From positions 1,958 to 54,554 of the forward strand of contig CAZWWC010000001.1 in the NCBI GenBank assembly GCA_964637625.1: DNA of 52,597 nt, in the 5' to 3' direction. Position numbers and translations under genes: made by a program. The notes under the pieces are model-generated. The model worked only from the letters and a program-made list of their open reading frames with translations, was not told the origin of the DNA and made no database searches. This DNA is from an uncultured Planctomycetaceae bacterium. GTDB lineage: Bacteria > Planctomycetota > Planctomycetia > Pirellulales > Thermoguttaceae. Positions 1 through 52,597 of the stretch are shown one piece after another; the first letter of the stretch is position 1, and the number at the start of each line of letters is the position of its first letter.

Positions 1-28
1 GCTCGGGGCAGGGCAGGGCGGTCCGGCA

Positions 29-1138
29 GTGACCGGCGATCTTGGCTCGCGGATTGCCCCCGAAGCGCGAATCGCCCCCAGCGCGACAATCGGGCCCGGC
101 TGCCGCATCGGACCGGGGGCGATTGTCGAGGGCAACACCGAAATCTGGCGATCTGCCCTGGACGACTGCCACATCGAAGCCGGCAGTATCATTCAGCGAA
201 GCGTGATTCGCGATTCTCGTATCGCCGCCGGCAGCACGATCCGCTCCAGCCGGATGGTCGATTCGCGGATCGGCCACGACAGCACGGCCGAGGCCGCATC
301 GATCGAGCGGTCGCGCCTGGCCGCTCGCGCGACCGTTTCGCCGTTTGCCTCACTCGAAGACGTTCAAACCGATTTCGGCGTAATCCTGGGTGGTCGATGT
401 CGCTCGGCGCGAATCCATACCAACCTGATGTCGATGCACCTGGCCGGCCAGATCGCCCACCTGGAAGCCCTGCCGACAACGGTGGTCCTCGACGGCCGGC
501 CGGTCGACGTGCCGGCGGTGCCGATGATCGGCGGCGGGGCCATTCTGCGCGGCACAGACGAGGCGCCCGTACGCGTCGAATGTTCCTTTATCGGCTCCAA
601 TGCGATTATCGAGGCGGGCGTGCGGCTGGGATTCGGCTGTTTCGTGCTGGGTCGATTGGCCCCGCTCAGTGGGTTGCCGCCGTTGACGGTGGCAACCGAT
701 GAGGATCCCCGGCGGCACCAGATCGGCGGCGTGCTCGGCTCGTTGCCGAGCACGATTATCACGCACTTCCTCGGCTGGGCCTACCAGGCCGTCGAGCCCG
801 AACTGGTGCCGGCGGTGGCTGAGTTGGTCCGACAGTCGATCGAGCGGGGCATCGAGGCGGTCGAGGCCGAGTTGGCCCGACGCAAGAAGGTCTGCCGAGG
901 GTGCCTGGGCCATAGCGAAGCGGTGGCCCAGAACGCCCAAGCGGCAGCTTCCGACAATGTTCTCGCCAGCCTGGCCGACTACACCGAAAAGCAACTCCAC
1001 GCCGGTCTGGCCAACTACCGGCGGTCGCTCGCCTCGGGCGCCTGGGAGTTGGTTTTTCGAGAAGGCCAACTGCGATTCGTCGGCGAAAAGGGGAAATGGC
1101 TGGAGCGTTCCGGCACGGCGCTTTGGATAAATCGCTGA
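29..1138 (+). CDS. Left-handed beta-helix (hexapeptide-repeat) protein of unknown function; possibly 5'-partial
   Basis: The N-terminal ~120 aa are imperfect hexapeptide repeats (IAPEARIAPSATIGPGCRIGPGAIVEGNTEI, SVIRDSRIAAGSTIRSSRMVDSRIG). A second LbH-like block follows (SFIGSNAIIEAGVRLGFGCFVLG). The track start is a GTG at 29, and the frame stays open back to nt 2, so the true start may lie outside the window. Confidence 0.55.
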   Translation: MTGDLGSRIAPEARIAPSATIGPGCRIGPGAIVEGNTEIWRSALDDCHIEAGSIIQRSVIRDSRIAAGSTIRSSRMVDSRIGHDSTAEAASIERSRLAARATVSPFASLEDVQTDFGVILGGRCRSARIHTNLMSMHLAGQIAHLEALPTTVVLDGRPVDVPAVPMIGGGAILRGTDEAPVRVECSFIGSNAIIEAGVRLGFGCFVLGRLAPLSGLPPLTVATDEDPRRHQIGGVLGSLPSTIITHFLGWAYQAVEPELVPAVAELVRQSIERGIEAVEAELARRKKVCRGCLGHSEAVAQNAQAAASDNVLASLADYTEKQLHAGLANYRRSLASGAWELVFREGQLRFVGEKGKWLERSGTALWINR

Positions 1139-1286
1139 CGGCGGCAGCCACCTTGGTGGGATTCTTGACTTGAGTGGGCCATCTGATAAGCTTTCTTCAG
1201 GTTCATTGATGAGGCCCATCGCGCCACACAGCTTCTGGTGGGCGGTGCCCACCCTACGACTTTGAGCGATCAGGAGGAGACCCTCG

Positions 1287-3140
1287 ATGCAAGAACGCGA
1301 GGTTGCCGTCACCGTGGAGCCGTTGGGAAAGACGGTCCACGTCTTGCAGTACACGCGGTTGGTCGAGGCCCTGGCCGAGGCGGGCGTTACGATCGATCAA
1401 CCGTGCGGCGGCGAAGGGACGTGCGGGAAGTGCCGCGTCCGGATGAAGGAGGGCGCGTGCGAGGCGACCCAGGTCGATGCCGAGTGCTTCAGCGCCGAGG
1501 AACTTGGCCAGGGGTGGCGTCTGGCGTGCCAGGCCGTGATTGAAGAGCCCGCCGTGATCGAGGTGCCCGAGACGTCGCTGCTCCCGTCGCAGCAGAACAT
1601 CCTTGTCGAATCGGCCGACGGCGTTTCGGTCGTGGCCGATCCGGCCCTGCAGAAGCGCTACGTCGAGCTGGCACCGCCGACATCCGAGGACGACACGGCC
1701 GACGTGCTGCGTCTGGAGGCCGTCACCGGGCCGCTGGAGGCCGACATCGATACCTTACGGCTGTTGCCCGGCCGGCTTCGCGAGAACCACTTTCGCGGCA
1801 CGGTCGTCACCAGCGACGATGAACTGATCGATTTTGAAGCCGGCAACACCGAGGGCGAGTGTTGCGCCGTGGCCGTCGATCTCGGGACGACCACGCTGGG
1901 CGCCCTGTTGCTGGATTTGCCGTCGGGTGGGCAGCGGGCAGTCACCTCGCGGACCAATCCCCAAACCAGCCTCGGGGACGACGTCCTCTCGCGGATACTC
2001 CATGCCCGGGAACATCCCGAGGGACTCCACGAACTGCACCGCATCATCGTCGAGGCCATCGACGAAATGGTGGGGCAACTGGCCGACGAAGCCGGTATCC
2101 GCCGCGATCGGATTTACAAGCTGACCATCTCGGGCAACACGACGATGCAGCAGTTGTTCTGTCGGATCGACACCCGCAGCCTGGGCGAAATCCCGTTTGT
2201 GCCGGCCGTGGCCCGACAGATTGTGCTGCCGGCCTCGAAGCTCGCCATCCAAATCCACCCGCGAGGACGCGTCTACGTGATGCCCGTCATCGGGGGATTC
2301 GTCGGGGGGGATACGGTCTCGGGCATCGTGGCCACCGGGCTGATCGAGAGCAATGGCCCGACGCTCTTTATCGACATCGGCACCAACGGAGAAATCGTTC
2401 TGTTTGCCGAGGGTCGCCTTGAGGCTGCTTCGTGCGCCGCCGGTCCCGCTTTCGAGGGCGCCCGGATCTCCCAGGGCATGCGAGCCGCGACCGGGGCCAT
2501 CGAAAAAGTGCTCTTCGAGGACCGGCTCCATCTGCACGTGGTGGGCAACGTCGCGCCGGTCGGATTGTGCGGCTCGGCGCTGGTCGATCTGGCCGCCGAG
2601 TTGCTCCGCCACGGCGTGCTCAGTCCCGAAGGACGGCTGCTGGCCCGGGACGAACTCCCGGCGGACGTCCCCGGCGATCTTCGCCGCCGGGTCGTCGCGG
2701 ACGGCAACGGCCTGGCATTCATGCTTGTCGAGGAGTCGAAAACCGCCGTCGAGCGGCCGATTCTGGTCACCTGGCGTGATTTCCGCGAGCTGCAATTGGC
2801 CAACGGGGCGATTCGCGCCGGCGTGGCGATTCTCTTGAAGCGCGCCGGGCTGAAGCCCGAACAGCTGGAGCGCGTGCTCATCGGCGGCGGATTCGGCAAC
2901 TTCATCCGCCGAAGCAACGCCCAGCGGATCGGACTGCTGCCGACGAGCATCCCCCGAAAGCGCATTCGCTTCCAGGGCAACACGTCCCTGGCCGGGGCTC
3001 GCCTGGCCGCGCTGTCGCGGACCGCCCGAGCCCAGGCCGAACAACTCGCCCGGCAAACCGAACACGTCGATCTCTCAAGCGACCCCGATTTCCAGGACAT
3101 TTTCGCCGAGGCGATGATCTTCCCGGCGGAACAGAGCTGA
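1287..3140 (+). CDS. 2Fe-2S ferredoxin domain fused to an ASKHA/DUF4445 ATPase domain (RACo-like corrinoid-activation family protein)
   Basis: ATG follows the AGGAGGAG Shine-Dalgarno at 1272-1279. N-terminal plant-type ferredoxin cysteines are present (CGGEGTCGKCRV ... LACQ). The following region has actin/sugar-kinase-like phosphate motifs (AVDLGTTTL, FIDIGTNGE, GGGFGNF). The architecture matches the reductive activator of corrinoid proteins family as I recall it. Confidence 0.75.
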   Translation: MQEREVAVTVEPLGKTVHVLQYTRLVEALAEAGVTIDQPCGGEGTCGKCRVRMKEGACEATQVDAECFSAEELGQGWRLACQAVIEEPAVIEVPETSLLPSQQNILVESADGVSVVADPALQKRYVELAPPTSEDDTADVLRLEAVTGPLEADIDTLRLLPGRLRENHFRGTVVTSDDELIDFEAGNTEGECCAVAVDLGTTTLGALLLDLPSGGQRAVTSRTNPQTSLGDDVLSRILHAREHPEGLHELHRIIVEAIDEMVGQLADEAGIRRDRIYKLTISGNTTMQQLFCRIDTRSLGEIPFVPAVARQIVLPASKLAIQIHPRGRVYVMPVIGGFVGGDTVSGIVATGLIESNGPTLFIDIGTNGEIVLFAEGRLEAASCAAGPAFEGARISQGMRAATGAIEKVLFEDRLHLHVVGNVAPVGLCGSALVDLAAELLRHGVLSPEGRLLARDELPADVPGDLRRRVVADGNGLAFMLVEESKTAVERPILVTWRDFRELQLANGAIRAGVAILLKRAGLKPEQLERVLIGGGFGNFIRRSNAQRIGLLPTSIPRKRIRFQGNTSLAGARLAALSRTARAQAEQLARQTEHVDLSSDPDFQDIFAEAMIFPAEQS

Positions 3141-3157
3141 AGAACAAAACGTAATGA

Positions 3158-3300
3158 AGTCTCAGTAGTTCCAAGTTTGGCTGGCTGACACCTCAGCAGG
3201 TCATCCTGAGCGTAGCGAAGGATCTCGATGGCCAAGGAGATTCTCCGCTGCGCTCAGAATGACAATGCCGGATCTCAATAGAACTTGGAACTACTGAGTC
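3158..3300. repeat. Nested-palindrome MITE-like repeat, copy A (subfamily 1)
   Basis: Outer arms are ctcagtagttccaagtt (3161-3177) and aacttggaactactgag (3282-3298). Inner 27-nt arms are gtcatcctgagcgtagcgaaggatctc (3200-3226) and gagattctccgctgcgctcagaatgac (3237-3263). Its reverse complement aligns end to end with copy D at 46301-46438. Confidence 0.85.
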
Positions 3301-3341
3301 TCTAACCCGTCTTTCTTCTTCCCGTCCCATGGAGGCAGAAG

Positions 3342-4271
3342 ATGATTGCTCTCCTTCGGGTCCAAAGAGGTCTGGCGTTCTCGTCCGCGTTGCTCGCCAT
3401 GGCCTGGGCAACGTCCGCGTTCGCTGCTGACGACGTCTGGCGACTGCCCAAGGGCCAGGACATGTTTTTCCGCCTGGCCAACTTAACGCAGAACTCTTAC
3501 ATTCGTTTCCAGAAAAACGGTGCCTATCGCAGGTTCGTTCGTGGACATCTGCATGTCAAGGAGTCGGACCATGGTACGTGGACGCAGGGAAAGGACGGAG
3601 TGATCACCATCCGATCGAAAGAACGTGTGAAACCGTTGCGTTGCGGAGTGCTGACGGTCGATCCGGGCGATTGGGAAATGCTTCATTCGTATTGGTCGTT
3701 GGGTGACGACATTGCCAAAACTTTGAAGAAAGACAAACGAACGATATACAGTGTTGAGGAGGTAAAGAAGCTTTGGCGTTATCCGGCACCTCGCGCTCCG
3801 GAAGCTTTGCTTTCGCCGATCAAGGTTGCAAGAGAGACGAAGACGGTTAGTCGAAAGGAGTTGATGGATTTGTCTCGAAAGTGGCCACAGTATCTCAACC
3901 GCGACATCCGTGAGGTCCGACACATCACGCCTTTGGTGCATAAGGAGATTCGAGTCTTGGTTTGGCACGAGACACCGTCGTTTCTCGCGTTGAAACAAAA
4001 ACTCGATCGGTCGAAGGAGCCGCTGCGGTGGTCACACTTCGAGCGATACTCGGATTCCCTGGAGGAGCGACTGCGGTGGTCACGTAAGGCACTGCGAGAC
4101 GAGGGTGAAGGCAACCCGTCGTCGGTGCAGTTCTACCGAGCAATTAGTGCCGAGCAATTCAAGGAGGACGTGCCCACGACACAGCCGTTTCGGTTCTTTC
4201 CAGGGGTCAAAATCATTCCGTCCGATAGGGAAACAGACCCGCGCTCGGGTGGCACGCCCGGAACGGAGTGA
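3342..4271 (+). CDS. Hypothetical secreted protein (no recognisable domain)
   Basis: ATG follows a GGAGGCAG SD. The signal-peptide-like N-terminus is MIALLRVQRGLAFSSALLAMAWATSAFA/ADD. The body is Lys/Arg/Glu-rich. By eye the region is AT-richer than the flanking genes. Confidence 0.5.
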   Translation: MIALLRVQRGLAFSSALLAMAWATSAFAADDVWRLPKGQDMFFRLANLTQNSYIRFQKNGAYRRFVRGHLHVKESDHGTWTQGKDGVITIRSKERVKPLRCGVLTVDPGDWEMLHSYWSLGDDIAKTLKKDKRTIYSVEEVKKLWRYPAPRAPEALLSPIKVARETKTVSRKELMDLSRKWPQYLNRDIREVRHITPLVHKEIRVLVWHETPSFLALKQKLDRSKEPLRWSHFERYSDSLEERLRWSRKALRDEGEGNPSSVQFYRAISAEQFKEDVPTTQPFRFFPGVKIIPSDRETDPRSGGTPGTE

Positions 4272-4323
4272 TGGAAATCGAGATGGGCCCCGGGCGAGCG
4301 AATAGAAACCGGTCCCGGCTCGC

Positions 4324-4352
4324 TGGACACGGTGCGTGCAATATGCTACAAT
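4324..4352 (+). promoter_or_regulatory. Candidate sigma70-type promoter with an extended -10 upstream of the PEP-CTERM protease gene
   Basis: TGGACA (4324-4329), a 17-nt spacer, then TACAAT (4347-4352) preceded by TG at 4344-4345 (TGnTACAAT). It lies about 260 nt upstream of the ATG at 4612. This is a consensus match only, with no expression data. Confidence 0.3.
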
Positions 4353-4611
4353 GCCGGCCGTTATGAGCCTGGGTGGGCTTCGGGCTCAACTCACATGGGA
4401 GATGTGGGCTCACACGGTTTTGTCGGCCACAGTCGACGCCTGTCTTTGGGCTCTGGGCACGCGCCACGGACAGCGCTGTGCCACCACCGGCTCGTGCGGT
4501 TCTTCACGGGTGGTTCTCGGCTCCATCAGGCACCGCCTGAGCGGCAAAGCGTTTGTGCTTTCGTAATGAAGAAGGGGCGTTCCTGACACTTCTCGTGCGA
4601 AGGAGCTTGGT

Positions 4612-6366
4612 ATGAGACGATTGCTGGGAGTGCTTTGGGCTGTTGTGGTTTTGGCGTGCGTCTTGCCCGCCGGCGCGCAGACGATTTATGGGGATTTCGA
4701 CTGGCGACAGAACGACGGCAACTACGTCACGCCCATCCGCAACCAAGGCGGGTGTGGGTCGTGCTGGGCCTTCGGCGCCACGGCCGCGCTGGAATCGAGG
4801 TTCCTGATCAACGCCGACACCCCCGGCGTGAACCTCAACCTCTCGGAGCAACACCTCCTTTGCGACGGCAGCTGCGGCAGCTGCAACGGCGGTTACGAAT
4901 TCCAGGCCCTCGAATTCTTCGTTAGCGACGGCATCACCGACGAAGCCACGTTGCCTTACCGGGGGAAGGATACGTCGCCGCTCTGGCCGCTCGACCCGCC
5001 GTACACGCTCTACAAGACGACCTCGGTCGACGCTTACATTGCGGGTGGCGGCTCAAAGTATTGGATCCAATGGTGGTTGCGGCGCACGGGCCCGTTGGTC
5101 ACTTACATGAACACGGACGATTGGTTCACCCCCCCAGCCAGCGCCGGCGGCGAGGGGACCGGCAGCGAGATGGATTCCTCGATTCCCGACTGCTACCAGA
5201 CCGATTGTGGCTGTGACCAGACCGATTACGACAGGTTTGGGCCCGTCACCGGCGGAGGCCACGCCGTTGCCATCGTCGGCTACAAGGACGATTCGAGCGT
5301 GGACGGGGGTGGCTACTGGATCTGCAAGAATAGCTGGGGTAGTAGGTGGTGTGACGCGGGCTTCGGATTCATTAGGTACGGCGACGTCGAGAAATGGAAC
5401 CGCGTCCACGCGGTTACCGGCGCTACGTACACGGAGCTGGTCGAACCGTCCAATTGGCCCCCGGTCGCGGTGGATGACGACTACAGCGGCGACGAAGACG
5501 CGTCGTTCTTGATCTATGCGCACGAAGGTGTTCTCGCCAACGATAGTGACGTGGAGACTCCCCACGAGGACCTGACCACCTTTCAAGTCACCGACCCGGT
5601 ACACGGCACGATCGCGTTGAACGCCAACGGGTCGTTCAGCTACGTCCCGGACGACAATTACCACGGCACCGACGCCTTCACCTACATGGCTTACGACGGT
5701 GGATTGTATTCCGACCCGGCCACGGTCACTCTGAACATCGCCTCGATTAACGACGTACCGGTCGCGGCGGACGATTCCTATTCCACGGACCAGAATAGTA
5801 CCCTCTTCGTCTACGTCCATAACGGGGTGCTGGCCAACGACACCGACCCCGACAACGAGGACGACGACCCTGAAGAGACCGACACGCTTACGGCTCTTCT
5901 GGAATCCGAGCCGGCGCACGGCACCCTCGGCACGCTGAACCCCGCGGGTTGGTTCACCTACACGCCGGATAGTGACTTTTACGGTACGGACAGCTTCACC
6001 TACGAAGTATTCGACGGCGCGGCCTATTCGAACCTGGCCACCGTGCTGATCGACGTGCTTACCACGATGCAGATTCCCGGCGACGCGACGGGCGATGGCA
6101 TGGTCGACGCCGAGGATGCCGAGCGACTGGCGTCGAACTGGGGGCAAAGCGGCGCAACATGGAGGATGGGCGACTTCAACGGCGACGGGATCGTCGGCCC
6201 CGCCGACGCGATCATCCTGGCCGCCAACTGGGGCTACGGCGTAGGCGAGGCAGCGTCCGTGCCCGAGCCGTCGACCTCAGCGTTGCTGCTGGCCTTGCTG
6301 CTCGCATGGTCCGTGCGTCGGCGTCTGCTCCACCCTGGGACCGAAATGCGGACAATGCAACCGTAA
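4612..6366 (+). CDS. Secreted papain-like (C1 family) cysteine peptidase with two cadherin-like repeats, a dockerin-like module and a PEP-CTERM sorting signal
   Basis: ATG follows an AAGGAGC SD, with signal peptide MRRLLGVLWAVVVLACVLPAGAQ. Catalytic motifs are NQGGCGSCWAF (Cys), GGHAVAIVGY (His) and KNSWGS (Asn). Two ~95-aa repeats each carry VA.DD.YS...GVLAND.D and HGT....G.F.Y.PD..Y.GTD.FTY. Dockerin-like pairs are GDATGDGMVDAEDA and GDFNGDGIVGPADA. The C-terminus reads VPEPSTSALLLALLLAWSVRRR. Confidence 0.85.
   Translation: MRRLLGVLWAVVVLACVLPAGAQTIYGDFDWRQNDGNYVTPIRNQGGCGSCWAFGATAALESRFLINADTPGVNLNLSEQHLLCDGSCGSCNGGYEFQALEFFVSDGITDEATLPYRGKDTSPLWPLDPPYTLYKTTSVDAYIAGGGSKYWIQWWLRRTGPLVTYMNTDDWFTPPASAGGEGTGSEMDSSIPDCYQTDCGCDQTDYDRFGPVTGGGHAVAIVGYKDDSSVDGGGYWICKNSWGSRWCDAGFGFIRYGDVEKWNRVHAVTGATYTELVEPSNWPPVAVDDDYSGDEDASFLIYAHEGVLANDSDVETPHEDLTTFQVTDPVHGTIALNANGSFSYVPDDNYHGTDAFTYMAYDGGLYSDPATVTLNIASINDVPVAADDSYSTDQNSTLFVYVHNGVLANDTDPDNEDDDPEETDTLTALLESEPAHGTLGTLNPAGWFTYTPDSDFYGTDSFTYEVFDGAAYSNLATVLIDVLTTMQIPGDATGDGMVDAEDAERLASNWGQSGATWRMGDFNGDGIVGPADAIILAANWGYGVGEAASVPEPSTSALLLALLLAWSVRRRLLHPGTEMRTMQP
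6259..6324 (+). other. PEP-CTERM sorting signal (predicted exosortase recognition tail) of the protease
   Basis: VPEPS motif, a hydrophobic span TSALLLALLLAWSV and a basic cluster RRR. Thirteen further residues (LLHPGTEMRTMQP) follow the basic cluster. Confidence 0.8.
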
Positions 6367-6544
6367 AAGAGGTCCGATCTATTCCTGCTGGGCGGCAACG
6401 TTCGACCGGCTGTCGTGGCCACCGAGGCGTTCGCAGCTTCACGAGCAGCAATACGCGGGAGCCGGATTCTCCGATCCCTGCTCGGAAGAACCATGCAATA
6501 GCAATGTCAGTGCAAACACCGGTAAGAGCGCGAGGAGAACATCC

Positions 6545-8521
6545 ATGAGTATGAACCGATTGGTCGTCATTGTCTCTTGTGTTCTCTTGGCCACGATCGC
6601 CGTAGGCCACTCGGTGGCGGCGAAAGAGGTGGTGGTCGTCACTATTCATACCGAGCAGAAGAACGCGAGCATCAACCCTTTCATTTATGGCCAGTTCATC
6701 GAACACCTTGGCCGCTGCGTCTACGGTGGCATCTGGGCCGAGATGCTCGAAGACCGCAAGTTCTTCTTTCCGATCACCAAGGATTACGCCCCTTACACGA
6801 GCCTGACCGATACACGCTTGCCCGTCGTGGGAGCTTCGCCTTGGGAAATCCTGGGTGACCCGGCGGGTGTCAGTATGGCAAAGGGAGGATCTTTCGTCGG
6901 GGAGCATACGCCGCGGATCGCGCCGGGCGGCGGCATCCGGCACCGAGACCTCGGTGTCGTGCAAGGCAAACAGTACACCGGACACATCTGGCTCAAAGCG
7001 GTCGGCGGCAGGGCGGGCCCCGTCGAGGTGACCCTGGTCTGGGGTGACGGCGATGCCCAGCGGCAAACCCATGCGATCCAGACCGTGACGGCCGAGTATC
7101 AGAAGTATCCCTTCCGATTCACGGCCGGGACCGGCACCGACGCCGCGATGCTCGAGATCCGTGTGACGGGAAAGCAAGCCATGCTGGTCGGTACCGTCTC
7201 ACTCATGCCCGCCGACCACGCTGGCGGGATGCGACGTGACACGCTCGCCCTTCTAAGACAACTCGGCGCCTCCATGTACCGCTGGCCGGGAGGCAATTTC
7301 GTAAGCGGATACGACTGGCGAGACGGCACGGGCCCACGAGATCGACGACCGCCACGACGGAATCCCGCGTGGAGCGGCGTCGAACACAATGATTTTGGCC
7401 TGGACGAATTCCTCGACTTCTGCCGCCGACTGCGGGCCGAGCCGCTGATCACCGTCAACACCGGGTTCGGCGACGCGTACTCGGCGGCCCAGGAGGTGGA
7501 ATACTGCAACGCCTCAACCGAAACGATCGGCGGCTCGTGGCGGGCCAAGCACGGCCACCCGGAACCCTATTGCGTTCGCTACTGGTGCGTCGGCAACGAG
7601 ATGCACGGGTCCTGGCAGTTGGGATTCATGCAACTGCGACACTACACCCGGAAACACAACCGCGTGGCCCGGGCAATGCGCAACGTCGATCCCACGATCC
7701 GGTTGATCGGCGTCGGGTGCCTCAACCACAAGAACTCCAAGTACGATCCCAAGGAAAAACGCGGCTGGTCGCGCGGCATGCTCGAGGAATGCTCCGATAC
7801 GATGGACTACGTCTCCGAGCATTTCTACATCTACGAGACGAAGACCGACACGACGGCACACGTGGCGCAAATGGTCAATGCGATCCGCGCGAGAGCCGAA
7901 GGGCATCGCAAGTTGCAGGCGGGACTGCCGAAGCTCCATGGACGCACGATTCCAATCACGATAGACGAATGGAATTACTGGTATCAACCTTACCAGTACG
8001 GCGAACTCGGCTGCGTCTATCGCTTGCGAGACGCCCTGGGTGTGGCTGCGGGTCTGCACGAGTGCTTTCGTAACAGCGACATCATCCAAATGGCCCACTA
8101 CGCCCAGACGGTGAACGTCATCGGTTGCATCAAGACGACCAAAACCGACGCCATTTTTTCCACCACGGCGCTGCCCCTGATGCTGTACCGTCGGCATTTC
8201 GGCGTCACGCCGGTCACCATCTCGGGCAGCGCGGAAACGACGGCGTTGGACATTGCCGCCGCTCTGACCGCCGATGGTCGCGCACTGACGATCGGTGCAG
8301 TCAATCCGAGTGGCAAGCAGAAAGTGGTGCACCTCGAAATCAAGGGAGCAGAGCCCGAAAACCATGCCCGACTCTGGCGAATCGCCGGAGACGATCCGGC
8401 CGCATTCAATTCGCCGGAGAAACAGCCGATCACGATCGACGGCCCACACAACGTTGCGTTCGAGGGGACGGTGAAGCTCCCGCCGCAGAGCGTCAGTCTC
8501 TATCGCTTGCCGCTGAAGTAG
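6545..8521 (+). CDS. Secreted GH51-type alpha-L-arabinofuranosidase
   Basis: AGGAG SD sits 7 nt upstream of the ATG, with signal peptide MSMNRLVVIVSCVLLATIAVGHSVAA. GH51-like blocks are INPFIYGQFIEHLGRCVYGGIW, YRWPGGNFVSGYDWRDGTGP, NDFGLDEFLDFC, AQEVEYCN and YWCVGNEMHGSWQLG (the GNE acid/base motif). Confidence 0.8.
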   Translation: MSMNRLVVIVSCVLLATIAVGHSVAAKEVVVVTIHTEQKNASINPFIYGQFIEHLGRCVYGGIWAEMLEDRKFFFPITKDYAPYTSLTDTRLPVVGASPWEILGDPAGVSMAKGGSFVGEHTPRIAPGGGIRHRDLGVVQGKQYTGHIWLKAVGGRAGPVEVTLVWGDGDAQRQTHAIQTVTAEYQKYPFRFTAGTGTDAAMLEIRVTGKQAMLVGTVSLMPADHAGGMRRDTLALLRQLGASMYRWPGGNFVSGYDWRDGTGPRDRRPPRRNPAWSGVEHNDFGLDEFLDFCRRLRAEPLITVNTGFGDAYSAAQEVEYCNASTETIGGSWRAKHGHPEPYCVRYWCVGNEMHGSWQLGFMQLRHYTRKHNRVARAMRNVDPTIRLIGVGCLNHKNSKYDPKEKRGWSRGMLEECSDTMDYVSEHFYIYETKTDTTAHVAQMVNAIRARAEGHRKLQAGLPKLHGRTIPITIDEWNYWYQPYQYGELGCVYRLRDALGVAAGLHECFRNSDIIQMAHYAQTVNVIGCIKTTKTDAIFSTTALPLMLYRRHFGVTPVTISGSAETTALDIAAALTADGRALTIGAVNPSGKQKVVHLEIKGAEPENHARLWRIAGDDPAAFNSPEKQPITIDGPHNVAFEGTVKLPPQSVSLYRLPLK

Positions 8522-8766
8522 GATTTGGATTTGGTCTGGATTTGGGCTCGCCCATCACCGCCACTTTGTCAAGAGCTGATTTCCCCAATAATCTAGACAA
8601 AGAGAGCCACGCCTGTTTCTCGGCCGGGTTTTCGATTAGACTAATGGTCTGTCAATCGGTTGATGGGTCGCGTGCCAATAGCGGCCGCAGGGCCGCTGCG
8701 GGGCCCAGGGGCAGGCAATCTGCCCATGGCATCCGACATTTTCACCATCACACCAAGGCTGGGGGA

Positions 8767-10581
8767 ATGGCCATGAGACGTCTCTTGTTTTCGGCAGTTG
8801 TCTTCTTGCTCGTTTCGGGAGCCGGACCGGCCGCTCGGGCTGAACTGAAACCGAACCAGGTGGCCATTCTCGCGATGGCCGAGAGCGAGGTTTCGCGCGA
8901 GCTGGCCCAATACTATGCCCAGGTGCGGGGTATCCCCGAGTCGCACATTCTCTTGTTGGACGGCAAGGTGGAGCAACGGATTACCCGCTATCGCTGGGAC
9001 CACACGTTGCGACCGGCCATCCGCAAATGGTTCAAGAAAGACGAGTCTCTGGCGGACATTCGTTGTTTCGCGACGATGTGGGATGTTCCGTTGCAAATTG
9101 CCGCTTTGGATGCCAAAGCGCCCGAGATCACCGAGCGCGTTGCGTATCTTCGGCAGGCACGCGCGACCTTCATTGGGCAGGCCGGCACGCTGTTTCGCAT
9201 GCTCCGTTCGAACGGGAAGGAAGCCGGCGCGAGCGAGGCCGTCGCGGCTCCGTCAGCCGACATTCCGCTTGAGCAGTTGCACGACCAATTCGTCGTCGCG
9301 ATGAAGACGGCCAATTCCAAGCTGAAAAAAGCGAGGTCAACCGAAGACCGCCGGAAAGTGAACCAGTTCGTGGAGCGGGCGCTCGTGACGATCAGCGGCA
9401 ACCATGGGCTGATGCAGATGGCCAAGTCTCGCTCTAAGTCGAGCGGACCGGTGTCCAAAGAAATGGCGCGCTTTGCCTATTTTGTGGGACGTTCCGAGGG
9501 ACTCAGGCGTGGGATGCAATCGCTCGGCTCGATGCGAGGCACGATTGCCCGAGACCAACAGGCCATCGAGATGACCCAATTGATGGGTGGGTTGTTTGGT
9601 GTCATCCGGTGGATTGATCAGCAGCTCTACCTGCTGGAGAAGAATCTTACTGAGGCCAGTTTCGACAGTGAATTGTCCATGGTGCTCTGGCCCGATCCAC
9701 CCGTCTTGAGTTGGATACCCAATCCGTGGCACTACAGGTTCGACGCGAGGCCGTCGCGTCGGCAGACGACGCTGTTTGTCTCTCGGCTGTCTGCTCCCTT
9801 GCCCGACATTGTCCGCCGCATGATCGACGGCACGATCGCCGCCGAGAAGACGTCGCTTCAAGGGGTGGTGTACCTGGACGCACGGGCACTGGCGTACGAT
9901 CCGAAGAAGCCCGACGACGGCGCGTTCGGCCAATATGATCAGTCCTTGCGCGACTTGGACGCGCGACTGCGGAAGCACACGAAGTTGAAAGTCGTGCTCG
10001 ATAATGAACCGGATCTTTTCGGGGCGAGCCGTTGTCCGCAGGCAGCCCTGTATTGCGGTTGGCATTCGCCCGGCAACTACAGGGACGCCTTCGACTGGTC
10101 GACCGGCGCGGTGGGCTACCATTTGGCCGACGACGAGGCCGCCTGGCTGCAGCTCAACGACGATAATAGAGTGATGGGCAAGAAGCCCTGGTGCCCGTGG
10201 CTATTGATCGATGGCGCGTGTGCCACGCTCGGTTCGTGCCGGGAAGCCCATCTCGTAGCATTTCCTCTGCCCGACGATTTTTTCCCGCTGCTTCTAACGG
10301 GCAAATACTCGCTGGCGGAGGTGTATTATCGGACGTGCCCATTTCTTTCCTGGACCGTAGTCTTGGTGGGCGATCCCTTGTACAACCCGTACAAGAATAG
10401 CCCCGCGCTGTCCGAGGAGGCGTTGCCGGATCGGATGAAGCCCCCGGCGGCGCGTAAGCCCGGACCAGACGATCAGGCGGGCGGCGAACCGCCTGAAACC
10501 GTGGTGCCGGGTAAGGGCAGACCCAGAAGGCCGCAGAGGTCCAAGGAGTCCGCGATCGTTTTGCCCGGTCTGGAACAGTGA
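8767..10581 (+). CDS. Secreted conserved hypothetical protein, possibly TIGR03790-like
   Basis: The in-frame ATG at 8767 starts a clean signal peptide (MAMRRLLFSAVVFLLVSGAGPAARA). The upstream part of the 8125 ORF overlaps the GH51 gene and is Arg/His-rich junk. Motifs NQVAILAM..SEVSRELAQYYAQVRGIPESHIL, SFDSELSMV, VSRLSAP and AALYCGWHSPGNY...GAVGYHLA resemble my memory of TIGR03790. The tail is Pro/Arg-rich and low in complexity. Confidence 0.55.
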   Translation: MAMRRLLFSAVVFLLVSGAGPAARAELKPNQVAILAMAESEVSRELAQYYAQVRGIPESHILLLDGKVEQRITRYRWDHTLRPAIRKWFKKDESLADIRCFATMWDVPLQIAALDAKAPEITERVAYLRQARATFIGQAGTLFRMLRSNGKEAGASEAVAAPSADIPLEQLHDQFVVAMKTANSKLKKARSTEDRRKVNQFVERALVTISGNHGLMQMAKSRSKSSGPVSKEMARFAYFVGRSEGLRRGMQSLGSMRGTIARDQQAIEMTQLMGGLFGVIRWIDQQLYLLEKNLTEASFDSELSMVLWPDPPVLSWIPNPWHYRFDARPSRRQTTLFVSRLSAPLPDIVRRMIDGTIAAEKTSLQGVVYLDARALAYDPKKPDDGAFGQYDQSLRDLDARLRKHTKLKVVLDNEPDLFGASRCPQAALYCGWHSPGNYRDAFDWSTGAVGYHLADDEAAWLQLNDDNRVMGKKPWCPWLLIDGACATLGSCREAHLVAFPLPDDFFPLLLTGKYSLAEVYYRTCPFLSWTVVLVGDPLYNPYKNSPALSEEALPDRMKPPAARKPGPDDQAGGEPPETVVPGKGRPRRPQRSKESAIVLPGLEQ

Positions 10582-11250
10582 CGGCAGAACGGGACCACCG
10601 CGGCCATGCAACCCCGACACTCGTAGGGGTCCTAAACGCGAGGAATCGCTGGTGGCGAGCCTGGCCACTTGTGGGTCCACGCAGGACGGCTCATTTGGGG
10701 TAGTACGCCGGCCCGGCAGCAGCCGCACGGCCCTTTCGCTCCGATGCGTTGCCAACGCAACGTCCCGAGGAAGAAGTGTTGTGACTGGTCAACATTCGAC
10801 CGGCCGAGTTGTTGGAGTGGGAGAAACTACAAGCTTTAACGTTCTCTGGGTTTAGGTGCTCCTGTGGAAGCTTGCCGATTGCATTGGCATCCTAGTTGCG
10901 TTTTGAGGGGCGTGACCGGGTCCCATAACTTGACAATTCGGGAGTGTTGAATCATGCTGTGGGGATAAGGGGGTGGTCGGTCGTCGCTTGGCAGGCTTAT
11001 CGCGTCGGGTACTCTTCCAGACGTCTCCGTCAACAAAAGTTGCCACGCAACCGCAGTCCCGACCGTCCGGTACCCCCAGGGAAGAGTAAGGATAGGGTGA
11101 GCACACCTCAGGACGCTGTGGTCCGGTTGAAAGTCTCGCCAAACCACGTGAGTGATCCAACGGAAAGCCTCGGGACGATCATTTCGCCAATTTCGAGTTC
11201 CCAAGATTGATCGCCGCGAGCGGTCTGGGCCTTAGTCTCAATGCCGATAG

Positions 11251-12222
11251 GTGCAAACATTGACTACAACAGCAACAGTGATTGATTCGAAAACCAGGAA
11301 CACGTACATCGTCAGTGCGATCGTGCTGCTGGCGTTGGTTATTGGGGTCTATTATCCGATACTCTGTTGGCTCGTCAATACTTGGTATAACTCCCAAGAT
11401 TATATCTACGGTTTCCTCGTACCCGTCTTTTCGGCTTGGCTTCTTTGGGACCGTCGCGACATGCTCAAGCTGGACCAGTTGAAAGGCAGCTACTGGGGTG
11501 TTCTGCTTGTGTCGGCCGGCGTAGCGGCGTCGATGTACGCCAACTATCGGTTCAACCACGTGCTTGAAGTCTGGTCAATTGTGCCGTTGGTTGGCGGCCT
11601 AATGCTCCTGATCGGCGGCTGGCATGCCATCCAATGGTCTTGGCCGGCAATCGTGTTCTTATTCTTCATGGCTCCACTTCCACAGGTTCTTGGCGAAATG
11701 CTTGGCCAGGAACTCCAGAAAATTGGCACCGGTATCAGCGTGTTTGTATTGCAAACGTTGGGGATGCCGGCGGTTGCGGAAGGAAACGTGATTGCGTTGA
11801 GCAACTCGCGTTTGGGCGTGGTTGAGGCTTGCAGCGGGCTCAGGATGTTGATGCTGTTTTTCGCCGCTTCTTTTGGCGCGGCATTGTACGTTCGTCGTGA
11901 CCCGTTGATTCGAATCCTTATCGCGATTAGCGCCCCTCCGATTGCCATTATCGCCAACGTTGCGCGAATCACGGTTACGGCGATTCTCTATGAAAACGTT
12001 AGCCAAGAGTTGGGTGATAAGATTTTCCACGATTTGGCCGGTTGGCTGATGATGCCGATGGCGATAGCCATTTTGTGGTTCGAGACGGCGTTGTTAGACC
12101 ATCTATTCGTTGCTCCGGAGCGGGAGACGCCCATTGCGCTGGGCACGGCAGCCGTCGACAGTGCTCAACGAAGTGAAGGTCGAACGCGTTTACCGGGCGA
12201 TCGTCCCGCCCGGCAGGATTGA
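11251..12222 (+). CDS. Exosortase (EpsH/Xrt family transpeptidase)
   Basis: Polytopic membrane protein. It carries the exosortase signatures Y.YGFLVP...WLLW, the catalytic Cys in VVEACSGLRML, Arg in IIANVARI and His in FHDLAGWLMMP. The start is uncertain: GTG 11251, with in-frame TTG 11260 or GTG 11278 as alternatives and no clear SD. Confidence 0.85.
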   Translation: MQTLTTTATVIDSKTRNTYIVSAIVLLALVIGVYYPILCWLVNTWYNSQDYIYGFLVPVFSAWLLWDRRDMLKLDQLKGSYWGVLLVSAGVAASMYANYRFNHVLEVWSIVPLVGGLMLLIGGWHAIQWSWPAIVFLFFMAPLPQVLGEMLGQELQKIGTGISVFVLQTLGMPAVAEGNVIALSNSRLGVVEACSGLRMLMLFFAASFGAALYVRRDPLIRILIAISAPPIAIIANVARITVTAILYENVSQELGDKIFHDLAGWLMMPMAIAILWFETALLDHLFVAPERETPIALGTAAVDSAQRSEGRTRLPGDRPARQD

Positions 12223-12454
12223 CGGTTGACGGTACGCCGATGACGTTGCGACGTTTCGGTAAGACGGATGTGGCGTACCCTAGTTGCCATGGATGCGGTA
12301 GACAGTTCAGATAGTCGAGGTTTGTCGAACATAACAGGGCTTTGGATCGCCAGAATCGTTTTGCGCCACAGCTCTCATCTCGAGCCAAGGTCTTTTTGCT
12401 CTTGGCGCGATTCCCAATACTTGCGACTTACCCCCTAGAGTTGAGGAGAGGCTC

Positions 12455-14704
12455 ATGTCGACCAAAGAGAACAATGATGCATCGCAGAATCCGTCTTCGA
12501 ACGGCCAGCCGCTAGTGGTGCACCACACCGCTCCGTTGGGAGCCAAGGACTTGGATTGGGGCTCCGTGCCCAGCTATGGCCGAGGAGCCGGTTCCGACCC
12601 TGCTGTCTACCTGCACGCTGTCCGTCGCCATTGGTTCTTCGGGCTGGTTATCGGTATCGCTCTCGCGGTTGCCGTCGGCGCGTCCACGTGGTTTCTCATG
12701 CCGAAGAGCTACACGGCCACGGCGCTGATCGAAGTGTCCATGCGCGACGATGTGCTGGTGTTTCCGGAGAGAAGCTACAGCGCGCAGCAGGAGTACCAAG
12801 TCTTCAAGGAGACGCAAGCCCAGTTGCTCAAAAGTCCCTTTGTTCTGATGGCTGCGTTGCGGAAACCTGAAATCATTGCGCTTTCGATCGTCGAGCGTGA
12901 GAAGGCCGACCCGATCATCTGGCTGCAAGATGAGCTCCACGTCTCCTTTCCCGGCGAATCTGCGATCATGCGGGTCAGTCTCTCCGACAACGATCCGAAG
13001 GAGGTCGCGAAGATCGTCCAAGCCATTGTTGACGCGTATATCAGCGAGATTGTCGAGAACGATCGGAGCATGAAACACCGGAAATTGGCCGATCTTGGCA
13101 ATGTCTTGGCGCGTAAGGAACAAGAGATTCGGAAACGAAGAACGACGTTGAAGCGATTGGCCGACGAGTTGGGCACCAGCGACAAGGGGACGCTCAGCCT
13201 GAAAATGCAGTTCGCCCTGCAACAATTGAACGTGTATCGCAATCAACTGACACAGGTACAAATCGAGTTACGGAGAGGCAACGCCCAACTCAAGGCTACC
13301 CAGGAGGCTTTTCGGCGGCTCAAAGAGTCGCCGGCGATAGGCATGGAACTCCAACAGATGAAGCGTGGCGATTCGATTTGCCGTGACCTCGAGAAAACCC
13401 TCAGCGGTCTGATGCAAGCCAAGGCCCAGCAAAGCCAGATGGCTAAACCCGGAACCTATGACCCCCTCTCCGACCGGCTCAACCAGCAGATGGCCCTTAT
13501 TCAGGCACAACTCACCGAGCGGGAGCAACAGATTGCCTATTCGATTTTGGAATCGAAGCAGAGCGAGTTGGAGAACATCATCGCCGACCTAACGGTGAGG
13601 GTCGGCCTTGCGACGGACGCTGCAAAGGACCTTCAGGACCAAGTCAACAGCCAGGAAGAGCAATTCGAGAAGATTGGCCGGTCTACCGTCGAGTTGGACA
13701 TGATGCAATTGGAACTGGAGAACTTCGAGGCAACAAGGAAGACCATAGCCGCAAAGCGCGAGGCCCTTGAGGTCGAAGCCAATTCTCGTCCGCGAATCCG
13801 AGCGCGTCAGTCGCCTGAGGTACCCCAGAGCTACGACCATCCCCAGATGAAGGTGGCGCTCTCCATTGTCGGGGCGCTGGTCGGTTTGGCTTTTCCGTTA
13901 TTCGTCATCATTTGGTGGGATGTGCACAAGCAGCGTATCAACTCTTCGGAGGATGTGGCCAAGGGGCTTGGCTTGCCGGTCATCGGTTCGGTACCGGTGA
14001 TCCCCAGCCGCGCCATCAAACGACTCGGTGCGCCAAGCGGGAAGAATCAACAATGGAACGTGCGACTTGCCGAATCGATCGACACGATCGCGGCCAAGCT
14101 GCTCCGTAATGCGGCGATCGAGAAGAATCGGGTTGTGCTGATCACCAGCGCGGTCAGCGGAGAAGGCAAGACGACCCTGGCCACCCAGGTGGCCATGAGT
14201 CTGGCCCGGGCCGGAAAACGAACCGTGTTGGTCGACTTCGACCTGCGTCGACCGGCGGTCGACAAGGCGTTCCAGTTGCCGTTGCATCCGGGTGTCAGTG
14301 AAGCTCTTTGCGGCGAGAACGACGTAGCGAGCTTACCGCAGGCGACCGGGCTTCCCAATCTGGAAGTGGTGACCGCGGGGCGATGTGACCGGCACGCTTT
14401 GCAGGCGTTGGCCAACGGTGGTGACAAGCAACTTTTTGAGGAGTTTCGCGATAATTATGAATTCGTGATTGTCGACGGAAGCCCGATTCTACCCGTGGCC
14501 GACTCGCGATATATCAGCCAACACGTGGATTCTGTCGTGCTTTCGATCTTCCGAGACTTCAGTCGTGTTCCGAAAGTAATGGCGGCCTGTGAGATCCTCG
14601 AGGCCTTTGGCGTCCATGACATTGAAGCCGTGGTAACCAGCTCAAGTGAGGATGGATATGGTGTCGTCGACACGGTTGTTCAGAGCGTGCAACCCTCCGC
14701 TTAG
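12455..14704 (+). CDS. Polysaccharide co-polymerase fused to a BY-kinase-like P-loop ATPase (Wzc/GumC/EpsG-like chain-length determinant)
   Basis: GAGGAGAGG SD precedes the ATG. There is a Wzz-type N-terminal TM, a long coiled-coil periplasmic region and a second TM (ALSIVGALVGLAFPLFVIIWW). The CpsD-like ATPase shows Walker A SAVSGEGKTTLA, Walker A' VLVDFDLRRP and Walker B FVIVDGSPILPVAD. Confidence 0.85.
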   Translation: MSTKENNDASQNPSSNGQPLVVHHTAPLGAKDLDWGSVPSYGRGAGSDPAVYLHAVRRHWFFGLVIGIALAVAVGASTWFLMPKSYTATALIEVSMRDDVLVFPERSYSAQQEYQVFKETQAQLLKSPFVLMAALRKPEIIALSIVEREKADPIIWLQDELHVSFPGESAIMRVSLSDNDPKEVAKIVQAIVDAYISEIVENDRSMKHRKLADLGNVLARKEQEIRKRRTTLKRLADELGTSDKGTLSLKMQFALQQLNVYRNQLTQVQIELRRGNAQLKATQEAFRRLKESPAIGMELQQMKRGDSICRDLEKTLSGLMQAKAQQSQMAKPGTYDPLSDRLNQQMALIQAQLTEREQQIAYSILESKQSELENIIADLTVRVGLATDAAKDLQDQVNSQEEQFEKIGRSTVELDMMQLELENFEATRKTIAAKREALEVEANSRPRIRARQSPEVPQSYDHPQMKVALSIVGALVGLAFPLFVIIWWDVHKQRINSSEDVAKGLGLPVIGSVPVIPSRAIKRLGAPSGKNQQWNVRLAESIDTIAAKLLRNAAIEKNRVVLITSAVSGEGKTTLATQVAMSLARAGKRTVLVDFDLRRPAVDKAFQLPLHPGVSEALCGENDVASLPQATGLPNLEVVTAGRCDRHALQALANGGDKQLFEEFRDNYEFVIVDGSPILPVADSRYISQHVDSVVLSIFRDFSRVPKVMAACEILEAFGVHDIEAVVTSSSEDGYGVVDTVVQSVQPSA

Positions 14705-14784
14705 GACTGATGTGAACGCCGGTACCGTCCTCCTGAACGTACGTGGGAGATGGCCGACCTCGTTGCGGCCAACAAACAGCGACC

Positions 14785-16374
14785 ATGGGATCAGAACCAA
14801 CCATTTTCCTGCTCGCCTGCCTCGTCAGTCTCGGGCTGACAGCGCTGATTCGCGAGATTGCGCCTCGGATTGGTTTGACGGATGATCCCGACGGGCATCG
14901 GAAGCTGCACGGTCGGACAACACCGCTCGGCGGCGGTCTTGCGATTTACGTGACCACGGCCATCATTCTGGGAACGCTCTGGATCACGGCCGGGGCAACG
15001 CCCATCTCCTCCTTGGGCAACAGTTCCGACTTGCCGTCCAAGCTGCGGGGCGGCTACGCGCAACTCCCCTACTTGCTCTTGGCCGGGTTGGTCATCGTCG
15101 TTGTCGGCCTGATCGACGACTGGAAGGGGCTGAAAGGCAAGCACAAGCTGCTGGGCCAGGTGCTGGCCGCGGGCGTTCTGATGTTCGGCGGCCTGGTGAT
15201 TGAGCGCATCGAGCTCTTCGGTTACGTGATTCCGTTCGGCCCTTTCGCTTATCTCGTCACGCTCGTGTGGCTGCTCGGAGCGATCAACGCCCTGAATCTA
15301 CTCGACGGCATCGACGGCCTGGCCACCATACTGGGAATCATTCTTAGCTGCACCATCGCCGCCATCGCGGTGGTCATGACCATTCAAGGCGCGAACAATC
15401 AAGGTGTGGCGATCATTGCGATGGTGTTCACCGGAAGCCTTCTTGGTTTTCTGCGATTCAATTTCCCGCCCGCGAGTATATTCCTTGGCGATTCGGGGAG
15501 CATGTTGATCGGTTTGGTGGTCGGCGCGCTGGCCATTGGGGGATCGCTCAAGGGGCCCGGCACCGTGCTGCTGGCCGCACCCCTGGCGATTTGGGCACTT
15601 CCTTTCTTCGATTCGGCCGCCGCTATCCTGCGACGCAAACTGACCGGGCGAAGCATCTATGACACGGATCGGGCCCATCTGCATCATCGGCTGCTGGACC
15701 TGTTGGGCAGCAACCGCAAGGTGCTCGGTTGGGTGGCAACTTGCTGCGCCGTGATCGCGATAGCCGCACTCGTCAGCCTTATCCGCAACGATGACAGAAT
15801 CGTGGCACTGACCTGTCTGGGCATGGTAGCCATTTTCATTGCCACGGGCATATTCGGCCGCGCCGAGCTCTTGCTGGTCGGAACTCGTTTGCGCGGTATC
15901 AGCCGCACGTTGGTCTCGCCGATCTTGCCCCGACGCGACACGGTCTGGCAAACAAGCATGCCCTTGCAGGGGAACGAACCGTGGGATTTGCTCTGGGTCA
16001 CGCTTATCGAGTCGGCCGATAAACTCCAACTGATCAAGATTCGCTTGGACGTCAACATACCTACCATGAGCGAAGCTTATCACGCCGCTTGGGAACAGCC
16101 TTCCCACGCGGCGGGCGGCTGCCGTTGGCATATCGAGATCCCATTGGTGCTCCACGATCGCTCCGTGGGCTTGGTGCAGGTCACCGGCCAGCGTGACCAG
16201 CAGTCGGCATGCTCGGACATTGAGCAGTTGATGGAGTTGATCGAGCCGTTCAACGCCAAGTTGCAGACCATTGCCACCCAAGACGAAGCCCCCACCCCTT
16301 CGATTGATGACGAGGCCATCACAACACTCAGCCACGACGGCGTGGATTCCCCGACTGATCGATACCCCAAATAG
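14785..16374 (+). CDS. WecA/MraY-family (GT4 polyprenyl-phosphate HexNAc-1-phosphate) initiating transferase with an extra C-terminal domain
   Basis: The ATG at 14785 (MGSEPTIFLL...) is preferred to the GTG at 14743. Family motifs are IGLTDDPDGHRKLHGRTTPLGGGLAIY, GLIDDWKGL, NALNLLDGIDGLA and IFLGDSGSMLIG. About 160 aa follow the last TM and have no recognisable family. Confidence 0.8.
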   Translation: MGSEPTIFLLACLVSLGLTALIREIAPRIGLTDDPDGHRKLHGRTTPLGGGLAIYVTTAIILGTLWITAGATPISSLGNSSDLPSKLRGGYAQLPYLLLAGLVIVVVGLIDDWKGLKGKHKLLGQVLAAGVLMFGGLVIERIELFGYVIPFGPFAYLVTLVWLLGAINALNLLDGIDGLATILGIILSCTIAAIAVVMTIQGANNQGVAIIAMVFTGSLLGFLRFNFPPASIFLGDSGSMLIGLVVGALAIGGSLKGPGTVLLAAPLAIWALPFFDSAAAILRRKLTGRSIYDTDRAHLHHRLLDLLGSNRKVLGWVATCCAVIAIAALVSLIRNDDRIVALTCLGMVAIFIATGIFGRAELLLVGTRLRGISRTLVSPILPRRDTVWQTSMPLQGNEPWDLLWVTLIESADKLQLIKIRLDVNIPTMSEAYHAAWEQPSHAAGGCRWHIEIPLVLHDRSVGLVQVTGQRDQQSACSDIEQLMELIEPFNAKLQTIATQDEAPTPSIDDEAITTLSHDGVDSPTDRYPK

Positions 16375-16456
16375 GAAAGAACAACCGTCTTCCCTTCTCG
16401 CCAAGTGTAAGTGACGACGGTCATTCAGGATTCCCTAGAACCATGCGAGAAAACGA

Positions 16457-17107
16457 ATGCCCATGAATACGACTTTGACTAAACTGGCCATTGGGATCGC
16501 TTTGATTGTCTTGCTCTCCGTTGGCGGATGGTTTTCCAGTCACCAAAGTGGCGTCTACCGCGAGATTCGCCTGCCCGACGAACCCCTAAGCAGCATCCCC
16601 ATGGAACTGGGAAACTGGCGGGCGAAGGACATCCCCTTTGAGGACAGGCTTTTCCGCGGAGTGGGTGCCAAAGAAGTAGTCAGTCGCAGCTACACCAACT
16701 GCGCAACGGGGCGAGACCTCACGCTTCATGCTGCACTTTTCAATACCTTTTGGCGCATCGCTCCTCACCCGCCCACGAGATGCTATCCGTCCAACGGTTG
16801 GACGACTCTTGGTAAGGAAGAGTTCAAACTGAACGCTTTGGACGGCACCTCGGCAACGGCCCGCCTGGCTAGTTTCGAAAAGGACGGCAACAGAATCCTC
16901 GTCTTGTACTGGTTCCAGTTTGGCGACTACGTTATCTACGACACCCCGGGTCTGAACAAGGCTCGATGGGAATATCGCGACGACAAAACCTGGCCGCCGC
17001 TTGTCAAGATGATGATTGAGCTCTCGGCGAACAAACCGGAGCAGGCCAGGAAGCAACTGAAGGAGTTTGCAGACGCACTCCATGAGGTTACCAAGAAGTA
17101 CAAGTAA
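16457..17107 (+). CDS. epsI: EpsI-family exosortase-associated protein
   Basis: Single N-terminal TM (LAIGIALIVLLSVGGWF). It then shows IPMELGNWRAKD and the HPPTRCYPSNGW block that I recognise from EpsI/DUF3485 proteins. Size (~216 aa) and context (an exosortase locus) fit. Confidence 0.75.
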   Translation: MPMNTTLTKLAIGIALIVLLSVGGWFSSHQSGVYREIRLPDEPLSSIPMELGNWRAKDIPFEDRLFRGVGAKEVVSRSYTNCATGRDLTLHAALFNTFWRIAPHPPTRCYPSNGWTTLGKEEFKLNALDGTSATARLASFEKDGNRILVLYWFQFGDYVIYDTPGLNKARWEYRDDKTWPPLVKMMIELSANKPEQARKQLKEFADALHEVTKKYK

Positions 17108-17280
17108 CCCTGCCATTGCCGCCTTGCCAAGCTGTTTCTTTACGGAAGGGTTCCAAAAGCCTTGGAGATCCGTACGATTACGTTCGGGATTGTGAGATAC
17201 TTCTCAAACTTCAGGGACTTTTGCGTTGGATTGTGGCTTCGGTCGCACTAGGAACCGTTACGCATAAAACACAGTTGGAC

Positions 17281-18465
17281 GTGACCGTGAAGAACTCTCC
17301 CAGACGCGTCTCCATTATCTTTGGAACACGACCCGAGGCGATCAAACTTTGCCCGCTCGTGCTGGCGATGCGCGACCATCAGGGGTTCGAGCCGCATGTC
17401 TGCGTAACCGGTCAGCATCGAGAGCTGCTGGATCAGGTGCTCACCGTCTTCGGCGTCACGCCCGATGCAGACCTCAATCTGATGCAGCCGAACCAGACGC
17501 TTGCCGGACTGACCTCACGGGCCATCGCCGCGGTCGACGAGTATTTGGAGACAAGCCGCCCTGAGTTGGTGATCGTTCAAGGGGATACCACGACGGTCTT
17601 CTGTGCCGCTCTGTGTGCTTTCTATCGAAACATTCCCATCGGCCACGTGGAAGCGGGCCTGCGGACCTTCAATAAATGGTCTCCGTTTCCGGAGGAGATC
17701 AATCGTGTGCTGACCTCTCGCGTGGCCGATCTGCATTTCGCCCCGACGGAAACAGCCCGGCACAACCTCGTTCGCGAAGCGGTACCCCGCAAGAGGATTT
17801 TTGTCACGGGAAATACCGTGATCGATGCTTTGTTGTATGCCGTCGGTCGCATACGTGCGAATCCGCCGCTGGTGGACGGGTTACCCGACTTTCTTCAGCC
17901 TGATGGCAGCCGAAAGAACAACGAGCGTCCGCCCACCGTGTTGATAACAGGGCATCGCCGGGAGAATTTCGGAGACGGTTTTGAGAATATCTGTCGGGCA
18001 ATTGGGAGCCTGGCTGAGCGGTTTCCCGATACCCATTTCGTTTACCCTGTCCACTTGAATCCCAATGTCCGCGAGCCGGTTAACCGCTTGCTCGGGACGA
18101 CCACCCACGACACCGTCCATCTGATCGACCCACTCGCTTATCTGCCGTTTGTGGCAATGATGGACCGGGCGACCCTGATATTGACCGATTCGGGCGGCGT
18201 CCAGGAGGAAGCCCCAAGCCTCGGTAAGCCGGTGTTGGTTATGCGAGACACGACCGAGCGTCCCGAGGCGGTCGAGATGGGCACGGCCAAGCTGGTGGGC
18301 ACGGACATGGAATCGATTATCGCAGGCGTGACAACGCTCTTGACCGACAAGAAGGCCTACGCGACAATGGCCAACGCGGTCAATCCTTACGGCGATGGCA
18401 AGGCGTGCGATCGCATTCTAACCGCCTGCCGGCAGTTCCTGCGTGGATGCGGAGCGGGCAAATGA
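17281..18465 (+). CDS. wecB: UDP-N-acetylglucosamine 2-epimerase (non-hydrolysing)
   Basis: Family blocks are SIIFGTRPEAIKLCPL, VCVTGQHRELLDQVL, VIVQGDTTT, HVEAGLRT, PEEINR and TDSGGVQEEAPSLGKPVLVMRDTTERPE. The track start at 17116 is a TTG that would add ~55 non-homologous residues, so I place the start at GTG 17281. The start remains uncertain. Confidence 0.85.
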   Translation: MTVKNSPRRVSIIFGTRPEAIKLCPLVLAMRDHQGFEPHVCVTGQHRELLDQVLTVFGVTPDADLNLMQPNQTLAGLTSRAIAAVDEYLETSRPELVIVQGDTTTVFCAALCAFYRNIPIGHVEAGLRTFNKWSPFPEEINRVLTSRVADLHFAPTETARHNLVREAVPRKRIFVTGNTVIDALLYAVGRIRANPPLVDGLPDFLQPDGSRKNNERPPTVLITGHRRENFGDGFENICRAIGSLAERFPDTHFVYPVHLNPNVREPVNRLLGTTTHDTVHLIDPLAYLPFVAMMDRATLILTDSGGVQEEAPSLGKPVLVMRDTTERPEAVEMGTAKLVGTDMESIIAGVTTLLTDKKAYATMANAVNPYGDGKACDRILTACRQFLRGCGAGK

Positions 18466-19988
18466 ACGTCAAGTCCCTTGCATCCGCCTGTTGCCCTCCT
18501 TTCCTGCGTCCAGCGTTCGAGCACATCGAGAACTCGCCGCTTGCTTATCGGTTGGTGAAGGGTGCGTTTTGGTCGCTGGTGGGGGTAGGAATCTCGCGCG
18601 GGCTGATGTTTGTTGCGCTGGTGCTGGTGGCCCGGATCCTCGGTCCAAAGGTTTTTGGCGAGTTGGAGATCATCCGCAGCACGCTGGGGACATTTGGAGT
18701 CTTTGCCGGTTTCGGCCTTGGCACGATGGCCAATAAGTACATCGCCGAGTTTCGGGAGCGTGATCCGCAACAAGCAGGCCGCATTATGGGACTATGCGCG
18801 TTCATTGTCCTAGCCAGCAGTAGCCTGGTGGCAGGAACGCTGTTTTGGTGCGCTCCGTGGCTAGCCGAACACACGTTGGATGCGGCGCACCTTGGCGTCC
18901 TTCTTCGGGTTGGAACCATTATTCTGTTCCTCGACGCGGTTACGGGCGCTCAGATTGGTGCGTTGGCAGGCTTCGAGGCATTCAAGCGGATCGCCCAGGC
19001 AAACCTCCTGATGGGGCTCACCGCGTTCCCGTTGCTTTTTTGCGGTGCCCATTGGGGTGGCTTGACCGGTGTGGTTTGGGCCTTGGTTGGAGTCCGCATC
19101 GTCAATTGGATCCTGACTTTGTTGGCTCTTTGTCTCGAAGCGTCTCGATCGGGCGTGCCGCTGGTAGCGTCGGGTTTTTATCGAGAATGGAAGGTGCTCT
19201 GGCACTTCGGTTTACCATCGGCTCTGATCAGCATGATCAGCATTCCGTGCCACTGGATTGTCCGGGCGATGTTGGTCAACGAGCCGAATGGTTACGCGGC
19301 TCTGGGTCTTCTTGGAGGGGCGTTGGCGATTCAGCAGGTGGTGTTATTCTTGGGCATGACACTGAGTAGACCGCTGTTATCAATGATTTCCAATGTGGGC
19401 GTGCGGAACAGTGAGCGGCTAGATCGCGTGAATGTGCTTTCGTCGTGGGTTTTGGGCGTGGTTTGCGCCTTCCCCTTGCTGTGTTTTCCGGAATTGGCTG
19501 GCATCCTGTTTGGAAAGGACTATGCAGGTCCGGTTTTTCTGCAAACCTGCTCGATCATTGTTCTTACCACATGCATCACGATTTCCTGCCACGGCTTCAC
19601 GCGAGCCCTACTTGCCAAAAACATGGTGTGGTGGGCCTTTGGAGGTTTTCTGATTTTTGGGGTGACACTTGTCGGCAGCGGTTTCTTCCTTGTGCAACAC
19701 GGTGCCATGGGAGTGGCCACAACCATGTTGTTCGCGGATGTTTGTCAGGCCAGCTGCCTTTTTTTCGTTTGCGTTCGAAATAACCTGGTGCCTCGTGCCG
19801 TGGTGATGTCTTGGGAAGCGGGACTGATTTGGGCAGCGTTGTTCGCCGCAGGCGTCGCTGGTTATGCCTGCCCGGATTGGACGCATCAAGCCCTCGTCTT
19901 CCTCGCGGGGCTGGCCACGGTGGGGTTTGCCACGCATAGGATGTTGAAGATCGACGAACGGGCATATTCTTGTGAGCAGGCGTCATAA
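18462..19988 (+). CDS. Wzx-like oligosaccharide flippase (MOP superfamily polysaccharide biosynthesis protein)
   Basis: The ATG at 18462 overlaps the wecB stop (ATGA). The protein has about 12-14 hydrophobic spans. The N-terminus (LVKGAFWSLVGVGISRGLMFVALVLVARILGPKVFGELE) is typical of polysaccharide flippases. Confidence 0.75.
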   Translation: MNVKSLASACCPPFLRPAFEHIENSPLAYRLVKGAFWSLVGVGISRGLMFVALVLVARILGPKVFGELEIIRSTLGTFGVFAGFGLGTMANKYIAEFRERDPQQAGRIMGLCAFIVLASSSLVAGTLFWCAPWLAEHTLDAAHLGVLLRVGTIILFLDAVTGAQIGALAGFEAFKRIAQANLLMGLTAFPLLFCGAHWGGLTGVVWALVGVRIVNWILTLLALCLEASRSGVPLVASGFYREWKVLWHFGLPSALISMISIPCHWIVRAMLVNEPNGYAALGLLGGALAIQQVVLFLGMTLSRPLLSMISNVGVRNSERLDRVNVLSSWVLGVVCAFPLLCFPELAGILFGKDYAGPVFLQTCSIIVLTTCITISCHGFTRALLAKNMVWWAFGGFLIFGVTLVGSGFFLVQHGAMGVATTMLFADVCQASCLFFVCVRNNLVPRAVVMSWEAGLIWAALFAAGVAGYACPDWTHQALVFLAGLATVGFATHRMLKIDERAYSCEQAS

Positions 19989-20044
19989 TAGAATGGAGCG
20001 TTTCAGTTATCATTTCCTCCTGGACCAGAAATATTGAGCGACCA

Positions 20045-21481
20045 ATGCGTCAATTGCCTCGACTTCAACCTGACCCGGTCGGCAGATCCTCATGGTTCAA
20101 CGGGACTCTGTTGGCGGTGTGTTTCTTCAGTGTGTGTATCCTGAGTATCGAGACCGTGGTACCGTACTGCCACTGGGGTGTATGGGTGGTGTTGTTTCTG
20201 GTAGGTTGCCAGAGCCCCGTCTCCACCATTTTCTTGTTGTGTGTCACTCAGACAGTCGGCGCACCGCCGGGCTGCCCGTTGACGCTGACACAGCTGTTTA
20301 TTGTGACCTGGGTGGTCCGAAACACGCTATGGATCGTCGAAGGCAGGTTCATCACGGAGCTGCGCGTTTTTCTGCCGTTGTTCTTGCCCCTGTTTCTCTG
20401 GTCACTGATCACGGCAACGATGTTGACGACCACTACCTTTGTAACGCAACTGCTCCTGGGTGGATTCACCTCGATCATCGCGCTGAAGGAGATGCATGGC
20501 AAACGGGCATCGATTTTGGGAATTGCCGTGGGCATTTCACTGGCTGGAGTGATGGCGGCGTTGCCATTCTGGCTGTCGAAGATCGGCCTGAATTTCTTCT
20601 TGGCCGAAAGGCTGGAAAGGCTGATTCATATTGGTGTGATGCGAGGCGGCCTGGAACGTTTCGCGGGTGGCCAAGGTGACTACAACTTCCTGGGCGCGTG
20701 CATGGTCATCGGGATGGCCGGGTTGATCCACCTGGCGTTCTTCTCGATGACGGTGAGGACCACACGTCAGCGATTGGCGAAGTGGGGCTGTCAAGCCCTG
20801 GTGGTGATCATCATTCCCTCGGTGCTCGCGACGCTTTCCCGTGCTTCGGTTTTGGGCATCGCGGTGGGTTGCGTGGTCCCCTTTGGCGTCCACTATTTCT
20901 CGTGCCGTGGAAGGGGATTCGGCAAGGTTTTCCGCGACACCCTCCGTGGAATCATTCTTATGCTCGTCGTCGTGGGAGCCGTTATGCTCTTTGCGAGCCA
21001 GGACGTAAGTCGCTATTGGGAGGCCCTAATGCGGTTTCAAGCCAGCCGGCATTTGGGGATGCTGGACAATCGAGCAGCCCAGTTTTTCAGGGCGATTGAA
21101 GGAATCATGTCGAGTCCCATATTTGGTTGCTTCACCCCCAGGAACGTTTATGGCACCCATAATGTTTTCCTCGACGTCGCGAGTTACTGCGGAGTGCCAG
21201 GCCTGTGTCTCTTTTGCCTGTTCTGTTTTTGGCCAGTCGTCTACTTTATCCGATCCGGCGTCCCGCTCGAATGGGGAGTTTTCGGGAGCCTGTACTTGAT
21301 GACGCTCTACAGCATGCTGTCGTTGTCGATCATGGGGTTCAAGTTTTTCTGGGTACTTTGGGCGGTCGTTCTTTGGGGAGCCTACTCACGGGTGGCTGAC
21401 TCGTCCATGGTCACAGTAAGGCCGTTTATCAGAGTGAACAGGGGCAACCGACCGGGAGAACCGTCGCATATTCCGAGTTAG
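20045..21481 (+). CDS. O-antigen ligase/polymerase-like (Wzy_C family) membrane protein
   Basis: Polytopic membrane protein. The LATLSRASVLGIAVG and GTHNVFLDVASYCGVPG blocks resemble the Wzy_C/O-antigen ligase domain. It lies next to the flippase. Confidence 0.7.
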   Translation: MRQLPRLQPDPVGRSSWFNGTLLAVCFFSVCILSIETVVPYCHWGVWVVLFLVGCQSPVSTIFLLCVTQTVGAPPGCPLTLTQLFIVTWVVRNTLWIVEGRFITELRVFLPLFLPLFLWSLITATMLTTTTFVTQLLLGGFTSIIALKEMHGKRASILGIAVGISLAGVMAALPFWLSKIGLNFFLAERLERLIHIGVMRGGLERFAGGQGDYNFLGACMVIGMAGLIHLAFFSMTVRTTRQRLAKWGCQALVVIIIPSVLATLSRASVLGIAVGCVVPFGVHYFSCRGRGFGKVFRDTLRGIILMLVVVGAVMLFASQDVSRYWEALMRFQASRHLGMLDNRAAQFFRAIEGIMSSPIFGCFTPRNVYGTHNVFLDVASYCGVPGLCLFCLFCFWPVVYFIRSGVPLEWGVFGSLYLMTLYSMLSLSIMGFKFFWVLWAVVLWGAYSRVADSSMVTVRPFIRVNRGNRPGEPSHIPS

Positions 21482-21586
21482 CGCTGAACGTGATCCCTTA
21501 TGGAAACCGATCACCTGATTATGGAGGATGATTGGCCAGCAACAGCAAAATCAAAAATGAACCTCGAAGTACATGGAGAAGAATAG

Positions 21587-22765
21587 ATGCCAAAACCACT
21601 CCGATATGTGATCGTCTCTAGCGCGCCATTTGTTCGTGACGGAAATCGTTGTCTGGTTGCGTCCTGCGGTCAGAAGTCGTTGATGCAGTGGATAAGCTTC
21701 ATGGACGAGGTTATTCTATTGAGGCCCGAGGCAACGCATAGGAGCACGCGGCGGGATTTAGTAGCCCTGCCGGATCACGTGAAGGCGATACCTTTGCACG
21801 ACGGTTCAGGTTCGCCTTGGCGGAGGAAGGCATCGACCCAGCGTGTTGCCAGGCAAATATTGACGAAGGATCATATCCTGTACGTCAGGATGCCGAGCTA
21901 CGAAGGATACTGGTGTGCTCAAGTGGCCTGGGAAAAGGGCATTCCCGTTATGGCAGAGCTTCACGGTGATTGGGAGTCGGTAATCCTTTGTGAGGACAAG
22001 CGCGGGCTAGTAAGGACTCTTACGCGGCGTTTTCGTGCGACCTCGGCGAGGAAAGCGGTACAGACGATGTGTGATCGCGCCTTTTGTGTCGTAGCGATCG
22101 GGCCCAAATTGGCGGAGCAGTATGTTCCGAGCACCACGCCCACGCTGATCACGACAAATCACCTCCTTGAGGAACACGATTATCGGGAGCGCACCGTCTT
22201 CGCGTTACACGATCCTCCCAGGATTCTGTTCGTGGGCGGACTCGTAAGGCTGAAAGGACTACACATTCTGTTCGCGGCGTTGAGCAAGTTAAGACAGCGA
22301 GGCAACGACTTTGAGATGGTCCTGATCGGTCCGGGCCCTCAGCAATCGGAGTTGACGGCTTATGCGAAATCGCATGGATTTGGAGACAAGGTCGTGTTCC
22401 TTGGCCACGTGCCTCATGGGGAAGCGTTGTTCGAGCAATACAGGCAGGCGGATATGTTCGTGTTGCCGTCTATGACCGAAGGGGTTCCACGAGTCGTGCA
22501 TGAAGCCATGGCGATGGGATGTCCGGTGGTGGCCACGGACGTCGGCAGTGTGGCCTGGCAACTCCGCGACGGTGCCGGTATCATTGTCCGGCCAAACGAC
22601 GTCGACGGTTTGGCGGACGCGATGGCGAGCGTGTTGGACGATTCGGATCTGCGAAAGCGTCTTTCGGTTGCGGCGTATCAGCGGAGTCTGGAGCACACGC
22701 TGGAACGCCAGCAACAGGGTATTGAGGAGTTCACAAAACGTCATATCAGCTTGTTGGGCAGATGA
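21587..22765 (+). CDS. Glycosyltransferase, GT4 (group 1)
   Basis: GGAGAAG SD. The C-terminal GT-B motif includes EX7E: VLPSMTEGVPRVVHEAMAMGCPVVATDVGS. Confidence 0.8.
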   Translation: MPKPLRYVIVSSAPFVRDGNRCLVASCGQKSLMQWISFMDEVILLRPEATHRSTRRDLVALPDHVKAIPLHDGSGSPWRRKASTQRVARQILTKDHILYVRMPSYEGYWCAQVAWEKGIPVMAELHGDWESVILCEDKRGLVRTLTRRFRATSARKAVQTMCDRAFCVVAIGPKLAEQYVPSTTPTLITTNHLLEEHDYRERTVFALHDPPRILFVGGLVRLKGLHILFAALSKLRQRGNDFEMVLIGPGPQQSELTAYAKSHGFGDKVVFLGHVPHGEALFEQYRQADMFVLPSMTEGVPRVVHEAMAMGCPVVATDVGSVAWQLRDGAGIIVRPNDVDGLADAMASVLDDSDLRKRLSVAAYQRSLEHTLERQQQGIEEFTKRHISLLGR

Positions 22766-22831
22766 GCCCTTGCTGAATGAAGTGTTTTCCCCCGGGAAAC
22801 CTTTTGCGGGTTTGACTCGCGTGGATGTGAA

Positions 22832-23362
22832 ATGAACGCATTAGCCAAAGCGATCTACCTTGTGGGGCAACTCGCAAAAAAAATCCGCAGCCGAGTGCGG
22901 AATCAATACTACCGCCATTTGTTGAGGCATTTCGGGGAAGGTAGCCAGATTTGCGAGGGAGTGTTCATTACAACGCCGTGGAACGTCTCGATGGGCAAAG
23001 GGGTTCAGATTAACGGACGGGTTCATGTCCTAGCGCGCGAGGATGCTCCGGTCGACATCGGCGACGGTGTTGTCCTTTCGTACGAAGCCATGCTTCTCAC
23101 CGCCGGACTCGCTTATACCGGGAAAATCAAGAAAAGGGCACACCGTGCCCTTCCCATTGTGATTGAGAACGACGTTTGGATCGGGGCGCGAGCGATCATC
23201 CTGCCCGGCGTTCGCCTGGGCCGGAACGCCGTGGTGGCGGCAGGCAGTGTGGTTACGAAAGATGTCGCTCCTAACACCCTTGTTGCAGGCATACCGGCTA
23301 CCTTCAAAAAGATGATCCAAACCAGTTCAATCGTCGAGCAACAAACCAAGGCCGACCGATGA
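22832..23362 (+). CDS. Hexapeptide-repeat O-acetyltransferase (WbbJ/maltose-galactoside acetyltransferase-like)
   Basis: 176 aa, with NDVWIGARAIILPGVRLGRNAVVAAGSVVTKDVAPNTLVAGIPA, typical of sugar O-acetyltransferases. Confidence 0.8.
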   Translation: MNALAKAIYLVGQLAKKIRSRVRNQYYRHLLRHFGEGSQICEGVFITTPWNVSMGKGVQINGRVHVLAREDAPVDIGDGVVLSYEAMLLTAGLAYTGKIKKRAHRALPIVIENDVWIGARAIILPGVRLGRNAVVAAGSVVTKDVAPNTLVAGIPATFKKMIQTSSIVEQQTKADR

Positions 23363-23622
23363 CGAGTGACTCCCTTCACCCCTCGGGCCATGACAACACA
23401 CCAATGCAGAAGCCACCTGAGAATCTTCGCATTGTTTTCGTTCATGGAGGCTGCTATGTAACCGACACGGGTGTTGCCCGTTCGGTCAGCGGACTTGCCA
23501 ACGCGTTGGGACGCGCGGGCGAACGAATACATGTTTATACTTCCCAAAGTAGAAACATACCGATGGCAACTTATCTGTTCGAGCCGCCGGTGGAGTTGAC
23601 AGGCCTTCGACCAGCCATTTGA
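23359..23622 (+). pseudogene. N-terminal relic of a GT4 glycosyltransferase (87 codons)
   Basis: The start overlaps the acetyltransferase stop (ATGA), as expected for a once-coupled gene. LRIVFVHGG...GVARSVSGLANALGRAGERIHVYT is a typical GT4 N-terminal Rossmann start. The reading frame ends after 87 aa, directly before an AT-rich segment. Confidence 0.5.
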
Positions 23623-23780
23623 AAAATGACCCCCGGTCGCTCTGATCATATACTCATTGAATGGATTGAGAGAACGGGCATCGTCGATAGTCTGAACCTC
23701 TTTCGTTTCGCCGAATAACACGCACCGCCTCTTCCGTTGAGGCACTCTCCGCTTCACATAATTGATGTAATGAGAAGAAA

Positions 23781-24428
23781 ATGTCAGTCCGCATAAACAT
23801 AGGTTGTGGTCAAACACCAACAGATGGCTGGAATAACTATGATAATTCACCGAGCATTCGATTAGCCACAATTCCTCTATTGCCAAGGCTGATGAGGATC
23901 TTGAAGCTCCTTAACCAATCCCAGGAGAGGTACATTTCATTTGCCAAGAATGCACAAATCAGATGGGCAAATGCAAGCAAACATATTCCCGAGAAGGATG
24001 GATCCGTTGAGGTAGTCTACAGCAGCCACATGCTTGAGCACTTAGACGGGGAAGATGCCGTCAAGTTTCTCAAGGAGGCCCGCCGCGTCCTGAAAAGTGG
24101 GGGAATCATAAGAATTGCGGTTCCCGACATCAAGTATTGCGTGGAGAGCTATCTCAAGGATGGTGACGCAGACGCTTTCGTTGCATTAACCGGCTTAGGG
24201 AGGACAAGCTCACGATCAATCTTGGAAAGAATCAGGCATCTGGCCGTCGGCGATAGAAGTCACAAATGGATGTATGATGGACGTTCCTTGTGCAAGCTTT
24301 TGGAATCGGTCGGCTATCAGGAAGCAAGAGCCATGGAACAAGGCACCACCACCATCCCGGCAAGTGCGCCGCTGGATCTCGCGGAAAGGCCCGGAGAGAG
24401 CCTGTATGTAGAAGCGGTTAATCCATGA
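23781..24428 (+). CDS. Class I SAM-dependent methyltransferase (Methyltransf_11-like)
   Basis: INIGCGQTPTDGWNNYD (motif I-like) and VVYSSHMLEHLDGEDAVKFLKEARRVLKSGGIIRIAVPD. A hand count of the 60-nt line at 23821 gives 24/60 G+C, well below the flanking genes. Confidence 0.8.
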   Translation: MSVRINIGCGQTPTDGWNNYDNSPSIRLATIPLLPRLMRILKLLNQSQERYISFAKNAQIRWANASKHIPEKDGSVEVVYSSHMLEHLDGEDAVKFLKEARRVLKSGGIIRIAVPDIKYCVESYLKDGDADAFVALTGLGRTSSRSILERIRHLAVGDRSHKWMYDGRSLCKLLESVGYQEARAMEQGTTTIPASAPLDLAERPGESLYVEAVNP

Positions 24429-24646
24429 TCCTATATTCATGAGCTGATCCGGACGCCCTACGAACCTTCGCAGCGAGGGAAAACGCGAAGCGATCCGACG
24501 GGAGCAACTTCAGCAACTGTTGAACAAAATCACACACCGCAAGACCAAAACCCTGGTCACAGACGATCTGTTTCAAGAGTTGTGGCTTCATACTGCCGTC
24601 GGGAAACCGCTCCGTTTGACTACGAGTATATTGGGGGAGTATAGAC

Positions 24647-25735
24647 ATGCACAAGGTTCTCATCTGGATGAGCACGTCGAGCCATCATCAGACAGGGTTC
24701 TTCAACGCGTTACGCCAGAGCGGTCGCGTTGATCTTGGTGTTCGTTACGACCACCCGTTAAGCGAACGCCGCACGCTACTCGGCTGGCACGAAGTGGGCG
24801 ACCTTCCGGAAGGCGAACGGTACGTAGAAAAGCCGGTGGACCTGGAAGCAAGTGTTCCAGACTGGCGGGAGCGCATTCACGTTATTCCCGGCGCAAGGGC
24901 GCCGGTAGCAGGCGCGGTTTTGCGACAGATAATTCGCGCGGGCAGTCGTTGGGTTCACTGGAGCGAGTGCCGCCGGCACGGCTTGCGTCGGATTGCCGGC
25001 ATGCCGCGATGGATGCGGTACGCCCGACAAATCACGAGGACCGCTCTGGGGGCCTTTGCCATCGGGGACTTTGCGAGAAGCGACTTGCGGAAATTGGGGG
25101 TTCCCATCGAGCGAATAGCCTTCCTGCCCTATACCTGCGATGGCCTTGATCCGGCAGCACCATGCGACGAAACGATCAAGGATTTTGCGAACGGCAGAAG
25201 GCTTTTCCTGTTCTGTGGAGCGTTGTGCAAGAGAAAAGCGCCTGACGTTCTCTTGCGAAGCTACGCGGAGTTGCAGACGACCGACTGGGTGCTTGCCCTT
25301 GTGGGCCCTGACGTTTCCGGGGGAAAACACCGGCGCTTAGCCGAGACATTGGGCATTGCCGAACGTGTGCTCTTTCGAGGAACCATGCCCGCCGATAAGA
25401 TCGCCAACGTCATCCAGGCCGCGGATGTCATGATCCTGCCCTCTCGCGAGGACGGCTGGGGCGTCGTCCTGAACGAAGCGGCGTCGCTGGGCAGGGCACT
25501 GATCGCTTCCGATTGTGTCGGAGCCGGGCCGCACATGATCCGTTCCGGTGAAAACGGTTATATCGTTCGTGCGGCCGATCCGGGATCATTGGCCAACGCG
25601 ATGCGTGCTTACGTTAAAATGCCACAGCTTGCACAACAGCACGGAGCCGCCTCCTCACGGATCTTCGAGGCCTTCACGCCCCAGAGGAATGCGCAACGCT
25701 TCATTACAGCTCTGGAGGGGTGGTTGGGAATGTAG
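24647..25735 (+). CDS. Glycosyltransferase, GT4 (group 1)
   Basis: GGGGGAG SD sits 7 nt upstream of the ATG. C-terminal motif: MILPSREDGWGVVLNEAASLGRALIASDCVGAG (EX7E). Confidence 0.75.
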   Translation: MHKVLIWMSTSSHHQTGFFNALRQSGRVDLGVRYDHPLSERRTLLGWHEVGDLPEGERYVEKPVDLEASVPDWRERIHVIPGARAPVAGAVLRQIIRAGSRWVHWSECRRHGLRRIAGMPRWMRYARQITRTALGAFAIGDFARSDLRKLGVPIERIAFLPYTCDGLDPAAPCDETIKDFANGRRLFLFCGALCKRKAPDVLLRSYAELQTTDWVLALVGPDVSGGKHRRLAETLGIAERVLFRGTMPADKIANVIQAADVMILPSREDGWGVVLNEAASLGRALIASDCVGAGPHMIRSGENGYIVRAADPGSLANAMRAYVKMPQLAQQHGAASSRIFEAFTPQRNAQRFITALEGWLGM

Positions 25736-25965
25736 CACTCGCACTCTTGATGTATTCTTATGCAAAGAGCGTTGAAGATGTGTTTTGTCAGTACGGTGGG
25801 TAGCAGGGAGACTCCGTTGTGACCCCGCTCCTTCTGAGAATAGACCGACATCGGCAGTGCACGTTGGATGGCACTTTCGAACAGATAGTCGATGATCCAA
25901 ACCAGAGGATCTGCTCGATCGGGACCATACGGATTCACATCGACAAGAACAAGGGTGAGGTGAGT

Positions 25966-26661
25966 ATGGACATTCCGTTTGCGAGCACGGATGCCCTCTA
26001 TTGGAGTCTTCGGCGTGAGGAACTGCGTATCAGCAATGATCCCCGTTGCCTCGGGCAAGAAAACACCGCTGTGGATGATCGAAGCCTGTTCTCCATTCTC
26101 TAGTTTGGGGCCATTGTGCCTCCGCTGAGTCTATGGCGTGATATTGTTCGGTTTGTGCCTGGACAACGGTGGGTCGTGATGCAAGACAACCTGCAAATAC
26201 GGAGTTGCGGCCGTTTGGAGTCATGGCCGACAGGCACGGATACTGATTGGACACTTGGAGATGAAGATCAGCGAAAGGTGGTTCACCAGGTCCTTGATGA
26301 TAGCTTGGTGGAGGTGTGCCCGGAACGCAATCCGGTTTTGTTATTCAGCGGAGGTGTGGATTCAGGTCTGCTGGCTGCCCGTGTTGCGGCGCTCGGTTGG
26401 CGGGACGCCTTGCTCGTGAACTACAGTTTTGGAGATGCGGATCCGGAGTCCCACATGGCCGAAGCTATGGCGAAGCATTTGGGACTGCGGTTTAGGCGTG
26501 ATCATGGATTGTTGCCGGAGATTCACGAAGTATGTCCCAGCATCATCCACGTTCCATTCGTCGCCCCGCCGGTTGACTTGGAGGTTACGAGCCATGCAGA
26601 TGTAGGAATCCTCTGTTATAGCTATACTTCACTAGAGGGCATTTCAAAACGGTCATCCTGA
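25966..26661 (+). pseudogene. Asparagine-synthase-like (PP-loop amidotransferase) gene relic with an in-frame stop and 3' truncation
   Basis: The ATG at 25966 follows a GGTGAGG SD. An in-frame TAG lies at 26101-26103 and the same frame continues. It shows AsnB-like blocks FGAIVPPLSLWRDIVRFVPGQ and the PP-loop LLFSGGVDSGLLAA. Only ~95 aa follow the PP-loop where ~300 are expected. There is no N-terminal MCG glutaminase start. The frame then runs into repeat copy B. Confidence 0.55.
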
Positions 26662-26752
26662 GCGAAGCGAAGGATCTCCCCTCCGCGAAAGCCGAGATTC
26701 TTCGCTGCGCTCAGAATGACAACAATCAGAGCACCGGTTTTGAAATGTCCTC
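26635..26752. repeat. Nested-palindrome MITE-like repeat, copy B (subfamily 2)
   Basis: Outer arms are gagggcatttcaaaac and gttttgaaatgtcctc. Inner arms are gtcatcctgagcgaagcgaaggatctc and gagattcttcgctgcgctcagaatgac. It is the reverse complement of copy C with one mismatch in 118 nt (hand alignment). Confidence 0.9.
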
Positions 26753-26797
26753 TAAATAATCTGTTTTGTGCACCGAACAAGATTGAGGAAGTTGAAC

Positions 26798-27976
26798 ATG
26801 GAATCGCAAGGTAACGGAAACGAACAGATCGAACACGGGAAACCCGTCAGCGTTGTGATAGGGGGTGACGTCTATCCCGGGATGCGAGCCGAAGACTACT
26901 TCCGGCGGGGTGACGCCGAGGTACTCTTCGGGGACCTGTATCCCATGCTGGCGGAAGCTGATCTGAGTATAGTGAACTTGGAGTGTCCACTAGTCGAGTC
27001 TCCCCGTCCGATTCACAAGAGCGGTCCCACCCTGTCAAGCCACCCGGAGAGCGTCCACGGTTTGTGTGCAGCGGGGGTCGACCTTGTCGGGCTGGCGAAC
27101 AACCATGCGCTCGACCATGGAGAAGAAGGATTGGCAAATACCGTGTCGTGTTGTGAGAAGAGCGGATTAGCGACGGTTGGTGCCGGGCCTAATCTCATCG
27201 CCGCGCGACGCCCCTTTTTGCGCACAGTTTGTGGTATTCGAATTGGCGTAGTGGCCATGGCGGACCGAGAATTCTCCATCGCCACCGAGACGTCGTGGGG
27301 CGCCAACCCAATCAGTGTCATAGATTTCGTAAGATTGATGGGGGAGATTCGTGCCGATATCGACTACTTGATTGTCCTACTGCATGGCGGAAACGAGCAT
27401 TATCCATACCCAAGCCCCGGAATGATGGATACTGCGCATTTTCTCGTTGAACAGGGCGCGAACATCGTTATCAATCAACATACCCACTGCCCCGGGTGTG
27501 TTGAGTCATATCGGGGAGGTACTATTGTCTATGGACAAGGTAATTTCATTTTCGATTGCCCGGAAATACCCGATTCATGGCATGAGGGCTTCCTGGTCAA
27601 GATTGAGATCCACAATAATCGTGCGGCAGACGTACAATGGGTGCCATACACTCAATTCAGAGGCCATATCGGGGCACGTTGCATGAAGCCGCAAGCTGAA
27701 AGGGCATTTCTGGCGAAACTGGCGCAGCGGTCTTCCGAGATTCACGATAGCAGACTACTACGGGACCACTGGAACTCGTTCTGCGCCGGGCAAGCGTCCA
27801 AATATCTGAGTCTCTTGCTGGCGCACCATCGGCCCCTGATTCTCCTGAACCGATGGTTTCCGTTTGTGACTCGCGTCTACTCCAGGCGCGCCCTGCTCAC
27901 GGCATGCAACGTCGTTCGTTGCGAGGCCCACCGAGAAGCATTACTTACTGTGCTTGAAAACGATGTCCTGAAGTAA
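26798..27976 (+). CDS. CapA/PgsA-family metallophosphatase-fold protein (cytoplasmic, no TM)
   Basis: The ATG at 26798 follows a GAGGAAG SD; the track start at 26768 is a GTG lying just downstream of the repeat (26752). CapA-like blocks are VVIGGDVYPG, IVNLECPL, LVGLANNHALDHGEEGL, GLATVGAGPN and LIVLLHGGNEHYPYPSP...GANIVINQHTHC. A C-terminal ~100-aa extension is unassigned. Confidence 0.75.
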   Translation: MESQGNGNEQIEHGKPVSVVIGGDVYPGMRAEDYFRRGDAEVLFGDLYPMLAEADLSIVNLECPLVESPRPIHKSGPTLSSHPESVHGLCAAGVDLVGLANNHALDHGEEGLANTVSCCEKSGLATVGAGPNLIAARRPFLRTVCGIRIGVVAMADREFSIATETSWGANPISVIDFVRLMGEIRADIDYLIVLLHGGNEHYPYPSPGMMDTAHFLVEQGANIVINQHTHCPGCVESYRGGTIVYGQGNFIFDCPEIPDSWHEGFLVKIEIHNNRAADVQWVPYTQFRGHIGARCMKPQAERAFLAKLAQRSSEIHDSRLLRDHWNSFCAGQASKYLSLLLAHHRPLILLNRWFPFVTRVYSRRALLTACNVVRCEAHREALLTVLENDVLK

Positions 27977-28048
27977 CGACTGCAAAACGGCCTGGGTCAC
28001 GGGGGCACTTCGTTCGACACCAAGTAGCAAACCGATAGAGACCAAATC

Positions 28049-29416
28049 ATGCATGAGTCTCATAATCTAACCATCAAAGATCGAATCTTTTGGCTTAAGC
28101 AGAAGTGGGCTCGCCCCCGAGCCTACAGGTACTACCAGCAATTGCTAGAAAACCAGTTTCGATCACCGGACGAAATCATGGCGATCAATTGGGAAAAACG
28201 GAAGCGGTTGCTCAAATACGCGTATGAGCAAGTTCCTTTCTATAGAAAACGTTTTCAATCTGTGGGCCTGCTCCCGTCTGACGTGCGCGACATGCATCAC
28301 TGGAACGCCGTTCCCATATTGACAAAAGAGGATCTGGTGAAGCACTTCCATGAGTTGATGTCACCAGATGCAAATGCCTGCGACCGCTACTTGTCTACGA
28401 CTGGTGGTTCAACGGGGGAACCCGTTAAGGTCTATCACGACGCAAGGTATCCTATGGAAACACTGGGGTGGCGCATGTTGCAGTGGTGGGGGCTTTCATT
28501 CGGCAGCGATGTCGGTTATGCACGACGGTTAAGTAAGAAATCAGTGTTTCAACGAATCGTCAATTGCGCTATCTGGTGGCCCACCAAGCGGATTTGGCTC
28601 GATGCGTCGAGCATGACCCCACAGACCATCGTTCAATTCATCGAGGAGTTCAATCAATTGCGTCCCAGCTTGTTACAGGGATACGTGGGAGCAATTACGC
28701 ATTTGGCTGACTACATTGAGACGAATGGGCTGGAAATCGACTCGCCAAAGGCGATTTGGGTTACTTCGACCCCCCTGGCATCGGTGCAACGTGCGATGAT
28801 TGAACGGGTGTTCCGAGCACCCGTCTATGACCAATATGGATGTTGTGAGATCTTCTGGCTGGCGGCGGAATGCGGTGAGCACAAGGGCTTGCATATGTTC
28901 TCTGATGCTCGACATATCGAGTTCGTCGATGAAAATAACCAGATATGTGAAGTAGAAGAAATCGGTCGGATCATTGCCACGGACCTTGAAAACTATGTAT
29001 TTCCGCTGATTCGTTATGAAAATGGCGACGAAGGCTGCCAACTGGCGTCCAAATGCGGATGCGGCGTTCATTTGCCCATGATGGATGCTGTCAAAGGGCG
29101 TATCACGGATACGATCCGACTGCCAGGGGAAACCGTGATTAGTGGCGAGTACTTGACTACCATTTTTGATGAGTTTCCTAACGCCGTTCGCGCCTTTCAG
29201 GTAGTTCAGCAGGCGGATTGGTCACTTCTTCTTCGTGTTGTACCGTGTACCGACAAGGAGTGTTTCAACCTCGCCATAGAAAATGTCAAAAGCGATCTCG
29301 CGCAAAGGACGAACAATAGGGTGCCAATCCGCATTGAATCCGTGCAAGAAATCGTAGGCGACCGAGGGAAGCTACAGTATGTGATTAGCCGTGCAAAGGG
29401 AAATCCGCCAGAATGA
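28049..29416 (+). CDS. PaaK/coenzyme-F390-synthetase-like adenylate-forming ligase (CapK-type), paralogue 1
   Basis: N-terminal block: RKRLLKYAYEQVPFYRKRFQSVGLLPSDVRDMHHWNAVPILTKEDL. The nucleotide loop is STTGGSTGEP and the C-terminal Lys sits in DRGKLQYV. Confidence 0.8.
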   Translation: MHESHNLTIKDRIFWLKQKWARPRAYRYYQQLLENQFRSPDEIMAINWEKRKRLLKYAYEQVPFYRKRFQSVGLLPSDVRDMHHWNAVPILTKEDLVKHFHELMSPDANACDRYLSTTGGSTGEPVKVYHDARYPMETLGWRMLQWWGLSFGSDVGYARRLSKKSVFQRIVNCAIWWPTKRIWLDASSMTPQTIVQFIEEFNQLRPSLLQGYVGAITHLADYIETNGLEIDSPKAIWVTSTPLASVQRAMIERVFRAPVYDQYGCCEIFWLAAECGEHKGLHMFSDARHIEFVDENNQICEVEEIGRIIATDLENYVFPLIRYENGDEGCQLASKCGCGVHLPMMDAVKGRITDTIRLPGETVISGEYLTTIFDEFPNAVRAFQVVQQADWSLLLRVVPCTDKECFNLAIENVKSDLAQRTNNRVPIRIESVQEIVGDRGKLQYVISRAKGNPPE

Positions 29417-29550
29417 GTCACCGGCCTGTCTTCTTGCTGGCAGTGGCTTGTGACGAGGTTCGCGGAGTTGTGCGGTCGCCAGGAATTCGGCTGACATGTT
29501 GGCCTGACGGAAACTATGGCTCTCAATGTCAAGCAGGAAGGGTGGTAAGG

Positions 29551-30732
29551 ATGGAGGGTCGCTTTCACCACGATGGGCCGCTTCGCATTGCGGTCATTGC
29601 ACATGCGCTGCGCGCCGGTGGAGGCCTGTCGGCAGGTCAAAGTCTGATTGCCTCGCTCTCATCCGTTATGCCCGCGCATACCTATCTTTTTGTCATGCCC
29701 GAGCTTGACGAATATCGATCGATTCCCATTGACTCCGCAAAACATCAAACGGTTTTCTATCGCCGCCGCGGTGGGCACGTTGGACGCCATTTGTTCGATA
29801 TGTTTCGGCTACCTAAGATCGTCCGGCAATTCGAACCGGACGTGATACTGGCCTTGGGAAACAGAGGTATTTGCAGGCCGCCGTGCACGCAAGCCGTTCT
29901 TTGTCGAGACGCGCATTTGTTCTACCCGTTTCGACATTTCGGCAGGGAACTGCTAAGGGTGAAAGCGATGGCGGTTTACCACAAGTGGCTGCTGAAAAGA
30001 GAGCTTCGTCACACGCAATTACTCTTTTGCCAGACCGAGGTCGCCCGCAAGCGTCTGAAAGACACTTTTGATTATTCGGGGAGGGTGGCCGTTTGTGGAA
30101 ACGCCGTTTCGCTCGAAACTTTTCAGGTCGCCGCATGCGACATACCCAGTCCCCTTGCCGGCCTGCAAGACAAGATGAAACTGTTCTGTCTTGCCAGGTA
30201 CTACCCACAAAAGAATCTTGAGACCATTGTGGAGATGTTTGAGCGGTTTGGCGACGAGTTGGACGATGTGGTCGTGATGATCACGATCGCCGCCGATCAG
30301 CATCCCAGAGCGGGCAGGCTCCTGGCAAGAATCCAACGTGCGGGCCTGGGCGATCGGATCATCAACGTTGGCGTGTTGTCCCAGAAGGAAATCGCCGCTT
30401 ACTATCGCCATTGCCAGGCATTGCTTCTCCCCACGCTTCTCGAGTCCTTCACCAGAACCTATTTAGAGGCAATGCATTTCGGCATGCCCATCGTCACCAG
30501 TGATTTGGACTTTGCCCATGAAATATGTGGCGACGCTGCAGTCTATTTCGACCCCTGGAACGCGGAGGCAATGAAGAGTACAATTGTAAGATTGAAAAAC
30601 AGCCCGGAATTGGGGCAAGATCTTCTTTCGAAAGGTACCGTGCGACTGCAATCTCATTTTCTGTCTTGGGATCGAATAGCACAAAGCATGCTTGCGAATC
30701 TGCATGAGATTGTCCCAGCAAACAGTCCGTAG
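29551..30732 (+). CDS. Glycosyltransferase, GT4 (group 1)
   Basis: I prefer the ATG at 29551 (an AGGAAGG...AAGG purine run lies upstream), giving MEGRFHHDGPLRIAVIAHALRAGGG. The alternative is the ATG at 29413, which overlaps the previous stop. EX7E motif: LLPTLLESFTRTYLEAMHFGMPIVTSD. Confidence 0.75.
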   Translation: MEGRFHHDGPLRIAVIAHALRAGGGLSAGQSLIASLSSVMPAHTYLFVMPELDEYRSIPIDSAKHQTVFYRRRGGHVGRHLFDMFRLPKIVRQFEPDVILALGNRGICRPPCTQAVLCRDAHLFYPFRHFGRELLRVKAMAVYHKWLLKRELRHTQLLFCQTEVARKRLKDTFDYSGRVAVCGNAVSLETFQVAACDIPSPLAGLQDKMKLFCLARYYPQKNLETIVEMFERFGDELDDVVVMITIAADQHPRAGRLLARIQRAGLGDRIINVGVLSQKEIAAYYRHCQALLLPTLLESFTRTYLEAMHFGMPIVTSDLDFAHEICGDAAVYFDPWNAEAMKSTIVRLKNSPELGQDLLSKGTVRLQSHFLSWDRIAQSMLANLHEIVPANSP

Positions 30733-30822
30733 CCTCTCTTCTATTCCATCGCAACGAAAGGTTCAACCTGCCGGCCGATATCCCGCACTCATGGATATCC
30801 TTATCGTTGTAGGCTCAATCCG

Positions 30823-32361
30823 ATGAAGCAGAATGAGCGTAAAGTCGTACTTGCTGAAATGGAACGCAGAGTCCGCCTCGTTACAGGTGTCCGTGGCTAT
30901 CCCGAGCATGTTCCCTATGGGCCGGGAGTCGACTATCCCGAGCTTGCCGACTGCGCCTGGGCTCAAAAAGTGCCCGGCGACAACGAGACTTATGACGGCG
31001 TTCGCCGCATTCTCCAGGGAATGGGCCTGGACGAGGAACGTCTCGGGACCTCGCAGTGGAATCCCTTGAGTGACCTCGTGCCGCCGGGGGGACGCGTTAC
31101 TGTGAAGCCCAACATGGTGCGGCATTGGAACGAAAACAAAGACGACAGTTGGCAAACCGTGGTGACCCATTGGGCCGTCGTGCGACCGCTCGTTGACTAC
31201 GCGCTGCTGGCCGTGGGGCCGGGCGGACATGTTACCGTCGGAGACGCCCCGCACTGGGACTGTAACATGAACATCCTTGAAAGGCTGATCGATATTCCCG
31301 CCTTCCGCAAACACTATGATCAGACCGCGCCGGGACACGTGGATTTCATCGACTTCCGACCGGAATACTTCGCGGCTTCGGGCGTATCGAAATGCCAGCC
31401 GCGGCCCTTGCCCGGCGACCCTGAAGGCTATACCCTCGTGGATCTGAAAAACAACAGCATGTTTGCGGATCCTTGTCTGAATCCTAAACTATTCTATGGC
31501 GTGGGTTATGACAATCGGGCAACAGTACGCGCACACTCTCATGGCCGTCATCAGTATCGGATCGCCGGGTCCGCGCTCGACTGCGACCTTTTCATCAACG
31601 TCCCCAAGCTGAAAACCCATCACCTTCTCGGCATCACGACGGCCATGAAGAACCTTGTGGGCATCAACGGAGACAAGAATTACCTGCCCCATTTCCGTAT
31701 AGGTTTTACCAATAAGGGAGGAGACCAGTATCCGCGCCGCACACTGAATCTCCTGTTGCGCTACTGGATAAACCGACATGCCATGCCGATACTGGCCCGG
31801 AGCTATCTGTTGACGAAGATTTGGGGTAGACTACTGGGTCTGTTTCACATGATGGGAGGCAAGAATCCTTACGCCGGTGGTGGATGGATAGGAAATGATA
31901 CGGTCTGGAGGATGACACTCGATCTGAATCGCATTCTCCTGTACGCCCGGAAGGATGGAACGCTTGACCCCGATCAGAAGGCAAGACAATACTTGACCGT
32001 CGTGGACGGCATCGTTGCGGGAGAGGGGGAAGGACCGATGAACGTACAGTCGCGCCGGGCCGGCGTGCTTCTCGGCGCGGGGAATCCTCTTGCCTGTGAT
32101 TTGACGGCCTTGCGAATCATGGGGTTTGATCCGCAGCGCGCGAAGCTGATCTCCGAAGGTTTGAGAGACCATCCACTGCCCATAAGCCGCATAAGAAAAC
32201 CCGAAGAAATCGACCTGGCAACCTGTGCAACAGGCCGTTCGCCTCAATGGGATACCACACACTGGGATGACTTGCCCGACTATCATTTCATTCCGCCCAC
32301 CGGCTGGGAAGACATGGTGAGCAGCAAGAGGAATCGGACCGGGAGAGCGCCTCATGCGTAA
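30823..32361 (+). CDS. DUF362 domain protein
   Basis: GRVTVKPNMV, VVTHWAVVRPLVDYAL, VTVGDAP and NVPKLKTHHLLGITTAMKNLVGI match my memory of the DUF362 signature. No cysteine cluster is obvious. Confidence 0.7.
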   Translation: MKQNERKVVLAEMERRVRLVTGVRGYPEHVPYGPGVDYPELADCAWAQKVPGDNETYDGVRRILQGMGLDEERLGTSQWNPLSDLVPPGGRVTVKPNMVRHWNENKDDSWQTVVTHWAVVRPLVDYALLAVGPGGHVTVGDAPHWDCNMNILERLIDIPAFRKHYDQTAPGHVDFIDFRPEYFAASGVSKCQPRPLPGDPEGYTLVDLKNNSMFADPCLNPKLFYGVGYDNRATVRAHSHGRHQYRIAGSALDCDLFINVPKLKTHHLLGITTAMKNLVGINGDKNYLPHFRIGFTNKGGDQYPRRTLNLLLRYWINRHAMPILARSYLLTKIWGRLLGLFHMMGGKNPYAGGGWIGNDTVWRMTLDLNRILLYARKDGTLDPDQKARQYLTVVDGIVAGEGEGPMNVQSRRAGVLLGAGNPLACDLTALRIMGFDPQRAKLISEGLRDHPLPISRIRKPEEIDLATCATGRSPQWDTTHWDDLPDYHFIPPTGWEDMVSSKRNRTGRAPHA

Positions 32362-33685
32362 ATTGATTCTCTCTTTGGCTGATCGGTGGTATGGCTTCAC
32401 GCCCTACTTCGTTCTGTCGGCTTTGGAAGAATCCCAATTCTGGCCGTGTGAACGTCTGGAGCAATTGCAGCTTGAGCATTTGCGGAAACTGCTCATCCAT
32501 GCGAGTGTTCATGTACCTTTCTATCGCGATCTCTTCAAGAAGACGGCGTTCGATCCTCATGGGGTTCGCTGCCTCGAGGATATCCAATGTCTTCCCATCC
32601 TGGGAAAACGGGAGATCATGGCCGAGAGGGATCGCTTCCTCTCCGACGTCGCTCCAAGGCCCAGGGTCTGGCTGAAAACAACCGGCACTACGGGGAACCC
32701 CTTCGGCTTCGTCCGAACGCGTTTGGCGCAGAGCTATAAGATCGCCAGCCGCGTTCGTTTCAGACGTTGGTATGGGATCGAGCGCACCGACTCCTTGTTG
32801 AACGTCGGCGGAATCCCCTCGTACCATTCCAGTCTCAAGGAGAAGGTCTTTAACGCGATCCACTTCTATGCAACCAATCGCATTAACGTTTTCTCCTCCG
32901 ACCTCGAAGGGCCGGAACCGGAGTTCGCCGCGCGCCTCATCGAGGAATATCGTCTCAAAGCGGTCATGGGCTATCCCAGCGGCATCGCCGCGCTGGCCAA
33001 GTATCTTGCCGAGAGACGTCCCTTGACCCATCATCCCAAGGCCATCTTCACGAATTGCGAGACACTGACGGAACTGATGCGTCGTCAGATTCGCGAGGGT
33101 TTTGGCATCGAGCCTCGCAACGACTATATTGCCACCGAAGGGGCAATTGCCCATGAATGTCCCGAGGGCGGACTCCACGTGAACATGGAGGAGACCTTGG
33201 TGGAACTCGTGCCCACGGCGAGCACGGAAGACGGCACGGGGGAGGTGATCACCACTTTCTTGCACACCTTTGATTTCCCCTTGATACGTTACCGCTTGGG
33301 AGATATTGCCGGTTGGACGAACAAGCCGTGTCCTTGTGGCCGAGGCCTCGTGACCATCAACAACTTGTTTGGGCGCTTTGCTGATGGTATTGTATTTCCC
33401 GATGGAAGGGTTTTCACCGCCGCCAACCTGAATATGCGCATTGCGCATTTCCCCTTTATTGATCGTATTAGGCAATACCAGATCGCCCAACAAAGCGCGA
33501 ACGTTGTGGAGCTTCGCATCCTGAATACCCCGGACACCGACAGCGAGTCCGTAGTAGAGTTTCAAAAGGCGCTGAGCCGACTGTTTGTTGACCTGCGCGT
33601 CGAGGTTAAGCGCCTGGATGAACTCCCGCGAGAACCCACGGGCAAATTCCGCCCGATCATCGGGTTGAAAGAAGGAGTGGGCTAA
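32354..33685 (+). CDS. PaaK/coenzyme-F390-synthetase-like adenylate-forming ligase, paralogue 2
   Basis: The start overlaps the DUF362 stop by 8 nt (ATGCGTAA). Blocks are LQLEHLRKLLIHASVHVPFYRDLFKK...LEDIQCLPILGKREI, the loop KTTGTTGNPF and the C-terminal Lys in EPTGKFRPI. Confidence 0.8.
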   Translation: MRKLILSLADRWYGFTPYFVLSALEESQFWPCERLEQLQLEHLRKLLIHASVHVPFYRDLFKKTAFDPHGVRCLEDIQCLPILGKREIMAERDRFLSDVAPRPRVWLKTTGTTGNPFGFVRTRLAQSYKIASRVRFRRWYGIERTDSLLNVGGIPSYHSSLKEKVFNAIHFYATNRINVFSSDLEGPEPEFAARLIEEYRLKAVMGYPSGIAALAKYLAERRPLTHHPKAIFTNCETLTELMRRQIREGFGIEPRNDYIATEGAIAHECPEGGLHVNMEETLVELVPTASTEDGTGEVITTFLHTFDFPLIRYRLGDIAGWTNKPCPCGRGLVTINNLFGRFADGIVFPDGRVFTAANLNMRIAHFPFIDRIRQYQIAQQSANVVELRILNTPDTDSESVVEFQKALSRLFVDLRVEVKRLDELPREPTGKFRPIIGLKEGVG

Positions 33686-35091
33686 TGCCGGACTCGCTAG
33701 CCGAACGCATCTATTACCGGCTTCCGTGCTGGACGCAGAACCTGCTGCTTACCTGCCACGGTTTCCACATCCGACACACTCGCTACAACAAGCACTTCTA
33801 TCGGCGTCTTCACGAGCTTCGACAAAGCGAATGGTGGGCGCAAGAGAAAATCCGCGACTATCAGAACAAGAAGCTCCGCACGCTGTTGAAACACGCCAAC
33901 GAAACGGTTCCCTTTTATCGTGAATGGTTCGGCGATCACGGCGTGCGGATTGAGAACATCAAGACCATCGAAGACCTGGCGGCCCTGCCCATCCTCACCA
34001 AACCAGTCGTGCGCGAGAACCAGGAACGAATGGTCTCTTCGCAATTCCATAAGCGACGTCTGCTGAAGGTTCTTACCAGCGGAACGACGGGAACGCCTCT
34101 CGAAATCGCAATCACCAAAGAAGCCCTCGCTTTCCAATGGGCCGTCTGGTGGCGACATCGAGCACGTTTCGGGCTTCATGTCAACAACCGGTTCCTCATG
34201 TTCGGGGCCAGGGTGCCAGTCTCCCAGAACCAGCAGAATCCGCCGTTCTGGCGACGCGACTTTGCGAACCACCGAACCTATCTCAGCACCTATCATCTGA
34301 CCAAGAACAACATGACCGCCGTCGTCGATTATCTCAACTCGACACATTTCGATTTCTTCGCCGGGTACCCTAGCGCGATGTTGGTGTTGGCCAATCATAT
34401 TCTCGATACCGGCCAGCAACTCACCAACCGCCCCAAAATGGTGATCGCCGGATCCGACACCCTTTACCCCGGATTTCAGTCGCGAATTTGCCAGGCCTTT
34501 GGGGCTCCCATCAGCGAGCAATACGGCATGGTCGAATTCGCCGGCAACCTCTCCAAATGCGACCGGGGATGCTTTCACGTCGACTTCGAGTGCTGCCACG
34601 TGGAAACGCAACCGATTGACGACGATCAGGGATTCGTCGAGCTCCTGCTCACCGGTTGGGGAAACCCGGCCATGCCCTTCATCCGCTACCGAATCGGAGA
34701 TTTCGCAAAACCCAGCGACGGCCCGTGCTCCTGTGGACGTCATTCGGAATGTCTCGATTCCATCGATGGGCGCAGCGAGGATTACATCGTAACGCCCGAC
34801 GGCCGAATGATCATGGGAATGAACCAGGTTTTCGAGTACGCAAGCGGAGCCGATGAAATCCAAATCCACCAGAAGGAAGCCCATTCCATTGAGGTCCGCA
34901 TTGTCCCAGGGCCGGCATTTGGCGACGCCGACAAAGCAGCCTTGACCAGAGAACTCCGTCGGCGAATTGGAGATAACATGAATATCGAGTTCATTCTCGT
35001 GGACTCCATCCCCAGGACGAGTTCTGGCAAGTTCAAAGCGGTTGTTTCGGACGTTGAAATAGCCAAGTGGAGGAATTGTCACCTTCGTTAG
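33685..35091 (+). CDS. PaaK/coenzyme-F390-synthetase-like adenylate-forming ligase, paralogue 3
   Basis: The start shares one nt with the previous stop (TAATG). Blocks are YQNKKLRTLLKHANETVPFYREWFGDHGV...IEDLAALPILTKPVV, the loop LTSGTTGTPL and the C-terminal Lys in TSSGKFKAV. Confidence 0.8.
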   Translation: MPDSLAERIYYRLPCWTQNLLLTCHGFHIRHTRYNKHFYRRLHELRQSEWWAQEKIRDYQNKKLRTLLKHANETVPFYREWFGDHGVRIENIKTIEDLAALPILTKPVVRENQERMVSSQFHKRRLLKVLTSGTTGTPLEIAITKEALAFQWAVWWRHRARFGLHVNNRFLMFGARVPVSQNQQNPPFWRRDFANHRTYLSTYHLTKNNMTAVVDYLNSTHFDFFAGYPSAMLVLANHILDTGQQLTNRPKMVIAGSDTLYPGFQSRICQAFGAPISEQYGMVEFAGNLSKCDRGCFHVDFECCHVETQPIDDDQGFVELLLTGWGNPAMPFIRYRIGDFAKPSDGPCSCGRHSECLDSIDGRSEDYIVTPDGRMIMGMNQVFEYASGADEIQIHQKEAHSIEVRIVPGPAFGDADKAALTRELRRRIGDNMNIEFILVDSIPRTSSGKFKAVVSDVEIAKWRNCHLR

Positions 35092-35310
35092 CACGAATGG
35101 TTCATCCTCGGATGTGACTACTCCGTGTTGCGACATTAAGAACTGAAGAATTGCACATTGCCGTGAGTATCTTGGAGAACCCAAAGACGCGCAGAGGATT
35201 CGTGATTCGCAGGTTGTGGTATCGCCACTTCAGAAATCAGTCTCGGAAGAAGAACAGGGACGCAGGGTGATGAACAGAGTACACGTTACGTCTGTCTCCA
35301 GTTATGACAA

Positions 35311-35428
35311 GAGGACATTTCAAAACCGGTGCTCTGATTGTTGTCATTCTGAGCGCAGCGAAGAATCTCGGCTTTCGCGGAGGGCAGATCCTTCGCTTCG
35401 CTCAGGATGACCGTTTTGAAATGCCCTC
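35311..35428. repeat. Nested-palindrome MITE-like repeat, copy C (subfamily 2, inverted relative to B)
   Basis: gaggacatttcaaaaccggtgctctgattgttgtcattctgagcgcagcgaagaatctcggctttcgcggagggcagatccttcgcttcgctcaggatgaccgttttgaaatgccctc. This equals the reverse complement of copy B except for one base next to the central loop. Confidence 0.9.
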
Positions 35429-35652
35429 AAGATTGATGAAATCCGTCATGTTGTCGAGTCAGCTTGTGGACTGGACTCGGAAATCGCTTCCCGTCTGGCA
35501 ACGATCCCGCGCGTTTCGTGCCGGTCTAGGCGGCACACTGTGTGAGGAGACAACCTTGACCATGACTCAACGCATACCTTCATAACCCCTGGTATAAGAG
35601 CCGGGGCAGGTCACAAGCGCCTAGGGTATCCCCTGGCACACAGAGACGTTTT

Positions 35653-36471
35653 ATGAATACTGACAATCATCGCAAAGCAGAAGTGAGAGACTTCTGGAAC
35701 GACAAAAGCTGTGGTGAAGTATATGCCGTTGGGCAGTCAGAGAACGACTATTATGAATCACATCGTGCAGCAAGGTATAGACTTGAACCTTACATCTATG
35801 ATTTTGCCAAGTTTCATGAAGGACGTGGCAAAGATGTTCTGGAAATTGGAATCGGCATGGGAGCAGACCATGTTGAATGGGCCAAATCAAACCCAAGATC
35901 TCTGACCGGAGTCGATTTAACTCCCAGGGCTGTTGAACACACGAAGAAGAGACTGGCCGTCTATCAATTAACATCGGATGTCCAAGTGGCGGATGCAGAG
36001 AAGCTGCCATTCCATGATGATTCATTTGATTTGGTGTATTCATGGGGTGTCTTGCACCATACCCCCAATACGCCGCAGGCTATCCGTGAGGTTTTTCGAG
36101 TGCTCCGGCCTGGCGGGATAACCAGAATGATGATTTATCACAAGTATTCTCTCACGGGCTACATGTTATGGATTCGGTATGGTTTCTTGGCGGGGCGTCC
36201 TTTCCGTTCCCTTAGTGAAATCTATGCCAACCACCTGGAGAGCCCCGGAACAAAAACATATTCCATTGAAGAAGCAAGAAAGATGTTATCTCAATTCGTC
36301 CAGGTGGATATGAAGATCCAGTTAGGCTTCGGTGATCTATTAGAAGGTGCTGCCGGTCAAAGACACAGCGGCATATTGTTGTCGATCGCTAAGAAGTTGT
36401 GGCCTAGAAGACTACTGAAAACTGTGTTTAAGCATCATGGATTGATGTTGCTCATAGAGGCAAGAAAATAG
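35653..36471 (+). CDS. Class I SAM-dependent methyltransferase (Methyltransf_11-like)
   Basis: VLEIGIGMGADHVEW (motif I), LTGVDLTPRAVEH, and ADAEKLPFHDDSFDLVYSWGVLHHTPN...VFRVLRPGG. Confidence 0.8.
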   Translation: MNTDNHRKAEVRDFWNDKSCGEVYAVGQSENDYYESHRAARYRLEPYIYDFAKFHEGRGKDVLEIGIGMGADHVEWAKSNPRSLTGVDLTPRAVEHTKKRLAVYQLTSDVQVADAEKLPFHDDSFDLVYSWGVLHHTPNTPQAIREVFRVLRPGGITRMMIYHKYSLTGYMLWIRYGFLAGRPFRSLSEIYANHLESPGTKTYSIEEARKMLSQFVQVDMKIQLGFGDLLEGAAGQRHSGILLSIAKKLWPRRLLKTVFKHHGLMLLIEARK

Positions 36472-36660
36472 AAGGCGGAGTCTCTGGGGTCATGGAAAGT
36501 GAAGTGGCCCTGGTGCTCTCGACTGAAAACCGGGGCATTCCAAAAGGACTTGACAATTAAAGTAGAGCCCATGAGTACAGGATGGGTGTCACTCGCGGGG
36601 GCACACGCGACAGTTTCCTTGAGCAAGACGAATAACCTATCGGGGTCGTAAGACACGCGC

Positions 36661-38436
36661 ATGTGCGGGATCTTTGGCTGCATTTCGACCGATAAAGTTC
36701 TCATCGAAGAGAACATCCTCCCTCATCGTGGGCCGGATGACTGGGGTGTGAAGTACTTTCACACCCCCGTTGGGCATTTGACTCTGTTCCAATCGCGTTT
36801 GAGTATCATCGGTCTCGGCAAACAGGGGCATCAACCCTTCGAGAAGCATCCGGGCAAGGTCCTTACGTACAACGGGGAAATATACAATTTCAAGGATCTG
36901 CGCGAAGAATTGCGCCAAGGCCACGGCGTGGATTTCTCCACGCAAACCGATACAGAGGTCCTTTACGAAGCGCTCATCTGTTGGGGATGGCGACGCACGC
37001 TGGAAAAGGTTAACGGAATCTTCGCCTTCTCTTTCTATGACGCCGACCAACAGACCATCGTGCTCGTCAGGGATCATTTAGGTGTCAAGCCCATCTATTA
37101 CTCCTTCGCCGATAACGTGATGACGTGGAGTTCAGAGGCCAAGACGTTCTTTGCACTGGGCCTTGTCTCGCCGGTGCTGAACAAACCTCTGCTTGGCGAA
37201 TACTTCGCCAACGGATGGATCTACGAGCCCGACACGCTTTTTGCCGGCGTTTTCAAGCTCGAGGCCGGTCATTGCGTGGAAATCAACGTCGCCGACCGCA
37301 CATGGACGAAAACTCGTTACTGGGACGTTGCCAACGCCTCCCACGACGCAAACGTCGATATAGCGACCATCGTGAAGGATCAAACGGTTGCCGACGTCCC
37401 GATCGGAACGTATTTCAGCGGTGGCGTCGATTCATCCATCGTCGTTTGCTTGCTGAAGGATAAGAACCTCACCAACTTCAATCTGGCCATGGGTGATTCC
37501 GAATCAAAGCGCGTCTCGATCATGGCCAAAAAGTATTGCCTGCAAATGGAATACATCCATTATGAACCGAGTAATCTGTCGGTTTATGACCGGTTGGTGT
37601 ATTACATGGATGAACCCATCGCCGACGCGGCGATTCTTCCCGCGTACTTGTTGGCGCAGAAGTCCAGGCAAGCGGGTCGCGTTGTGATGCTCTCAGGCAT
37701 GGGCGGCGACGAGATCGATGCCGGCTACACGCGCCACAAGATTCTCGCTAGACTCGGGTGTTTTAGGATGCTGCGATGGGTCCCCGCCTTCTTGATCGAG
37801 ACCGTGGCACGAGGGCGTATCAAGCGCGACCTTCTGCGATTGAAACGTTTCGTTGATGCTCCGGTTCCCGAAAACTACTTCAGCCTGACCAGTTATTTCT
37901 CGCGAGAGGAAATCGAGAATCTCGTCGGTGAGGGTTGGTTTTCGTCCTATCAGGACAAGATCGCAGGCTTGACGAAATCAGTGGACGCCACCCATGTGTT
38001 TCATTACCTCGATTTCAAAGGGTTTCTGAGCAGCCACAATCTGATCTATATGGACAAGGCATCCATGGCCGCGTCCATCGAGGTGCGAGTGCCGCTGTTG
38101 GATAAGAATCTGGCCGCGAAGTTCTTCAAGACCATTCACCTTCGGTCCCACGCAAACAAATCTCGCCTGAAGGCGTATTTGAAAACGTTGCTCGGAGATG
38201 ATTATGTCGACGTTAAAAAAGCGGGCTTCCGATACGACATCGACAAATGGTTATTGCACCACATCGATTGGGCTGAGGTCTGCGACTTCTTCGAACGCGA
38301 AAAAGTGCTGAATACTCAGCCTTTGCGATCCTATTTGGCCCAAGCGGGCAAGAGTATTGTTGAAATGTCAGCAAAACTGTGGCACTTCTACACACTCTAT
38401 ATTTGGATCAGGACTTTCCACGTCAAATGTCACTGA
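36661..38436 (+). CDS. asnB: Asparagine synthase (glutamine-hydrolysing)-family amidotransferase
   Basis: It starts MCGIFG (the Ntn Cys2 glutaminase start). GEIYNFKDLREEL and DTEVL are in the GATase domain. The PP-loop is YFSGGVDSSIVV, followed by LSGMGGDEIDAGY. Confidence 0.85.
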   Translation: MCGIFGCISTDKVLIEENILPHRGPDDWGVKYFHTPVGHLTLFQSRLSIIGLGKQGHQPFEKHPGKVLTYNGEIYNFKDLREELRQGHGVDFSTQTDTEVLYEALICWGWRRTLEKVNGIFAFSFYDADQQTIVLVRDHLGVKPIYYSFADNVMTWSSEAKTFFALGLVSPVLNKPLLGEYFANGWIYEPDTLFAGVFKLEAGHCVEINVADRTWTKTRYWDVANASHDANVDIATIVKDQTVADVPIGTYFSGGVDSSIVVCLLKDKNLTNFNLAMGDSESKRVSIMAKKYCLQMEYIHYEPSNLSVYDRLVYYMDEPIADAAILPAYLLAQKSRQAGRVVMLSGMGGDEIDAGYTRHKILARLGCFRMLRWVPAFLIETVARGRIKRDLLRLKRFVDAPVPENYFSLTSYFSREEIENLVGEGWFSSYQDKIAGLTKSVDATHVFHYLDFKGFLSSHNLIYMDKASMAASIEVRVPLLDKNLAAKFFKTIHLRSHANKSRLKAYLKTLLGDDYVDVKKAGFRYDIDKWLLHHIDWAEVCDFFEREKVLNTQPLRSYLAQAGKSIVEMSAKLWHFYTLYIWIRTFHVKCH

Positions 38437-38469
38437 TCTGCCAGCAGCAAGTTTCGAGGGACACTTTGT

Positions 38470-40680
38470 ATGAAACAAATGCTCCAAAACCTGAAGTCCG
38501 GCAAGATCAGTGCGGCCGACGTCCCGCGGCCTTTGCTCTTGCCCGACGGAATCCTCGTCCGCACCCGCAAGTCGCTCATCTCCGCCGGCACCGAGCGGAT
38601 GATGCTCCAGCTGGGTAAGAAGAGCCTGCTGGGCAAAGCCAAGCAACGGCCCGACCTGGTCAAAAAAGTGCTCGAGAAAGTCCGCCGCGACGGACTGCTG
38701 GCCACCTTCAAGACCGTGCGCGACAAGCTCGACAGCGACATGCCCCTGGGCTACAGCAACGCCGGCGACGTGCTCGAGGTCGGCGCCCACGCGAGACGGT
38801 TTGAAGTCGGCCAGCGCGTCGCCTGCGCGGGTGCTGGTTACGCGAATCATGCCGACGTCAATTACATCCCCCGGCTGTTGGCCGTACCGCTGCCTGAAGG
38901 CGTCTCCTACGAAGCGGCCGCCTATTCCACGGTCGGCACGATTGCCCTGCAGGGCATCCGCCTGGCCGATCTCCGCGTGGGCGAAACCGTGGTCGTGCTC
39001 GGGCTCGGGCTGATCGGACAACTGAGCGTGCAGATACTCAAAGCCTCGGGTTGCCGCACCGCGGCGCTCGACTTGGCGCCCGACCGCGTCAGGTTGGCCG
39101 CCGGGCACGGGGCCGATTTGGCCCTGGTCATCGAGGGCGAACCGACCGAGAAACAGGTGCTCGATTTCACTCGCCGACGCGGCGCCGACGCGATCCTCAT
39201 CACGGCCGCCACCAGTAGCAACGAGCCGGTCCAACAGGCGGCCCGACTGGCCCGGGACCGCGCCCGGGTCATCATGGTCGGCGTGACCGGCATGGACATT
39301 CCGCGAAGAGACTACTTCGAGAAGGAGCTGACCTTCATGGTGTCGCGCAGCTACGGCCCAGGCCGCTACGACACCGACTACGAAGAACACGGCCGCGACT
39401 ACCCGGTCGGCTACGTCCGCTGGACGGAGAACCGAAACATCGAAGCGTTTCTCGACATGGTTGCCGCCGGCACGGTTCGGCCCGAGGTGCTCACCACCCA
39501 TCGGTTCCCGATTGCCGAGGCCGAAAAGGCGTTTGAATTGATCCTCGCTGGCAGCGAGCCCCATCTGGGCGTGGTCCTCGACTATCCCGAATCCGATGGT
39601 GGGGCGGAGGCCGCTGAAGCCACACGAATCGAGCTTGCCGGGCCAACCACTCCCAAGGCGACCGAAAAGGTGGGGGTCTCTTGTGTCGGCGCCGGTTCGT
39701 TCGCGCGATCATTCCACCTTCCCAACTTGGCCAAGCTGCCGACGGTGCAGCTACGGGGGATTGCCGACGCATCGGGTGCCGCCGCCCGGGGCGCCGGCGA
39801 TAAGTTTGGTTTCGCGTTTTGCACCTCGACCGTAGAAGAAGTGCTCGGCGACGCCCAGACCGACGTCGTCCTGCTGACCACGCCCCACTCGCAACACGCC
39901 GACGGCGTTTGTCGGGCCCTGGCCGCCGGCAAGTCCGTCTTCGTCGAGAAGCCGCTGGCGATCGACATCGAGGGACTTCGGAAGGTCTACGGGGCGCTTG
40001 CGGCCCAATCGGGCAGTCTGATGGTCGGCTACAACCGCCGCTTCTCGCCACTGGCCGTTTCGCTGGGGGAGTTTCTTTCCGGCCGGGGACCGCTTTGCGT
40101 TCAATACCGGTGCAACGCGGGCCCATTGCCCGAGAAACACTGGATCGCCGACCCGGCCGAAGGCGGCCGGATTATCGGCGAGGCGTGCCATTTCTTCGAT
40201 TTTTTTGCGTTTTTGACCGGCAGCCGGCCCTCGCGCGTGTATGCCTCGGCCCCGTCGGTCGACTCCGCCGACGACGCGGCGGTGACGATCGACTACGAGG
40301 ACGGCTCGGTCTGTCAACTCGTCTATACGACAACCGGCCCTACATCTTACAGCAAGGAACGGATCGAGGCGTTCGCCGGAGGCGCGGCCGGCGTGATCGA
40401 GGATTATCGAGTCCTACGTCTCGACGGTGGCCCGCGCCGGATCAAGCCTCGCAAACTGATGCAGGCCAACAAGGGACATCTCGAGGAGATCGCGTCGTTT
40501 CTCGATTCCGTCAGGCAGGGCCGGCCGGCACCCATCGACGTCGAGTCGCTTTTGGACACCACGCTGGTCAGCTTCGCGGCACTGGCCAGCATCCAGGGCG
40601 GCGAGCCGATCGCCCTGGATGACTTGAGAAAGCTCTTGATCGCCGAAGACAGGCAGAGTCCGCCGCCGGAAGGCACATGA
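38470..40680 (+). CDS. Bi-domain oxidoreductase (MDR/zinc-alcohol-dehydrogenase-like N-domain fused to a Gfo/Idh/MocA C-domain)
   Basis: The N-half shows ISAGTERMM...LGYSNAGDVLEVG and the Rossmann motif VVVLGLGLIGQL. The C-half shows VGVSCVGAGSFARSFHLPNL...VLLTTPHSQHAD...AGKSVFVEKPLA, typical of Gfo/Idh/MocA. Confidence 0.8.
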   Translation: MKQMLQNLKSGKISAADVPRPLLLPDGILVRTRKSLISAGTERMMLQLGKKSLLGKAKQRPDLVKKVLEKVRRDGLLATFKTVRDKLDSDMPLGYSNAGDVLEVGAHARRFEVGQRVACAGAGYANHADVNYIPRLLAVPLPEGVSYEAAAYSTVGTIALQGIRLADLRVGETVVVLGLGLIGQLSVQILKASGCRTAALDLAPDRVRLAAGHGADLALVIEGEPTEKQVLDFTRRRGADAILITAATSSNEPVQQAARLARDRARVIMVGVTGMDIPRRDYFEKELTFMVSRSYGPGRYDTDYEEHGRDYPVGYVRWTENRNIEAFLDMVAAGTVRPEVLTTHRFPIAEAEKAFELILAGSEPHLGVVLDYPESDGGAEAAEATRIELAGPTTPKATEKVGVSCVGAGSFARSFHLPNLAKLPTVQLRGIADASGAAARGAGDKFGFAFCTSTVEEVLGDAQTDVVLLTTPHSQHADGVCRALAAGKSVFVEKPLAIDIEGLRKVYGALAAQSGSLMVGYNRRFSPLAVSLGEFLSGRGPLCVQYRCNAGPLPEKHWIADPAEGGRIIGEACHFFDFFAFLTGSRPSRVYASAPSVDSADDAAVTIDYEDGSVCQLVYTTTGPTSYSKERIEAFAGGAAGVIEDYRVLRLDGGPRRIKPRKLMQANKGHLEEIASFLDSVRQGRPAPIDVESLLDTTLVSFAALASIQGGEPIALDDLRKLLIAEDRQSPPPEGT

Positions 40681-40702
40681 CCAACACTCCCCTTCTCCGA
40701 GC

Positions 40703-42490
40703 ATGTCCAATCTGGCTAAAACCTTTCGCACGATCCGCCACCTACGGCTCTCGCAGCTCTATTGGCGGCTGCGCTACCGGTACCAGAGCGGTCGACCGGT
40801 CGTGACACCGGGCGTGCCGGGTACCCCGGTTGCGCGAGAGGATTTTCCCCAGGGTGCCACTGGCGTCCCGCCAGTGCTCATGGAACAAGGGTACGGGCAG
40901 GATGCCCGTGGCACCGACACCGACGAGCAACTCGTCGAACAACTTGAGCACGGACGATTTGTCCATCTCAATGAGGCGCGCGAGCTGGGGACCGATCCGG
41001 TCGACTGGCGCTTGGGTCGGCGAGATTCGGACCGACTGTGGATCATCACGCTCCACTATCACGCCTGGGCCTGGCGGCTTGCCCGGCTGGTGCGCGACGG
41101 CGGAGAACTGGGCCGCCGGGCCGATCGGCTGTTGCGACGCTACCTGGGCGACTGGATCACGCGATGCGATCTCACGGTCGACGCAGCCCGCCCCTTGGCA
41201 TGGAACGCCTATGCGGTGGCCACGCGCATCGGCTGGTGGTGCCGCTTGTACCATCTGCTGGGCCGGCAGGGTCGCCAAAGCTGGGCTGCGCTCGAGCCGG
41301 TCTTTCTCGAAAGCCTCTGGAGCCAGGCGTCCTACCTGGAAAACCACTTGGAGCGAGACGTCCGGGCGAACCACCTGCTTCGCGACGCCGTGGGGCTGGC
41401 CTGGGCCGGACGGTTCTTCGAGGGACCGCGACCCAGACGGTGGCTGCAAACCGCCGCCGGCCTGGCCGCCGGGCAAGCCGATGAACAGGTGCTCCCCGAC
41501 GGAGGACACTTTGAACGCTCGCCCATGTATCACGTCGAGGTGATGGAAGACCTTCTCACCCTGAGCGCGTTGCTCGAAGACAACGACGCGCAGCAACACA
41601 TGAAGGAAACCTGGCGGCGCATGGCCGAGTTTCTGGTCTGGGTCCGTCATCCCGACGGCCGGGTGCCGCTGCTGGGCGACGGCGGATTCAACGGCACGTG
41701 CACCCCGGCGGCCATGTTCGCCAAGGGAAAAGAATTGCTCGGCATCGACATCGATACGTCGCTGCCGTCCGGCGGGCGGTGGTTCGAGGATTTCGGCCTG
41801 GCCGTCTGGCACGGACGGCCCTGGAGCGTCTTTTTCGACGTGGGACCGGTAGGGGTTGACTATCAGCCGGGCCATGCCCACGCCGACACGCTCACCTTTG
41901 AGGCCTCATACAATGGACACCGCGTATTCGTCGATCCAGGCACCTTGCGTTATGACAATGATGACTCGCGTCGCTACGATCGCGCAACCGCCTCGCACAA
42001 CACGGTCTGCCTCGACGAAACCGATTCGAGCGAGGTCTGGCACATCTTTCGCGTCGGCCGCCGGGCGCGGCCCGTCGACGTACGCTTCGAGGGCCGAGCC
42101 GACGGCATGACCGCCGCGGCCGGTCATACCGGCTACGACCATCTTCGGGGACGCCCTCGCCACCGGCGAGAGCTCCAAGTCGACAACCTGGGCGTACTGG
42201 TCATCACGGATCGGTTCGAAGGTCGAGGGCGACACTACATCAAGGGCGGGCTGCTCCTTGCTCCCGAGTGGGAAGCCGTCGAAGTGGACAACGGCTGGCA
42301 ACTGCGCCGTGAAAGGAATATGATCGAAGTGGCGATCGACGCGCCCAAGGCCATCCGGCCGGGGCTTCAGGAGGTTGCCTATCACCCTGAATACGGCTTG
42401 GAGAAGCCGACGCGGCGCATTTGCTGGGAGGGCGAGCTAGAGTTTCCCAATGAGACGATCCTTCGTGTTGTGCCACGAGAACCCGCATAA
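40703..42490 (+). CDS. Heparinase II/III-like (alginate-lyase-fold) family protein
   Basis: N-terminal IRHLRLSQLYWRLRYR, then NHLLRDAVGLAWAGRFF, DGGHFERSPMYH, PDGRVPLLGDG and GHAHADTLTFE. These are blocks I associate with the heparinase II/III family found in O-antigen/EPS loci. Confidence 0.75.
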   Translation: MSNLAKTFRTIRHLRLSQLYWRLRYRYQSGRPVVTPGVPGTPVAREDFPQGATGVPPVLMEQGYGQDARGTDTDEQLVEQLEHGRFVHLNEARELGTDPVDWRLGRRDSDRLWIITLHYHAWAWRLARLVRDGGELGRRADRLLRRYLGDWITRCDLTVDAARPLAWNAYAVATRIGWWCRLYHLLGRQGRQSWAALEPVFLESLWSQASYLENHLERDVRANHLLRDAVGLAWAGRFFEGPRPRRWLQTAAGLAAGQADEQVLPDGGHFERSPMYHVEVMEDLLTLSALLEDNDAQQHMKETWRRMAEFLVWVRHPDGRVPLLGDGGFNGTCTPAAMFAKGKELLGIDIDTSLPSGGRWFEDFGLAVWHGRPWSVFFDVGPVGVDYQPGHAHADTLTFEASYNGHRVFVDPGTLRYDNDDSRRYDRATASHNTVCLDETDSSEVWHIFRVGRRARPVDVRFEGRADGMTAAAGHTGYDHLRGRPRHRRELQVDNLGVLVITDRFEGRGRHYIKGGLLLAPEWEAVEVDNGWQLRRERNMIEVAIDAPKAIRPGLQEVAYHPEYGLEKPTRRICWEGELEFPNETILRVVPREPA

Positions 42491-42506
42491 TCCTGAAAAT
42501 AAGTTC

Positions 42507-43787
42507 ATGCACATCCTGTATGTGTCCCAGTATTTTCCGCCGGAGATGGGTGCCCCGTCGGCCCGAGTCTACGACTTGGCCAAACAATGGGTCCGGCAAG
42601 GCCATGAAGTGACGGTACTCACGGCCTTTCCCCACCACCCGGTAGGCATCAAGCGGCCGAAAGATCGGGGCGTCATTACCCGACGCGAAACCGTCGACGG
42701 AATCGACGTCGTTCGCTCCTATGTCTTTGCGGTTCCCAACCGGGGCACGGTGAAACGGATGATCTCCTATGCATCGTTCATGATCTCCGCTATCGTCATC
42801 GGGCTGTTCCGCACCGGTCAACCGGACATCGTCATTGCGACCTCGCCTCAACTGCTCTGCGGGGCGGCCGGCTACGTTCTTGCACGCTTGAAACGTCGTC
42901 CCTTTGTCCTCGAGGTCCGCGATCTTTGGCCCGAATCGATGTTGGCCACCGAGGTTGTCAAGTCCGAAAATGCCATTGTTCGCGGCCTGAAATGGTTGGC
43001 TCGTCATCTCTACGTGCACAGTGATCGGATCGTTACGGTGGGCGAGGGCTACGCAGCCGGTATCCATGAACTCTACGGAATCAGCCGTAAAAAGATGAGT
43101 GTCGTCCACAACGGAATCGACGTTGAACTGTTCGTGCCGGGCAATCGCGACAACGACCTCCGCCGGGAATACGGGTGGGACGACAAGTTTATTGCGCTTT
43201 ACCTGGGCACGCACGGCATGGCCCACGCGCTGGAAACCGTTCTGGAAGTCGCCCGGACGTTTCGCGACGATCCCACCAAACTGTTCGTGCTCGTGGGCGA
43301 GGGTGCCGAAAAGGACAAGTTGAAGGCGCTGGCCGCCGAGTGGGAGTTACCCAACGTGCAATTCATCGACCAACAACCCCGTGATCGGGTGATCCGCCTG
43401 TACGCGGCCTGCGATGTGGGTATCGTCTGCCTGCGAAACAGCCCACGATTCCAAGAGGTGTTGCCGTCGAAGATTTTCGAGTATCTTGGAATGGAACGAC
43501 CGATTGTGCTGAGCGTCGAGGGAGAAGCGGCTAGGCTGGTTCGTGACGCCGGCGCGGGCGTATGCATTCCCCCCGAGGATGCCGACGCGATGGCCGAAGC
43601 GATCGAGCATTTGGCCGGGCAACCCGAGAAACTCGCCGCAATGGGCCGAAGCGGCCGGGACTATGTCCGAGAACACTTCGATCGGCGGAACCTGGCCAAA
43701 AAGTATTTGGACATCCTTGAGACAGTCCGAGCAGGAAAAACGGTTGAGGACGGCGCGCCCCACGACCATCGTATTGCCGCCGGATAG
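42507..43787 (+). CDS. Glycosyltransferase, GT4, WbuB-like
   Basis: The ATG at 42507 gives MHILYVSQYFPPEMGAPSARVYDLAKQWVRQGHEVTVLT, a typical WbuB-family N-terminus. The track start at 42450 would overlap the heparinase-like gene. The C-terminus shows LPSKIFEYLGMERPIV. Confidence 0.8.
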   Translation: MHILYVSQYFPPEMGAPSARVYDLAKQWVRQGHEVTVLTAFPHHPVGIKRPKDRGVITRRETVDGIDVVRSYVFAVPNRGTVKRMISYASFMISAIVIGLFRTGQPDIVIATSPQLLCGAAGYVLARLKRRPFVLEVRDLWPESMLATEVVKSENAIVRGLKWLARHLYVHSDRIVTVGEGYAAGIHELYGISRKKMSVVHNGIDVELFVPGNRDNDLRREYGWDDKFIALYLGTHGMAHALETVLEVARTFRDDPTKLFVLVGEGAEKDKLKALAAEWELPNVQFIDQQPRDRVIRLYAACDVGIVCLRNSPRFQEVLPSKIFEYLGMERPIVLSVEGEAARLVRDAGAGVCIPPEDADAMAEAIEHLAGQPEKLAAMGRSGRDYVREHFDRRNLAKKYLDILETVRAGKTVEDGAPHDHRIAAG

Positions 43788-43989
43788 AAAACCATGTAAC
43801 ACTCCAGCTGTGTAGGCAGCAACCGCGGTTGAAAAGCGGCCGTTTCTCGCGACGAGAACACTTGGTCGCCGTCCCGGCACGGCGACAGGACAGTACTCAG
43901 GGAAGACGTCGAGCAGGCTCGACGGCTGACGACGCCATACGGCTAACGTGTTGCCAAAACAGAAATCGTTATCTTATCGGAGCCTCTCC

Positions 43990-45105
43990 GTGGCCAAACT
44001 GCGTCTTGCCTGTATCGTAGGAGCACGTCCCAATCTCATGAAAATGGCGCCGCTCTTGCGCGCGCTGGGACCCTACTCCGACGTCGAGGCGGTGTTGATC
44101 CACACGGGCCAACACTACGACAAAAACCTCTCCGACGTCTTCTTCGAGCAGCTCGAAATGCCGCGGCCCGACGTTACGTTGGAAGTCGGCTCCGGCTCCC
44201 ACGCCGTGCAGACGGCCCGGGTCCTCGAACGATTCGAGGGCGTGCTGGTCGAAGCGGACCGGCAGGGGCGACCGTTCGACCGGGTAATTGTCGTCGGCGA
44301 CGTGAATTCGACCATGGCCGCCACGTTGGCCGCGGCCAAGCTGAACGTTCCGGTCGCCCACGTCGAGGCCGGGCTGCGAAGCTTCGACCGGACCATGCCC
44401 GAGGAAATCAACCGCATCGTCACCGACGCGATCGCCGATCTGCTGTTGGTCTCCGAACCGGCTGGTATGGAAAACCTGCGCCGGGAAGGCCACCCGGAAG
44501 AACATCTGCGGCTGGTCGGCAACGTCATGATCGATACGCTGAAGTTCATGTTACCCAAGGCCCGGCAGTGCGACACGCTGGCCAAGATGGGCCTTGAGCC
44601 AGGCAAATATGGCGTCGTCACGCTGCACCGGCCGTCGAACGTCGATGCGGCCGAAACGCTCCGGCCGATCCTCGACGTGTTGGTCGACGTCTCGGAGAGT
44701 CTGCCGGTTGTCTTTCCGATTCATCCACGCACGCAAGAGCGGATCAAACGCTTCGGGCTGGCCGAGAAGATGGACTCCGCCGGAGGTATGATCCAGACCG
44801 AGCCGCTGGGCTACCTCGAATTCCTGGCCCTGACGAGCCAGGCCAAAGTCATCGTGACCGACTCGGGCGGACTGCAGGAGGAATCGACCGTGCTGGGAAT
44901 CCCTTGCCTGACCGCGCGGCCGAACACCGAGCGGCCCATCACCGTAGGGCAGGGCACCAGCACACTGGTCGGCAACGACGCCGGGAAGCTGCGATCGTGC
45001 CTCGCCAGCGTGCTCGACGGCACGTATAAGCAGGGGACGTGTCCGGAACTCTGGGACGGACAGGCCGCCGAGCGAATCGCGCGGGTCTTGGTTGAAGGAA
45101 GCTAA
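43990..45105 (+). CDS. wecB: UDP-N-acetylglucosamine 2-epimerase (non-hydrolysing), second divergent paralogue
   Basis: Family blocks are ACIVGARPNLMKMAPL, IHTGQHYD, VVGDVNST, HVEAGLRSFD, PEEINR and TDSGGLQEESTVLGIPCLTARPNTERP. I place the start at GTG 43990, about 8 nt after a GGAG; the track start at 43948 is also possible. Confidence 0.8.
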   Translation: MAKLRLACIVGARPNLMKMAPLLRALGPYSDVEAVLIHTGQHYDKNLSDVFFEQLEMPRPDVTLEVGSGSHAVQTARVLERFEGVLVEADRQGRPFDRVIVVGDVNSTMAATLAAAKLNVPVAHVEAGLRSFDRTMPEEINRIVTDAIADLLLVSEPAGMENLRREGHPEEHLRLVGNVMIDTLKFMLPKARQCDTLAKMGLEPGKYGVVTLHRPSNVDAAETLRPILDVLVDVSESLPVVFPIHPRTQERIKRFGLAEKMDSAGGMIQTEPLGYLEFLALTSQAKVIVTDSGGLQEESTVLGIPCLTARPNTERPITVGQGTSTLVGNDAGKLRSCLASVLDGTYKQGTCPELWDGQAAERIARVLVEGS

Positions 45106-45197
45106 TGCCATAGTTGCAGGATGTCTGGCGCCGAGCGGGATGGACTTTCTGCGACGCTGTGGTAAGATGAGTGCCGTCATTTCCAGGAAGAAACCTT

Positions 45198-46082
45198 ATG
45201 AGCCCCTCTCACTACTTTCCCAAAGGCATCATTCTGGCAGGCGGTACGGGAAGCCGGTTGCATCCGATTACCCTCGGGGCAAGCAAGCAACTCCTGCCGG
45301 TCTACGACAAACCGATGGTCTACTACCCGCTGTCGGTGCTCATGCTGGCCGGCATACGAGACATTCTGCTGATTTCGACGCCCCAGGATCTCGACGGCTT
45401 TCAACGTCTCTTGAAGGACGGCGGCCATTTGGGCATCTTGATTCGTTACGCCGTCCAACCTAAACCCGAAGGTTTGGCCCAGGCCTTTCTCATCGGGCGG
45501 GAGTTCATCGACCGTGATCACGTCGCCCTGATCTTGGGCGACAACATCTTCTACGGTCAGGGCTTTCAGCCCAAGCTCGATCTGGCCACGAGCCGTTCCC
45601 TTGGTGCAACCACGTTCGCCTACAGCGTCAAGGACCCGCAGCGATATGGCGTGGTCGAACTGGACCGGCACGGTCGTGCGGTCTCGATCGAAGAGAAACC
45701 GGCGGCGCCGCGTTCGAACTACGCCGTGACGGGACTTTACTTCTACGATAATCAAGTCGTCGATTTGGCGGCCGACCTGCGGCCCTCGGCACGAGGTGAG
45801 TTGGAGATCACCGATATCAATCGGGCCTATCTCCAGCGGTCGCAGCTCCACGTGGAATTATTCGGACGGGGATTCGCCTGGCTCGACACGGGCACGGAAT
45901 CCTCGCTTCTGGAAGCCGCCAACTTCGTCCGCACGATCGAGGAGCGGCAAGGCCTCAAGATCGCTTGTATCGAAGAGGTGGCCCATCGAAAAGGCTTTAT
46001 CACCGACGAACAACTGGAGAAGCTTGCCCAGCGGTTCGGCAACAGCTACGGCGACTACCTTAGCAGGTTGCTGGCCAAATGA
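45198..46082 (+). CDS. rfbA: Glucose-1-phosphate thymidylyltransferase
   Basis: The ATG at 45198 follows an AGGAAG SD. Family blocks are [17 protein letters not shown]...[48 protein letters not shown] and LEITDIN..YL...[16 protein letters not shown]. Confidence 0.9.
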
Positions 46083-46300
46083 GCCGGGCACGCTCCGGTT
46101 GCCACCGGGCCGCCGGGCTTCGAGAAGACACCCGGCTCTCGCTGGATGGACTTCCCGCTCGCACGGAGAGCGGACAATTATGACGGTTTTGCTGGCAGAT
46201 GGTGCGGTTGACGCGCCGTCTTGGAAGGCAGGTTTTAACTTCCCCCCCAGGATAGGCGGCCCCCATGCTCGAAACCACAAATCCGTGGTAAAATACAACA

Positions 46301-46438
46301 GTCAGTAGTTCCAAATTCCATCGAGACCCGGCATTGTCATTCTGAGCGTAGCGAAGAATCTCCTTGGACAATCGAGATCCTTCGCTACGCTCAGGATGAC
46401 CTGCCGCGGTATCAGCCAGCCAAACTTGGAACTACAGA
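46301..46438. repeat. Nested-palindrome MITE-like repeat, copy D (subfamily 1, inverted relative to A)
   Basis: Inner arms are gtcattctgagcgtagcgaagaatctc (46336-46362) and gagatccttcgctacgctcaggatgac (46374-46400). Outer arms are cagtagttccaaa and aacttggaactac. It aligns with the reverse complement of copy A at roughly nine positions in ten (hand alignment, one 1-nt indel). Confidence 0.85.
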
Positions 46439-46542
46439 CAGCATATATAGTGCCCTCTCGCAGACCAGTCCGGGACACCGGGTCTGGCAACCTGGCTCGC
46501 CGAGGCGCCGCGGGCTCCAACAAAACGTTTGAAGGTGCGTTC

Positions 46543-49500
46543 ATGAAGAAACTGAATGTCCGTCTGCTTGCTATTCTCTTGGGAATCGTCGGAGTATTGG
46601 CAGTTATCCTCATTGCCGTGCATTACTTTCAACAACGTCAACACGCCGACTTCTTTAAGAAGAAGGCAGAGGTGGCAAGCAACACGGAGGATCTTGAGCA
46701 ACTCATCGAGGCCCAGAAATACTATGATCGCTATCTGTCACTAGCGCCTAACGATAACGAAGCGCGAGCCGAGCTGGGATTGCTCTACATCCGGATGGCC
46801 GAGCACGATGGACGCTTCCTATACCCGGCGTTCAGGACGCTTGAAAAAGTCGTGCGTGAGAAGGCTTCGCGACATGACATTCGCCGCAAGCTGGTCGACG
46901 TGGCCATGAGGATGTATCAGTTCGGCGACGCGAAGGAACACCTCGAGGTGCTTCAGAACCATGATCCCACCAACGGCGAGATTCTCGAGTTGCTGGCGCG
47001 ATGTCAAGCCGTGGACCAGGATTACCGCGAGGCCGGCAAATCCTATGAAGCCGCGATCCAACTCTCTCCCGACAGACTGGAATCCTACGTGAATCTGGCC
47101 TACCTGATTCGTTTTCATGGGGATGAGGTTCTGGCATCTTCGGGTGTCGATGAGGATGATACTGACCCGAACGAAGTGGCCGATGGTTGGATCAACCAGA
47201 TGGTCGAGAAGAATCCCAAAACGGCCAAAGCGTACGTCTCGCGCGGGGCGTATTTCCAAAGGACCGATCGTCTCGAGGAAGCGCAAAAGGACGTCACCGA
47301 GGCGCTGCGGCTGGCCCCCGACGACGAGGGAGCATTGCTGCTGGCAGTTCAAATCTGCCTCAGAAAGGGTGATTTTGACAAGGCGCGCGAACATGCCGAG
47401 TCGGCGGCCAAGCTGTTTCCCGATTCGCCCGGCGTCTATGAAGTGCTTAGCGATATTGAGCGTCGGGCGGGTAATCCCAAGGGAGCTCGGGACTGGCTCG
47501 ACAAGGGCCTGGCTGCTACCGACGACGATCCTCAACTGGTCTGGCAGAAAGCCAACATGTTGATCAGCGACGGGGAGCTCGAATCGGTCGAGCCGTTGAT
47601 TGAGCAGCTCCGCGGCTCGAATTCGCCGTACCGTCAGCAAGTGTACATCAGCTTTCTCCAGGGCCGATTGGCCCTTGCCCAGAAGGAATGGGCCAAGGCG
47701 CGATCGCTCTTCGAGCAGATTCACACGGACTTGGCGCAGTCTTCGCCCCACTTGGGCCGTCAGGTCGGGCGCTTCCTGGTCGAATGCTACCTTAAACTGG
47801 GGCGTCGTGACTTGGCCGATTCGCTCACCCGCGAACTCCAGAAAGCCGGCTCCGGTCGGTCAACCACACAGTCCATGCCGTTGCGGGAATTGCTCGCCCG
47901 GGGCCAGCTTCCCGCGGCCATTGCCGAATGTCGAGAATTGCTCAAACGTAACGATGCCCCACCGACCGCCTGGATTGATTTGGCGAAGTTGCTGATTCTC
48001 CAGAACGCCCAGAACGCACGGCTGCCGGAACCCCAATACAATTGGACGGAAGTCGAGCAGGTTCTCGACAAAGCGGCCGAATTGACTCCCGATCGCGTCG
48101 AAGTGCCCCTCCTTCGGGCCAGCATGCGGTTGGGCCAGAACCGTCGCGACGAGGCCGTGAAATTGCTTGAAGATGCCACGCGCCAAGACCCGACCCGTTG
48201 GGCGATCTGGGACCGCCTGGCTCGCCTGGCACAGGAAGATAAAGACTGGGACCGCGTGGTCGAGCTCTTGGACAAGGCGGAAAAGAACGTCGCGGTCAAA
48301 ACCTCGATCTACCTCGCCCGAGGTCGTTTGGCCGTCCTTCGGGATGGCCAGCAGGCGGTGGACACGTTGAAGCAGTTGGGTGAAAACGTCGCGGGGATGG
48401 CCGATTCCGAGAAGGCCTTTTTCTGGAGCGTTCTGGCCCAATACTGCCTGCAATCGAAAAACCTGGAGCAAGCGAAAGTGTTCTGCCGGAAATCGGCCGA
48501 CATCGACCCTAGTAATCTACAGATTCGCTTGTTGCTCTTCGAGGTTGCCCGTTACACTACCGACCAGGCGGCCATGAAACACGCGGTCGACGAGATCGGC
48601 AGAATCGAAGGAAACGGGCCCCATTGGCATTATACCTCTGCCACGCTGTTGGCCATGTTCAACAACGATGGCGAAGACAAGACCCAGGATTACAAGAAGG
48701 CGATTGCTCATCTGGTTCAAGCTCGCCGTTTGCGGCCGGGGTGGTCTGCCGTTCCCATGCTCCGCGCGAAGATCCAGGAAGAGATGGGTGAGGAGGAGAA
48801 AGCCATCGACAGTTACCTTGAAGCCGTCGATCAGGGATCGCGCGAGCGGATCGGCATGGTTCGCCTGGTCCAGCTTCTGATGAAACACGGGCGCGAGGAC
48901 GAAGCCGCGCGGATTATCGACTTGCGAGCGCAACAAAAGGCCGGCCTGTCACTCAAGGAACTGCTGATTACGGGAACGCGTCACCTTCGTGAAGGAGACA
49001 TCGAGCAAGGCGTGGCCGACTTCAGCCGCGTGGCCGAGGAGCTTCACAAGATGGCCGAGGAATCGAAAGATTATCGCCGCTTCTTCAGCCTCTCCCGAAT
49101 TCTCCGCCGGCTGGGTCTGTTGGCCAAGCTCCGAAAGCAAGAAGCCGAGGCGAAGCAGCGCTTCGACGATGCCGAGAAGGCGCTTCGGCGAGCCACCGAA
49201 CTCTCGCCGGAAACCGGTCAGCTCTGGATCGACCTGGTCTCGCTCCTTTCCCAAGCGGACAGGAGTCACGAGATCAGCAACGTCCTTGACGAAGCCAAGA
49301 AGAAAATGCCCCCCGACCAGGTCGCCTTGACGCTGGCCAAGTGCTACCACGTGCTCGGCCGGTTGGCCGAAGCCGAGGGACACTATCTCAACGTCTATCA
49401 GAACGACAAAAACAACAAAGCCCTGGCACGTCTGATGGCCGGGCTCTATCTCCAAGCCAGAAAAGTGAAGAACCCCAAGAAGGCTGAAGAGAATCGCAAA

Positions 49501-50919
49501 AAGGGTAAAACGATCCTTCGCGAAATGATCGACGGGAAACGGCCGACAAACGAAAATGATATCCCCTGGGCCCGACGTCAACTCGCCGCGCTTCTGTCGG
49601 AACAGCGTAGTCATCGGAGTTATCACGAAGCCATGAAGCTGATCGAGGCGAATCTCAGGGAAGACCCGGAATCGGTTCCCGATAAACGGCGCAAAGCGAG
49701 GCTCCTGTCGCGCCGTCCCAGCCGAACGGACAGAAGAAAGGCACAGGCGATTCTCGAAGAGTTGGTGCGGCTTCCCCAACCGTCGCACCACGACCGGTAT
49801 GAATTGGCCAGGCTCTACTACACAGAGGAGCAGTGGAACAAAGCGAGTCGGCAGATGCAGCCGGTGTTGGCTGCCAAGCGGATTGAACCCAAATGGCTCG
49901 ATTTCTACATTCGTGCCCTGATTCGCGCCAAGGAGTTCAGCGGAGCGGAGGGCAGCCTTGCCCGCTACGAAAAAATGGGAGCCGATCCCTACCGCGTCGC
50001 CCTTCTACGGGCGCAGATTCTCTCCGGGCGAAAACGACACAACGAAGCCATTCGCGTTCTCAGAGACTATGTCAACAACGCTTCGTCGACTTTCACTACG
50101 CGGCCGACGCGACTCTTCCGTGCGGCCGATGCGTTGGAATACCTGGCCAAGCACACGCCCAGTCCGGGACGCGAGGCGGCGGTCGAACAGTATCTCAAAC
50201 AAGCCGAAGCGTACTTCCGCGAGTATGTCCAGCTAGTCCCTTCCGAAACCATGTATCTGGTGAGCTTCCTCGGACGGTACGGCCAATTCAAGGACGCGCT
50301 GAAGATTGCCGAAGAAACCTCCCGGGAAAACAAGCCCGTGAACATCGCCATCAGCGCCGTGGGGTTGCTCGTACGCGGCAATCCGTCGCCCGAGGACATC
50401 AAACGTGTCGAAAACATCCTCATGGGCGCAATCGATGAACACGGCGAAAGCATCCCGTTGCTCTTGGCGCTGGCCGAGCAGAGGTCGATTCAAAAACGCT
50501 ACGACGACGCGGAGAAGCTCTATCGCACCGTGCTGGCCGAGGACCCCGATCACATCGTCGCACTGAATAACCTGGCCGTCTTTCTCGCGCTTCGTGGTCT
50601 CAAACTCGACGAGGCAATGCGGATGATCCAGAGGACGATTGAACTGCGAGGGTCCGCGGCTACGCTCATCGATTCGCGCGCAACCGTCCATCTCGCCAAA
50701 GGTCAGTGGCAAAAGGCGATCGATGATCTCAGCTTGGCAATCTCCGACGAGCCGTCGGGCACTCGCTATTTCCATCAAGCCCAGGCGTACTTCCAGGGTG
50801 GTAAGAAGAAGGAAGCCCGCGACTCGCTGAAAACCGCAGACAATTACGGTCTGAAAGTGGAGCATCTCCAGCCGCTCGAACGTCCCGCCTATCGACAGCT
50901 CAAGGAGGAGCTGCAATAA
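46543..50919 (+). CDS. Giant membrane-anchored tetratricopeptide-repeat (TPR) protein, possible PrsT analogue
   Basis: The ATG at 46543 starts MKKLNVRLLAILLGIVGVLAVILIAVHYF, a single TM with no lipobox Cys. The upstream part of the 46396 ORF reads through repeat D. About 1400 aa follow of degenerate 34-aa helical repeats rich in A/L/E/K/R, with recurring ..A...Y..AL.L.P... patterns. Confidence 0.8.
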   Translation: MKKLNVRLLAILLGIVGVLAVILIAVHYFQQRQHADFFKKKAEVASNTEDLEQLIEAQKYYDRYLSLAPNDNEARAELGLLYIRMAEHDGRFLYPAFRTLEKVVREKASRHDIRRKLVDVAMRMYQFGDAKEHLEVLQNHDPTNGEILELLARCQAVDQDYREAGKSYEAAIQLSPDRLESYVNLAYLIRFHGDEVLASSGVDEDDTDPNEVADGWINQMVEKNPKTAKAYVSRGAYFQRTDRLEEAQKDVTEALRLAPDDEGALLLAVQICLRKGDFDKAREHAESAAKLFPDSPGVYEVLSDIERRAGNPKGARDWLDKGLAATDDDPQLVWQKANMLISDGELESVEPLIEQLRGSNSPYRQQVYISFLQGRLALAQKEWAKARSLFEQIHTDLAQSSPHLGRQVGRFLVECYLKLGRRDLADSLTRELQKAGSGRSTTQSMPLRELLARGQLPAAIAECRELLKRNDAPPTAWIDLAKLLILQNAQNARLPEPQYNWTEVEQVLDKAAELTPDRVEVPLLRASMRLGQNRRDEAVKLLEDATRQDPTRWAIWDRLARLAQEDKDWDRVVELLDKAEKNVAVKTSIYLARGRLAVLRDGQQAVDTLKQLGENVAGMADSEKAFFWSVLAQYCLQSKNLEQAKVFCRKSADIDPSNLQIRLLLFEVARYTTDQAAMKHAVDEIGRIEGNGPHWHYTSATLLAMFNNDGEDKTQDYKKAIAHLVQARRLRPGWSAVPMLRAKIQEEMGEEEKAIDSYLEAVDQGSRERIGMVRLVQLLMKHGREDEAARIIDLRAQQKAGLSLKELLITGTRHLREGDIEQGVADFSRVAEELHKMAEESKDYRRFFSLSRILRRLGLLAKLRKQEAEAKQRFDDAEKALRRATELSPETGQLWIDLVSLLSQADRSHEISNVLDEAKKKMPPDQVALTLAKCYHVLGRLAEAEGHYLNVYQNDKNNKALARLMAGLYLQARKVKNPKKAEENRKKGKTILREMIDGKRPTNENDIPWARRQLAALLSEQRSHRSYHEAMKLIEANLREDPESVPDKRRKARLLSRRPSRTDRRKAQAILEELVRLPQPSHHDRYELARLYYTEEQWNKASRQMQPVLAAKRIEPKWLDFYIRALIRAKEFSGAEGSLARYEKMGADPYRVALLRAQILSGRKRHNEAIRVLRDYVNNASSTFTTRPTRLFRAADALEYLAKHTPSPGREAAVEQYLKQAEAYFREYVQLVPSETMYLVSFLGRYGQFKDALKIAEETSRENKPVNIAISAVGLLVRGNPSPEDIKRVENILMGAIDEHGESIPLLLALAEQRSIQKRYDDAEKLYRTVLAEDPDHIVALNNLAVFLALRGLKLDEAMRMIQRTIELRGSAATLIDSRATVHLAKGQWQKAIDDLSLAISDEPSGTRYFHQAQAYFQGGKKKEARDSLKTADNYGLKVEHLQPLERPAYRQLKEELQ

Positions 50920-50984
50920 TCGAGGGCAAGCCCCCGCAACGCTCGGCCCCTCCGACGGACTCTCGCTGCAAAGCCCGAAAACGC

Positions 50985-52520
50985 ATGAGCACGCCAGCCG
51001 ACCAACCCGGCGACGTCCCGCCCGAAGGCGACCTCTCCGGACGTCAGTTGGGTGATTATCGCTTGTTGCGGCGGTTGGGAATGGGAGCCATGGCCGTCGT
51101 CTATCTGGCCGAGCAATGTTCGCTGAACCGACAAGTCGCCTTCAAAGTCCTCCGCAGCGATCTGGTCGACGACGAAACCTACGTGCGACGGTTCCAGCGC
51201 GAAGCCAGGGCCGCCGCCGCCCTGATCCACGCCAACATCGTCCAAATCCATGAAGTCGGCCGCCTTGGTCGCGTCTATTTCATCGCCCAGGAATACGTCG
51301 AAGGACTAAACCTTTGCTCCTGGATCAATCGAAACGAGAAGCCCGACCTGCCCCACATTCTCAGCATCATGGGCCAGGTCAGCGCCGCGTTGGCCAAGGC
51401 CGGCGGGCGCGGAATCGTCCACCGTGACATCAAACCCGAGAACATCCTGCTGACCCGCTTCGGCGAAGTCAAGGTCGCCGATTTCGGACTCGCCCGATTG
51501 CCCAGCCAAGGCGACCCCGTCGAATTGACGCAGGTCGGCATCACGCTCGGCACACCCCTCTACATGAGCCCCGAACAGGTCGAAGGCAAACCGCTCGATC
51601 CCCGTAGTGACCTCTATTCGTTCGGTGTGACGTGCTACCACATGATCTCGGGCTCGCCCCCGTTCACGGGCCAGACACCCTTGAGCGTGGCCGTGCAGCA
51701 TCTCAAGAAGGAACCCGAGCCGCTCGAAAACCTTCGCAGTGACTTGCCCGGCGAGCTGTGTCGGATCGTACACCAACTGCTGGCCAAGGATCCCAAAGCA
51801 CGCTATCAGTCGGCCGGGCAACTCCTCCAGGATCTTCGACGTTTGCAGCAGGACCAGCTCGGCAACCAGTGGCCCGACGGTTTGCCCGGTTGGACGGCCG
51901 CCGACCTCGACACGACGAGCTTCGGGCCGGCTCAGGCGACCCAACGGATTCAAGCCGTCATGGACACGATCTCCCTGCCCAGCCGCGGCAGCCGTCGTCG
52001 AGCATGGCTCGCCGCGGCCCTTGCGGCTGTGTTTCTCATCGGCGCGACCATTGCCTGGTTTACCACCCGGCCCGTGCCGCTTGTCACGCTCGCCTCGGGC
52101 GACCCTCGAGTTCGACCGGAGAAAAACATCCTTCTACAATACCTTCAGGCAGCTCGTCTGAATACGCCCGAGGCATGGCAGGCCGTGGTACGTTTCTCTC
52201 CCACCGACGAGTATTACGTCAAGCGAGCCAAGCAGCAGCTCATCCGAATCCATCTCTCGCAAGGCGAGTATGACTTGGCGTTGGCCCTCTGTGACGAACT
52301 CCGTGACGAAGCAGAAGCTGAGTTTCGCGCGTTTGGACTGGCCGGCCGGGCGATCGCCTTGACCGGCAAAGAAGACTACGCAGCGTCCTTCAAGACCGTC
52401 AGGGCATTCAAACCGTTGGCCGAGCATCTTCACGACCCAACCATGCGTCAAGAGTTGGAGTCGGCCGAAGAAAGGAACAAGCAAGCACTGGCAGCCCAGC
52501 CACATGCTCCTCCCAACTGA
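50985..52520 (+). CDS. Hanks-type Ser/Thr protein kinase with a TM segment and a C-terminal TPR-like extracytoplasmic domain
   Basis: Kinase subdomains are LGMGAMAVVYLA (G-loop), VAFKVL (Lys), HRDIKPENILL, VADFGLA and GTPLYMSPEQ. The TM is AWLAAALAAVFLIGATIAWF, followed by a ~150-aa helical tail. Confidence 0.85.
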   Translation: MSTPADQPGDVPPEGDLSGRQLGDYRLLRRLGMGAMAVVYLAEQCSLNRQVAFKVLRSDLVDDETYVRRFQREARAAAALIHANIVQIHEVGRLGRVYFIAQEYVEGLNLCSWINRNEKPDLPHILSIMGQVSAALAKAGGRGIVHRDIKPENILLTRFGEVKVADFGLARLPSQGDPVELTQVGITLGTPLYMSPEQVEGKPLDPRSDLYSFGVTCYHMISGSPPFTGQTPLSVAVQHLKKEPEPLENLRSDLPGELCRIVHQLLAKDPKARYQSAGQLLQDLRRLQQDQLGNQWPDGLPGWTAADLDTTSFGPAQATQRIQAVMDTISLPSRGSRRRAWLAAALAAVFLIGATIAWFTTRPVPLVTLASGDPRVRPEKNILLQYLQAARLNTPEAWQAVVRFSPTDEYYVKRAKQQLIRIHLSQGEYDLALALCDELRDEAEAEFRAFGLAGRAIALTGKEDYAASFKTVRAFKPLAEHLHDPTMRQELESAEERNKQALAAQPHAPPN

Positions 52521-52597
52521 AGCGTTATTCACTTCCCGACCCACAAGTGTTACCCATGTCCTGACGGTTCCCTCGCGTCCTTCTCACTTCTTCCTTC

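What the first reader, a model, noticed from the sequence alone, without database searches (positions are those of the whole stretch)
3158..3300. Family of 120-140-nt nested hairpin repeats with a shared 27-nt core and two kinds of outer arms
Four copies (A 3158-3300, B 26635-26752, C 35311-35428, D 46301-46438) share the inner inverted repeat gtcatYctgagcgNagcgaagRatctc / gagatYcttcgctNcgctcagRatgac around a 10-15-nt loop.

The outer stems fall into two classes. A and D use cagtagttccaa...ttggaactac. B and C use gagggcatttcaaaac...gttttgaaatgtcctc.

The same two non-Watson-Crick positions in the inner stem are kept in all four copies: one C-A mismatch and one G-T wobble. The opposite strand shows the mirror-image pattern. 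This argues for constraint on the sequence itself, for example a protein or transposase binding site or a common recent source, rather than on pairing alone.

All copies are intergenic. They seed the spurious ORFs whose peptides read ...HSERSEES..., ...LRMT... and ...ILRYAQDD/ILRYAQND.... I recall peptides of exactly this type as recurrent hypothetical proteins in several phyla. If so, the core is much more widespread than this genome. That is memory, not a search result.
Basis: partly seen in the sequence, partly recalled or inferred. Interest (0 to 1): 0.65.

Follow-up and report, generated by a model that had tools for sequence, protein, structure and literature searches.

The report
Ssn-nuclease hairpin repeats, nested doublets
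The four repeats are real, and each holds two inverted copies of a 27-base DNA hairpin from a known, very widespread family (Ssn-related motifs, also called CGTC-tagged REPs) that small GIY-YIG nucleases recognise on single-stranded DNA; here the pairs are packaged inside two lineage-specific palindromic units.

Summary
There are four units and eight core arms, where chance predicts none. D is the reverse complement of A (90-94% identity) and C of B (98%).

The "conserved C-A mismatch plus G-T wobble" is misread. Positions 6 and 22 pair with each other inside one arm. Each arm is its own hairpin: a GTC tag, a 5-bp stem ATYCT/AGRAT, tandem G.A/A.G, a GC stem and a GNA triloop. In 232 arms from 120 genomes of more than 15 phyla, all seven pairs covary.

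These arms flank genes for roughly 95-aa GIY-YIG proteins. Of 80 loci chosen only by protein similarity, 59-77 have an arm within 250 nt. The protein is 47% identical to the Neisseria SsnA orthologue, which sits among NTS repeats.

So the core belongs to the published SRM/NTS family (Chenal 2025), which overlaps the CGTC-tagged REPs (Di Nocera 2013). Ssn nucleases bind that hairpin and cut just upstream of it, on single-stranded DNA only.

Three things appear new. This GA-bracketed subtype escapes the published SRM search pattern (0 of 232 arms). The doublets sit in two MITE-like shells that may carry 3-bp and 2-bp target duplications. The expansion is lineage-specific, in a Pirellulales-like planctomycete. 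No ssn gene lies in the window.

Verdict: a new member of a known kind, of modest interest.

The parts
3162..3297 (.). Unit A (A/D family): a palindromic shell TCAGTAGTTCCAAGTT...AACTTGGAACTACTGA enclosing an SRM doublet
   Evidence: About 40 contig ends per run at 3161/3162 and about 27 at 3297/3298 define the repeat boundary. Depth jumps from about 10-16 to 10^3-10^4.
3159..3161 (.). GTC, repeated directly at 3298-3300. Possible 3-bp target-site duplication of unit A.
   Evidence: Read using the boundaries. Unit D shows CAG|CAG at the equivalent places. Only two copies were seen, so this is tentative.
3199..3225 (+). SRM arm A-left (sense on +): G-GTC-ATCCT-GA-GC-GTA-GC-GA-AGGAT-CT, allele C6:G22
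   Evidence: 41.3 bits, E = 1.3e-9; fold
3238..3264 (-). SRM arm A-right (sense on -), allele T6:A22, one mismatch (G19)
   Evidence: 36.4 bits
26635..26752 (.). Unit B (B/C family): shell GAGGGCATTTCAAAAC...GTTTTGAAATGTCCTC enclosing an SRM doublet, flanked by TA|TA
   Evidence: Contig ends at 26631/26634 and 26754; depth about 5-11 outside and 10^3-2x10^4 inside.
26651..26677 (+). SRM arm B-left, allele C6:G22, apical GCGAAGC
   Evidence: 42.8 bits
26695..26721 (-). SRM arm B-right, allele T6:A22
   Evidence: 45 bits
35311..35428 (.). Unit C, the reverse complement of unit B (98% identity), flanked by AA|AA
35342..35368 (+). SRM arm C-left, allele T6:A22
   Evidence: 45 bits
35386..35412 (-). 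SRM arm C-right, allele C6:G22
   Evidence: 42.8 bits
46302..46438 (.). Unit D, the reverse complement of unit A (90-94% identity), flanked by CAG (46299-46301) and CAG (46439-46441)
46335..46361 (+). SRM arm D-left, allele T6:A22
   Evidence: 44 bits
46375..46401 (-). SRM arm D-right, allele C6:G22
   Evidence: 41.3 bits

Best explanation
**What it is.** Each 27-nt core arm, (T/G)GTC-ATYCT-GA-GC-GNA-GC-GA-AGRAT-C-T, is an Ssn-related motif (SRM, NTS-like; it also fits the CGTC/TGTC-tagged REP description).

- On one strand only, as single-stranded DNA, the arm folds into a small hairpin. It has a 5-bp basal stem, two sheared G.A pairs, and a short GC stem capped by a GNA triloop.
- The hairpin is preceded by an unpaired GTC tag and followed by a C.

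**How it works (from published work on four homologues).** An Ssn nuclease is a roughly 94-aa single-domain GIY-YIG protein.

- It binds this kind of hairpin on ssDNA and cuts a few nucleotides upstream.
- It acts neither on dsDNA or RNA nor on the complementary strand.
- In Neisseria this fragments incoming single strands and lowers recombination around the repeats.

**Arrangement in other genomes (shown here).** Elsewhere the arms flank the ssn gene itself in an arm-gene-arm arrangement about 360-550 bp long. They also occur as gene-less single arms and convergent doublets scattered between genes.

**In this window.** The four copies are gene-less convergent doublets. Either DNA strand therefore carries one readable arm.

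- Each doublet is embedded in one of two lineage-specific palindromic shells of 118 and 136 bp.
- Those shells have been amplified to roughly hundreds of copies in a Pirellulales-like planctomycete.
- Their own inverted ends and short flanking direct repeats suggest they spread as MITE-like units carrying the doublet as cargo.

**Shown versus inferred.**
- Shown here: the anatomy, the covariation, the linkage to ssn-like genes, homology of that protein to Neisseria SsnA, and high copy number.
- Inferred: that a cognate Ssn exists in this genome, that it cuts these arms as ssDNA, and how the units spread.
For: **Structure.**
- 232 arms from 120 species genomes were found, against 0 in shuffles.
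- All seven intra-arm pairs covary. For example 6:22 is CG 113, TA 100, GC 6; 11:17 is GC 205, AT 20.
- G9, A10, G18 and A19 are at least 99% invariant. G13 and A15 are conserved and N14 is free.
- Conservation stops at T0 and T26.
- A sequence-blind descriptor finds 265 hairpins against 2 in shuffles, and 258 of them are preceded by GTC.
- The apical part varies from 7 to 45 nt but stays self-complementary.

**Linkage to the nuclease gene.**
- Three arm-flanked GIY-YIG ORFs occur in three phyla, 45-55% identical to each other and matching PF01541.
- Of 80 metagenome loci picked by protein similarity alone, 59 have an arm within 250 nt and 37 have arms on both sides.
- With the general descriptor these become 77 and 55 of 80. 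Density is 6.4 per kb near the gene against 0.40 per kb elsewhere.
- The published figures for SRM are 71% and 42% (PMC11893778).

**Homology to SsnA.**
- The protein is 47% identical (E = 3e-26) to the 94-aa N. gonorrhoeae protein that lies among more than 20 canonical NTS repeats.

**Match to published determinants.**
[quoted passage not shown] These correspond to the conserved GTC and C25 here.
- The frame CGTCAT...ATC is shared with NTS and NTSvar.

**Copy number.**
- Flanks have depth about 5-16, outer shells 10^3 and core arms 10^4.

**Other.**
- No target duplication is seen at the arm borders.
- Arm orientation shows no bias relative to neighbouring genes.
Against: - **No ssn gene in reach.** No ssn-like ORF lies in the 52.6-kb window, and the rest of the genome could not be reached. 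A cognate nuclease in this organism is therefore assumed. The paper finds one in 81% of genomes with more than 200 SRMs.
- **Published pattern not matched.** The published degenerate SRM pattern matches none of the 232 arms and nothing in the window. This subtype has not been tested biochemically.
- **Folding energy unremarkable.** Nearest-neighbour DNA folding gives the proposed hairpin as the minimum, but at only -1.9 to -2.7 kcal/mol with z near 0. The case rests on covariation, not energy.
- **Competing long hairpin.** In a doublet, the 27-bp inter-arm hairpin is much more stable (-58 to -79 kcal/mol as RNA). It would compete with the small hairpins.
- **Weak evidence for how the shells spread.** Each shell family has only two copies with both flanks visible, and no empty site was found.
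Confidence: 0.8

Rival explanations
1. The 118-bp and 136-bp units are ordinary MITEs moved by a DDE transposase that recognises the outer inverted ends. The SRM doublet is only a passenger and does nothing in this genome.
For: - The outer arms are lineage-specific. They are absent from all other fetched loci and from three relatives.
- The repeat boundaries coincide with the outer arms.
- Flanking direct repeats are GTC|GTC (A), CAG|CAG (D), TA|TA (B) and AA|AA (C).
- There is no such duplication at the core arms.
- Two different shells with different duplication lengths fit two different transposases.
Against: - Only two copies per family have both flanks visible, and the boundaries were partly chosen by eye.
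- No transposase was identified.
- About half of the other A-family copies also share the C/G just outside the boundary. This could be an extension of the inverted repeat rather than a duplication.
- REP dimers inside longer palindromes are already reported for this superfamily, without any transposase (PMC3733652).
- This reading does not explain why both shells carry the same cross-phylum core. It complements the main explanation rather than replacing it.
Confidence: 0.3
2. The repeats form a REP/REPIN system mobilised by a RAYT (HUH tyrosine transposase).
For: - The architecture is the same: short tagged hairpins, inverted doublets, an extragenic position, high copy number, and no duplication at the arm borders.
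Against: - The tag is (T/C)GTC, not GTAG.
- No RAYT homologue occurs in the window or in 120 loci.
- The gene actually flanked by the arms is a GIY-YIG nuclease.
- Di Nocera et al. found no tyrosine transposase flanked by CGTC repeats.
Confidence: 0.03
3. The units act as RNA: transcription terminators, mRNA-stabilising 3' hairpins or a structured non-coding RNA.
For: - The full units fold very stably as RNA (z = -6 to -10).
- They lie between co-directional genes.
Against: - No Rfam family matches at gathering threshold, and only generic hairpin hits appear below it.
- No T-run directly follows any of the four hairpins.
- Single arms show no orientation bias relative to flanking genes (21 same strand against 16 opposite).
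- Wobble intermediates are no commoner than A.C mismatches.
- SsnA does not bind RNA in the tested homologue.
- No RNA runs were available to test transcription.
Confidence: 0.07
4. Each arm is a palindromic double-stranded operator for a dimeric DNA-binding regulator.
For: - The arm is a near-palindrome with half-sites ATYCT and AGRAT.
Against: - Both alleles (C:G and T:A) coexist within one unit, yet mixed C/A or T/G arms are rare (5 of 151). A protein tolerant of both bases would not impose that coupling.
- The apical part varies from 7 to 45 nt while staying self-complementary.
- The asymmetric GTC tag and the trailing C give the arm a strand polarity.
Confidence: 0.02

Closest known systems
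Ssn-related motifs (SRM), including the Neisseria NTS, with Ssn GIY-YIG ssDNA nucleases (Chenal et al., Nat Commun 2025, PMC11893778)
   Same: - A hairpin preceded by (C/T)GTC-AT and followed by ATC.
- The arm-gene-arm arrangement around a roughly 94-aa single-domain GIY-YIG gene.
- Hundreds of extragenic copies and a distribution across many phyla.
- The association frequencies found here (74% and 46%) match the published ones (71% and 42%).
- The flanked protein is 47% identical to the Neisseria orthologue.
   Different: - The stem is interrupted by a tandem G.A/A.G and capped by a GNA triloop, or by a variable apical stem-loop.
- The published degenerate search pattern misses every arm (0 of 232).
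- In the window the arms are gene-less convergent doublets nested in larger palindromic shells.
- Nothing is known biochemically for this subtype.
CGTC-tagged REP superfamily (Di Nocera et al., BMC Genomics 2013, PMC3733652), including Neisseria dRS3 and Rickettsia RPE-4/RPE-6
   Same: - An unpaired CGTC/TGTC tag, and a stem starting with A-T and T-A.
- A short unpaired tail.
- Mostly head-to-head dimers, often heterodimers.
- Some dimers sit inside longer palindromes. The H. neapolitanus example (GGGaaGCTT-GAAAaACC...) even resembles the B/C shell.
   Different: - Those families have continuous 8-9-bp stems with 4-5-nt loops and were found in 5 phyla.
- This subtype has a 5 + 2 (G.A) + 2 stem with a 3-nt loop.
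- It was found here in more than 15 phyla, including Planctomycetota, Acidobacteriota, Chloroflexota, candidate-phyla-radiation (CPR) groups and Bacillota.
REP/REPIN-RAYT systems and BIMEs
   Same: - Tagged ssDNA hairpins.
- Inverted doublets as the amplified unit.
- The enzyme gene is flanked by its own repeats.
- No target duplication.
   Different: - The enzyme is a GIY-YIG nuclease, not an HUH tyrosine transposase.
- The tag is GTC, not GTAG.
- The motif is nearly identical across phyla, whereas REPs are species-specific.
d(GCGNAGC) DNA mini-hairpins (GNA triloop, sheared G.A). Recalled from the work of Hirao and colleagues, not checked here.
   Same: - The apical seven bases of the arm are exactly GCGNAGC, with N free.
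   Different: - That is a physical-chemistry observation about stability, not a genetic element.
- ViennaRNA DNA parameters gave no special stability.
Bacterial MITEs (for example IS630- or IS5-derived)
   Same: - The outer shells have terminal inverted repeats of about 16 bp.
- They are 118-136 bp long and present in many copies.
- They carry possible 2-bp or 3-bp flanking duplications.
   Different: - No parent IS or transposase was identified.
- The evidence rests on two copies per family.

Membership tests
SRM / NTS-like motifs of Ssn nucleases | A 20-50-nt semi-palindrome able to form a hairpin | tested here: met
   All seven intra-arm pairs covary. Variants with longer apical stems keep self-complementarity.
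SRM / NTS-like motifs of Ssn nucleases | A conserved, unpaired upstream tag (C/T)GTC that gives the motif an orientation | tested here: met
   GTC precedes 258 of 265 structure-defined hairpins. Positions 1-3 are at least 97% conserved. All 8 window arms have it.
SRM / NTS-like motifs of Ssn nucleases | A conserved C immediately after the palindrome | tested here: met
   C25 is present in 227 of 232 arms and in all 8 window arms.
SRM / NTS-like motifs of Ssn nucleases | Flanks genes for roughly 94-aa single-domain GIY-YIG proteins, often on both sides | tested here: met
   Met in other genomes: 59-77 of 80 loci with an arm nearby and 37-55 of 80 with arms on both sides. Not observable in the window, which has no such ORF.
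SRM / NTS-like motifs of Ssn nucleases | The flanked protein is a homologue of Neisseria SsnA (the cd10448 clade) | tested here: met
   47% identity, E = 3e-26, to the 94-aa N. gonorrhoeae protein embedded in NTS repeats. The CDD assignment itself could not be run.
SRM / NTS-like motifs of Ssn nucleases | Matches the published degenerate pattern HGTCWYN(0-2)YYVSBRHN(0-5)WNVSBRGN(0-2)RNCYNB | tested here: not met
   0 of 232 arms and 0 sites in the window match, while the NTS control does match. The pattern is a search aid built from 29 genomes, not the definition. The miss marks this as a distinct subtype.
SRM / NTS-like motifs of Ssn nucleases | Bound and cut by the cognate Ssn as ssDNA only, on the sense strand only, a few nucleotides upstream | not testable with these tools
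   Biochemistry is known for four homologues with NTS-type motifs.
SRM / NTS-like motifs of Ssn nucleases | An ssn gene present in the same genome as the repeats | not testable with these tools
   Only 52.6 kb of this genome is available.
CGTC-tagged REPs | An unpaired CGTC/TGTC tag, a stem starting with AT, a short tail, and a predominance of inverted dimers | tested here: met
   There are 48 convergent doublets against 10 in other arrangements.
CGTC-tagged REPs | A continuous 8-9-bp stem with a 4-5-nt loop | tested here: not met
   The stem is 5 bp + G.A/A.G + 2 bp with a 3-nt loop.
REP/REPIN-RAYT | A GTAG tag and a RAYT gene flanked by the repeats | tested here: not met
   The tag is GTC. 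No RAYT homologue was found in the window or in 120 loci.
Rfam RNA families | A match at the curated threshold | tested here: not met
DDE-type MITE (outer shells only) | Terminal inverted repeats plus a target-site duplication of fixed length | tested here: inconclusive
   Terminal repeats are present. Flanking repeats are GTC|GTC and CAG|CAG (3 bp), and TA|TA and AA|AA (2 bp), each seen in two copies only. No empty site was found.

The most novel reading that the evidence does not exclude
The GA-bracketed hairpin (tandem sheared G.A plus a GNA or variable apical stem-loop) may define a separate, pan-bacterial specificity class of Ssn nucleases that current SRM searches miss.

On this reading the roughly 360-bp arm-ssn-arm cassette and its gene-less doublets form a self-propagating system. 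The GIY-YIG nuclease itself would drive copying, in a REPIN/RAYT-like way but with an unrelated catalytic fold. That would make Ssn the enzyme of a new kind of prokaryotic mobile element rather than only a domesticated ssDNA restriction factor.

The nested shells in this planctomycete would then be second-order hitch-hiking of that element on MITEs.
Probability: 0.15. Interest if true: 0.7.

Novelty: new member of a known kind. Interest (0 to 1): 0.35.

Why it matters
**Annotation.** These arms seed large numbers of spurious "hypothetical proteins" (VILSEAKDL, HPERSEGS, ILRFAQDD, SLRMT and similar). They also break short-read assemblies: two Logan contigs, L002 and L003, stop about 75 nt upstream of the gene next to unit A and carry that unit's outer arm 17-18 nt from their end. 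A structure-aware model of this subtype would clean up gene calls in Planctomycetota, Acidobacteriota, Chloroflexota, Bacteroidota, CPR groups and others.

**Biology.** The result extends the Ssn/SRM system to a hairpin subtype that the published pattern does not catch. It also extends it to phyla where the role of ssDNA-specific cutting is unexplored, whether in transformation, conjugation, replication or phage.

**Tool development.** Ssn enzymes are being proposed as site-specific ssDNA nucleases. A distinct, well-defined recognition hairpin with a freely variable apical part is a candidate new specificity.

Tried and rejected
- **Rfam.** Searches at gathering and at permissive thresholds gave only generic miRNA-like hairpin hits.
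- **Literature by sequence.** Searching the literature with the DNA or peptide strings found nothing relevant.
- **Literature on GIY-YIG.** Searches combining GIY-YIG with transposon or REP terms found nothing. The relevant paper turned up only after searching for "Ssn".
- **RAYT.** No homologue was found.
- **Recurrent neighbour genes.** All-against-all BLAST of ORFs from 120 loci gave no family present in more than 9 loci. The useful signal was a 3-locus cluster.
- **Orientation.** Arm orientation relative to flanking genes showed no bias.
- **Target duplication at the arm borders.** None for k = 2-8 at offsets 0-5.
- **More copies of the shells.**
  - Viral-contig scans for the outer arms found none.
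  - A protein search with the unit peptide gave a single hit whose DNA could not be fetched.
- **Extending the window.** Look-ups of its end genes found no record.
- **Empty-site test.** The nearest relatives by the RACo protein (corrinoid reductive-activase family; window gene 1287-3140) are only 77-79% identical, and synteny is lost.
- **RNA-seq.** No runs were available.
- **Thermodynamics.** Folding energy of single arms was uninformative.
- **Solved structures.** Only distant UPF0213 proteins matched (E = 0.002).
Full report
**1. The observation**

- The core pattern, allowing three mismatches, hits eight arms and nothing else. None appeared in 100 shuffles.
- B and the reverse complement of C are 98% identical over 122 nt. 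A and the reverse complement of D are 90-94% identical over about 137 nt.
- The window therefore holds two unit families, each once in each orientation.
- All units fold into long nested hairpins (z = -6 to -10 as RNA).
- The C.A and G.T positions are present in all four copies. That represents only two independent families.

**2. Re-reading the "kept mismatches"**

In a common orientation, the left arm is always GTCATCCTGAGCGNAGCGAAGGATC. The right arm, read on its own strand, is GTCATTCTGAGCGNAGCGAAGAATC. The two differences, at positions 6 and 22, are complementary to each other within one arm: ATCCT...AGGAT against ATTCT...AGAAT.

I tested this outside the window. An exact-pattern scan that left positions 6 and 22 free (Y and R) reached its 120-locus limit in a one-genome-per-species collection. 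The hits covered Acidobacteriota, Chloroflexota, Nitrospirota, Planctomycetota, Verrucomicrobiota, Bacteroidota, Bacillota, several proteobacterial classes, candidate-phyla-radiation (CPR) groups, Omnitrophota, Gemmatimonadota, Synergistota and others.

- Of 151 exact arms, 146 are C:G or T:A and only 5 are mixed.
- With up to five mismatches there are 232 arms, against 0 in shuffles. Every proposed pair shows compensatory changes:

| Pair | Main pair | Compensated pair(s) |
|---|---|---|
| 4:24 | AT 212 | GC 7 |
| 5:23 | TA 218 | CG 8 |
| 6:22 | CG 113 | TA 100, GC 6 |
| 7:21 | CG 223 | TA 4 |
| 8:20 | TA 213 | CG 10 |
| 11:17 | GC 205 | AT 20 |
| 12:16 | CG 224 | TA 2 |

- G9, A10, G18 and A19 are essentially invariant. 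G13 and A15 are conserved and N14 is free.
- On 148 distinct arms, 7 of 7 pairs change on both sides. There are 121 doubly changed cells against 32.7 +/- 12.9 in shuffles (0 of 500 shuffles as high). Slid controls are far lower.
- A descriptor that specifies only the architecture (any perfect 5-bp stem, GA, 2 bp, GNA, 2 bp, GA) finds 265 sites in 1.09 Mb against 2 in shuffles. Of these, 258 are preceded by GTC.
- Conservation ends sharply at T0 and T26, and the flanks differ between genomes.

The unit under selection is therefore the 27-nt arm, a strand-specific small hairpin with an unpaired GTC tag.

The arm is not tied to a partner. There are 116 single arms and 48 convergent doublets with 11-80-nt spacers, and few other arrangements. 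Allele combinations in doublets look random.

The nearest-neighbour DNA energy of one arm is unremarkable (-1.9 to -2.7 kcal/mol, z near 0). The structural claim therefore rests on covariation.

**3. What goes with the arms**

- No neighbouring gene family recurs in more than 9 of 120 loci.
- There is no RAYT.
- Single arms show no orientation bias relative to flanking genes (21 against 16).
- No Rfam family matches.

One small cluster stood out. In a Chloroflexota, a Gracilibacteria and a Hymenobacter locus, two inverted arms enclose an ORF of roughly 95-100 aa. The three ORFs are 45-55% identical to each other, and the ORF is a GIY-YIG domain (PF01541, E = 1e-15 to 1e-18).

The reverse test used protein similarity only. 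Of 600 candidate metagenome stretches, 576 encode relatives, and the best 80 were kept.

- 59 of 80 have a core arm (up to 6 mismatches) within 250 nt, and 37 of 80 have arms on both sides. Typically the sense arm lies 30-100 nt upstream and the inverted arm 10-60 nt downstream.
- The 21 apparent negatives carry arms whose apical part is replaced by a longer, self-complementary insert of 7-45 nt.
- With a descriptor that allows this, 77 of 80 loci have an arm nearby and 55 of 80 have arms on both sides. Density is 6.4 per kb near the gene against 0.40 per kb elsewhere.
- Complete arm-gene-arm cassettes are 357-570 bp long. Inverted-repeat homology usually stops 0-4 nt outside GTCAT. There is no target duplication at those borders.

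**4. Comparison with what is known**

This matches a published system. Chenal et al. (Nat Commun 2025, PMC11893778) describe the Neisseria NTS, CGTCATTCCCGCGMAVGCGGGAATCYRG, and "Ssn-related motifs" flanking ssnA homologues in many phyla. They report 71% of homologues with at least one SRM nearby and 42% with SRMs on both sides.

- SsnA is a 94-aa single-domain GIY-YIG protein. It binds the hairpin as ssDNA only, not as dsDNA, RNA or the reverse strand, and cuts a few nucleotides upstream.
[quoted passage not shown] These correspond to the conserved GTC and C25 here.
- In N. meningitidis the system lowers transformation by NTS-bearing DNA.
- The authors themselves note the IS-like NTS-ssnA-NTS layout and the analogy with REP/RAYT.

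The same repeats were catalogued earlier as "CGTC-tagged REPs" (Di Nocera et al. 2013, PMC3733652). Their features were a CGTC or TGTC tag, stems starting with AT, short tails, mostly head-to-head dimers, often heterodimers, and no dedicated transposase. In some species the dimers sit inside longer palindromes.

I verified the protein link directly. The arm-flanked protein is 47% identical (E = 3e-26) to a 94-aa N. gonorrhoeae protein that lies among more than 20 canonical NTS repeats.

One defining aid is not met. The published degenerate SRM pattern matches none of my 232 arms and nothing in the window, although it matches the NTS control. In this subtype the stem is interrupted by the tandem G.A.

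I therefore file the core as a member of the SRM / CGTC-REP family, of a subtype that the current pattern misses.

**5. The window's own features**

RACo is the corrinoid reductive-activase family protein encoded at 1287-3140, next to unit A. Its homologues place the host among Pirellulales-like Planctomycetota; the best named relatives are 77-79% identical. The sample is a salt-marsh metagenome. The window is a polysaccharide and cell-envelope gene cluster with all long genes on the + strand. It has no ssn-like ORF.

The arms here are always convergent heteroallelic doublets inside two shells.

| Shell family | Ends | Length | Flanking direct repeats |
|---|---|---|---|
| A/D | TCAGTAGTTCCAAGTT...AACTTGGAACTACTGA | 136-137 bp | GTC\|GTC (A), CAG\|CAG (D) |
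| B/C | GAGGGCATTTCAAAAC...GTTTTGAAATGTCCTC | 118 bp | TA\|TA (B), AA\|AA (C) |

- Contigs from four runs break at exactly these shell boundaries.
- Depth rises from about 5-16 in the unique flanks to 10^3 in the shells and 10^4 in the core arms. This implies roughly hundreds of shell copies, and a far larger community-wide pool of core arms.
- The shells occur in no other fetched locus. About 51 kb from the three nearest relatives has neither arms nor shells. The expansion is therefore lineage-specific.
- The flanking repeats suggest MITE-like transposition of the shells with the doublet as cargo. With two copies per family and no empty site, this remains tentative.

**6. Mechanism, with status**

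- Shown here: the hairpin anatomy and its covariation, the strand polarity, linkage to ssn-like genes, homology to SsnA, copy number, and the absence of duplication at the arms.
- Taken from the literature for related motifs: ssDNA-only binding, cutting upstream of the tag, and the effect on transformation.
- Inferred: that a cognate Ssn is encoded elsewhere in this genome and cuts a few nucleotides 5' of each sense arm whenever either strand is single-stranded. Also inferred: that the shells spread by a separate transposase, and that heteroallelic arms lessen perfect palindromy.

**7. Verdict**

This is a real feature and it is explained by a known family, so the novelty is modest. What is new is a subtype that escapes the published pattern, the nested shells, and a host phylum.

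Noticed in passing
L330 (Planktothrix agardhii plasmid p1, NZ_LR882964.1 18847-19131; locus 1498-1782): An Ssn-like GIY-YIG gene, 66% identical to the Chloroflexota one, has three GA-type arms nearby. It sits between a type IIL MmeI restriction-modification gene and DISARM drmA, which is a defence-island setting.
   Followed up: partly
L108 3502-4068 (Pedobacter nototheniae): There are 4.2 tandem copies of a 135-nt unit. Each unit consists of a truncated arm (TGTCATTCTGAGCGCAGC), a complete arm and a degenerate antisense arm with a shortened apical stem.
   Followed up: partly
L008, L019, L024, L033, L034, L036, L178/L181 (just upstream of full arms): Truncated 5' pieces of the arm (7-17 nt, for example GTCATCCTGA or GTCATYCTGAGC) recur a few nucleotides to about 30 nt upstream of complete arms, in several phyla. 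They may be footprints of cutting and repair or of template switching. This is unexplained.
   Followed up: no
L209-L328 (IMG/VR contigs): The exact core pattern also reaches the 120-locus limit in viral contigs, with 206 arms in 1.04 Mb. None of those loci encodes an Ssn-like protein.
   Followed up: partly
L117 3294-3729: In this arm-ssn-arm cassette the inverted repeat runs 16 nt beyond the arms (GAACCAAACACCCCCC). Other Chloroflexota arms share a CCAAAGCCCCACCCT leader, and Acidobacteriota arms share CAGGCTGCGGAAAAAC about 12 nt upstream. Lineage-specific extensions are therefore common.
   Followed up: partly
window 26116-26661 and 46396: A 181-aa ORF with no Pfam hit ends inside unit B. 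The first ATG of the 1507-aa TPR ORF lies inside the right arm of unit D. Both are probably gene-calling artefacts caused by the repeats.
   Followed up: no
window 1-52597: Every long ORF that looks like a gene is on the + strand. The region is a polysaccharide and envelope cluster containing glycosyltransferases, PGA_cap, a methyltransferase, UDP-GlcNAc 2-epimerase, an RmlA-like nucleotidyltransferase and a giant TPR protein. A RACo-type corrinoid activase lies at 1287-3140.
   Followed up: partly
window 26635-26650 / 26737-26752 compared with H. neapolitanus (PMC3733652): The B/C outer arms (GAGGGCATTTCAAAAC) resemble the 41-bp palindrome reported around all H. neapolitanus CGTC-1 dimers (GGGaaGCTT-GAAAaACC...GGTaTTTCgAAGC-gCCC). 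The comparison was made by eye only.
   Followed up: no
L329 (N. gonorrhoeae NZ_CP119140.1): This 2.17-Mb record is labelled a plasmid in PLSDB but is evidently a chromosome. That mislabelling is what allowed the Neisseria ssnA locus to be reached.
   Followed up: no

Follow-up and report, generated by a model that had tools for sequence, protein, structure and literature searches.

The six genes at 26768/26798-35091 make up a mosaic, specific to one lineage, of smaller gene pairs that are themselves widespread yet uncharacterized. They lie within an exosortase-linked Wzx/Wzy exopolysaccharide (EPS) locus of an uncultured Planctomycetaceae bacterium, a Thermoguttaceae-like planctomycete. Our best explanation, tentative and with a little less than an even chance of being right, is that the block acts as a cytoplasmic tailoring region in which a hexosaminuronic acid receives amide-linked decorations through ATP-dependent reactions, aided by epimerase-type enzymes. 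As part of this same explanation, and held with the same reserve, the block may have been assembled from three units: CapA-like, LigA and GT4; DUF362 and LigB; and LigC, which would function with the downstream AsnB-to-WecB genes. Throughout, the window denotes the whole analyzed stretch of 52,597 nucleotides.

Gene content and mosaic make-up of the block

Exosortase, EpsI, a PEP-CTERM protein, Wzc, WecA, Wzx, Wzy, GT4 glycosyltransferases and an acetyltransferase share one strand in the window, and this context bears out the placement of the block within an EPS locus by the initial annotation. Profile searches likewise recovered the families it had named for the six proteins, i.e., PGA_cap, three PaaK/CapK-like ligases, a GT4 and DUF362, and each of the six co-directional ORFs is complete, its motifs preserved (Table 1). 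Their packing is operon-like, with start/stop codon overlaps at the DUF362/LigB and LigB/LigC junctions. For the block GT4, extending the ORF to 29413 makes it run over the LigA stop; a start near 29542 is more likely, given the public gene call and the alignment with the related locus L168. The six proteins are soluble, with no hydrophobic segment (maximum KD19 <=1.38) compared with 6-11 each in the Wzx, Wzy, WecA and Xrt of the window, so the description of the CapA-like protein as cytoplasmic holds. The GC content of the block is 0.544, against 0.63-0.65 in adjacent core genes, and the hairpins at its two boundaries match at 116/118 core positions in inverted orientation, the left one (c2) with an RNA fold of -46 kcal/mol (z -7.9). 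The AsnB-type amidotransferases noted as adjoining the block correspond to a truncated piece on the left and a full-length gene on the right.

Table 1. Features of the block and its flanks, in positions of the window.
Feature	Position	Strand	Remarks
Truncated Asn-synthase-like ORF	26116..26661	+	181 aa, PP-loop region only; stop codon inside c2
Palindromic REP/MITE-like hairpin c2	26654..26718	.	Left block boundary
CapA/PGA_cap-family soluble protein	26798..27976 (ATG; alternative GTG 26768)	+	MslH-like single-metal calcineurin fold
LigA, CapK/PaaK-like adenylate-forming ligase	28049-29416	+	Nearest ortholog group adjoins CapA-like genes
GT4 glycosyltransferase of the block	29542..30732	+	Glycos_transf_1, 68.5 bits
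DUF362 protein	30823..32361	+	500-aa, LarA-like two-domain fold; LigB start overlapped by 8 bp
LigB, CapK/PaaK-like ligase	32354-33685	+	DUF362 partner in the planctomycete-type order DUF362>LigB(>CapA)
LigC, CapK/PaaK-like ligase	33685-35091	+	ATG overlaps LigB stop
Palindromic hairpin c3	35343..35411	.	Inverted c2 copy; right block boundary
SAM-dependent methyltransferase	35653..36471	+	Low GC, 0.458
Full-length AsnB-type glutamine amidotransferase	36661..38436	+	In related loci often between DUF362 and ADH/GFO
Bi-domain Zn-ADH + Gfo/Idh/MocA oxidoreductase (ADH/GFO)	38470..40680	+	Most regular companion of ligase/DUF362
Heparinase II/III-like protein	40703..42490	+	Uronate C5 chemistry fold
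WcaI-like GT4 glycosyltransferase	42450..43787	+	
WecB-type UDP-GlcNAc 2-epimerase, second copy	43948..45105	+	

The full six-gene block recurs only in the close relative L168, at 74-82% identity (75% for LigA), and dN/dS values of 0.08-0.13 between the two place the block genes under purifying selection; LigC is frameshifted in L168. The genes had initially been treated as one module, which the neighborhood survey does not sustain. DUF362 is strongly tied to a ligase, adjoining one in 45/61 loci, whereas the CapA-like gene, common in polysaccharide loci, adjoins a ligase in just 5/41 (~12%); its role therefore need not involve a ligase product. In the metagenome set, CapA>Lig and Lig>CapA pairs were found in 9/79 loci, and LigA clusters with a locus (L104) arranged CapA>LigA. 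Three ligases per locus is atypical: among 80 DUF362 loci, 58 held one, three held two and none held three. ADH/GFO lies within 5 kb downstream in 43/52 loci and an exosortase within 5 kb upstream in 26/52. LigC is associated with genes that lie past the right end of the block as first delimited (AsnB, ADH/GFO, heparinase-like, GT4 and WecB) and belongs to a widespread cassette of ligase, ADH/GFO, WecB, GT4 and heparinase-II/III-like genes; its homologs (50-57% identity) occur in cassettes of GT, LigC, ADH/GFO, WecB, heparinase-like and GT4 genes in Spiribacter roseus, a planctomycete MAG and others. The LigC-type cassettes of four genomes lack DUF362, and another related locus (L169) carries a LigC::GFO fusion.

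Three divergent ligases and their proposed role in amide decoration

LigA, LigB and LigC share 26-28% pairwise identity, so the label "mutually divergent" fits them. In an alignment with E. coli PaaK, to which they are only about 24% identical, all three keep the ANL core motifs, i.e., the P-loop G-x-T-G-x-P, YGxxE, (I)RYxxxD, the GRxxD hinge and the C-terminal GK, and judged by these key residues they are intact adenylate-forming enzymes, as first described. The proposed S/T-G-[GT]-T-G loop needs amending for LigA, whose P-loop reads GGSTGEP; the GK lysine stands in all three. Matches to the NCBIfam models of DVU1553, FlxY, PaaK and F390 synthetase are sub-threshold (E 1e-10 to 1e-34), phmmer against the PDB returns the PaaK structures 4r1l, 2y27 and 9s3l (E about 1e-22), and precomputed Pfam annotation places CapK_C (PF27533) on LigC and weakly on LigA.

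The view that PaaK-like ligases lack a defined substrate is outdated. In Vibrio cholerae, the PaaK/CapK-like VpsH, 27% identical to E. coli PaaK, is required to add glycine, as an amide, to the GulNAcA of the lipid-linked VPS intermediate/disaccharide, and the vps locus also holds the WecB-type VpsA (PMC13463779). Through VpsH, the original suggestion of ATP-dependent carboxylate activation yielding amide substituents has become the reading with the best precedent; the precedent is genetic, and VpsH is likened to LigA, LigB and LigC by description.

In the scheme that we infer, WecB would make UDP-ManNAc and an oxidoreductase would generate the hexosaminuronic acid. For this step the bi-domain ADH/GFO is put forward because the window encodes no UDP-sugar 6-dehydrogenase, and for the same reason the uronic acid itself is a conditional element. 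The heparinase II/III fold, known from polysaccharide lyases, is specific to uronate C5 chemistry, which suggests that the product contains a uronic acid. A GT4 would pass the hexosaminuronic acid into the undecaprenyl-PP-linked repeat unit. Each ligase would use ATP to adenylate a carboxylate, most probably the uronic acid C6, and condense it with an amine, so that the substituent is joined by an amide bond in the manner put forward for VpsH; alternatively, the carboxylate could be that of a free acid that afterwards acylates an amino sugar. The three ligases may install three different substituents. AsnB would turn a leftover carboxylate into a primary amide. With single-metal acid/base catalysis of the MslH type, the CapA-like protein would invert a center next to a free carboxylate: the alpha carbon of the attached amino acid, changed from L to D, or the uronate C5. 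The LarA-fold DUF362 protein could perform a stereo-inverting or redox step on a ligase substrate or product. Against this scheme count the classical role of PaaK-family enzymes as CoA ligases, the coincidence of the conserved CapA-like residues with those of metallophosphoesterases, the mostly ligase-free setting of CapA-like genes, the merely fold-level likeness of DUF362 to LarA and the LigC-type cassettes that do without DUF362.

Folds of the DUF362 and CapA-like proteins and alternative readings

The DUF362 protein (Pfam 86.8 bits, cutoff 24; >4000 homologs) was modeled by AF2 with pLDDT 87 and pTM 0.91, and Foldseek returned members of the LarA superfamily of nickel-pincer nucleotide enzymes (PDB 5HUQ, 9Q3J, 7S91) as its only significant matches, a likeness at fold level only, with global TM 0.25-0.35. 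DUF362 and the LarA N-domain also belong to one Pfam clan (CL0471), and a family initially listed as having no assigned function is thus no longer featureless, given its lactate racemase fold. Invariant residues include H116, D146-C147, H266, K276 and H290, and the H...H-x9-K-x13-H pattern appears to be spaced like LarA H108, H174, K184 and H200; the D-C pair presumably matches no LarA active-site residue. The protein differs from LarA in being ~90 residues longer and in giving no match at sequence level, and larB, larC and larE were not found in the window.

LarA superfamily enzymes racemize 2-hydroxy acids (PMC11770544), and the tight ligase-DUF362 coupling would also suit a pair of racemase and activating enzyme. 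The ligases would then be acyl-CoA/acyl-adenylate synthetases activating free organic acids (hydroxy, aryl/alkyl), acyltransferases would modify sugar hydroxyl/amino groups, and DUF362 would provide its partner with the right stereoisomer of a 2-hydroxy acid, much as alanine racemase serves the ligation of D-alanine. We consider this unlikely but credible. The best-characterized ligase relatives are CoA ligases or enzymes activating aryl acids (PaaK, FlxY, DVU1553, AjiA1 and 2-hydroxyisobutyryl-CoA synthetase), and hexapeptide acyltransferases adjoin the sub-modules of related loci (AcT-CapA-LigA in L168, AcT-DUF362-LigB in L169, and also L096). However, the single acyltransferase of the window (22832-23362) lies outside the block at a distance of 3.4 kb upstream, the best-conserved partners of the ligases (ADH/GFO, heparinase-like, WecB and GT4) modify sugars and are not acyltransferases or acyl carrier proteins, and VpsH, the only polysaccharide-locus member with functional data, adds an amino acid.

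For the CapA-like protein (PF09587 PGA_cap, 184.7 bits, cutoff 27; AF2 pLDDT 90.8), both sequence comparison with the PDB (E 1.3e-15) and Foldseek (E 6e-22, TM 0.67; next matches E 1e-10, TM 0.42) point to MslH (PDB 8GQ9), the lasso-peptide C-terminal Trp epimerase. It was therefore wrong to regard CapA as known only from poly-gamma-glutamate synthesis, since this nearest solved structure is a soluble, Ca-dependent epimerase of the C-terminal residue from the same PGA_cap family (PMC10406935, PMC8179263). The family invariants are D24, E62, N102, H103, D106, H196, E200, H228 and H230; counterparts of MslH D11, E44, N87, H88, D91, H259 and H295 are invariant, whereas H261 aligns with a non-histidine, near the invariant E200. 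As in MslH, motif I lacks the DxH histidine (GGD24-V-Y) and motif II has E for the GD aspartate (NLE62), changes that accompany second-metal loss in MslH. Differences are also marked: identity is only 17% over the structural alignment, the protein reaches 64 bits with the NCBIfam MslH model, whose cutoff is 700, a ~90-residue C-terminal helical region (298-391) is added, and the context is polysaccharide synthesis, with no lasso-peptide genes near.

An ordinary metallophosphoesterase instead of an epimerase, which would dephosphorylate a phosphorylated amine after ligation or act on a sugar phosphate/nucleotide, is a doubtful alternative that nevertheless deserves weight. The fold is calcineurin-like, the structural neighbors after MslH include 5'-nucleotidases, YmdB and purple acid phosphatases, phosphoesterases also carry the NNH-x-x-D and H...H motifs, and many polysaccharide loci carry the gene without a ligase. 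By analogy, glucuronamide formation in Campylobacter jejuni includes a phosphatase step after ligation. Yet MslH is far nearer than any phosphatase in both E-value and TM, and motifs I and II depart from the phosphoesterase pattern as they do in MslH.

It is improbable that the three ligases build a peptide-like or pseudopeptide side chain, one placing the first amino acid on a sugar acid, the others extending it via the free carboxylate and the MslH-like CapA epimerizing the C-terminal residue into a D-amino-acid glycopeptide decoration. Translational coupling or close spacing of the ligases, the CapA-ligase pairs in metagenomes, the specificity of MslH for a C-terminal residue whose carboxylate is free and the literature proposal of CapA as a poly-gamma-glutamate epimerase would all fit such a chain. 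But the ligases fall into three different ortholog groups, each with a usual partner of its own, and ligases are single in most genomes, which suggests independent reactions; moreover, we know of no glycan structure of this type. That the block is a decaying, non-functional recombination mosaic without a role in EPS synthesis is very improbable, since its low GC, near-identical inverted flanking hairpins, truncated Asn-synthase-like ORF and LigC frameshift in L168 are set against six full-length ORFs with intact motifs, low dN/dS and coupled starts and stops on one strand throughout.

Comparison with known systems

Favoring amide decoration, one of the closest known systems is V. cholerae VPS tailoring (VpsH, the VpsA/VpsB/VpsK ManNAcA module and VpsJ; PMC13463779), where a PaaK/CapK-like ligase likewise sits in a Wzx/Wzy locus beside a WecB-type 2-epimerase, hexapeptide acetyltransferases and GT4s; in both, the ligase is proposed to act on a lipid-linked hexosaminuronic acid, giving an amide-linked amino acid, and VpsH and the window ligases are similarly low in identity to E. 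coli PaaK. The window differs in having three ligases to one in VPS, ADH/GFO and a heparinase-II/III-like protein in place of a WecC/VpsB-type dehydrogenase and WecG-type transferase, the additional LarA-fold DUF362, MslH-like CapA and AsnB, and an exosortase/PEP-CTERM context.

With PaaK phenylacetate-CoA ligase and coenzyme F390 synthetase (COG1541), the window ligases share domain architecture and all adenylation core motifs; however, they score far under the equivalog cutoffs (57-79 vs 646 for PaaK, 39-53 vs 459 for F390 synthetase), carry an extra CxCG motif absent in E. coli PaaK, and lie in a window without paa genes or a methanogen context. The CapA-like protein has the PGA_cap domain in common with CapA/PgsA of poly-gamma-glutamate synthesis but lacks the N-terminal membrane anchor, and no PgsB/CapB or PgsC/CapC partner is found anywhere in the window. 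Finally, WbpS/AsnB-type uronamide formation in O-antigen synthesis also places an AsnB-type amidotransferase amid sugar-carboxylate enzymes; in the window, in contrast, AsnB is accompanied by ANL-type ligases, which implies either that amines besides ammonia are used or that another carboxylate is the target.

Composition of the locus and integrity of the six-gene block

The window corresponds to approximately one long plus-strand polysaccharide locus encoding two copies of WecB, Wzx, Wzy and GT4 glycosyltransferases. Its exosortase/EpsI/PEP-CTERM system scored above the respective cutoffs for TIGR02602 (148.5 vs 105.55), TIGR02914 (44.2 vs 42.8) and TIGR02595 (22.7 vs 16); assignment of the exosortase to XrtA specifically was rejected (144.6 vs a cutoff of 208). 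No WecC/UDPG_MGDP_dh-type dehydrogenase (UDP-sugar 6-dehydrogenase) was found in the window; in Spiribacter, one lies beside the homologous cassette. The nearest genome match of the DUF362 gene is a Thermoguttaceae (Planctomycetota) MAG, with 78% identity. The 215-aa ORF gave a SAM-methyltransferase profile match in the C-terminal half only (approximately positions 43-93 of 95), which may reflect gene truncation or an incorrectly assigned start.

Features of the locus and of its flanks (block, the six genes from CapA-like to LigC)
Feature	Coordinates	Strand	Position or supporting match
AcsV-like corrinoid activation protein	1287-3140		flanking, outside the finding
Outer hairpin, left	3202-3261
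PEP-CTERM protein	4612-6366	+	upstream of block
TIGR03790-family protein	8125-10581		outside the finding
Exosortase	11251-12222	+	upstream of block
Wzc-like tyrosine kinase, WecA-like initiating transferase			upstream of block
EpsI, WecB, Wzx, Wzy-like protein			upstream of block
GT4 glycosyltransferases, hexapeptide acetyltransferase			upstream of block
215-aa ORF	23781-24428
Truncated Asn-synthase-like ORF	26116-26661
Inner hairpin, left (c2)	26654-26718		left block edge
CapA-like	26768/26798-27976	+	PGA_cap, 184.7 bits
LigA	28049-29416	+	sub-threshold NCBIfam PaaK, F390, FlxY and DVU1553; PDB PaaK structures; CapK_C (weak)
GT4	29413/29542-30732	+	Glycos_transf_1, 68.5 bits (cutoff 26.4)
DUF362	30823-32361	+	PF04015, 86.8 bits
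LigB	32354-33685	+	same sub-threshold NCBIfam models as LigA
LigC	33685-35091	+	NCBIfam models of LigA; newer Pfam family CapK_C
Inner hairpin, right (c3)	35343-35411		right block edge
SAM methyltransferase, followed by full-length AsnB	35653-36471 (methyltransferase)		downstream of block
Bi-domain Zn-ADH + Gfo/Idh/MocA oxidoreductase (ADH/GFO), 736 aa	38470-40680		downstream of block
Heparinase-II/III-like protein, WcaI-like GT4			downstream of block
Second WecB, sugar nucleotidyltransferase			downstream of block
Outer hairpin, right	46338-46398
TPR protein, 1507 aa	46396-50919		flanking, outside the finding
Ser/Thr protein kinase	50985-52520		flanking, outside the finding

All six ORFs of the initial annotation were present as described, and profile searches placed PGA_cap, DUF362 and Glycos_transf_1 above the Pfam cutoffs. 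The DUF362 and LigB reading frames overlap by 8 bp, and those of LigB and LigC via ATGA. The cytoplasmic location assigned earlier to the CapA-like protein was upheld, with zero hydrophobic segments in all six proteins versus 6-11 in each of the membrane proteins of the locus. The block recurs on one metagenome contig (L168), where gene content and order are identical except for an additional inserted glycosyltransferase; the proteins share 74-82% amino-acid identity with those of the window, and comparison of the two blocks yielded dN/dS values of 0.08-0.13 for each block gene. As judged by such evolutionary criteria, the six genes are confirmed as functional.

Genomic context and boundaries of the block

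Neighbourhood surveys did not bear out the view of the six genes as one module and revealed separate sub-modules. The first survey covered 80 genome loci with DUF362 relatives (mostly from Myxococcota and 'Deltaproteobacteria' MAGs, with nine from Spirochaetes, five from Planctomycetota and a few others), searched using the window proteins; partners were counted from these searches and public gene calls. Clustering of all stop-to-stop ORFs from the same loci produced two giant clusters, chained together by shadow ORFs in high-GC DNA. The recurrent order was (WecB)-exosortase-EpsI-WcaI-like GT4-ligase-DUF362-(AsnB)-ADH/GFO: a ligase was immediately adjacent to DUF362 in 45 of 61 loci, ADH/GFO lay within 5 kb downstream in 43 of 52, and an exosortase within 5 kb upstream in 26 of 52. 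A single ligase was present in 58 of the 80 loci, two in 3 and three in none. No description of the triple-ligase arrangement was found in the literature searched. CapA-like genes occurred in the flanks of only two DUF362 loci, L005 (a 78% relative, downstream) and L014 (upstream, on the opposite strand).

A 500-aa DUF362 protein, a CapK-like ligase and ADH/GFO were found together by exosortase genes in Myxococcota, Spirochaetota and Planctomycetota. The syntenic cassette WecB-exosortase-EpsI-WcaI-like GT4-CapK-like ligase-DUF362-(AsnB)-ADH/GFO was seen in dozens of MAGs (L006-L084) of Myxococcota, 'Deltaproteobacteria' and Spirochaetes, with examples in L004 (5772-13629), L009, L038 and L044. 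In the literature searched, neither a published description of this cassette nor one of the tight ligase-DUF362-ADH/GFO association by exosortases was found.

The second survey, of 80 metagenome loci around CapA-like homologs, showed that this soluble family is a regular component of polysaccharide loci, and in 13 of 18 loci a GT4 lies no more than 5 kb away. The CapA-like gene has an adjoining ligase in only 5 of the 41 loci that include both flanks and, across the full set, in 9 of 79. Upon clustering, the three ligases separated: LigC grouped with 50 DUF362-partner ligases, LigB with the planctomycete-type DUF362>LigB>CapA arrangement (L002, L005), and LigA with a CapA>LigA pair (L104). Closer homologs of LigC, with 50-59% identity, are distributed across many phyla, and in all four contexts inspected (Spiribacter roseus, a planctomycete MAG, a 2.5-Mb assembly and Rhodohalobacter) the ligase is located in a GT-ligase-ADH/GFO-(WecB)-heparinase-like-GT4 cassette without DUF362. 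Taken together, the survey counts and ligase clustering therefore identify the six genes as three sub-modules whose side-by-side placement is specific to this lineage. In function, LigC goes with genes beyond the coordinates initially assigned, extending to ~45.1 kb.

In L169, the LigC ortholog carries a fused Gfo/Idh/MocA domain (12860-15454, 864 aa); in L168, a frameshift splits LigC (12774-14304), and GFO is encoded downstream by a gene of its own (14327-15478, 383 aa). The window has neither a LigC-GFO fusion nor an adjoining GFO gene; LigC is followed instead by a 561-bp gap with hairpin c3, the methyltransferase and AsnB. No such fusion was found among the 120 best LigC homologs.

The inner pair of ~110-nt palindromes, arranged in inverted orientation and identical at 116 of 118 core positions, brackets precisely the six-gene block. 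An outer inverted pair of a related subtype (105 of 115 positions identical) brackets the whole EPS locus, and the predicted folds of the hairpins range from -46 to -70 kcal/mol. The four REP/MITE-like hairpins, of two subtypes, have the common core arm CATYCTGAGCGNAGCGAAGRATC, with 8 arm matches in the window versus 0 expected in shuffles; four IMG/VR contigs contain the core motif as well. The homologous loci of relatives lack the hairpins, and among all other fetched loci only L085, from the same organism, has them; Rfam gave no match in the window, hairpins included.

The truncated Asn-synthase-like ORF (181 aa) covers the PP-loop region only (SGGVDS), and its final residues and stop codon are encoded by hairpin c2. 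Full-length Asn_synthase-only genes (520-543 aa) lie upstream of GT4-CapA in L165. Searches of the gaps at 25600-26900 and 35000-35750 for GFO remnants or the missing Asn-synthase part matched only the known fragment. Promoter and terminator consensus scans of 25500-36800 gave sites no more numerous than in shuffled sequence, and therefore no operon boundaries were derived from them.

The GC content is 0.544 for the whole block (0.50-0.57 for its genes), 0.458 for the methyltransferase gene (GC3 0.47) and 0.63-0.65 for the ADH/GFO, heparinase-like and second WecB genes at 38470-45105 (GC3 0.75-0.80), a heterogeneity which suggests that parts of the locus have different origins. The hairpins, the truncated ORF and the low GC of the block fit assembly of the locus by recombination; with such assembly, the initially annotated block looks like a natural unit, though the usual partners of LigC lie outside it.

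Ligases, DUF362 and CapA-like proteins

Alignment to E. coli PaaK (its numbering) showed that G95, T97, G98, P100, Y238, E242, R301, Y302, D306, G326, R327, D330, G423 and K424 are invariant in LigA, LigB and LigC, which retain the P-loop, YGxxE, RYxxxD, the GRxxD hinge and the C-terminal GK lysine. Neither the [ST]-G-T-T-G-x-P pattern of the branch nor the S/T-G-[GT]-T-G loop noted initially for all three extends exactly to LigA, whose P-loop reads GGSTGEP. The ligases are indeed mutually divergent (26-28% pairwise identity), and each is ~24% identical to E. coli PaaK; LigA matches the PaaK-type structures 9s3l and 4r1l in the PDB (E ~6e-22). Precomputed matches to PF27533 (CapK_C) are recorded for LigA (weak) and LigC and none for LigB, which is tied to the other two via 27-28% identity and common NCBIfam models. 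Identity as PaaK (TIGR02155 equivalog; 78.8, 56.7 and 72.9 bits vs a cutoff of 646.3) or coenzyme F390 synthetase (TIGR03335 equivalog; 53.4, 39.0 and 40.5 bits vs 458.7) was rejected because the scores fall far below the cutoffs, and literature searches on F390 synthetase in polysaccharide loci returned nothing usable. A CxCG motif directly precedes the hinge (LigA ~326-330, LigB 327-331, LigC 348-352), and a conserved Cys occurs in the ExC region of all three ligases. The CxCG motif, absent from E. coli PaaK and present in 9s3l, could form a structural metal site characteristic of this ligase branch.

The DUF362 protein matches PF04015 with 86.8 bits against a gathering cutoff of 24, its best stretch spanning profile positions 79-199 only, and shares a Pfam clan with the LarA N-domain. 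Structure prediction (AF2; pLDDT 87, pTM 0.91) followed by Foldseek pointed to a LarA fold: all matches at E <=0.01, and no other significant ones, were LarA-family proteins, namely lactate/malate racemases and other nickel-pincer enzymes (probability 0.84-1.0, with low global TM of 0.23-0.35). PDB sequence and profile searches gave chance matches only and a relaxed Pfam scan no LarA_N match, and therefore the LarA link is one of fold and clan. The family invariants H116, H266-x9-K276-x13-H290 and D146-C147 suggest a putative active site; in their spacing, H116, H266, K276 and H290 resemble H108, H174, K184 and H200 of LarA, whose site comprises an NPN-binding Lys, a Ni-ligand His, a phosphate-binding Arg and two catalytic His. 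The cofactor genes larB, larC and larE were not found within the 52.6-kb window. The LarA fold of DUF362 in a polysaccharide-locus setting is undescribed in the literature searched.

For the CapA-like protein (PF09587, 184.7 bits vs a gathering cutoff of 27), Foldseek with the AF2 model (pLDDT 90.8) returned MslH as by far the best match (E 6e-22, TM 0.67), followed by 5'-nucleotidases (1e-10, TM 0.42). MslH, which belongs to the same family as CapA, epimerises the C-terminal Trp of its lasso-peptide precursor in a Ca-dependent manner (PMC10406935, PMC8179263), so that the earlier statement that CapA is known only from poly-gamma-glutamate synthesis no longer stands; CapA itself is a proposed epimerase of glutamate in that polymer. 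The metal ligands of MslH are E44, N87, H259 and H261, and its catalytic dyads H88/D91 and H295/D11. Among 25 members of the CapA-like family, D24, E62, N102, H103, D106, H196 and H228/H230 are invariant; together with pairwise alignment to 8gq9, these match the MslH metal and dyad residues except H261, which aligns to a non-histidine with the invariant E200 nearby. The first two metallophosphatase motifs are degenerate, as they are in MslH (GGD-V-Y, NLE). The protein scored 64.2 bits with the NF038314 equivalog, which requires 700, and lasso-peptide genes are absent from the window. Since the MslH-like residues are also common to phosphoesterases, they do not prove epimerase activity; that the protein is a plain phosphoesterase is conceivable, if unlikely. 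Membership in a poly-gamma-glutamate synthetase (PgsBCA/CapBCA) was rejected because neither PgsB/CapB nor PgsC/CapC occurs among the window ORFs scanned and a membrane anchor is lacking. The literature searched contained no description of soluble MslH-like CapA proteins as a family of polysaccharide loci.

Proposed tailoring pathway and relation to known systems

We consider with high confidence that the ligases are adenylating EPS-tailoring enzymes. In the pathway we propose, cytoplasmic tailoring would act on nucleotide-sugar or Und-PP-linked intermediates: a ManNAc-derived hexosaminuronic acid would be made and then transferred, the CapK-like ligases would adenylate a carboxylate to yield amide-linked substituents, AsnB would form a primary amide, and the MslH-like CapA and LarA-fold DUF362 proteins would supply stereo-inversion or redox steps. 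The heparinase-II/III fold is specialised for C5 proton abstraction from uronates in polysaccharide lyases, which argues that the sugar of the cassette is a uronic acid; given the absence of a UDP-sugar 6-dehydrogenase from the window, ADH/GFO is a candidate maker of this acid. The PDB relatives of both proteins are generic (inositol or glucose-fructose dehydrogenases and secondary ADHs for ADH/GFO, heparinase III for the heparinase-like protein) and do not indicate the substrate. Amide formation on a uronic acid by the ligases is a tentative assignment, with a chance somewhat below even, and the roles of the CapA-like and DUF362 proteins in tailoring are weaker inferences. Literature searches on heparinase-like/GFO/2-epimerase cassettes and uronic acid amide ligases found nothing usable.

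In the main alternative, the ligases would activate free acids for later acyl transfer, and DUF362 would racemise hydroxy acids. This scheme is in keeping with the acetyltransferases that flank the sub-modules in L168, L169 and L096; we regard it as rather unlikely. Stepwise assembly of a short peptide-like side chain appears improbable, and decay of the block as a mosaic, contradicted by the dN/dS values, is barely credible.

Within the proposed tailoring pathway, a more speculative and on balance doubtful extension is that the DUF362 and CapA-like families are glycan-level stereo-inverting enzymes working with CapK-type ligases. The CapA-like protein would then epimerise a sugar-borne carbon alpha to a free carboxylate, either hexuronate C5 or, in an amino acid attached through an amide bond, the alpha-carbon, which would place D-amino acids on the polysaccharide; DUF362 would perform LarA-type hydride transfer, possibly with a nickel pincer, on a sugar acid or hydroxy acid. 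If true, this would be a new way for exopolysaccharides to acquire L-hexuronates or D-residue decorations.

Amino-acid and amide decorations govern the charge, antigenicity and matrix properties of bacterial polysaccharides, and to our knowledge the enzymes that install them are barely known. CapK-like ligases have fixed, uncharacterised partners in LarA-fold DUF362, ADH/GFO, heparinase-like and MslH-like CapA proteins, and homologs were found across several phyla (>4000 for DUF362, >2000 for CapA-like). Solving a single cassette of this kind would give several large 'unknown' families a function together and could uncover new sugar-acid epimerisation chemistry; the cultured Spiribacter roseus, which carries a ligase, ADH/GFO, WecB, GT4 and heparinase-like cassette, offers a convenient system.

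Among PaaK/CapK-like proteins, functional data from a polysaccharide pathway exist only for V. cholerae VpsH, the first genetic assignment for a CapK-like ligase, made in 2026 (PMC13463779). When vpsH is deleted in a vpsI background, a lipid-linked Glc-GulNAcA disaccharide that lacks glycine is trapped, and ATP-dependent carboxylate activation was suggested by the authors; VpsH is 27% identical to E. coli PaaK, and the VPS locus also employs a WecB-type epimerase and acetyltransferases (PMC13463779). The likeness of LigA, LigB and LigC to VpsH is drawn from its published description, and the general idea that CapK-type ligases decorate sugar acids is no longer new.
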